DNA of 45,479 nt, filler included, from Jimgerdemannia flammicorona (lineage: Eukaryota), in NCBI GenBank assembly GCA_003990765.1. It is 2 parts of 2 records of this genome, joined end to end, with 100 filler letters (N's around TTAATTAATTAA, not from the genome) between each part and the next. Parts side by side here need not be neighbours in the genome. Positions count along the whole stretch, not along the records: positions 1 to 22,691 come from RBNJ01001224.1; 1 more part is not named here. One strand, written 5' to 3'. Made by a program: the position numbers and the translations under genes. Shown in pieces: positions 1 to 45,479 of the stretch. Below the pieces are notes generated by a model. That model made no database searches. It was not told the origin of the DNA and was given only the letters and a program-made list of their open reading frames with translations. How positions within the stretch are numbered: the stretch's first letter is position 1; every line of letters begins with the position of its first letter.

Positions 1-3000
1 GCTGTCCCCCCTGAGGACCCCAACCCACCCACCACCCAGTCAACAGATCCCCCAACAGCCCCTCCCACCTCAACACCTTCTCTTGCAGCCCTAACTGCTG
101 CCCCTCCTCAAATACAAAATGCCAATGGCCCACCAGGCCCACCCATACTGCTAATACCCACCCTACAGTGAGCCAACTATTATCCACCCCACCCATAAGC
201 TGAGATCTCAAGTCCTCCCAGCGACCCCCCTCCCCCACCAGCCTATGCCCCACACCCAGTCTATCCCCTATTACATTCCAAAATTCCCCCAAGACCTCAC
301 ACTCTCCCAGTCAATGTTCTGGCATCTGTATATAACCTCCAGCTCACCCAACACCGTAATACTCCTCACAGTCAAATTGTCCCCCATCTACCAAATACCC
401 TGTGTGGAAATTCAGCATGACATTCCTCCGCAACATCCTCCACCATATCACTCAGAACTTGGGAGGAAGCCACCTCTGTACCTCTGCACTCCAAGACCAG
501 ATACCAGCCCAGTCCCACTCCTCGCTGATCCCTGCTACCTGCCATCCACTTGGCCAAAGATTCTGGCCCAGTCCCTGCTGACACTCTACTCCCTCCCCAA
601 TATCGAACATAGCAAGTGGAGTACCCCCCAGGAGCAGTCTATCCCAACACCACATACTAGGCCCCCACACTGCCTCCCCCTTATTGCCCTGCCAGTGTAG
701 GCCAATTCGGTGTGCCCCATCAACCACGCCCCACCAAAAGCCCTTGAACCTCAGCCTCCTAATTCCATTCAGCCCCACCAAAGAGAGCAGATCTCCAGAG
801 AACTCTCGAGGGGATGTTCGCATCTCCCATACCTTCTGCAGCAGAGGCACCTACCCTCCGCCCTGTAGTTCCACAGCTCGTTTCAACCACCAGGCTCACA
901 AGCAATATAGCCTCTTAGGGAAATCCACTAGGCCAAGACCTCTCCTAACTACCAGTCTCGCAAGAGTATCCCAACTGACCTGAGACCTCCTCCCTGCCCA
1001 AATCCAATCCCTAGCCACCTTCATCAGCTTCCTCACCACCCACACTGGGAAGTCGAGGTGATATGCCACATACCACAGCTTGGGGAACCAATATACATTC
1101 AGGATTAACACCTGCCCTGCTAGAGAGATATGGCGGCCTCCCCAGCTTTGAAGGGCCTCCCCCCAAATGTTCACCCTGCTCTCCCACCACATGCGTGGCA
1201 AGACAGAACCATATACAGAGAGGAAGATACCCAGATACCGCACCACCTCACTAGTAGGGACAATTGTTCCAATGATGTCCCCACCCACTAGCCCATTCCC
1301 TAGCACCATCATCTCACACTTATGCCAGTTGAGCTTTGCCCCTGAGTGAGCCTCATACCATTCCACAGTCTCCTGAAGTACCTCTACATCTGCCACAGAC
1401 CCAAGTCCAACCACCATATCATCAGCAAAGGCCCCCACCTTCCACACTATACCATAAATAGATAGCCCTGCCACCTTCTGGCGAATCCTATCCATCAACG
1501 GCTCCAGCAAAAGTGCATAGAGAATAGGGGACAGAGGGTCCCCCTGAGGAACTCCTCTTCCAAGGGAAATGCCCTCCCACAGTGACCATTACATGTCAGA
1601 GCTGCCCGACTGCTTTTCAGCAGACTCAACATTGAGGCCCTAAATCTTGGGGGAACCCCAATTTGGTCCAATACCTTGCCCAGCCACACCCGCCATACAC
1701 GGTCGTAGGCCTTCTCCTGGTCCAAAAAGACCAACCTTCCATCCAGTCCACAGGCCCGGGCCCCTTCAATGACACCATGAACCCATGCAGTCCCATCTCT
1801 TATAAGTCGGCCCCCAACAAAGCCCTGCTGCTCCTCCCCCAGCACCTGTTGGGCAACTTTCTGCAGCCTTGCGACAATCACCTTGGTCACCATCTTTCTG
1901 TCCATGTCCAGAAGTATGATCAGCCTCCAGTTCTTCCAGTCTTCCCTCCTCCCCTTGTCTTTGTACAATAAGGCCACCAGTCTGAGATCCTGCTCTCCAA
2001 CCCACTCACTGCTCTGAAGGACATGGTCACAGAGAGCAGCCATCTCACCCAAAACTCTAGGGACATTTACCATCTTCTTCCAGAAGTCCCATGGCAATCC
2101 ATCCTCCCCTGGCGCCATCCTAAGTTTAGTAGCTGCCAGGACACTCTGGATCTCCTCTCCCTGCACTGGTAAGATCAAGTCACCCAGTCCAGCTACTTGC
2201 GGTGGCCCCCACTCTTCTAGTGTATCTGCAATCTCCAACTCATCAGCACCCCCTTCTCCCTCACTCCACAAGCCCTGCCATCTCTCCTTCAAAACCCCTA
2301 AGATTTGTTGTGTGCTGTGTACCATGTCCCCATCAGCATTCAGGACCCCATCCCACTGATGTCACACTCTCCTAGCTTTGAGAAGTCTTGATAGGTACCT
2401 AGTAGGCCACTCCCCCTCCTCAAGACCCTGCCACCTTAACCTAGCAGCCATGCCCTGCATATGGGTCTCCTCCTCTTCCCTCAACACCTGTTGTAGTTCC
2501 ACTATCTCCAATTTCGCCCTCTCTATTCTCCAGTCCTCCATCCCATCAACAGTGAGCAAATCTGCCCAATCCAATTGTAGTCTCCGCAGCCTACTGGAAG
2601 CATACCTTGTGCACCTCCTCCTCTGCCTACCAGCCTCTCTACCAGCCTCTCCCCAATAAACCCTCGTAGCCTCTTTCAATCTCATCTAGCAGACAGCCAC
2701 AGGCAAACCCTCACACCTCCAGTTAGAAACTTTTGCCTGAATGTCCTTCACCCACAATTCCCACAACCCCTTCTTGGCCAGCAGGGAGGAGTTAAGGCAC
2801 CAATGTCTGGGTCCATCTCCACTCCCCCCAAACTGCCCCTGCCCCACCAGTCCCCAGTGATCAGACCATGGGCACTACTCCACTTCCAATGCCTTCCAAA
2901 CATCTGAACCCCAGCACTCCACCATCAGAATCCAGTCAATCCTTGTGCCCAAGCCATTCACCCAATGTGTGTAGACCCTGGTGTTACCCCACCTTGTTCT

Positions 3001-3536
3001 GCCCATATCCCCCAAGGAGCTCAACGCCTCCACCTCCTCCCATGCATCCAGACCTCCACTTCTACCCCCAGCACTCCTCCCTCCATCAGTTCTGTCCAGA
3101 CGCTGATCCTGAACCATATTAAAATTCCCACCAAGCACATCGACCCTTCCTTCAAGAGAATACCCTCCTCCAGCAGCCTCCTAATCCATGCAGTCCTCTC
3201 ACCCCTAGCCACAGGGCAGTAGCAAGAGCCCACCTTCACTGATTCCCACCCTGGCCGATGCCAATCTCCCCAGACCAAGCGATTGCCCCAGCTCCTGATT
3301 CCCCCCAAGTCTCCTCTGCCCTTCTACACCAAAATCACTACCTTTCCAAACCAAGCAGTAGCCCCACCCCATTCCCTAGTCCACTCTACCTGATCATCCT
3401 CATCCTCACACCAAACATCCTATAGTAAGAAGAGATCAGCCTCCAATCCCTTGAGCCAAGTAAAAATGTTCTTACATCGCCCAGAGCCCCTCAACCCATT
3501 CATATTCAAGGAGAAAATGTTGGTTGTACTGTTCAT
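1..3536 (-). pseudogene. LINE ORF2 (APE endonuclease + reverse transcriptase + C-terminal Cys/His motif), disrupted
   Basis: Starts MNSTTNIFSLNMNGL...ADLFLL*D (APE N-terminus), then GGNFN and TRIDWIL, then RT motifs APGEDG, KNWRLI, EQQGFVGGR, LDQEKAYDRV, QGDPLSP (frameshifted), AFADD, YLGI and GLGL. Confidence 0.92.
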
Positions 3537-3567
3537 AAAGAAAAATGATATATCGTGGTCCCATCCT

Positions 3568-5599
3568 CTACAAGTCCGTACTCCGCTCCTCCTGCACCAA
3601 GTCCAAGTTATGTTCAGCAGCTAGTTCCCTCTCCCCAGCTTCCCTTGCTGCCAACTCTCCCAGAAGTTCCACCATTGCCCCATCTTCATACTCCTCAAAA
3701 TCCTTGCGATATTCCAGACAGGCCTCCTGCCAGAGCCATAGACCATGATTCTCTGCCCAGCAGTAGGCTGCCTGCTCACCAGCAACCACCCCCAGCTCTG
3801 CCTTCCTCACCTCATCAACCTCATATCCCTCCTCCTCCAGGAAAATTTCCAGAACCTCCACCTTCAGTGCCTCCACCATTCCATCACTATGCAGAATCCA
3901 TGCCCAATGCTTCTCAGGCATCGCTCACAGATCCACTTCTCCCAAAGCTTCTGCTATGAGATTATCCATCACCTTGCGCATCCACAACAAGTTCCCCACC
4001 TCCTTCCCTCCTGGAGTCCCTGGCCGTCCTGCATCCAGCATCATGGTGTCAGCTCCTACACTGGCAGCCTCATCCCACTCCTCCTCAGGGACATCCACCA
4101 GCTCATCCTCACCAACTGCCACCACCTGACCCCCTTGCTCCACATCAGGGACCCCAAAGTGCACCTGCTAGACCCCCTGCATCTGCATATCCTCCATCAC
4201 CCCTCTCTTCCAATTGGGCCCCTCCTGATAAGAGGGGGAGGGGTGGCATCCAACTCTGGCTCCCACACTTCAAAGGTACCATCAGCAAATGGGTCCTTGT
4301 CCAGCTTCTTCCCAGTCTCTGCCTCCTTCACCTCCACCTCCTCTCCTTCTTTACCAGCCCAGATACTGGCCTTAATGCCTCCAGACTCCTTGGCTCCAAC
4401 TGATGTCTTCTTCTCCCCTCCTGTCATACTTGCCAACAGCTCCCTCTGCCTCTTGTATCCCTGGGCCTGCTCCCACTGCTTCTTATCCATATGGATATGC
4501 TTCCCGCCCACAACCTCCAGATGCATCGACTCCTCATACAGTTTCCAGGCCTTTGCCCTCCTCTCTACAGCACCACTCAACTCCTCCAGCACCTCCAACA
4601 AGTCCTCCTCCTCCTTCTCACTCCCTTTCACCCTTGATACCTTACATACAACAGCCCCCCACATCAGCACTGAGGGCCAGTCACTTGTCTTCCCTGTAGC
4701 CTCCTTCCCTGCCAACCGAATCCTGACATCAATGTCGCCTGTCCTGAAAGTTGTCCCCTCTCACAACTGAAAGCCAATGTCCACCACATCACCATACTCG
4801 ACCATCACCTCTTCCACCCTCCTCCTAGTCTCCTCCTTAGTCATCATGGGCACTCCCCTCACCAGAAGCTGCACCACCCTGGGGTCCCACCTTAAGCACC
4901 TCACCATGGGGACCACCATCTCCCCAACCACCACTCCAGTCTTCATTGCCTCATCCAGTGGGCCCACCTCCTCAAAGCCCACCTCAACTCCTTCCAGTCT
5001 CTTCAAAAACTTCACTGAGGCCGCCCCAGCCACCTGCTTCGAAATCAGCCCCAGCACTATCCTCGCTGTCACTGCCAAGCCCCAGAAGCACAAGGTAACC
5101 ACGAACTCCGAGATTGACTTCTTGAGCAATGGGGCCACCACTAGTCCCGTTACACCATCCACCAGGTCTCCCTTCTGCATCGGGAACCCCTGCCCCCCCT
5201 GACCATCAGCTGTCACATCTCTTTTTTTTTCCTGATTCACAATCACGCCACCATCAGCAGTCCCACCACTACCCCCAGCAGTCCCTCCACTTCCCCCACC
5301 TCCCGCCAGCGAAGGCCCAGCTCCCCCAGCATTTCCATCCTTCTGCTTCCCCTTCCCTCCTGCCTGTCCACCATGAGTGCCCATCGGCCAGCCCCCATCC
5401 CTCAGCATGTCCACAAAGCTCCTCCCCTGCTCCCTCCAGCCCCCCCTCCAGTGCCACCTCCACTACCCAAGCTGCCCTGCCCACTCGAGCCACTGAAAGA
5501 CCCCATCCCCAATCCATACCCTCTCCTAACATGCTGCCAGTTGAAGGCCCCAGGTCCACCCAACCTAGTATGCACATCAGCTTGCTTACTAGTTGATAT
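3568..5599 (-). pseudogene. LINE ORF1 (nucleic-acid-binding, RRM-like), disrupted; start codon mutated to ATA
   Basis: Lies upstream of ORF2 on the same strand. The segment VQLLVRGVP...YGDVVDIGFQL...FRTGDIDVRI resembles L1-clade ORF1 RRM. Homologous to 34856-36880, which retains the ATG. Confidence 0.8.
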
Positions 5600-7152
5600 C
5601 TCCTTAATCTCTTTCTCCAATAAACGATTTGAAAGTGTGTTGGAAAGTGTGTGTAACATGAATTGTAGCGGAGAGAGATAACTGTAGCAAAATATCAATA
5701 ACTGATACATGTGAATATTATATATATTATGGTGAGTTTATAAACTGTTTATGAACTCTTTAACTAAAAAAATATTTTTTTTTAAAAGATATTCCTCCTA
5801 TGTATGAGAGGGATTTTCAAATTACTTAGTATTGTCAAATACCTTACAATATTTGTTAAGTGGTACTTCTATATCTTATTATTAGTCCAGACTGAAAAAA
5901 TACTTATAGATCAAGATATATTATTATCTCAATTTAATAAACTAAAAGAGCAGTTTGCAAAGATCTCACTAAGTTTACTAAACTTTGAAAAACTCTACTC
6001 TCTATAGTATATTTCTGAGTTAACTCAAAGATTTAGTATACTAGATAATACTAATATAAAGATAACTAAACATCAATATTATATGAAAGTTAAGATATCA
6101 TATTGATGAATAAACAAATGTGATTCTCTTCTCTAAGTTATCAAGTTTGTAGAGTGCCAAACAGTACTTAAGGACAAGCTTGATTATATTACAACCAGTA
6201 AGCTCATAGATACCTTAAGCTTACCAATAACTGAAAAATACTAGAATCTGAGTACTAGTATCTTTAAAGATGCACTCTATATTGATGAAATTTCAAAATT
6301 GTTTGAGCTATATAACCTCAAACTTATTACTCAGATGTTTTTTTATAATCTCCTATTTGCATCTAAAAATAGATATTATTATTGAGTGAATAGAAAGAAT
6401 CTTCTCAAACTTTCAAATCCAATAGTAAGTTATTTATGTTAAGTTAGCCTGTGAACCTTTTTGTGATATTTCTAATATTTCTTCTTGATCTCTATAGATT
6501 AATATCTTTACTACTTTATCAATTAGAGTTCATGACCTATTTGTAGATACAAAATTAAGTTTGGCTATATTTTACCAACTTGTCTACTGTAAGTGACAGT
6601 TCTATAAAAGTTTATGATATGACTGAATAGTATTGTATAATCTCACAGACAAGCAGTTTGAGATAAGATAAGATATAGACAAATATCTTTTTGCCCAAGT
6701 TCACCTTCTCTTCAAAATTGAGTAAGATCACCAAGTCTATCAGTAGTACAATATAGTAAATATTGAGAATTCTAATACTAAAAACATAATCTCTCATAAT
6801 TGTGAGATAGAAATAACTATCACTATATAAACTAGATAGTTCAATATTATATCTATAGATGTAATTATGTATTTGTATAATATACATGTAACCTTTATTT
6901 GAGAAATATGATTCAGTAAGAAAGAACTTAGTATATATATTAAATATATATTCTTTTCATTCATATTTAGTAAATAAGTATGCAGATTATGTATTATGAG
7001 AGGAACTTTTTCAAATATATTGTGACAAACCAGAATGTATCACCCAAATTATACCTTAGCCAGATAATGTGAACACACAGCATAGTAACCAGCAACCATT
7101 GCTGCAGAAACTGTATAAATAGTCAGACTACCAGATAAGATATATCTGTGCA

Positions 7153-7275
7153 GGACCTGCACACCTGTGCCAGACCTACATACTTGTGCTGGACCTGCAC
7201 ACCTGTGCCAGACCTATACACTTGTGCTGGACCTGCACACCTGTGCCAGACCTACACACTTGTGCTGGACCTGTA
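7153..7275 (+). repeat. 38-bp tandem repeat, 3 copies plus a partial (1 copy plus a partial in the 3' LTR)
   Basis: GGACCTGCACACCTGTGCCAGACCTACATACTTGTGCT repeated; single copy at about 17744-17781. Confidence 0.9.
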
Positions 7276-8078
7276 CAACTTGCCATAGATAGCAAATCTA
7301 TAGTTAGCCACATAGCAACCAGATAGCAACCAACTTGTATAAATTACCCAAGAGACAAGAGTGAATAAACCTCAGTCCGAAATTGAAGCAAAAGACAAGT
7401 CTGCCTACCACACTTCGAGAGGAACTCTACAGCCACTGCTAGGAGATTGTGAGCTTATTTCCCCACTCCAGTCTACTTTTTGACACAAAGAATGAGTCTG
7501 AAATACAAACACTAAAGAAGCCTCTAAAGATTGAGCATTGGTCCCCTTTCTACTCTGGTCCACTTTCCAATACAAAGAAGAGTTTGTTACATCTTTTTGG
7601 TTTGCTTGCCAGATAAGCCTGAAGATTTGCCACCAAGTTCAAGAAAGAACTTCGCCACCTTTTGAAGAACCTGCTGCTTAAGGAATAAGCCATGCTATTG
7701 GTATGCTTGCCAGATAAGCCTGAAGAACCCAAGGTTTCACCGCCATTCTTGCCACAAGTCAGTCTTTCTGATGCAACTTCGCAGTAGAGCCAGTCTACGA
7801 TATAACCCTGTGCAAATGAAGCCAGTCTTTGACATAACTTGCCAAGAATCCGAGTTATTTCCCAGAAGCCCACCGATTCTAGAGAATCTATGTCACCTGC
7901 CATTTTCGAGTTATCCGTATTCCCAGAAGAACCCACGCTATTCGAGTAATATTCCCAGTTAAAGCCAATTCGCATCATCCGAGTTATCTACACCATCCAA
8001 GTTATTTGTTATTCCCAGTGAGCCTGAGTTATCAAGTTATCCATCATCAGTATAATTCCCAGTAAGAAGAATTCACAC

Positions 8079-9549
8079 TGGATTTGGTGACTTCTTTTGC
8101 TCAAACCACTCAGAGCGAGCTAAGCCACACAGATAGGGGCAATACAGGCAACATGGGTAATATGGGCAACACAGGTGGGCAAGACGGGCAAGATGGCAAG
8201 ATAGCAAGATAGGCAATATGGGCAAGATGGGCAGATGGCAAGATAGGCAATATGGGCAAAATGGGCAAAATGGGCAATATGGGCAACATGGGCAATATGG
8301 GCGGACAATACTGGCAACATGGGCAATATGGGCAGACAACACAGACAACATGGGCAACATGGGTAACATGGGCAACATGGGCAGGCAAGACAGACAAGAC
8401 AGGCAAGACAGGCAAGATGGGCAAGATGGGCAAGATGGGCAAGATGGCAAGATGATAAGATGGGCAACATGGGCAAGACAGGCAAGACAGGCAAGACAGG
8501 CAAGACAGGCAAGACAGGCAAGATGGGCAAGATGGGCAAGATGGCAAGATGGCAAGACAGCAAGATGGGCAACATAGACAAGATGGGCAGATGGCAAGAC
8601 AGACAACATGGGCAAGATGGGCAAAATGGGCAAAATGGGCAAAATGGGCAACATAGGCAACACAGGCAACATGGGCGGACAACACAGGCAACACAGGCAA
8701 CATGGGTAACATGGGCAACATGGGCGGGCAAGATGGGCAAGATGGACAAGATGGGCAAGACAGACAAGATGGCAAGATGGGCGACATGGGTAAGACAGGC
8801 AGATGGCAAGACAGGCGACATAGGCAAGATGGGTAAAACAGGCAAAACAGGCAATATGGGCAATATGGGCAATACGGGCAACACGGGTAACATGGGCAAT
8901 ATGGGCAACATGGGCAACATGGGCAACATGGGCAACACAGGTGGGCAAGATGGGCAAGATGGGCAAGATGGGCAAGATGGGCAAGATGGGCAAGACAGCA
9001 AGATGGTAACATGGGCAAACATGGGCAACACAGGTGGGCAAGATGGACAAGACAGGCGATATGGGCAAGATGGGCAAAACAGGCAAAATGGGCAATACGG
9101 ACAACATGGGCAACATGGGCAACACAGGCAACATGGGACATGGGCAACACAGGTGGGTAAGACAGGCAAGACAGGCAAGATGGGCAAGACAGGCAAGACG
9201 GCAAGATGGCAATATGGGCAACATGGGTAACATGAGCAAGTAAGACAGGCAAGACAGCTATATGGGCAAGACAGGAGGCACTAATAGGGGTAGGTCAGAT
9301 GCACTAGATGCCAAGTACTTAAGGTAGTTGGGGCTTACAACCCATACCTACTGGGTGAGGCAGACCAGGTAGGAGGATCTAGTTACTCAGGCAGTGAGAT
9401 CACAACTCACACCCTAAAGGTGCAAGGCTGGGTAAGGATGAAGGTGGGTTGAGATTGGAGTAGAATGGGGCTACTGATGTTGTATGAGGATATGTGGCAT
9501 GTTATAGATAGTTAATAAATGAGGCTACAGAAAAAAAAAAAAAAAAAAA
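8079..9549 (+). mobile_element. Non-autonomous poly(A)-tailed retroposed insert (SINE-like) composed mainly of a 9-bp tandem array
   Basis: Absent from the 3' LTR. AATAAA at 9514-9519, A-tract at 9531-9551. Degenerate 12-bp TSD aagaattcacac (8067-8078) / aaggatttgtac (9550-9561) matches the empty site aaggatttgcgc in the 3' LTR. Confidence 0.85.
8138..9275 (+). repeat. Approximately 1.1-kb minisatellite of 8-9-bp units GGCAA(G/C/T/A)A(TG/CA/CG)
   Basis: Directly visible; it produces the repetitive ORFs in most frames. Confidence 0.97.
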
Positions 9550-10027
9550 AAGGATTTGTACCATACTCTATTCCCAGTGAGCCAAATCGAGTTACCCGCC
9601 AAATTATCAAAATGTCCCACATAAGAAACTCATCGTGCTACACAGAGATCACTATCCAAATTGTATAAGGAAAGCCGCCAAATTACCAGACCATTACGAA
9701 CAGAGATCATCATGCTATACAGAGATCACCTGTTACTCAAGAAAGAAACTGCTCACACTATATATAAATTCTGCCATTCTCAGTTGACCCAGGAAGGAAA
9801 CCCATTCATACAAATTGCCGCTATACCCAGAGAACCATCCCAATTAGGAAATCGACATACAAATCACTCGCAGATATCCAGCTTTGACTATTATACCACT
9901 AAATACCAAGGACCTCAGGAATCATAGAACATTTTGTTGCTTTTTGACAAAGTAACTGGGGGCTCAAGCCAAACTACATCAACCTCCAATCTTGTAATTT
10001 GCCTCTATTGAGCTGGCATGTTACATT

Positions 10028-10044
10028 TGGGGGCTCAACTGAGA
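10028..10044 (+). promoter_or_regulatory. Primer-binding site, tRNA-Pro type
   Basis: TGGGGGCTCAACTGAGA begins after a 2-nt spacer following the LTR end; resembles the tRNA-Pro PBS TGGGGGCTCGTCCGGGA. Confidence 0.75.
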
Positions 10045-10582
10045 AGATTTCAAATCAATGTGACTTTTCAGCTCACAAGAACCCACAGTCAAGCTGGATA
10101 CATTTGATACAACACCAATCTCTGCTACTACAGGAGAACCAGTTATCACCAGCATCTGGACAAGAAGAGAAGTAATTACTTCAAGACTTGCTAATTACCT
10201 AGCATCAGAAGGATTCCAACCAGAACCAGAAGGCAGTACAGCCTGAAATCTCCAACCAGATCAACCAGACAATACAGATAGCCCTCCAAGAGATTTTGGA
10301 GAACTTGCACAAGAACTAGAAGATCTTATCACACGAACCCAATACTTTACAGCCAGACACCCCACACCAGTTCCACCAATCTCACCAATAGAACCCCTAC
10401 CACAACCTCTTGCAGAACCAGAAGTAGCTCCTACAAGAATACCTAGGCCTATTCCACTCCATCCAAGGACCAGAACACCATCTTCAAGATACCCAAGCAC
10501 CCCCATCTCCAGTGACAGTTCAGAAAGTGAATCAGAATTAGAATCTGAACTTGAACTAGAATCAGAAGAAAGTGACAATGAA

Positions 10583-11506
10583 ATGGCCACCTCATTGCCA
10601 ATCTTTGCAGGATACTCAGAGAAAGACCCTAGAGAATTCCTTGATGGAATTGAAGGAATTGCAGCCTTGAGGAATCTCTTAGATGAAAGAAAAATTGCCA
10701 TCTACAAAGCTCAGCTCAGAGAACCAGCCAGAGGAATTTTCCATCGAACAGCAAACAACCGAGATTCAGAACTAGCAAGACAAATACAAGCAGTAATGTC
10801 TGATGAGCTAAAATATGAGGCCATGGTCCACTGGCTCATTGAAAAGTATGCAGGAAATGAAACCTGCCACAAGGCTCAAGAATCCATCATGGGGATGAAG
10901 ATGAATCTTGGAGAGTCACCCAGAGCCTTTTTTATAAGAATCCAGAAGAGAAGGCATTCTGCCAGATTCAATGCCACCAATCAGGACATCATAGGTCCAA
11001 TGACCTTCATGAATGGAATTCCTCCGAATATTGCTCAGCATGTCCACACTCTAGGCATCAGAAGGTCTGAAGAGCAAGTAGATGCAGCCCAAGGATTCTT
11101 TGATGTCAGACAAGGAACTACCTGGACTGATCATGACAGAAAAGAAAAGAAAGAAGACATCCTGGTCAAAGCCCTACAAGGACTCTTTCAAGGACAAGAA
11201 AGATCTGAAGAAAGAAGGCCAGCCAAGGAAGGAAAGAAGGACAAAAATGAAATCCAAGACCTCAGCTCTAAGTTAGACTGATTGGTTGGACAGATTGAAA
11301 AACTCACTACACATGAAAATCAGAGCTACCAAGATAACAGAGGATACCCACCACAGAGGAGCCAAGGTTATCCACCAAGAGATAATAGGAGTTATCAGCA
11401 AGAAGAGAGAAGATACCCTGTCCGAGACAGAGCCCAAGTCCAATACTTCTACTGTGGACAATTCAGACACTATGCCACTGAATGTGACAACAAAAGAAGT
11501 GACTGA
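10583..11506 (+). pseudogene. Gypsy gag (capsid + mutated CCHC knuckle); may extend upstream in frame
   Basis: LPIFAGYSEKDPREFL N-terminal motif, MNLGESPRAFFIRI (MHR-like), (C>Y)FYCGQFRHYATEC zinc knuckle. Same reading frame as the protease. Confidence 0.88.
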
Positions 11507-12089
11507 AGGAACTCAGAACTACCAAATTGAAGGAATGACACTCAGTACAAGAAGACTGAAGCCCATCCTGTTGAAGATTTCGAAGAAGCAAGTAATAGTA
11601 AAGACTACAGTGACCTAGACTTGTACCCCACTAAGGTTACAATCCAGAAAACAGTCTATCCAGCAGAGAAAAGAAAGAGACCTGTAGGAAGACCATCCAG
11701 GAACATCAGCAGAAGAATCTTCCAAGAAGAGGATGAAGAACATGAGGAGGAACAAGTAGAGACACCTCCCTGAACCCCTTCACCTTTTGTCTCCAAGACA
11801 AATAAGTTGCCACCAGAAGATGAAGAAATGGAATAAGAAGAATGGGAACCTGCTGCTCCAAAGCCTAAGAAGAAGTACACTCCAAAGACCATACCTAGAG
11901 ACATTTACAATGAAGCCTGGCAGAAGATTCAAGAAGCCAAGATGGAAGTTCCTCTCCTGCAGTTCTTGCAACTGACACCAGCTGGAGTCCAAAACAAATT
12001 GCTAAGAACCACCAGGTCTAGCACTGGCCGAGTTCCAATCCCACAGCAAGAACCAGCTTCCATCTCTGTCCAAGCAGCTGAAAGATATG

Positions 12090-12450
12090 TCAGCACTTAC
12101 TTACATGGAGATATTGGAAGACAAAAAGCGAAAATCCTTATCAATACAGGAGCAGCTGTCTGTGTCATTGCCAAACGATTCTTGGACACCCTCCAATGGC
12201 CCATTGATGGACCATCCAACCTCAGCATCATAGTAGCAGATGGAGCCCGAACTCAACCCCTTGAAGAAGTATGAAATATCACCATCTCTCTTGGACACAT
12301 TCAGTTCTCCATTCCCAAAGCTGTTGTCACTGAAGCTGTCACCTATGACATGATTCTTGGCACTAACTGGATGAAGGAAATGAATGCAGTTGTTGATATC
12401 AGCCAACAAGTACTCAAGTTTGATTACTGAGGCAAGAAGTATAGGGTTAA
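12090..12450 (+). pseudogene. Gypsy aspartic protease (catalytic D mutated to N)
   Basis: KILINTGAAVCVI ... IIVADG ... YDMILGTNWM. Confidence 0.88.
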
Positions 12451-13764
12451 GGTGACTAGCTATGAGCAATCAAAGAAGAAGAAGAAGGTCACTATTCAGG
12501 AGGAGTATGCCAGCAGTGAAGAATCCACCACAGAAGAAGAGGAAGAATCTGAAGATGGAAATGATCCCAGACTCAATCCCCAAATCAATCTGGTGGATGG
12601 CCAACCAGAAGATAATGTGTGGGCCAAGAACACTATCCCTATTACCATTGGAGCTATTGTAAGAGAAGCCAAAGGGTGCCCTATATGCCTCAAGAGACAC
12701 AAGTGTCCCAAGCACTCCTCCAAGATCATGGAAACAAGGAAATCGCCTGGCACAGCCTGCCCAGAATGCAGAAGGAAGAAGAAGAAATGCAGACATGTTT
12801 CAGAAACACCTGCAACTGAAGCTGCAGAAGTACAAGCAATTTGGGATCAAGAATCATCTGAGGAAGAAGAAACTTCTGACCAAGAAGTTCCTGAACAAGA
12901 AGCACCTGATGAAGAAGAGGTCCCTGAACTCATTCCCTGAGATGACCCTTGCTGGACACCACCTGAAGACAATGACCCTTGGAATACAGAAGAAGGATCC
13001 AGTACAATCACCACTATCCTCAAGAAAGAAACCCACCAAGAGAAAGCTTTTTGGCTAGGAAGATGTCTACACCAAATGGTCTTCCACTCTCCCTGAGACT
13101 ACCACTATCAGTGTCATCTGTTGGACCAACAAGAAAGACAGAGACCCCAGAGATCAGAACCATCAACTACTCTTGTACAGTCCACCACCTTTCAAGAAGT
13201 CACCACAAGGTTACAAAGTCGATTTAGGGGACAAGGCTTCTTCATCCAAACAGAAATATACCCCTTGTCTATCCTTCCCCCAACCTATGATCAAGATGGG
13301 TACTGATTCCCAAGACAACAAGAGATAAATAGCCAGAAACATCATTTTTGGGCAATGGGATATTGCAACCATAGGAGACACGCTGACTGCCGAGACTGCA
13401 GACATCAGAAGATTCACCTCAGTCATGATGTTGCAGTGCACACTTTGAAGAAAGGAGATAACTGAAGCCAGATCTGAAAAAGCCAGATTTGAAAAAGCCA
13501 GACCAAGAAGCCCAGAAAAAGATCCTCAAGATCTATAATTTGGGAGAAGACATCCTAGCTCTCATCAGACATGCAACCTGCCAAGAATGGGCAGAAGATG
13601 CCACCAACTTCATGGAAGCCCTTGACCCTACAGAAAGGAGGGGAATCAACTACCTCCGAGACCCCTCTACTGGAGCCAGATGGCCACACCTCAATCTTAG
13701 AGTCTGGAGGCTTTCCGCTAGCAGAGCTTCAGCCTTAGAAAAGCCTGAACTCAGCAAGGATATT

Positions 13765-14172
13765 GCCCAGTATGCCCTGCTGCACCCCAAGGCCAAACCC
13801 CTGACCAAAGCTCACCCAGAGGATATAGGATATGATCTTCACAGCCTGGAGGATGAATCTATCAAGCCTGGAAAAACCTTCATGGTCAGAACCAGATTAG
13901 CCATGCAGCCACCCCAAGGAGCTTATATTCAACTGACCTCAAGGTCCAGACTTGCCAGACAAGGGATAACTGTAGAAGGAGGAACCATTGACTCTAGATA
14001 TACAGGTGAAATCAAGGTCATCCTACACAACAGCAGTACAGAATAGCACCGAATTATTAGAGGACAGAAGATTGCCCAAGCAGTCTTCATGAAGGTCAAA
14101 ACCCCACAGTTACAGGAAGTCTATGAACTAACTAAAAGAACAAGACAAGCCAAGGGATTTGGAAATTCAGAC
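13765..14172 (+). pseudogene. dut: dUTPase domain in pol, between protease and RT
   Basis: Motifs IGYDL, SRSRLA (RSGLA), GGTIDSRYTGEIKV, GQKIAQ and RQAKGFGNSD (motif V); one in-frame stop at 14044. Confidence 0.93.
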
Positions 14173-14589
14173 AGGAAAGAGATACATCTCCTTCAAGTCA
14201 ACCACCTCAAGAGGAATATTTCCCAGCAAGTGTACTGGCAACCAGTCAGACTGCACAAGAATCTCATCCTGGAGCCCGGAGAATAAACTACCTTCGAAAT
14301 CTTTGCACCACCTGATCCCAGAAACCTTTTCTTTGAACCCAAGGAAGATATCCCACACCTGGATATAGAGGGACACACATTCCCTGACAAGATGAACCCA
14401 GTACACTCCTGAGCAACCAACCAAAGTTGGGAGACCATCATCTTGCTGAAAGAAACCATCATAGGACATCTGGTGCCTTTTCTCAACCGAACTCATAGGG
14501 AAGTTTATGAACTAAACCTATCAGGAAACGGCAAAAGGTCCCAGAAGAAAGGAAAGGCCCCTCTGCGACCCAGGAGACAGTGAAACCTT

Positions 14590-15995
14590 CCACTAATATT
14601 GGAGAAGAATTGACACCCCAATAACAGCAACAACTAGTAGAACTTCTCAACAAATATCAAGATATCTTCACCACTGATTATGGCAACCTGCCATACAATC
14701 CATCATACCACCACAGCATAAATATAGGAAATGCAACACCCATCTGGCAGAAACCCTATAGAATACCCCATCACTTGAAAACATTCGAAAAAGAGCACAT
14801 ATAAGAACTCTTAGACAATGGAGTCATCTGACCCTCTACCAGCTCCTGGGCCAGCCCTATACTTATTGTATCAAAGAAAGAAGGATGGAGACTCTGCATG
14901 GATTATAGGAAACTCAATTCAGTCACTGAAAAGGATGCCTATCCTTTGCCCAGAATCAATGACCTCTTGGATCAGTTACAAGATACCAGATACTTCAGCA
15001 GTATGAACCTCTTCGCAGGATTCCATGAGATCCCCATAGACCTCAAGGACATTCAAAAGACAGCCTTTCTTGCTCTAGAAAAACTGTTCGAGTACCTTTG
15101 AATGCCCTTTGGACTTTGCTATATACCCCCCACCTTCCAGAGGATGATGAATTCAGTCTATACCCCCCTGATCCATCATTACCTGATTGTATACATGGAT
15201 GATTCCAACATATACTCAGCAAATTTCGAAGAACACCTGTATCACCTAGAGGAATTCTTCAAACTCACCCACAAGAACCATTTGAGACTAAATGCAAAGA
15301 AATGCTACTTTGGAAAACAGAAACTTGAATTCCTTGAATTCATAGTTTCGAAAGAAGGAATCTATGCAGATCCAAAGAAAACTGAGAAGATCAACAATTG
15401 GCCAGTACCCAAAACCCTAAAGGAAACACTATCATTTCTGATGCTAGTATCTTACTACAGAAGATTTATCAAGAACTTTGCTCAAATCGCTGCCCCAATC
15501 CGGATCCTTCTCAAGAAAGAAGTACCATTCAAATAGACAGAATCACAAGGAAAAGCCTTCAAAGAACTCAAAAACCGCATGACTATAGTACTAATCCTTG
15601 TGCGCCCCAATCTACAGAAGCCATTCATCTTATATATAGATGCCTCTAAAGATGGCCTCAGAGCAGTTCTAGCCCAAGAAGGACCCAATTAACAGCACCA
15701 TGTGATAGCCTATGCAAGCAGAGCTACCAATCAGTAGCAGATGAACTATGGCAGCACTAAATTAGAATGCCTTGCAGTCATATGGGCAGTCACCCTGTTC
15801 AAGCATTATCTCATTAGAAAAAGGTTCACCCTGATCACAGACCATGCAGCTCTCAAATGGTTATTCAACTGCAAGGAACCTACCAGAATTCTAGCCTGCT
15901 GGATCCTTATCATTCAGGATTACAAAATCACCATCATCCACAAAGCAGGGAAAGCTCACAACAATGTTGATGTACTTTCCCATCAGCCCCAATGA
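14590..15995 (+). pseudogene. Gypsy reverse transcriptase + RNase H
   Basis: SSWASP, CMDYRKLN, DAYPLPRI, MPFGL, YMDD, YYRRFIKNFAQIAAP, LYIDAS, TKLECLAVIWA, ITDHAAL. Confidence 0.95.
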
Positions 15996-15999
15996 ACCA

Positions 16000-17045
16000 G
16001 AAGAAGGGTGTCCCAAGGAACTACACCCTAAAGGAAGCTCCTCAGACCATCGAGGCACAAGAAGATCTCATCCATAAAGAATATCAGAAAGCCCACCAAG
16101 GACAGATAGGTACAGAAGACAAGATTTGAAAACTGTATCAACACTGGCCTCACCTCAGAACTCAAGTCCAAGACATTATCCAGAAATGTGATACTTGCCA
16201 GAAGTACCAAGAAAAGAAGAACTATCAAGCCCCTTTGCAACTGATTCCCCCACCCACTCACATCTTTCAGAGATGGAGTGTAGATGTAATTGGACCTCTA
16301 CCAGTTATACCAAGAAACAAATATATTCTTGTATTTGTAGAACATCTGACCAAGTGGCCTGAGGCTTTCCCAATGGAAATCACAGATGCCTTAACTATTG
16401 TAGGCCTCCTCCATAGACTCACACTCAGATATGGACCCCCAGAAGAACTCATCTCTGACTGAGGCACAGAATTCATCAACAACATAATCACAAGTTATGC
16501 CCAAATTCACAAGATCTACCTCAAAAGGACTACATCATACCACCCCTAGACCAATGGCATGATAGAGAGAATGAATCAGACCATCAAGAAAGGACTTGCC
16601 CGAGTCAATCCTACTAATTGGGACCTCTGCTTACCTGAGATCCTATGGGAAATTTGGAACACTCCTGCTGCCTCTACCAAACAAAAGCCATTCGAAATGA
16701 TGTTTGCCAAGAAAACCAGAACTGCTGACCATGAGAATCTTGGAGACCTCTTCAAGAAGACAGAACAGTTATGTAATCAAGCCCAAGGACAGATTATCAA
16801 AGCCCAAGAAAGACAAAAGAAGTACTATAACCAAAAACAGAAGGATCAGGAGATCAAGATTGGAGATCAAGTCCTAGTTTGGAGAAGCATGATTGAGACA
16901 AACTTTGCTGCCAAACTGGAACTGAAATAGGAAGAACCTTATCTTGTACACAACATCAGAGGAACCAGCATCTATTTAAGAAGTGTGGATGGATGAACCC
17001 TCAGAACACCAGTATACATCAATTGCCTCAAGATATACTTTTCCC
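16000..17045 (+). pseudogene. Gypsy integrase (HHCC + DDE + GPY/F-like), no chromodomain
   Basis: H..AH..CDTC, WSVDVIGPLP, ISD*GTEF, NGMIERMN, K*EEPY. Confidence 0.93.
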
Positions 17046-17051
17046 CACATC

Positions 17052-17571
17052 ATGAATCAGAGAGTTGACAACTGCCTTCAGACTCTTACATATCCTCAGC
17101 TTATTTCAATTACTGCCAGTCCCCCTACCCCAATTCCAAGAAGTCAATGGGAATACTCTCCAGAAGATCCAGATTCATCAAGAGAATCTTGTCCTGGCCA
17201 GATGATTGCTACAGGTTCATCAACTTCAGGCCCACTATGCAATTGGGGAACAATTGCAGAACCTCCCAGTCCCAGAACAAACATATATCAGAAATACCAC
17301 AGGACTATCAAGGAGATATGTTACTGCTACCAACAGGCTCTATACCCTTTACAAGCAAAACCCTGCAGCTCTGATGCAAGCACAATTCTCCTGGTATGAT
17401 ACATGAGGAATGAACCTAGCCACCTACCTGAGCATTGTCAATGCTGTTGAAATCTTATTCCTGGAAGAAGAAGAAGAACCCTTGGAATGGAGTGACCATG
17501 GTACAGATGACGAAGATGATAGAACAGGTATTGATACAGAAGATGCTTACCCACACTGGAATGATGACTAA
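17052..17571 (+). pseudogene. Extra ORF3 between integrase and PPT (unknown function, acidic C-terminus)
   Basis: Reads MNQRVDNCLQTL... then, after one frameshift, QEVNGNTLQKIQ..AHYAIGEQLQ..RYVTATNRLYTLY..EEEEE..WNDD*; internal stops are CGA>TGA type. Confidence 0.6.
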
Positions 17572-17611
17572 AGGATAGTCTGAGGACAGACTATCCTTTA
17601 GTGGGGGCTGA
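17567..17611 (+). promoter_or_regulatory. 16-bp perfect hairpin followed by the polypurine-tract region
   Basis: ACTAAAGGATAGTCTG-AGGA-CAGACTATCCTTTAGT, then GGGGGCTGA directly before the 3' LTR TGT. Confidence 0.8.
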
Positions 17612-19057
17612 TGTGACAAACCAGAACATATCACCCAAATTATACCTTAGCCAGATGATATGAACACACAGTATAGTAACCAGCAACCATTGCTATGAAA
17701 ACTGTATAAATAGCCAGACTACCAGATAAGGTATATCTGTGCAGGACCTGCACACCTGTGCCAGACCTGCATACTTGTGCTGGATCTACACAACTTGCCA
17801 TAGATAGCAAATCTATAGTTAGCCACATAGCAACCAGATAGCAACCAACTTGTATAAATTACCCCAGAGACGAGAGTGAATAAACCTCAGTCCAAAATTG
17901 AAGCAAAAGACAAGTCTGCCTACCACACTTCAAGAGGAACTCTACAGCCACTGCTAGGAGATTGTGAACTTATTTCCCCACTCCAGTCCACTTTCCAATA
18001 CAAAGAGCGAGTCTGAAATACAAACACCAAAGAAGCCTCTAAAGATTGAGCATTGGTCCCCTTTCCACTCTGGTCCACTTTCCAATATAAAGAAGAGTTT
18101 GTTATGTCTTTTTGGTTCGCTTGCCAGATAAGCCTGAAGATTTGCCACCAAGTTCAAGGAAGAACTTTGCCACCTTTTGAAGAACCCGCTGCTTAAGGAA
18201 TAAGCCATGCTATTGGTATGCTTGCCAGATAAGCCTAAAGAACCCAAGTTTTCACCACCATTCTTACCACAAGCTAGTCTTTCTGATGTAACTTCACAGT
18301 GGAGCCAGTCTATGATGTAACCCCACACAAATGAAGCCAGTCTTTGATGTAACTTGCCAAGAATCCGAGTTATTTCCCAGAAGCCTGCCGATTCTAGAGA
18401 ATCTATGTCACCCACCATTTTCGAGTTATCCGCATTCCCAGAAGAACCCATGCCATCCAAGTAATATTCCCAGTTGAAGCCAATTTGCATCATCCGAGTT
18501 ATCTATGCCATCCGAGTTATTCATTGTTCCCAGTGAGCCTGAGTTATCGAGTTATCCATTGTCAGTATAATTCCCAGTAAGAAGGATTTGCGCCATACTC
18601 TATTCCCAGTGAGCCAAATCGAGTTACCTGCCAAATTATCAGAATGTCCCACATAAGGAACTTGTCGCACTACACAGAGATTGCCACCCAAATCATATAA
18701 GAAAAGCCACCAAATTACCAGACCATCATGTACAGAGATCATTGTGCTACACAGAGATCACCCATTACTCAAGAAGAAAACTGCTCATGCTATACACAAA
18801 TTCTGCCATTCCCAGTTGACCCAGAAAGGAAACCCATTCACACAAATCGCTGCTACATCCAGAGAACTGTCTCAATTAGGAAATCGACATACAAATCACT
18901 CGTAGATATCCAGCTTTGACTATTATACCACTAAACACCAAGGACCTCAGGAATTATAGAACATTTTATTGCTTTTTGACAAAGTAACTGGGGGCTCAAG
19001 CCAAACTACATCAACCTCCAACCTTGTAATTTGCCTCTATTGAGCTGGCACATTACA
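17612..19057 (+). repeat. 3' LTR (1446 bp)
   Basis: TGTGAC...ATTACA termini; TATA-like TATAAAT at 17853, AATAAA at 17879. Confidence 0.95.
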
Positions 19058-19084
19058 ATATGCTTCTCTCTCTCAGTACAAACT

Positions 19085-19933
19085 ATGATATATGAGATCA
19101 AGTATGCTAAGAGTATGTGTACATCTTGCAAAGGCTTTAAGAATAGGTGTACCAAGGATTATAAAATCAAGAAAGATAAACTCTGCCTTGATACTAAAGT
19201 TTAATTGAATAGTTTCATGAGTATAAGCTAAAGGTATTAGCAATATACCATGAGGAAGGTGCTGGAGAATCTGATCAATAAGGTCAAGTCAGCAGATCAA
19301 ATTCCTGGATTTAATGATCTCTGTAATAAGAACTAAGAGTATGTAAAGAAGGCATTCGAGGAGAGACATATATCTGAGAAGGAAGGAGGGAAGAATGATG
19401 ATGATGATGATGATGAATCAGACAAGAAGAAGAAATCCACCATCAAGAAATCCAAGACCATAGCCATGAAGAGCAAGAAAGTCAGACAGCTCAAGAAGCA
19501 AAAGACAGAGAAGAAAAAGGCTGAGAGTGAGAGTGATATCAATGAGGCAGGTCTGAAGATGTCAGATGAGGACCCAGCTGAGGAGAAGCCCAAGAAAGAG
19601 ATTAAGAAATGAAAGGTGCCATCAGAGGCAAAGGACAATATGGGCCCAATGAAATGTGGAAGGAAGAAAAAGAAGATAGTGACCAAAGCTGAAGGAAGTG
19701 AGATAATAGAAGAGAGAGAGGAAAAGGAGAAGACAGAAGTTCCTGTAAAAAAGATGAGGCTACTTGGTAAGAAGGCCACTAAGAAGACTACTGAGAAGAT
19801 AGTGAAGCCAGCAAGCAAGAGATATAGTGAAAGGAAGAAAAAAGTCACTGAGAAAGTTAAGAAAGATGAAATAGAGACTGAGAAGATTGAGAAAGATAAG
19901 GAGAATGAGCTTGATAGTAAGGAGGCTAAATGA
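19085..19933 (+). pseudogene. Intronless PARP-type zinc finger (zf-PARP) protein pseudogene with K/D/E-rich tail
   Basis: One frame without frameshift reads MIYEIKYAKSMCTSCKG..C..KIKKDKLCL..S*RY*QY..IPGFNDL..*EYVKKAFEERH. Reverting C>T/G>A changes gives YEIEYAKS.R.SCKG..C..KI.KGELRLG..WRHW.C..GFDDL..DQE.VKKAFEEGH, the zf-PARP pattern. Confidence 0.8.
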
Positions 19934-20507
19934 GAATATTGCTGATAGAATGGCTAAAGAAGTAAGATTGCTAAATAGATATAAATAGATATAGGGTTAG
20001 AATATTTTAAGGGTATGTGTGTATATATATGTAGAATCAAAATAACATTGTATAGTATTTGTATGTATTTCTGACCAATATGGCCTCTCTTTTCAGAGTA
20101 TCTTGATATAGTGAAAATATTCTGTGAGATATATGGATAGAGGCCAATTGAATATTATTTTGTTGTCAAATATATATATATATATATATATATATTATTT
20201 GTAAATATATAGTTGAACTAAATAGCCAAATATATAGACTAAAAATATAGTCATATAAACTTAGTATTACTTGCAATTGTGAGTAGTTTTTATTTGAGAA
20301 GTATATAATAGTATTAGGAGTATATGTTCAATAATGAATTATGTATAATATAAGAGTCTATAGATTATTATTAAAATTAAATCTTTATTGATATAAGTTA
20401 AGATTTTTGTATAGTATTTATAATATTTATTATTCATAGTATTCATAGTATAGTAGTGTTTATAATATAGTTTATAGATTTATTATAGATATATTTTATA
20501 TAATAAA

Positions 20508-22135
20508 TGTAAGAGAGTTACTTTATTAGAGTACTATTATATAGTTCTGAAGAGATTTTCTAGAAGTTCTAGATGTTCTAGAAGACTGTTTCTTTAAGAT
20601 TAAGATCAATTTTATATAGAGTATATCCTCTATACTTATTGATTTCAAAATTAGGTTAATATTTCAACCAAAGTCTCTTTTCAGACTTGTTCTGAATATT
20701 CAGGATTTTCTATATTTCAGGAAGTTCAAGAAACTAAGATCAGCTTAGTTGAATCAGTATATTGCTGTAGACAATACCTAATTAGGAAATTTCAGAATCT
20801 AGTTAAAAGTAGGATCTAATAGGGTATAAATTTACTTAAGAGTAGTTTGTGAGTTATTAAATAGATTTATTTGCTATTTATGATATTACTATAAGAGTAG
20901 TGTGTAAAGGGATATTTATATGGAGAAGTATTCTTGACTTATTTGTCTGTATTTTTGTCTGAATTTCTGAGGTCTGAGAGAGTGGGTATTTATACTTAAT
21001 GGGAGGCTATTTGAACTATACTAAATGTGGATATAGTACTTAGTGCTTTAATGAGTCAGAATATAGTCATGTAGTATAAGTGTGAACTAATATATTAAGA
21101 GATTGTCTGATAACTATAAAAAAAAAATATATATATATATATTGTCTAACTGCTGAGTTAGTATGCAGTTATGTAGTATAAGGCTAATCTAACTATACTA
21201 ATGACTACTAAGCTATCTATAGATTTAGATGCTGTCTGGATATTCTTCAATGAGGACACCATTAATGACATTATTTCTGATGAAGTCTGAGCAGTCTTAT
21301 GACTTCTGATGTCATCAGTTTTAAGGTATTGTTATATGTATCTATCCCTTGCAAAATTAGAGCTATCTTCAGTAGAGATAATTGTACAAGAATAGTAGGT
21401 CTTGGTTTTCTTTTTTTTTTTAACTATTGGTACATTTGCAAGGACTAGCTATTCTTGTCTAGGGTGAGGGCTTTCATTATAATAGCTGGGAGTTCAAACC
21501 TCTTAGAAATGATATTTTCTATAATCTGAGATAATTTCTAGTAGTAATATCTATTACATAGATAGGCTTGAGATTGGTTTTGATATTGTTAGCTTTCTTG
21601 AGTTCTATATAAAGTATCTGTCATTCTCTAATAAAGGTGATATAGATGGAGTAAATGGAGTTATTCAAATATATTTTACTTCTATTGAGTAATAAGATCT
21701 TATATAGTTATAGTATATCTTGGTCTTGAGTATAACTCTATCCAGAGTATTAAGTTGATAAGTATGATTCATGAACTTTTGATGGATGAGATAGGGTCTT
21801 TCTTATTTCAGTTTGAGTTTAGTACTCCAGTTTTCTTCTATAATGGTATAATATACTAAGACTAATTGTCTAATGAGTAGAGATTCAAGGTCAGCCTTGT
21901 GGTTATAGTACTTCTTCTAGCATTCTTGTATTCTGGTAATAAATTCTCATACTTGCTAGTATACTTTATATAATTAGGTGATTTCTTCAGTAACTTGTTT
22001 CATAATCTTGCATATAGTTTCCAAATTTGTTCTGAGGGTGATATGTGATTTTGGTGGCTTGGAGGTTGTATACTTATAACTCTCTCCTTCTTAGCTTTTG
22101 ACATCCTTGTCAAGGTCTTCTAATTTGGTCTAGTA
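20508..22135 (-). mobile_element. Degenerate remnant of a second Gypsy family (LTR-like segment + 3' internal region), copy 1
   Basis: 20510-21285 aligns with 42089-42848 and 21960-22135 aligns with 44040-44237; minus-strand TATAAATA at about 20990. Boundaries are approximate. Confidence 0.75.
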
Positions 22136-22680
22136 TTTTTTTTTTTTTTTTTATAGTTACTCAGACTGCATCCTTTATTAATACTTTCATCTATCTCATA
22201 TATAATACACTGATCCCACTCCTACCTAATCCCCCCTAGGAGGAGGTCCCCTTTTCTCTCCCCTAATACCAACCCGATCAAAGACCACTAAACCATTTAT
22301 CACAGCTACCCTCCCTCCACTCTGCTTACAGATTCCCTCTACTAGGTGGTGGCATTGTCCCCTGTGAGGACCCCACCCAACCCACCACCCCATCAGTATG
22401 TCCTCCATCAACCCCTCCCATCTCAATAGCTGCTTCTGCAAACTCATCTGTCACCCCTCCTCAAAAACAAAGAGCCAATATCTAGCCAGCCCCACCTATA
22501 TATCTAAAATCCACTCTACAGCAAGCCATTCGTTACCCACTCCCCCCACTAACCTAGTGTACAAATTCTCCCAGCATCCCCTCTCCCCATCAGGTCTTCT
22601 TTTGACCCCCAGCCTATCCCCAACTGCTAACCAAAAGTTCCCCAAGACCTTGCACTCCCCCGGCCAATATTCAGGTATCT
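22136..22680 (-). mobile_element. LINE copy C: 3' end with poly(A) tail
   Basis: Poly-T at 22136-22152 and minus-strand AATAAA. 22355-22680 aligns with positions 1-320 of copy A; inserted into the second-family Gypsy remnant. Confidence 0.85.
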
Positions 22681-22691
22681 GTTTTTTTTTT

Positions 22692-22791
22692 NNNNNNNNN
22701 NNNNNNNNNNNNNNNNNNNNNNNNNNNNNNNNNNNTTAATTAATTAANNNNNNNNNNNNNNNNNNNNNNNNNNNNNNNNNNNNNNNNNNNN
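22692..22791. other. Assembly gap with artificial all-frame stop linker TTAATTAATTAA
   Basis: N44 + TTAATTAATTAA (22736-22747) + N44 = exactly 100 nt. Confidence 0.97.
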
Positions 22792-22887
22792 AAAAAAAAA
22801 AAAAAAAAAAAAAATCCCTGATCTTCACCCCAATTATCCCCATCCCTTACCTCCCTCCTCCCGACCCCTCACCAACCAAATACACAC

Positions 22888-25316
22888 CGACGAATGCTTC
22901 AAATCGATCCTCTCGACAACGACATACTCGTTTCCCATCGGCCCTCCTGACCTCATCTCGAGCACAACGATTGAGTACCACAGCACCTCTGCTTCGTCCA
23001 GGGCGCGGACCTGAGCTAGGTTGCCCACATACGACGTCAACACCACCAATTGATTGTCCCTGCAGATGGGTGCCGGCGGAATGGAATGGATGGATGGATG
23101 GATGAACGCATGCGTGTGGTGCGACGAATGCAAACCACCTCTCCCGCAAACCACCTCTCCCGCAAACCACCTCTCCCGCAAACCACCTCTCTCGCAAACC
23201 ACCTCTCCCGCAAACCACCTCTCTCGCAAACCACCTCTCTCGCAAACCACCTCTCCCGCAAACCACCTCTCCCGCAAATCACCTCTCCCGCAAACCCTCG
23301 CCCCCCTCTCACCAACCCTAAACACAACACACCTACTATACTCCAGATCCACCAGCGTAACCTTGAACGCCTTTTGGGGCATCTTGGCTTCCGGCTGCAC
23401 GTTACTGAGGATGTTCTCGCGGATTGGGGTGAGGATGTCCTGCTCAGAAACAAACTAAGAAAAGTGCAAATTCCCCGGGTGGAGTAAGGGGTGAGCATCT
23501 CCCTTATTGCGATTGCAACAAAACACCGCACAAGACCAATCAAATTTTACCTTCTCCACCGTGTTTTTGGAGACGATCCACTTCTGTATGGTGCGCGGTG
23601 TCAGTGCGTAGACCTCCCTGGACGGGTAATTTCGGAGGAAAGCGGAGAGAAATAGGTATAACGGAAATATGGTGGCGATTCTCATATTCATATCGGTGCA
23701 CATAAGTGCGAGCGTAAGTTCAGGCTTGCCTGTTGCGAAATAGCCATTAGTGGCGACGCGTCCTTCGTAACGATATGTCCTGCAATATAAACCATTCGAA
23801 GCCTAGCTGCAGAACATCTCCCATCGCTTTTATTCTCGCTCTCTCCTCCCTTAGCTCGCATCGACTCAAACCACGCCTCGTCACACGCCACTCCCTGCTA
23901 AATAAAAAAATAAATAAATATAAAAAAGAAAAAATGTAAACCCACCTCGCAACCTTTACCTCTCTCATTTCAACCCTAACACCGGGTACGATAGCGACTA
24001 CACGCCTCGCAACCTCAAGCTCCTCGTTCGTGGCATCCGGATCGCGGTAACCGAGCAAGTTCCCCACGCGCGCGAGGACGCCGACGGGTTTGGCGAGCGC
24101 CGAGGACTGCAGGCGCGGGTCGAGCGTGACGCGGAGGAGGCGAGTGTGCGATGTGCCGAGGATGTAGATGCCTTCCTGTGAGTTAAGGTGGGTAGGGTGG
24201 TGAGAAATTCGGCAGGTACGAATATGCAACGAGGGGTAAAGGGGAATTGTTTCTTCTCACTTCAACGACGTTGAAGACGGTGATGTTCTCCCCCTCATTT
24301 AGATACAGCCTAACGCTGCTGAACCTATCCGGGCTCGAGAGAGCCAGAGAAACGGCCTCCCAGTAACGAATCTCGCCGTCGACCGAGCAGGCGATGAGCC
24401 CCGGCTCGCGGTTTCGGTCGAGCGGGGGCACAATGACGACGAGGGGGAGAGGGGGGATAGGTTTGCCCGGGACGGTTATTTGCGGGAGAGGAAAGATGAA
24501 GCAGGTGGGAAGGGTGGGGACAGCGTGCTGTGACAAAGGGATTGGGTGTAAGTGGAGGCTCGAGAGAGCAAGGAGAGAAAAGGAAGGGGGACTTACGCGT
24601 TGGTAGAACCAGACAAAGGCATGGGATTTGGTCCAGACGAGGGCATAGCCGATGGTCGGATCGACGCGTGCGCCATAGGCATGTTGGTAGAAGTCCACGC
24701 GACCATCTGTTGTTGTTTGTTTGGAAAAATGGTTTGAGGGGCTGACTTTCGTTTCGACGTAGTGAGATAACCCAAGAACTTTGCAGCTCTTCATTCACTT
24801 CACACATGCCGCCGATCCATATATCTCCCACACACCTGAGTCCCGAAAAGCCTCCTGCACCTCCGACGGGATCTTGCCCAGTACCTCCACAACATGCTTA
24901 TCGCCCTCAACTAGCGTGTTGGCGTTTCGCCATGACGGCGGCTCGAGGTCCATGGTTGTGCGATCGTCATCGAGGACGGAGCCTTCCAAGGCTGGCACCT
25001 CGGGTTCGGCGTAACGAGTGAGGACGGACTCGTGGACACGAGGCCGTTGGACACGCTGTTGCTGGAGCTCCGGGTAAAGTGCGCTAATAAAGGAGACGGG
25101 TTCAACCAGACGGGTGGTTCCCTGCTGGCGCGACGAGAAAGGGTCGGCGACGACGGTGGTGGGTGCGTTTTCCGGGCCGGGAGAGGGTTGCGGGATGAGT
25201 TGTGGCGGTGGCTGTTGTGGCGCTGGGGTGAAGATGGGTTTTGCGGGAGGTTGCAGGCCGGCAAACTGGTCTGCATTGCGCTTTCTTGATGTGCGGGATG
25301 GTGTTTGGGTGAACAT
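22888..25316 (-). CDS. NUP133: Nucleoporin Nup133-like, N-terminal beta-propeller part (gene cut off at the gap). Approximate exons 25316-24836, 24706-24597, 24527-24261, 24175-23946, 23617-23551, 23454-23333, 23059-22888
   Basis: Phase-consistent GT-AG introns. The protein has a disordered N-terminus, then GYALVWTKSHAFVWFY, EPGLIACSVDGEIRYWEAVS, YILGTSHTRLLRVTL and REVYALT..IQKW, recognised as Nup133 N-domain motifs. Confidence 0.8.
23131..23296 (+). repeat. 15-bp minisatellite (CAAACCACCTCTCYCG-like, about 11 copies) in a Nup133 intron
   Basis: Directly visible; lies within intron 23332-23060. Confidence 0.93.
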
Positions 25317-28300
25317 CGTTATGGGGGAAGGAGAGAAAGGAATAGCGTAAATTCGCGTCGCCAAACACCAAACAATGGCTTCGGGGATGACGTCACCAAA
25401 ATCTCCCAAAAGTCGTATTGTTATTTCCTCTAGCACTAAGGGATTAAGTAAATATACCTGTAGCCTCGCTTTTTGTTGCATCTCAGGACAATTGCACTTC
25501 CGACTGTACATCAATATTGTCGACTACCACCTTTTTCTCTTGTCGACGACCCCCGTGCCATACGCCGAGTACTACGGACGCGTTGCTGTCGAAAGTGCTG
25601 CGCAACAAATCTGACGAGTTCACGTGATGACCATGGTCACCTCTGTTCAGCCCACACGCTAGAAGACCATTACCTGCCATTTAGCGAGGAGTTGGAGTAA
25701 GGATGGCAGCCTTTTGTGAGGACTGCCAAGTTATTTGCATACTTTGAAGTTTCGCGGACACAAAGAGGAACTAGGCGACACATAGTCTTGTTTTATGTGC
25801 ATCATTGAGGGCAGTATCGGCATATTAAACTTCAAGTTTACTGAGCAAAATATGGTATCAACTTTAAAATGATTTAATGCTTGGTATCATTTATTTAAAC
25901 TATTAAAGTGTTTGAAGAGATATCTTTTAATATTTTATAAAAATAAATAAATAAACTATTTACTAATATATGATATCGTCATTGTCATTAATCTCGCCTT
26001 CCTCCTCCTGAGCCTAATAATTAATATAGAAATCAACTACTATATTTACACCACAAATATCAAACCAAAGGCATGATACTGACATCATAATAATTTATAT
26101 CGTTCTGCTTGGCCTGGTCGTCCAGCAGAGTCGTGGAGTTTACCTAAATGTGTATAAATCAACAAAGTTTAAAACATATCACAATGCACTATGACGATGT
26201 CGTACATTACTTAAGGACCTACCAGCTGTATCCCTTCTAGGTTTCCCTTCTTTGGGGGCATAATTCTTTCAGACGATTCATCCACCATTGATGGTTTTTG
26301 ATCGCCAGAGAGCTGCCAGTATGTCGGGCCCGTAAAAGGCGGATGGTGCATGTGAATCAAGGACTGACCGACATCTTTTTTTTTTGACTGATCTAACGGC
26401 GTTCAAGGCCTCCTTGCCATTTGACGATCTGGTCGAGAACCCTAGCATGGAACACTCGGAAAAATTAGTAAGTTGTCTCCATCCCGTCAGATGAGCTAGT
26501 AGTCTTGAATGTGAAACGACCTAGTGTCAGGTCAGTTAGTAGTAACCTTAAACATAAAACAACCTAGTAAGTTGCCCATACCCAACAATGGCTTTGTGGC
26601 TCGGCTAACCTTGTATGAACTGACGACCTACATTTACCAACAAAAAGATTTTTATTTTATATCTACCAAGGAGCAACTGTTCTCTTTCATACTGTTGCCT
26701 TGCTCACGGTTAGCGATAGTTTCATCTGGATATGAAATGGTTCTAAATGACATTCATGCAGAAATCCGTGTGGATGATTTGCGATCGAGATAATCATTTC
26801 GCTCTGTTTCCAGACATGAACTGAAAGGAATGCGAGTAAGTCATCATTGTGTTAGATCACTGTGCCTGGGGGATACTAAATCTTATCCCCGTAAGTTTTA
26901 CAGGCCAGAGAGGTAGAAACGGAGCGAAATGGCAAGAGGAAGAGGAGGAACTTACTGGCGAACTCGATTACGATAATTTATCAGTGTCGTGGTGTGCAAA
27001 AAAAAAAAAAAAAAAAAAGTGGCATGGAAACGGGGAAATCGTCAAGGATCAATTGCCTGAAATATTGGTGGGCGTCAACAAAATGCAAAACGAGATTCGC
27101 AAACAGGAACAGAATGATGGCAGGGCAAATGGCGTGGGTGCAAAATGCCCACGTCGCCAGCCTGAACAGGCAAATGGGCGGTCGAAAAAAAAGCGACGGG
27201 TTTACCTGATGGACACGTATATACATGGAAGTTGAGCACAGCGACCAATAAGGCAAAGACTGATAGGACGAGTGTTTGATGTTTACGGAGGCACTCTGAG
27301 GATGAGGGAGAGACGACCTCACCCAATTATCAGCCTATTTCGCAGCACATCCACCGTCTTTCCTTTTACCGTCGCGCTGGCCTGTTCGATTTCATAGCGA
27401 TATTCAAAGCTCAAGTGGGGCTCTCGCGTCACCCGCTCTCAGCGGATCTCTTGAAAGACTTGAAGACCTCCACGGGAATGCCGCCGGCATACTATGAATA
27501 TAACGGAGGATATAATGGAAGTTTTCTCCACGTCTGTGTCTTCGAGACGGAGACAAAACATTTGATAAGTGCTTATTTACACAGGGTCTTTCCACACAAA
27601 CAACGGAAGACGTAATTCACGAACTGCAAAAGTGGCTTCGCATGAGCTCTAGAACATAGGTCCCAATTGGAAATAAAAAAGAGAAATATATTTTATTTAT
27701 TTATAGCTAAAGCTAGCTATAATGTAATTTATAAGGTATATTTAATTATATTTAAATATTTAGTAATTTATTAATTAATTATTAGTTTTTATTATTTATA
27801 TTTTTATATTTTAAAATAATATTACAAATTAAATTTTAAATAAAATTAAATAAAGTTCTTTTTAAATATTATTAGTAGTTATATATTAAAGATATTTAAA
27901 ATAAAATATTTTATTTATCAAATTTATTAATAAAACATAAAACTCTATAGTATAGTAATAATTCTTATAAAAATACTTTAAAAATATAGCCAGCTCATCA
28001 GACACATAGATAACATCACACGATCCGTCAACCCCTAATTCGTATTTTAACATTTTCATTTATTTAATTGCTTATTTTTTAAATAATAATAATAATAATA
28101 AACAATACAATCAACCATCCCACACCCACACCAAGTGCAAGGCGAGATTTGGGGCATCGACAATGAAGTTGATCAATACCCCCAAAAGCCCAAAAGAAGT
28201 CAACCTTCCAAGCGTATTTACCATTCCCCACACATTCTCGACCATAGAAACAAGCTTCGTTTCACGAGCGCAGAAATGTGGAACGGTAAGCGTTTGGGAT

Positions 28301-29089
28301 GGGGTTGCACACGCCAAGCCGCGTTAGGCAAGCGGCGCAACGATGTGGGGTTGTGGGACGTGACGTGGGTCGTCGATCACACCCTCCTCTCCAGTCGCTA
28401 TATATATAATTATATATTTGCCCCAGGAAAGGGGCGGTGGGGCCGCGGTGATGTAAAGCTTGCTATTGTATGTTACGTGGCCGCCCCTGTTCCCCATTCC
28501 CAAACCTACCCCAGCCATATCAACGCCACAGATGGTAACACAGCCAAGAGACATTGGTCGGTCTATGGAAATTACTTTGTTTTGTATTTTGTATTTTGTA
28601 TTTTTCTTTCTTCTAAAACAGGGTGCGCGCGAACACAGGAAGTTCAGATTTTAAGAACCTTTCCCGTTGCACGGGATGATCATAGTTTTTGGCGTTTTCA
28701 TGATGGCGGAAAATGAAGGACGATTACGTCTTGCACGACGGAATTTCAAATGATTAGGTTTGGAGTACGAGAAGAGTGGGGGAGGGGGAGTAGAGAAGAA
28801 ATAAGAGTTCACACCACAGCCAAGGGTTAAGCAGAGCAGGAAAAAAAATGTACAAAAGAAAAACATTGGGGAGGGGAAGAAAATGGAATATACAGTTGAG
28901 TCAACCCACCCATCTCACATCCCCATTGGAGTCTTTAACATCCACTCACGGCGTGCTCAACAACGACACCATTAACCACGCGCCGCACACCCACACGGCA
29001 GCCCTAATGACCCACGCATACCCATCCGTATCCTCAAACCCAGCATCGCTCCCCTCTCCCAAAAGCTGCTCTCCGATCCAACCATACAG

Positions 29090-30567
29090 TCAACTCCAAC
29101 CGGTCCCCTGTATGACGGGTGGTATGAGTGTAGTCGACTTAGACTTGACGGCCGCAATAGACGACGACGACGATGACGCCAATCCCACAGAAGCCAAGCG
29201 ACTGGCGGCGGGCGACATCTTAAACCGTATGAAGGTGTACAGCGTTGTGTTCGGGATGGTAAAAATGAAGTTGGGAGAGAACGCCCTGCTGGGTGTGTAA
29301 GTCCCGGGCCTGATCCTGTCCTCTCCACTCCTATTCTCGTTTTCTTCCCCCGTCGCAGAAGAGACGGCACCCCCCTCGTCTGCACGTTCAATCAGCTCTC
29401 TCGCGGCCTCTAACGCTGCGCAGCTAGCGAACCCGTACCCCTCCATGGTCTGCAACGATCCGCGCACACCCTCGCCTGTGCGCTCGTCGCGCGCTTCGCC
29501 CCACACATCAATCCGCACACCCTTCCGGTCGGCGTCCGAGGGGGGACGCGAGTAGAAAATGTCGACAAGAAGGAAGAGAAGCCATTGAAACGGAGGGAAG
29601 TGGCGTAGTAGAGCGCGGACTAGGAAGAAGGACCAGAGCGCCGAGCGGACCATGGACGGATCTACGGGCACGAAGGTGTCAATATTTGGAATCCCGGTTG
29701 TGTAGTAAGCTGTTAGGGAGTCCGCCCATGGGACGAACCCCACTAACGCTGAACCCGCGGTCGGGAAGGCCACACGGCGAGTTTTGTAGAAATGGCGGAC
29801 AGGCGTCATGCGACCGTCGATACGAGCCGAGCAGTGTTGTGGGTCTGCCAAAGTGCTGAGGTACGTTTTGGTTGCACCGGGAGAAGCGGCCAGCGGACGG
29901 GATTGGTCCGAGAAGGCGAATGAGAGGTCGAGGTGCGTGGCGGTTGGGATGTGGTGGTGCAGCATGGCCGCCAGGACGTCGGTGGGAACTAGTTCGAAAC
30001 CTACGCCGGGGATGCAGACGATGCCGGCGTTGCGGATAGCGGGGGAGAGAGTTTCGAAGAGGAGATGGAAGACGGAAGGTTCGGTCGTGACGTCAAGGTA
30101 GTGTGTTTGGACGCGAATGCAGGAGTGGATGAGCGGCGGGGTCGTGAAGGCGAACGGGCCAGCCTAGATGAGAGGAGGGTTTAGACGATTGCGTCGAGGA
30201 AGGTGCGAGGGGGGAGGGGAGGGGAGAGAGGGGAGGGGAGAGAGGGTTACTTACGAGATTCAGCACGACCTTCACGTCCCTGATATTCGCGTCAATATCC
30301 TCAGGGTTATCTAGCGAGAAGACGCGGTACGGAAGGTCGAGCTTGTCCGCCAGCGCAGCGACCTTCTTCCTAGACCGGCCTACGAAATGAACACGACACT
30401 TGAGTATAAAAGCACACAGAATGTCTCACGGAGCAATTGGCAAACAAAAGTGGTTATGACACGTTACCCGCCAGGACGACGGATCCTGGATGGAGAGCGG
30501 CACGCTCAGCTGTGAGCCTGCCAATGTAACCGCTGCAACCGTAAATGAGCAGCTGGAAAGCGGACAT
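29090..30567 (-). CDS. Saccharopine-dehydrogenase-like / trans-acting enoyl reductase family NAD(P)-binding oxidoreductase; exons 30567-30468, 30379-30255, 30163-29090
   Basis: LLIYGCSGYIG Rossmann motif, LAGRS, VVLNLAGPF, HYLDVT.E, PGVGFELVPTD, EGYGF and GTYTP; two GT-AG introns in correct phase. Confidence 0.88.
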
Positions 30568-32712
30568 GATGGATAGGTTCGTTTGTTTGTTTGGGTTCTG
30601 TCAGGTGAATTGAGGGCGTAGAGGAAAAACAAGAGAGCAAGGTGCGGGAGGGGCAATTCCTTTTGTTTCGTGTGTGTATTTTTTTTTTTTTTTTTGGTTC
30701 GTTTTCCCCTGGATGTGGCCACCCACGCCATGGTTAGCTCAGTTCAATCTGAAATCTGGGGAAAGCTGTCAGGGGACTGTCATCTTCACATGTCTCTCCC
30801 CCAGATTTACGGCCAGGGATCATGTGAGCGAGCTCGGGTGAACAACCGGACGGCGCACATGCACTAATCGGGAGCAACTAGGCCCATCCTTTGGGGGAGA
30901 ACAACGGACGGGAGTCGGCCTCCTTGGACTAGCACTGTGCCCTCAAGGTACGTCAGAGGAATGTGTAAATGAGCGGAAATAAGGAAAACTCAAATCATTA
31001 AATTATTCCCCCTAACCACCGTTCTTGACAGCTCCCCCATCCCCAACCCCACCCATTCCTTTATACCTTCCTAATTTGAGGTACACATCTCGTTCAAAAC
31101 ATCTAGTTCTCCCACCCCAACGGCCCCCGGGATCGATCACCATTACCACGGGCCACTGGTAAACAATAAACAATATTTAATTCGGGGCTCTCGTCTCCCC
31201 CCCTCCCCCCCCAAACCACTGCCCCATGTGACGCCCAGCCAGAATATAGCTCGTGAACTGCCGTGAACTGTCGATCGAATTGGGAAACCTTACTTTTTAT
31301 TTTGTCGTGCAATTGATAAGATAAGCGGTCAAGCACGTCAAACGCTCGGGGTTTGCATGGATTGATGACGTGTTCTTCTCTTCGTCCTTATTCCTGTCAG
31401 TCGATGGGCCAGAATAATAATAGAAGAAAAAAAATCAATATGGTATCCAATTCAGCTAAACATCAAACGCAACAAAGAAAAAAAAAAAAAAAAAAAAAAG
31501 GAAACAAAAAAAAAAAAAAAACAAACCAAAAAAAAAAAAAAAAAAAAAAAAAGCAATCATAAAGCGTGAAAACTGACGCCAAGCACATGCCAACAAATTC
31601 ATGCGGCTTGGAAAAACTGACGCGCACATTGATAAAGTGAAGGGGTTGTCACAGAATGCCGATTGGAGTTCAGGAAAGGTGACAATTGATTGGCATGAAT
31701 CGACGAGCATGCGCGGACGTCGGCACGAGCGCGGGGATAGGTTGAGTCACATGTATTTCTCTTGTTTTCAAGAAAATCGGGCGGAAACAGGAAACAGAGA
31801 CGAACATGACGGTGGGCTATCTCCCCACTCTGGAACAACCGATACAAGTTTCAGAACGCAAAACCCAAGAAAATCCGCCCCACGGAAAGCTTCAAACACC
31901 ACGATGCTGACACGAAGGTCCCGGTCGTGACGGACTCGCCGAGTTGGTGGTTTGAAATGGTGAGGCATGACCTTTTTCGCTCGAGGGCAGTCAAGGTTCA
32001 ATATGTAATTTGCCGAAAACAAATACCAACAAATGGGGCTCTGTCAACTCTTTTCTAACAGGGGGAGGGGGAGAGAAACACACCCAATGCTTGTTCTGTG
32101 AAATTGGAGCCATTCCACTTGCCACCATCGTTTGTATCCGATTTTCGGCAGTTCCACAAGTCGATGATTGCGCGGAATTAATCTGTGGCGCGACCTGGCT
32201 GACCGTCAATTCCATTGGGATGATTCCGAGTGTCCGAGTGTCCGAGTGTGTAGCGAATCTACTGATCGTGATCGGGATCCTTTCATAGATCCGACGATAG
32301 AGTGGATAGAGAGGTTGATGCACCGCGAGTGCAGACCTTTCCGCTAGTTGATCTGAAACACGCCATGGAAAAAACGTATTCCCTCAAACCAAAAAGTACT
32401 TCGCCAGCGATTGACTCCCCTGTATCGTGGAAAATGCTGACGTAGATAGGTGCGATATGTGATTCGTTATATCAGTCTGTATAACTTTTTCGACTCTCAT
32501 TCATCCTATAATTACTTATCACGACTGGTTATACAAATTTTGTGAGTTAAACCATTAATAATTATCACTTTGCTTTTTTTTTGGTTCAGTTACACACAAT
32601 TCCGTTGCAATGTTACATCCGAACTTGCCTATTTCTTTGCCAAAATGAAGGCCACTCTTCAATCCCAAGGGGTACCGTCGTGGACGAGAAGAAACGGTAT
32701 GCAATAGCACCA

Positions 32713-32800
32713 TACGTGTTAACGTGGCTAAATATGACAACCACGTGATCTTTAGCAGCAACTCACGTGCTTGAGCCGTTCACGTGATCCTATATAAATA
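32713..32800 (+). promoter_or_regulatory. Cluster of three CACGTG E-boxes plus a TATA box
   Basis: CACGTG at 32742, 32764 and 32781; near-matches at 32713 and 32721; TATATAAATA at 32791-32800. Confidence 0.6.
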
Positions 32801-34665
32801 ACTCGCGCTATGGATCTAAAACAGCGATCTCTGACCACCTCTGAGGAGCACTGTTTGCTTCTGAAAATACTATTAAAGGATAAAAGCTTTAAGTTTCTCA
32901 GGTTCATGTTTGTGATCTTTCTTTGTCACTGCTTTGTTAAGAAATCTGGTTGGTTAAGGGCAAGAAACGGAGTTATCTAGTATAGTTTGACGAGCTGGCG
33001 GAGGCAATCATACGTCCGAAGAACACTATTGCGACTTTCATTCATGGTTTCACGCCTTGCCTCCCCGGCCTAACAACAACCCTCTCCCAACCTTCCTCAT
33101 CACAGCTTGAGCAGCCTCTCCCCCCAGGGCGAAATCGTACTGCATCATCACTGACAAGACTGGCTGGTCCGGCATCCGGAGCAATCGAATCCCCAAAGCT
33201 TGCAAAGTACAAGTATACACCCTCGATTAAGGCTGAAATCGAAGAGTACTAACATCTATGGTCTTAACATTGGTCGATCTGAATTTTCTTTTTTGTGGCA
33301 AATATTCATTTACCTTTTCGCCAAAGCAAATCATTAATTAAAATAAAAATGAGCCCCAGAGGTGCGACTGTGGTTTTGGTCATCTCTCTTCATGATATTT
33401 TGCATATGCACCCATTCCCCATTTTACATTTCATATGATTTCAATTTAGGCACTTTCATGATGGCAGGCTCTTTTTCCTGCTGCAAATTACGCTTCTCGG
33501 AGTTTTTTCTGCAAAAGACACGGATCAGAAAAATGATTTAGAAGATTCATATTGAGTCCCACAAATGTCATAACACAAAACAACCACAAACACTACTTGG
33601 AAAAACTTCCTTTGTCTACATACTACCTATGTAATGCATGTAATGTATGTAACAACCTTCCAACAGCCAAGGATCCGACCGCGTAACCATTTCCCACCCG
33701 AGCTGTCTGGTGATGCCTTACGTGCTTGCTAAAGACACGGCGGACTCCCGCATACAGAGGGGATCATGTGTCCGATGATCTTCTCTGAGCGAACGCTTGG
33801 GCCACATGTCCGTCCGGACCCGGGACAGTATATTACGCGAGACACACGGACAAACGGGTGGTAGGACAATCGTGGTGATCTTCAGGTAATTAAGTACCGG
33901 TGAGGCGAAAGAAGGTTTACTGCAATACTTTGATATATAATTGTGTAGGACTCGAGGCGAGTAAACAGGTGCAATAAGGGTTAGGTTCAAGTGATGTCGC
34001 ACAACAGCTGTGGGGGATGGCAGGTGTTTTTTATTTTTTTTTTAACCAGTAGAATTAACCGTCCATGCGATTGATGACGGAGCATTCCTACATACTGGGC
34101 TTCTGGAAAGCGATGGTATATCCTCGATCGGAGTACCGAATCTCCCAAAAAGGTTCGGTGCATTGGTCGCAAACGAGGAAACCCTCCCATTCACCCGCGG
34201 AAGCGTCCCGATCCATACCGGGTGCAAATTCGCAACTATGGCGATCAGGTTATCACATTGAAGGATTGGGTTTGACGAGTGAAATTTCTATCATCTATTT
34301 TGAGTTGGTGCAAAGTGATGCCATCCACTAAAAATAACGTCCTTCTTCAAGACCCTGGTGGTATTCTAGACTGTGGCCAATCCTTGCGTCTGTGCTCCCC
34401 ATCCGACCTTGGAGAGGATCGACATCTCGCCAAGTTCGCCAACTCATCATACGAGCAAAATCGACTCCCAGGGACCGACCCCCACCTGCCCTGTTCCAGG
34501 GGCAAAAACGGCTTGCCTCGGCGATGAACGCCACTGTAACAGTGTACTTTACTGTTATTGTAATTGTACCCTTTAAGTTGATGATCCTTGGTATAAATAA
34601 CTTAAAGGTACTTATGTAAGATGTCTTTAGCTTGAGGAAGCAGCTGTCTTAATGCCTAAGTACAG

Positions 34666-37600
34666 TGTAACGAATCGTTACATACCTACAAGCCACTGCA
34701 GAAATTCGGGGACATATCCAGCACACCATATTTAGTTATAGCCTCAAACATGTATAAATACTCTCTGTACTCATTCCTTTCTCCAGTAACATTCAGGTTA
34801 CACAACCTTCTGGCAATACTTACAACACAGTTTTTGGAGAAAAGATACTAGTATCATGGCAACTGAAAAGTGTTCCAAGGTGTATACTGAGCAGGGTGGT
34901 TTTGGTGTATTTGACTGGCAGTATGTGGAGAGGAGTCCTGACTTGGGGGGAAGCATGAGGGGCCTGCTGGCAGGAGGACATAGTAGGGGAGGAGGCAGTG
35001 CTGGAGGTCAGGGGACAGAGAGAGCAAGCTTCATAGAGAAGGTGAAGGGGGGTCAACAGATAGCTGGGCTGGAGAGTTGGCTGAGGGGGGACAAGACAAT
35101 AGTGAGAGATATAGGGCAGAGACTTCAAAGGAGAGCCCCTCTGGGGGGCCAGAGTAGTGGAGCTGATGGTATAGTGGCTGAGAAAGTGACTGTTGATGGG
35201 AGTATAATGGACAATCTGGAAAAAAATCTTAATGAGACTACTGATGGTAGACTAAGTTATGAGAAGAGTATGAGGCCTAATGACCTAGCTGATGATATAA
35301 TGGAACTGATAGTAACACTATTACTCAAGAAGTCAATCTCAGAATTCACAGTCACCTTGTACTTCAGGGGCTTGGTAGTAATAGTGAAAATGGTTCTGGA
35401 GCTGATTGTGAAATAGATGGAAGACACAGTATCTGTTAAGTTCCTGAAGGGTCTGAAAGAGATAGAGGTGAGCTTTGAGGAGGCAGGACCACTGGAGGAG
35501 GCACTGAAGACTGGGTTGATGATTGGGGAGGTGTGTGTCTCAATAGTACAGTACTTGAGATGGGATCTCAGAGTAGTATAGCTCCTAATGAAGAGAGTGT
35601 CTATAATGACTACTGCAGAGATGAGGAGAAGAGTTGAGAAGATCATGGCTAAGTATGGAGAGGTAGTTGATGTAAGGTTTAGGATCTGAGAAGGGACTAC
35701 TTTCTGGATAGGAGATATTGATATCTGGATTTGACTAGTAGAGAGAGAGACTACTGGTAAGGTGTATGATTGGCCTTCAGTAATGATGTGGAGAGCCTTT
35801 GTATGTAAGGTAATAAGGGTAAAGAGAAGTGAGAAGAAGGAGGAGGATCTGTTGGAGATACTAGAGGAGCTGAGTGGTATAGTGGGGTAGAGATTGAAGA
35901 CTTAGAAAATATATGTAGAGTTAACACACTTGGAGATTATTGATGGAAGGTGAGCCTATATTGATAAGGAGTTGTGGGAGAGGACTCAAGGTTGCAGGAG
36001 GCAGAGGGAGTTGCTGGTAAGTCTAGAGATAAAGAAGATGAGGGCTACTAATAGTAGCAAGGATGCTGGGGGAGTCTTGGCAAGTATCTGGACTGAGAGA
36101 TAAGAAGAGAATGTAGAGGTGGGTCAGGAGAAGGCCAGGAAGGTACTGAGTGAGGATCTATATAAGAATAGTACATATGTTCAAAGTCTGAGAGCAGTCT
36201 CTTACTCCTACACCTCTTATCAAGTAGAGACCAGCTGCAAGAGGTTGAGTAGCAGAGGATATACCTATGTATAGTACTCAGTGGGTATACTTTGGAGTTT
36301 CTGAGTTGGCAAAAGAAGGACAAGTAGTGATAGTTAGTAAGGAGGAACTGGTGGATGTTCTGAAGGAGAGGTGAAATGAGACTATAAGTATGAGAGAGAA
36401 TATCTTGATGCTGAGTAGAGAATGGCCTATAACCTCTGGGAGGAAGAAAGTAGGGAATCTACTGTAGATATGCTAGATGATGAATAATCTTATAGCTGAG
36501 GAACTAGGGGAAGTGGATCTGAGAGTAATGAGTGATGAGCACTGGGCAAGGATCATATGTGGCAAGAGAGTAGTGGAGGTATTAAGGGCAGAGATACTGG
36601 TAATCTTTCTAGAGAAGGAAGGATATGAGATAGATAAGGAGAGAGAGGCCAAGCTGGCAGTTATTGCTAGTGAGCAGGCCACCTACTGCTGGGAAAAGTA
36701 TATGGTTTATAGCTCTGACAAGAGGCCTGCCTGGAGTATCATAAGAATTTTGAAAAAAAGGAGAATGGAAAAATGACTGAGCTACTGGAGAGATTGGAGA
36801 CTAAGAGGGCTGAAGAGGAGATAATGTCTACTAAATATAACCTAGACTTAGCAAGAGAGGTGAGAGATATGGAGCAGTAAAGGATACTTTTTCAATTTTA
36901 TAATATTTCTTATGAACAGTATAACTAATATTTTTTCTCTCAATATGAATGGGTTACAGGATTCATTTCAGCATCAGAATATTTTTGCTTGACTGAAGAG
37001 ACTGGAGGCTGATCTCTTTCTTTTATAGGATGTCAGGTGTGATGATGAGTTAGATAGACTAAAGTGGACTAAGAAATGGTGAGGAGAGACTATATATATA
37101 AAAAGGCAAGGTAGGGATTCTGGTCCAGAGGGATAGAGGAGAGATATACAAGAGGTAAGAAGCTAGAGTGACAGGCTGATTAGGAGAGAGTGGATTCAGG
37201 CAGGTTGGAAGTCAGTTATACTTACTACTATTTTGCTGTATAGAGAGAGTGTGTAGACTGGATGAAGGGTCTCCAGGAGAGTGGGGCTCTCATGGAGACT
37301 GGAGTAGATATGCTTGGTGGGGACTTCAATATAGTCTGAGATGTATTGGTAGATAGGACTGATAGAGAGTGGGGGGCAGAGGGTAAGAGTGGAGGTCTGG
37401 AGGTATGGGAGAAAGTGGAGAGACTGAGTGTGATAGTGGATACTGGCAGGGGATTTTGGGATGATAGGAGGGTATATATACATTGGGCCAGAGGTCTGGG
37501 GATGAGGATCAACTGAGTTCTAACTATAGACTGCTGGGGTTTGGATATCTGAAAATTACTAGAGGTTGAATGGTATCTATTGTCTGATCATTGGGGGTTA

Positions 37601-40600
37601 TTAGAACAAGATCATTTTGAGGAAAGTGAGGATAGGCCTAGACATTAGTGTCTAAATTCCTCTTTGTTAGATAATAAGGAACTGTGAGATAAGTGAGCTG
37701 TAGATATTCAGCAAAGGATAGAGAGATGGGTACAGAAGGGGGCCCCTGTGAGTATTAGGTAGATGTGGCTGAAGAAGGCTGCTAGAGTCTACTGAGGAGA
37801 GGCTGGCAAGTTGGCTGGCAGATAGAGGAGGTGATGGGTGGTATGGGCTTCTGCTGGGCTGGCTTGGCTTCTGGAGAATGGAACTGGACTGTTGGCCCTA
37901 GAGAGGGGGGAGGACTGGAGATTGTTGTAGATATAGAAAGAGGTTGAGGAATTACAACTGGTGGTAAGAGAGAAGGAGGAGGCATAGGTGTAGAGTCTGG
38001 TAGTATAGTTGCATTGGCAAGGACTAGAGGAAGGGAAGAGATTCTCTAAGTTCCTCACAAAGGCCCTTCAGGCAAGAAGAGTTCAGCAGAGATAGGAGGA
38101 GGCATTGAATACTGATGGTCATCTAGTGTATGGTATATAAGATATTCTTAGATTATTAAAAGGAAAGTGGAGTGGTCTGTAGAGTGAGAAGGAGAGAGGG
38201 GCAGATGATGCTGCTATTGACTATGCTTTGGAGGATTGGTACTCTCTATAGGTAGGAGGACTAGACAGTCTAGTATTACCAGTACAGAAGGAGGAGATTT
38301 GTCAGATTCTTGCTACAACTTTGCTAGACACAGTATCAGAGGAGGATGGCTTGCCTTGGGACTTTTGGAAAAATATAGTGGGAATTCCTGGTATGCTAGA
38401 AGAATTGATAGCTATATATAACTTAGTACTATAGTTAGAGAGATGGGTGAGCAAGCAGGATCTGAGGCTGGTGGCACTACTCTATAAGGATAAAGGCAGA
38501 AGAGAGAACTAGAGGAACTGGCAGCTAATTATACTACTAGATATGGATAGAAAGTTGTTACTAAGTTAGTGGTGGTAAGGTTGCAGAAGGTGGCTCAGTA
38601 GATATTGAGAGAGGAACAGCAGGGTTTTGTGGGTAGCTAGCTCATTATAGATGGCACAGCTTGGGTACATAGTATTATTGAAGAGGCACAAGCCTGTAGA
38701 CTAAATGGGTGCCTGGTTTTTCTAGATCAAGAGAAGACATATAACTACATCTGGCAGGGCTGGTTGGCAAAGGTATTGGATAGAATTGATATCCCTCAGC
38801 AGTTCTGAGTAATAATGATCAGTCTACTGGAAGAGAGTCAAGCAGTACTCATATACAATAGGCACTAAGAGGGGGCTTTTTCTCTGAGTAGAGGGGTCCT
38901 CCAAGGGGACCTGCTGTTCTCCATTTTGTATATACTCTCATTGGAGCCATTGATGGATAGAATTTGGTAAAAAATAGTAGAACTCTCAGTATTGGATATT
39001 GGATAGAAGGTTGAAGCCTTTGCAGATGATATAGTGGTTGGCCTAGGATCAATTGCTGATATAGAAGAGCTCAAGACAATGGTGGAGTGATATGAGATAT
39101 ATTCTGAGGCTAAACTTAACTAGTATAAGTGTGAGATAATAGTGTTAGATAATGGTCTAGTAGGAGGAGATGTCATTGGAACAATTGTCTCTACTGGGGA
39201 GATAGTATGCTATCTAGATATTTATCTCTTAGTTTATGGGTCAGTCTTATCTAGGGCTTGGTGGGAGCAGTGAGTTGCAATCTAGGGGGAGGCTTTGTAG
39301 AGCTAAAGTAGCTATCAGTTATCTCTAGCTAGATATATTTCTACTTTGAATATCTACTGACTACTGAAGCTATGATATTTGACTTATCATCTAGACTTCC
39401 CAGCCTGAGTGGTGAAGTGATTGCTGAAACTGACCAAGGGTTGAATCTGGGCTAAGAGGAGGAGTCAGATTAGCTGGGAAATCTTATCTCTACCAGTCAC
39501 TAGAGGAGGTCTGGGACTGGTTGACTTTTTGAAGAGACTGTATTGCTTGAGAGTATGGTAGTTGAAGAGGGCAGTGGAGCTGAGAAATAGTAGCTGGATT
39601 CTCCTGATAAAGAGGGTCTGAGAGATGAGGTCTCTACCAAGAGACTCTATGAGTGATCTACTGTTATTGGTTAGACTTCAGAACATTGACCACATATGGT
39701 ATAAGGGGTTCTGGTGGAGGGTTGTAGATGAGGTATACTGTATTGGAATTCACTAATAGAAAGATAAAGGAGAGATACCTTAGAATCCTGAGATGTAGAG
39801 ATAAGACTATGTACTGTTGAGAGGTATCTCATTACTTGATTTCAATATTAGTGATGGGATAGAGTGTCAGAGAGGGTTAGGACAGAATTTGTAGCCTGGT
39901 GGATAGCAGTAAGTAAGTATCAGAGAGAAGTGAGAATAGAATGGAGTTTGGACCTAGAGTGCTGAGATTAGGTAATAGTTGCCACCAAAGTACTGGGTGA
40001 TCTGGTGGTACATATTACAAAGGAATATCATGTTCAACTTTTGCTCAGGCCATCTAGTCAAGGGGGGAAGTTTTGACTGTAAGGAGTGCTATAATGTTGA
40101 GTAGGAAGAGAGTTTTGTACAGATGTCTGAATATTAGCTGAGAGAGTATAAGGTGCTTGGTGACTTCTGGTTGGCAGTTGGGCATTAATTGGGTATAGTA
40201 TATAGAGGAGGTGATATGAGAGACCATTGGGAGAATTTGCAGAATAGATTGGTAGAGGGGGGTTAGATTGGAGTAGCTTACTTTAGGCTGGATTATGGCT
40301 GTATAGATAGGATTGGTGGGTTATTAGTTGTTTGTTTTTGAGGATAAAAGGAGACTAGAATTAAGAACATGGTTACTGAGGTAGGAAGGGCTGATAGAGG
40401 ACATCTTGAGGGCTGGTGGCTTGGTTGGGGCCTGCAGAGTGGTTGGCAGTATAGTTTGGTCAAGAAAATCTATAGGCAGAGTAGTAGGAGAGTTAGGGTG
40501 GTGGGTGAGAGGGTGTCTTTCAAGTATAAAGAGATAGGGTGGAGCTCTTCTAGGGGGGTTGAATAGTGGGAGGAGGTATTGTAACTATATCTATAGACTG

Positions 40601-42084
40601 GTAATAAATGGTAAAGTCTAAGTAAAAAAAAAATAAAAAAAAATAAAAAAAAATAAAAATACTCTCTATACTGAGTGTGTTGTAACCTCAGCTCTACTTT
40701 TCTCTTTCAAGAATAAATCAGTATTCTTACTCAAGAACCCTCAGACCTGACTTATTAATGATTCTGAGTCTGATCAACTTGAGATATAAGTATGGTATTT
40801 TCCTTATACTTTATTAAAAGTGATACTTAGACAAGATCTATACTATATATACTTTAGAACTTAGTACTTTCTCAAGAACTCAGAACTTAGAACTAATACA
40901 TAGTCACTATTGACTATCTGCAATATATTAATTCTATTAGTATATATGTAGTTTGATTATAATTTAGTAGTAGTAGAAGTTACTCCTCATTTATGAGTAA
41001 CCTTTCTTCAAAAATCTACTACAGATAATTAGAACTAGTCAATATCACTAATATTATCAGCAATAGTTAAAAAGTATCTTCACTCTAGATACTCTCCAGA
41101 CTTAAGCTAAAGAATCTAATAGAATTATCACTAAGTAGATTAAAACTCATATCAGTTAAGGAAAGTTTGACAAACTCAATAATAAAACTATCTAAGAAGT
41201 ATTCAATATCTTCTTTATATTTAATAAAGAAGTCTTCTATACTATCAAACTTAAGGAGAAATTCAATAAGTTAATTAGTAGTCACTTTTATAAAAAAAAA
41301 TATATATATATAAGAGTTCATTGAGGCTATAAGTGAATATTTTTTCTAATAATTACTACTATAAAGTCAAGGCCTTTCTAAACTATAAGAAATACTATAC
41401 TTATTAAAAGAAATCTCACTTCTATTATTAAATTTTCTATATATAAGTAAGAATAATTTAGTAATAAAAACTACAAGCTGCTGAATCTAACAAAGCCCCT
41501 GCTATATCATCTAGATCTAGGAGAATAATTGAAAAGATATCTGAATCTAATATTAGTGGTTCCAGCATTATTACAGAACTATTACTAAGAATATCAAGCC
41601 TATCAAAAATTATAGCAGATCTAACAATCACTCTATCAAGACCACTAGTCTACAAGCTTACTCATCTCAGTGATATTATAGAAAAGTCAACTCTAAATTA
41701 TAATCGATATATCACAATAATAGAAGAAGGACCCCAACTATCTCGTCAAATAGATAACAGAGATATATAGCAAAATTATATTTATAAATAATAAGATAAT
41801 AGTACTGACTGACCTAATAATCATATTTACTCAAGTTCTTTATCTTAGTATTGAAATAAACAAACTCATGAAAGATCTCTATCTTATACTATTCAAAGAC
41901 AAAGTAGACTAAATAATATTATTTATAGGATAAGTTGATACCAATTATCATATTAATAGATAGAATAATAATTAGAACTTAGACAGTATTCTTAACAATA
42001 ATAAGTACTATAAGATTGAAGATTTCTATATAACTACAGACTCATAAGTAGAGAAAGTTACTATCTATTTTATAGATACAGCTA
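34666..42084 (+). mobile_element. Heavily decayed LTR-element-like remnant hosting LINE copy B (own sequence 34666-34771 and 40673-42084)
   Basis: TGTAAC start, TATA (TGTATAAATA at 34751), AATAAA after the LINE at about 40712, then AT-rich decayed sequence with weak gag-like text. Confidence 0.45.
34772..40656 (+). mobile_element. LINE copy B, full-length, heavily mutated; ORF1 34856-36880, ORF2 36912-about 40566
   Basis: Colinear with copy A (MNS..NIFSLNMNG, LDQEK, QGD, AFADD). A-rich tail at 40624-40659; 16-bp TSD AAATACTCTCT(G/A)TACT at 34756-34771 and 40657-40672. Confidence 0.94.
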
Positions 42085-42787
42085 CGATAAGAGGGTTATT
42101 TATTAGGATAACTGTTACATAGTTCTGGAAGAGTTTTCTAGAAGTTCTGGATATTCTAGAAGACTGTTTTCTTAAGGTCAAGATCAATTTCATATAGAGT
42201 ATGTCCTCTACACTTATTGATTTTAAGTTTGGGTTGACATCTCAACCAAAGTTCTTTTTTGGACTAGTTCTGGATATTCAGGATTTTCTATATTTCAGGA
42301 AGTTTAAGAAACTAAGACTAGCTTAGTTGAATTGGCATATTGCTGCAGACAATACCCAATTAGGAAATTTCGTGATGAGTTAGGAGTGAGACCTAACAGA
42401 GAGCAGATTTACTTAAAAGTGATTTGTGAGTTATTAAATAGATTTATTTGCTATTTATAATATTGTTATACTAGGAGTAGTTGTATAAAGGGATATTGTG
42501 GGAAAGTGCTCAGGAGTTGTGTTCGGATTATTCAAGTCTTCAAGTCTGTTTGAGTCTTCAGTCTGAGATCCTGAGGTCTGGGAGAGGGGGTATTTATACT
42601 AGTGAGGGGCTATCTGGACTATGCTAGATATGGATATAGTACTTAGTGCCTTGCTGAGTTGGAATACAGTCATGTAGTATAAGTGTGATCTGATATATCA
42701 AGAGATCATCTAACTGCTAAGTCAGTTCACAGTTATATCATATAAGGCTAATCTAACTATGCTATGACTGCTAAGCTATTTATAGAT

Positions 42788-44543
42788 TTAGACACTGTCT
42801 GGATAGTCTTTGATGACATTACTATCAATGACATTATCTCTGATAAAGTAGTTATTTAGGAAGAGTTGTTTGTAGATTAACTCTCCTTGTTCACTGAGGT
42901 AATAATATATTAGAACTTTATCACCATCCCACAGGATAGCATCATCTGTCTTGTATGCTGGGTAAGGTGTTAGTGGGCAAAGAAGTGGTGCATTATCTTC
43001 ACTTTCATTGGATTCACTATCTGTATACTTTCTATAAGTTATGGCACTATGAGTTATGGGGTTATAGTAAGCTAGTGGCTGTGGTTCATATCATTCATAT
43101 TTGGATGGTAGAGTGGTTGGTTCAATCTTGAGAGTTGTCTGAAGGTACAGGTTGTGTTCTCCAGTCTCTTTATTATAGTTGAAGTAATCAGAGGTAAATG
43201 TAGGTTGATACTTATACCAGTGATCATTGTTCCAATAGGTCTTGTAGGTAGTTATGAACTATTGCAAGTTCATCAGTAAGATTGGTGGTGTGATCAGGGT
43301 TGACAGAAATTCTTAGCTTTGGGTTATATCAGTATCAGAGAAATCATTATTTTCTACTTTATCTTTGTCAAATCAGATTATATCATAGACATCCTTCATA
43401 GTATATCTGACTTGAGGTATTTGCAGGATATGATTATTGGGGTGTGGGAAGGTTCTGTCTGTGGTCTAAATATACTTGAGGTACTTGTGATTGAGTTCTT
43501 GTATCATGTCATTGATTTGGCCATAGGACAGAGTAGCAATCATTTTGCTGGTAGTAATTTAGAGATAGGAAATAACAGTACTATACTCATAAAAGAGTTC
43601 TCAGTATTTATGGGCAATGAGTTTCTGGTGTTGAGATATCTGAATAATGTCTATATCATAGTGGTGTTCAACCATGTCTTCTAGAAGGCAGCCAATCTGG
43701 TAGTAGCTTGAGATTTGTCTGATTCAGTAGGCCTTACTAAGCATGTTCAGGGTATTCCATTGGGCCTCCATGAAGTAGAGAGGTACTAAGCTATGGATAT
43801 TTATAAGGGACAGAAGGGGTATGGCTCAGTTGACAATGGTATTCCAAATATCAGCATGGATGCAGTTGTAGATCTTGGTACTTATGTTTGTATATTTAGA
43901 AGTTGTGGTTATATATTTAATTTGTTTTAGTTCTCTGTTTTGATGCATCTCGATGCTTGGTATATATATATTTAGTCCTGATTGGTAAGATCCCATTTGT
44001 GTAAATCTTGTGTTCTATGACTTCATATTGACTCAGCTTTGTATACTGTGACTTTGGTCTGACTTAGCTTCATGATCTTATAAGTGATTTCCAGATTTGT
44101 TCAGAGGTCATATGTGATTTTAGTAGCTTGTTCAGAGGGTGACATATAATTTTGGTGGCTTGGAGATTGTGCACTTACAACTCTCCCCTTCTTAGCTTTC
44201 AATATCCTTGTCAAGGTCTTCTAATTTGTTCTAGTGTTATTACACCATTTGGGAGGTCAAAAGTCTGGTGAAGTCTATTTTTTCAGAAAGTGACATACTC
44301 ATAGTACAGTTGTCTAACATATTAGATTCATATATTAAAGAGTTATGTGTTCAATGTCATGTACTGGAAGTGATTCTGATGTCATTTACTGCTGGAGAAT
44401 TTCCTCTAAAGAATCTTCTTAAATATCTATGCCTCATTTCTCATCAATAATATGGGGAGAATAGGCTTGCTTTCAGTTTTGCTATTTTTCCAGAGAGTCA
44501 GTATTCTTTTGTCTTAACTTGTTGAGTTCTTGATTTTGTTCAT
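42788..44543 (-). pseudogene. Decayed extra ORF downstream of the chromodomain (unknown function)
   Basis: Long coding-like frames whose stops are mostly C>T/G>A type, e.g. IRQISSYYQIGCLLEDMVEHH..KLIAHKY*ELFYEY..SKMIATLS. Confidence 0.5.
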
Positions 44544-44606
44544 GATAATTATAATGTTCAGGAGGGTAATGTATAGTATATACTGATAGGTGCCAAGTAT
44601 TCAGAT

Positions 44607-44810
44607 TTAGTTGTTCAAGGAATCATATTCCTGAACTAAGTTGGTGACATTCTGGAGATTGGTCTTGGATTCCCATATTGTATCATAGATCAGATAACCT
44701 TTCCATTTGACAAGGTACTTGGGGTGGTTCTTGTTGCCAAATTTGTTGAGGATTTGTTCAACTTCATATTCTTCTTAGTCATTAATAATGACAGGTGTAG
44801 GTGGTTCCAT
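44607..44810 (-). pseudogene. Integrase-associated chromodomain
   Basis: MEPPTPVIIND*EEYEVEQILNKFGNKNHPKYLVKWKGYLIYDTIWESKTNLQNVTNLVQEY. Confidence 0.9.
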
Positions 44811-44873
44811 AGTTTAGTTTAGGAATAGCTCATTATCATTTTCATTATATCACTTGAGATATTGGACATCATC

Positions 44874-45184
44874 ATCTTTCTCTGCTATAATTCATGTTAC
44901 ACACACTTTTACAATATACTTTCAAGTTGTTTATTAGAGAAAGGTATTAAGGCAATATCAACCAGCAAGTGAGCCAATATATATACTAAGTCAGATAGAC
45001 CTGGGGCCTTTGACTGGCAATATATTGGGAGAGAGTATGGGCTTGAGATGGGGTTCTTCAGTGGCTCAAGTGGGTAGGGCAGCTTGGACAGTGGAGGCAG
45101 CACTGGTGGGAGAGCTGGAGGGTAGTAGGGAAGGAGCTTTACAGATATGCTGAGGACTGGAGGTTGGCTGATGGGAGCTCACAG
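44874..45184 (+). mobile_element. LINE copy D: 5' end (5' UTR + start of ORF1)
   Basis: Aligns to the reverse complement of about 5370-5679. Confidence 0.88.
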
Positions 45185-45479
45185 TAGTGCTCCGAACGAG
45201 TCAATTCGAATCAAATCCAGATTTGATTCGTCACATGATGGTTTGATTCGAATCTCAAATCCGAAGCCATCCGGATCAACTCGGATTTAATCCGAATCGC
45301 CCCATCCGAATCACCCCATCTGAATCACCCATCCGAACCACCCCAATCCGAATCACTCAATCCGAATCACTCAATCCGAATCGCCCCATCCGAATTGCCC
45401 CATCCGAATCACCCATCCGAATCACCCATCCGAACCACTCCAATCCAAACCACTCCAATCCGAACCACTCAATCCGAAT
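45185..45479. repeat. CpG-rich array of 13-14-bp units (ATCCGAATCACCC-like) after a TAGTG start; probable DNA-transposon (hAT-like) end
   Basis: Abruptly interrupts LINE copy D; repeated ATCCGAA/TTCGAAT/TCGGAT motifs in both orientations near the start. Confidence 0.6.

Follow-up and report, generated by a model that had tools for sequence, protein, structure and literature searches.

A 1471-bp block inserted in one LTR of a degenerate Ty3/Gypsy element of Jimgerdemannia flammicorona carries the marks of LINE-driven target-primed reverse transcription, and we regard that mode of insertion as well supported. We suggest, tentatively and at somewhat less than an even chance, that the block is the retroposed copy of an RNA from a low-copy, non-autonomous, LINE-dependent family (built of leader, VNTR, tail, and poly(A)) and not of a cellular gene. 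The block may be one member of a small family akin to the SVA elements of primates. Throughout, the window is the whole stretch of DNA that was analyzed, 45,479 nucleotides from assembly GCA_003990765.1, and features are given on the + strand unless noted.

The history of the insertion can be read from the two LTRs of the Gypsy element. The 5′ LTR (7021–10025) has TG..CA ends and, once the insert is removed, is 91.8% identical to the 3′ LTR. The alignment of the pair runs through the left flank of the insert to 8073, opposite 18588 (977 columns, 92.7% identity), and picks up again in the right flank at 9547, opposite 18579 (479 columns, 89.8% identity). LTR alignment and direct reading of the sequence agree that the 3′ LTR has nothing corresponding to the block at 8079–9549; its empty target site, AAGGATTTGCGC, lies at 18582–18593. 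Since a single LTR of the pair carries the block, the insertion postdates integration of the Gypsy element. A homologous sequence that is empty where the other is filled is what target-primed retroposition should leave behind.

The block has four parts. A unique 59-nt 5′ leader (8079–8137) starts with TGGATTTGG, which repeats the target 7-mer GGATTTG, and is followed by a 1.1-kb array of 9-bp units (8138–9274), delimited by reading the sequence and by TRF. Next comes a unique 256-nt 3′ tail (9275–9530), G-rich and C-poor with a GC skew of +0.36, in which an AATAAA polyadenylation signal (9514–9519) stands 11 nt upstream of a pure poly(A) tract (9531–9549); the tract reaches 21 A if 9550–9551 are counted, two bases that could instead be part of the target-site duplication (TSD). 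The position of the poly(A), at the junction itself and behind a polyadenylation signal, is a further feature of retroposition. Much of this structure had been described in the initial annotation, and our reading bears it out: the 1471-bp block unique to the 5′ LTR, the succession of leader, array, and tail, the AATAAA and A21 tract at the 3′ junction, the degenerate 12-bp TSD, and the absence of a tRNA or 5S head. The end of the array is moved from 9275 to 9274.

The two copies of the TSD, AAGAATTCACAC on the left (8067–8078) and AAGGATTTGTAC on the right (9550–9561), are each 12 bp long, a length within the variable range (about 7–20 bp) of target-primed insertions. They are identical at 8 of 12 positions, and all four mismatches are transitions; a match this good or better arose with a frequency of 4e-5 in 200,000 random draws at LTR composition and in fixed register. 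Three observations nevertheless count against our reading. The TSD is imperfect; a rival direct repeat, the perfect 7-mer GGATTTG at 8080–8086 and 9552–9558 (P = 0.009), competes with it and has no explanation; and the inferred nick site on the bottom strand, ..CCTT/CTTAC.., is pyrimidine-rich and only moderately T-rich, and is not TTTT/AA, although this LINE's own preference may differ.

The imperfection of the TSD can be set beside the decay of the locus as a whole. The LTR pair differs by 116 transitions and 3 transversions, and such decay, confined to C and G, accounts for a worn TSD beside an intact A tract. The observed/expected ratio of CpG is 0.13–0.19 in the repeats (0.14 in the array) versus 1.02 in 22800–31000. 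After insertion, the block would have decayed as the surrounding LTRs did, almost exclusively through C-to-T and G-to-A substitution; the ancestral unit may have been the CpG-bearing GGCAA-S-ACG, from which decay would produce the TG and CA variants while leaving the A tract untouched.

The array itself is orderly. TRF reports a period of 9, 119.9 copies, 75% matches, and 9% indels over 8176–9240. The pattern GGCAA-N-A-(TG/CA/CG/TA) describes 114 anchored units, in which N is G 57 times, C 35, T 13, and A 9, and the suffix is TG in 70, CA in 34, CG in 5, and TA in 5. Anchors (n = 102 spacings) lie 9 bp apart in 69 cases, 8 bp in 10, and 13 bp in 8, the 13-bp punctuation units recurring as part of the pattern. 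Units of one type form blocks (40 runs versus 73.5 expected, with none of 5000 shuffles as low). All three + frames carry stops and switch repeatedly because the 8- and 13-bp units are not multiples of 3, so the array is noncoding; a reading as a coding G-X-Y array (a collagen-like tripeptide) was rejected, as no open frame is kept and the length changes do not come in threes. A 27-mer, (GGCAAGATG)x3, occurs at two loci in viral contigs, one of them a collagen-like coding array and the other a short repeat within coding sequence; both were set aside as unrelated, since the only matches found are array to array and neither resembles the leader or the tail. The punctuation 23-mer had no match in pattern scans of metagenome contigs and of viral contigs, and its one match in genome contigs, within a GC-rich bacterial gene that has no array, is attributed to chance.

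The sequences on either side of the array are equally free of coding or structural-RNA signatures. Neither leader nor tail has a Pfam domain, Rfam gave no matches at E ≤ 1 over 7000–10500, 7SL included, and ARAGORN found no tRNA; the block as a whole has no coding capacity. The possibility that the leader is a diverged copy of LTR sequence next to the target was rejected (118 of 1000 shuffles reach its score).

The window also supplies a candidate for the mobilizing machinery. LINE copy A (1200–5130, in reverse complement relative to copy B) matches reverse transcriptase (RT) at E = 1.7e-10 and 2.3e-14 and, weakly, the APE domain (Exo_endo_phos, E = 0.0068, below the cut-off). Degenerate LINE copy B (35320–40659), 70–73% identical to copy A, stands for the candidate mobilizing family and has an AATAAA (40603–40608) and an A-rich tail (40624–40659) at its 3′ end. 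Between them, copies A and B show that this genome has a LINE of the APE type whose 3′ end is A-rich. The initial annotation had proposed LINE-type retroposition, probably by a resident L1/Tx1-like family. The first proposal draws support from the empty and filled sites, the AATAAA, the poly(A), the TSD, the lack of a tRNA, 5S, or 7SL head, and the resident LINE. As for the second, a LINE with APE and RT is indeed present, but the L1/Tx1-like label is not supported; of the relatives that have a name, basidiomycete APE-RT-RNaseH proteins come closest (25–36% identity).

An RNA intermediate, mobilization by the resident LINE, and membership in a family are inferred, the mechanism from established knowledge of APE-type LINEs. 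The source would be a polyadenylated noncoding RNA, about three quarters of it 9-nt tandem repeat, transcribed from a Pol II-type promoter and then cleaved and tailed after AAUAAA. The endonuclease/reverse transcriptase of the resident LINE would take up the poly(A) tail of this RNA, nick the LTR's bottom strand at the ..CCTT/CTTAC.. site, and begin cDNA synthesis there on the tail, by target-primed reverse transcription. A second nick, staggered 12 bp away, would generate the TSD.

The case for a family depends on copies of the tail in public sequencing runs. A search of such runs turned up just two, X1 and X2, with a share of 0.06 each; no RNA run is listed among them, which says nothing on expression. 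Contigs of both runs contain the tail at about 90–95% identity. In X1, two to three contigs span 9258–9441 with a summed depth of 31–42, versus 2.5–3.5 for the single-variant contigs listed, a contig depth not being a copy number, and these tail contigs have six substitutions and a 3-nt insertion in common relative to the window. In X2, a 288-nt contig spans 9268–9521 with 20 differences and three gaps. Five positions that read A or T in the window are G or C in both X1 and X2, the pattern to be expected of a decayed family member in the window. One X1 contig extends upstream of 9274 into the array, as GGCAAGATGGGCAAGATGG, but no more than 19 nt of array are seen beside the tail elsewhere, a point against the family. 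The array, left junction, and leader were outside the contig comparison, and the poly(A) junction (9522–9560) was masked; with that junction masked, no second insertion site or different TSD was seen for the tail copies, which argues against a family, as does the possibility that the other tail copies share this LTR site and were spread by the LTR subfamily or by duplication. A further point against it is that neither leader nor tail has a second copy elsewhere in the window, and that pattern scans gave no match for the tail 24-mer in metagenome or viral contigs or for the leader 24-mer in viral contigs.

Two other accounts of the insert must be weighed, both of which we consider unlikely. According to one, the block is a 5′-truncated member of an autonomous LINE subfamily that carries a 9-bp array in its 3′ UTR, the leader marking the point of truncation and the tail the end of the 3′ UTR. 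LINE insertion usually ends in 5′ truncation. The tail also shares the G-rich, C-poor bias of the sense strands of both LINE copies (GC skew of +0.36 versus +0.45 to +0.61), a LINE 3′ end would account equally well for the depth that the tail reaches in X1, and in an ungapped comparison anchored near the AATAAA the tail agrees with LINE B at 10 of 14 positions, whereas 56 other AATAAA sites in the window reach at most 9, a post hoc result. Sequence comparison otherwise argues against this account. The initial annotation had named a tail derived from a truncated LINE as something that would undo its proposal. Without its poly(A), the tail has no significant match to the terminal 624 nt of LINE B, the sole LINE 3′ end compared (41 of 300 shuffles score as high), and a gapped end test is not significant either (1515 of 5000 shuffles and 21 of the 56 other AATAAA sites reach the score). 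A leader 12-mer in common with LINE B at 40157 is not significant (31 of 200 shuffles), tblastn with leader and tail frames found nothing in LINE A or LINE B (best E = 0.14, elsewhere), TRF detects no 9-bp array in LINE B, and the block has no collinear homology to the 3′ part of either LINE copy of the window.

The second account, which seems to us doubtful to the same degree, is that of a processed retrocopy, made once, from a Pol II transcript of the cell, either a lncRNA or an mRNA that includes a long repeat; the other tail contigs would then represent the parent gene, paralogues of that gene, or this very insertion multiplied by LTR or segmental duplication. A processed retrocopy bears precisely the marks seen here, AATAAA, poly(A), and TSD, and the inferred ancestral unit, with a CpG every 9 bp, fits unmethylated gene space of normal CpG content (1.02 in 22800–31000). 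Moreover, the X1 depth of the flanking LTR bins (22, 3, and 29 over 9534–9809) means that the tail, though no less deep than these bins, need not exceed this LTR variant in abundance. Against a retrocopied gene stand the lack of an open frame or Pfam domain, the frame-breaking 8- and 13-bp units that are built into the array pattern, and the X1 tail contigs, which at roughly ten times single-variant depth and about 5% divergence from the window resemble several diverged copies more than a lone parent gene.

Least probable, and in our judgment improbable, is that what inserted was a short poly(A)-tailed element, a retroposon or a retrocopy, with only a few 9-bp units, and that its 1.1-kb array grew later in situ by replication slippage or unequal exchange, the mobilized element then not being mostly minisatellite: the clustered unit types mark local duplication at the DNA level, and DNA-level remodeling of the VNTR is described for SVA and LAVA (PMC4432496), but clustering is silent on whether duplication came before or after insertion, the array units that adjoin the tail in the X1 contig make at least some of the array ancestral, and a C/G decay as high as that of the LTR (CpG observed/expected 0.14) makes most of it old.

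Returning to the reading that we favor, a low-copy family of LINE-dependent noncoding RNAs, the closest known design is that of the SVA, LAVA, PVA, and FVA elements. As described in part in PMC4432496, these are noncoding, non-autonomous RNAs with a central tandem-repeat domain of ordered internal structure and a unique 3′ domain; the AATAAA, poly(A) tail, TSD of variable length, CpG-rich repeat domain, and presumed mobilization by a LINE in trans are further likenesses. The differences are also plain. The leader (8079–8137) has no (CCCTCT)n hexamer or Alu-like domain by reading, with no Rfam match; the VNTR is central and arranged in non-random blocks, as in the primate elements, but its units are 9 bp long, where theirs are GC-rich and 30–50 bp; the tail has no recognized source; and the host, probably a fungus, lies outside the primates. 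SVA-type elements occur in numerous copies, each with its own site and TSD, and move with L1 in trans; here the tail is found in X1 at raised depth and in X2, in contigs that stop short of the flanks. VNTR composite retrotransposons are called hominoid-specific (PMC4432496), and therefore any likeness would be convergent. Among the titles and abstract openings listed in literature searches, none described a VNTR or tandem-repeat LINE-dependent element outside primates, which is weak evidence of absence.

The block would most likely be a functional analogue of the hominoid VNTR composite retrotransposons. That the SVA design arose here independently, outside the primates and probably in a fungus, as a LINE-dependent noncoding family whose RNA consists mostly of a CpG-rich 9-nt VNTR between a short leader and a tail of about 250 nt and moves by way of its poly(A), is a possibility that we hold with some reserve, as more doubtful than plausible.

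Two other kinds of LINE-dependent sequence invite comparison. Like SINEs, the block combines a lack of coding capacity with a poly(A)-type 3′ end and a TSD, and it possibly has a short 3′ motif in common with the resident LINE (the 10 of 14 positions are suggestive only). It differs from them in having no Pol III head derived from tRNA, 7SL, or 5S (Rfam, ARAGORN), in its length of 1471 bp and its minisatellite body, and in its AATAAA, which points to Pol II-type 3′ processing. The insertion marks are identical to those of processed retrocopies, from which the block differs in having no remnant of an ORF and a tail that is apparently multi-copy in another data set.

Should the block prove to be a lone retrocopy or a truncated LINE, it would be a nested insertion of the ordinary kind, mainly useful as a dated marker within the LTR pair. 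If our reading is true, a second, unrelated lineage has the SVA design, and repeat-array RNAs riding on LINEs are a recurring solution. Such a family would offer a simpler system for the role of the repeat domain in mobilization and silencing, and it would mean that minisatellite arrays can be seeded at new loci in a genome through RNA.

The 5' LTR of the degenerate Ty3/Gypsy element contains an insert (8079-9549) that its 3' counterpart lacks. The LTR pair, delimited by direct repeats D4, D5 and D7 together with local alignments, occupies 7021-10025 (5') and 17612-19057 (3'); each opens with TGTGACAAACC, closes with TTACA and has ATAT at its outer side. On the left, the alignment of the two LTRs extends up to 8073<->18588 (92.7% over 977 columns); on the right it restarts at 9547<->18579 (89.8% over 479 columns), and the 3' LTR is uninterrupted through the target (..CCCAGTAAGAAGGATTTGCGCCATAC..). 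The alignment and the uninterrupted 3' LTR bear out the initial annotation, which had described an extra block of about 1471 bp in the 5' LTR that was absent from the 3' LTR. Since the insert is found in one LTR only, the insertion is younger than the integration of the Gypsy element. Domain matches in the internal region run from a weak aspartyl protease through a dUTPase, a reverse transcriptase (RT) and an RT-type RNase H to an integrase zinc finger and core, an order that identifies the element, by its domain matches, as Ty3/Gypsy; its coding region is interrupted by many stops. The dUTPase domain (13462-14283; E = 7.5e-17 and 2.4e-5) sits between protease and RT, a position in which it has also been described in the basidiomycete Postia placenta, likewise in a Gypsy element; Gypsy elements with dUTPase are reported from Phanerochaete and Tuber as well (PMC2864245).

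The insert consists of a unique leader (8079-8137), an array of 9-bp units (8138-9274), a unique tail (9275-9530) with the polyadenylation signal AATAAA at 9514-9519, and a tract of 21 A residues without interruption (9531-9551). It is flanked by two copies of a 12-bp target-site duplication (TSD), AAGAATTCACAC at 8067-8078 and AAGGATTTGTAC at 9550-9561, which are identical at 8 of 12 positions, all four mismatches being transitions; a match as good or better had a frequency of 4e-5 among 200,000 random 12-mers of LTR composition in fixed register. A worn TSD beside a perfect A tract seems contradictory, but the decay of repeats in this genome accounts for both. Where the two LTRs differ (119 aligned positions), 116 differences are transitions (22 in CpG, 31 in CpA/TpG and 63 in other contexts) and 3 are transversions, and the observed/expected ratio of CpG lies at 0.13-0.19 for the LTR element, for the insert and for the two LINE copies of the window, in contrast to 1.02 in the gene-like stretch 22800-31000. 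Given this bias and the CpG depletion, repeats of this genome mutate almost purely C-to-T and G-to-A, which points to repeat-targeted cytosine deamination, either methylation-driven or RIP-like. Decay of this kind spares A and quickly erodes a GC target; the target in the 3' LTR reads ..GCGC. The insert begins TGGATTTGG, and the target 7-mer GGATTTG thus recurs 10 nt inside the break (8080-8086 versus 9552-9558; P = 0.009). The recurrence may be fortuitous, or may stem from microhomology where the 5' end was joined or from a more complex junction. Beyond this 7-mer the leader shows no likeness to the LTR (118 of 1000 shuffles reached the score).

LINE-type retroposition, as the initial annotation had proposed, is well supported: the insert probably entered by way of an RNA copy, through target-primed reverse transcription of the LINE type. 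If so, the reading we tentatively adopt, at a little short of an even chance, is that the insert belongs to a small non-autonomous, VNTR-bearing family, a status that is plausible but unproven; we doubt, again given retroposition, that it is a one-off retrocopy of a cellular transcript. In function the insert comes nearest to the VNTR composite retrotransposons (SVA, LAVA, PVA and FVA), which are described as hominoid-specific, with organised VNTRs, remodelling at the DNA level and mobilisation by L1 in trans (PMC4432496). The insert resembles the SVA-type design in its non-coding RNA, central organised VNTR, unique 3' domain, poly(A) and TSD. Unlike that group, it lacks a hexamer or Alu-like 5' domain, is built of 9-bp rather than 30-50-bp units, and has a host that is not a hominoid; the features that define membership are absent. 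The lack of a Pol III head and the length of 1.5 kb exclude a SINE as well. Over 7000-10500, Rfam gave no family at E <= 1; no tRNA-like gene was found in the insert, and no Pfam domain in any frame of the leader or tail. Among the titles and abstract openings listed by our literature searches we found no VNTR-bearing, LINE-dependent family outside primates, which is weak evidence that none has been published.

The array itself is organised. TRF reports a period of 9 with 119.9 copies, 75% matches and 9% indels, and our parse gives 114 anchored units of the pattern GGCAA-N-A-XY, with G (57), C (35), T (13) or A (9) at position N and TG (70), CA (34), CG (5) or TA (5) as the XY suffix. TG and CA are both deamination products of CG, and at position N transitions of C and G yield T and A. 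Read most simply, the original array would have comprised two unit types, GGCAAGACG and GGCAACACG, each with one CpG. The N types are clustered along the array (40 runs versus 73.5 +/- 4.5 when shuffled; 0 of 5000 shuffles as low) and the XY types weakly so (300 of 5000). Blocks of AAC units close with a 13-bp unit, GCAACACAGGTGG, at 8166, 8932, 9025 and 9144, with variants of it at 8323, 8372, 8666 and 8715; blocks of AAG units, often with 8-bp units, follow the 13-bp units, and the 102 anchor spacings include 69 of 9 bp, 10 of 8 bp and 8 of 13 bp. This is a higher-order pattern resembling an organised VNTR. The array is non-coding, since stops occur in all three plus-strand frames and the repeat frame shifts repeatedly; long open frames on the minus strand are a product of unit composition. 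Any 9-mer containing GG lends itself trivially to a G-X-Y reading. The 27-mer (GGCAAGATG)x3 occurs in the IMG/VR viral contig L001, within a collagen-like array read as coding, and the rest of the insert has no match to that contig beyond the array. In L001, 9-bp repeats with 71-78% identity to the array extend over some 1 kb (about 1160-2310), and their periodicity suggests a collagen-like G-X-Y coding array; it shows how 9-mers containing GG mimic collagen-like genes.

The resident LINE could have moved the insert. Copy A (minus strand, about 1200-5130, in a LINE stretch 1-5130) has RT matches (E = 1.7e-10 and 2.3e-14), together with an Exo_endo_phos match that is weak and falls under Pfam's cut-off (E = 0.0068). 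Copy B (plus strand, 35320-40659) aligns to it over 35320-39248 at 70-73% and ends in AATAAA (40603) followed by an A-rich tail (40624-40659); the two are degenerate copies of one LINE group. Among longer proteins, the closest carry APE together with RT and RNase H, in some cases also zf-RVT, and share 25-36% identity; those with names come from agaric fungi and, more weakly, from plants. The L1/Tx1-like label given to the family in the initial annotation is provisional. On their sense strands both copies are strikingly rich in G and poor in C (GC skew +0.45 to +0.61), and the array (+0.33) and the tail (+0.36) have the bias too. Granted retroposition, it is unlikely that the insert is a LINE truncated at its 5' end whose 3' UTR carries the repeat. 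The tail with its poly(A) aligns to the end of copy B at a score that none of 200 shuffles reached, a score carried by A runs; without the poly(A) the match is not significant (41 of 300 shuffles reach the score), and neither is a gapped comparison around AATAAA, whose score was reached by 1515 of 5000 shuffles and at 21 of 56 other AATAAA sites. When the comparison was anchored on AATAAA without gaps, a test chosen after the pattern was seen, 10 of 14 positions were identical (TATAGA, then TAATAAATG), with 0 of 56 other sites above 9; this apparent likeness is only a lead.

Within the window, blastn found no second copy of the leader or tail (best other matches 12-22 nt, E at least 0.025), and tblastn found no likeness to either (best E = 0.14). 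Pattern scans for short stretches of the tail and of the array punctuation in metagenome_contigs, and for these and the leader in viral_contigs, returned nothing, and the single genome_contigs match, in a bacterial gene, was set aside as due to chance. Copies of the tail do occur in two public sequencing runs, X1 (labelled soil metagenome) and X2 ('organism A'), each with a small share, whose contigs we compared with 9258-12000 (the tail with its poly(A), the right-hand LTR part and the gag region; poly(A) junction 9522-9560 masked). The Gypsy family is present in both, in 954 X1 contigs (151 at 99% or more), where its depth is high, and in 61 X2 contigs (mostly <95%). Its high depth in a soil run, the agaric relatives of the LINE and the dUTPase between protease and RT all suggest that the host is probably a fungus. 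Summed depths in X1, where contig depth gives no copy number, are 30.9 for 9258-9349 and 42.4 for 9350-9441, in 2-3 contigs, and 7.3 for 9442-9533; the single-variant contigs listed have depths of 2.5-3.5. Differences common to the X1 tail contigs are A>G at 9326, 9358 and 9364, T>C at 9336 and 9349, C>T at 9366, and TCT inserted after 9351. In X2, a 288-nt contig of depth 2.2 spans 9268-9521, differing from the window at 20 positions and by 3 gaps, and five of its differences are shared with X1. At each of these five sites an A or T in the window stands against G or C in the other copies, consistent with decay of the window copy. The LTR bins adjoining the tail in X1 (depths 22, 3 and 29) are not above the tail; the other tail copies could occupy the same LTR site and could have spread with an LTR variant. 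Upstream of 9274 one X1 contig has a loose end, GGCAAGATGGGCAAGATGG; the array adjoins the tail in that copy as well, and growth of the array mainly after insertion is quite improbable, independently of whether the insert is a family member, a truncated LINE or a retrocopy.

Several other features of the window were recorded. A reading frame resembling the Nup133 N terminus (23747-25523, minus strand, E = 3.6e-7) lies in the CpG-normal stretch and extends upstream in the same frame past one stop at the 24794/24795 border, which may reflect a pseudogene, an intron or a sequencing error. At 31474-31552, also in the CpG-normal region, is a 79-nt tract that is 87% A with few G/C interruptions. An AT-rich dispersed repeat (families D6 and D8-D10) is present in two copies, 20469-21108 and 42047-42711, 78-87% identical and about 21.6 kb apart. 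Two further tandem arrays have a 16-bp unit, GCAAACCACCTCTCCC (23130-23296, 10.4 copies, 96% matches), and a 14-bp unit, ATCCGAATCACCCC (45290-45479, 13.6 copies), the latter continuing past the end of the window.
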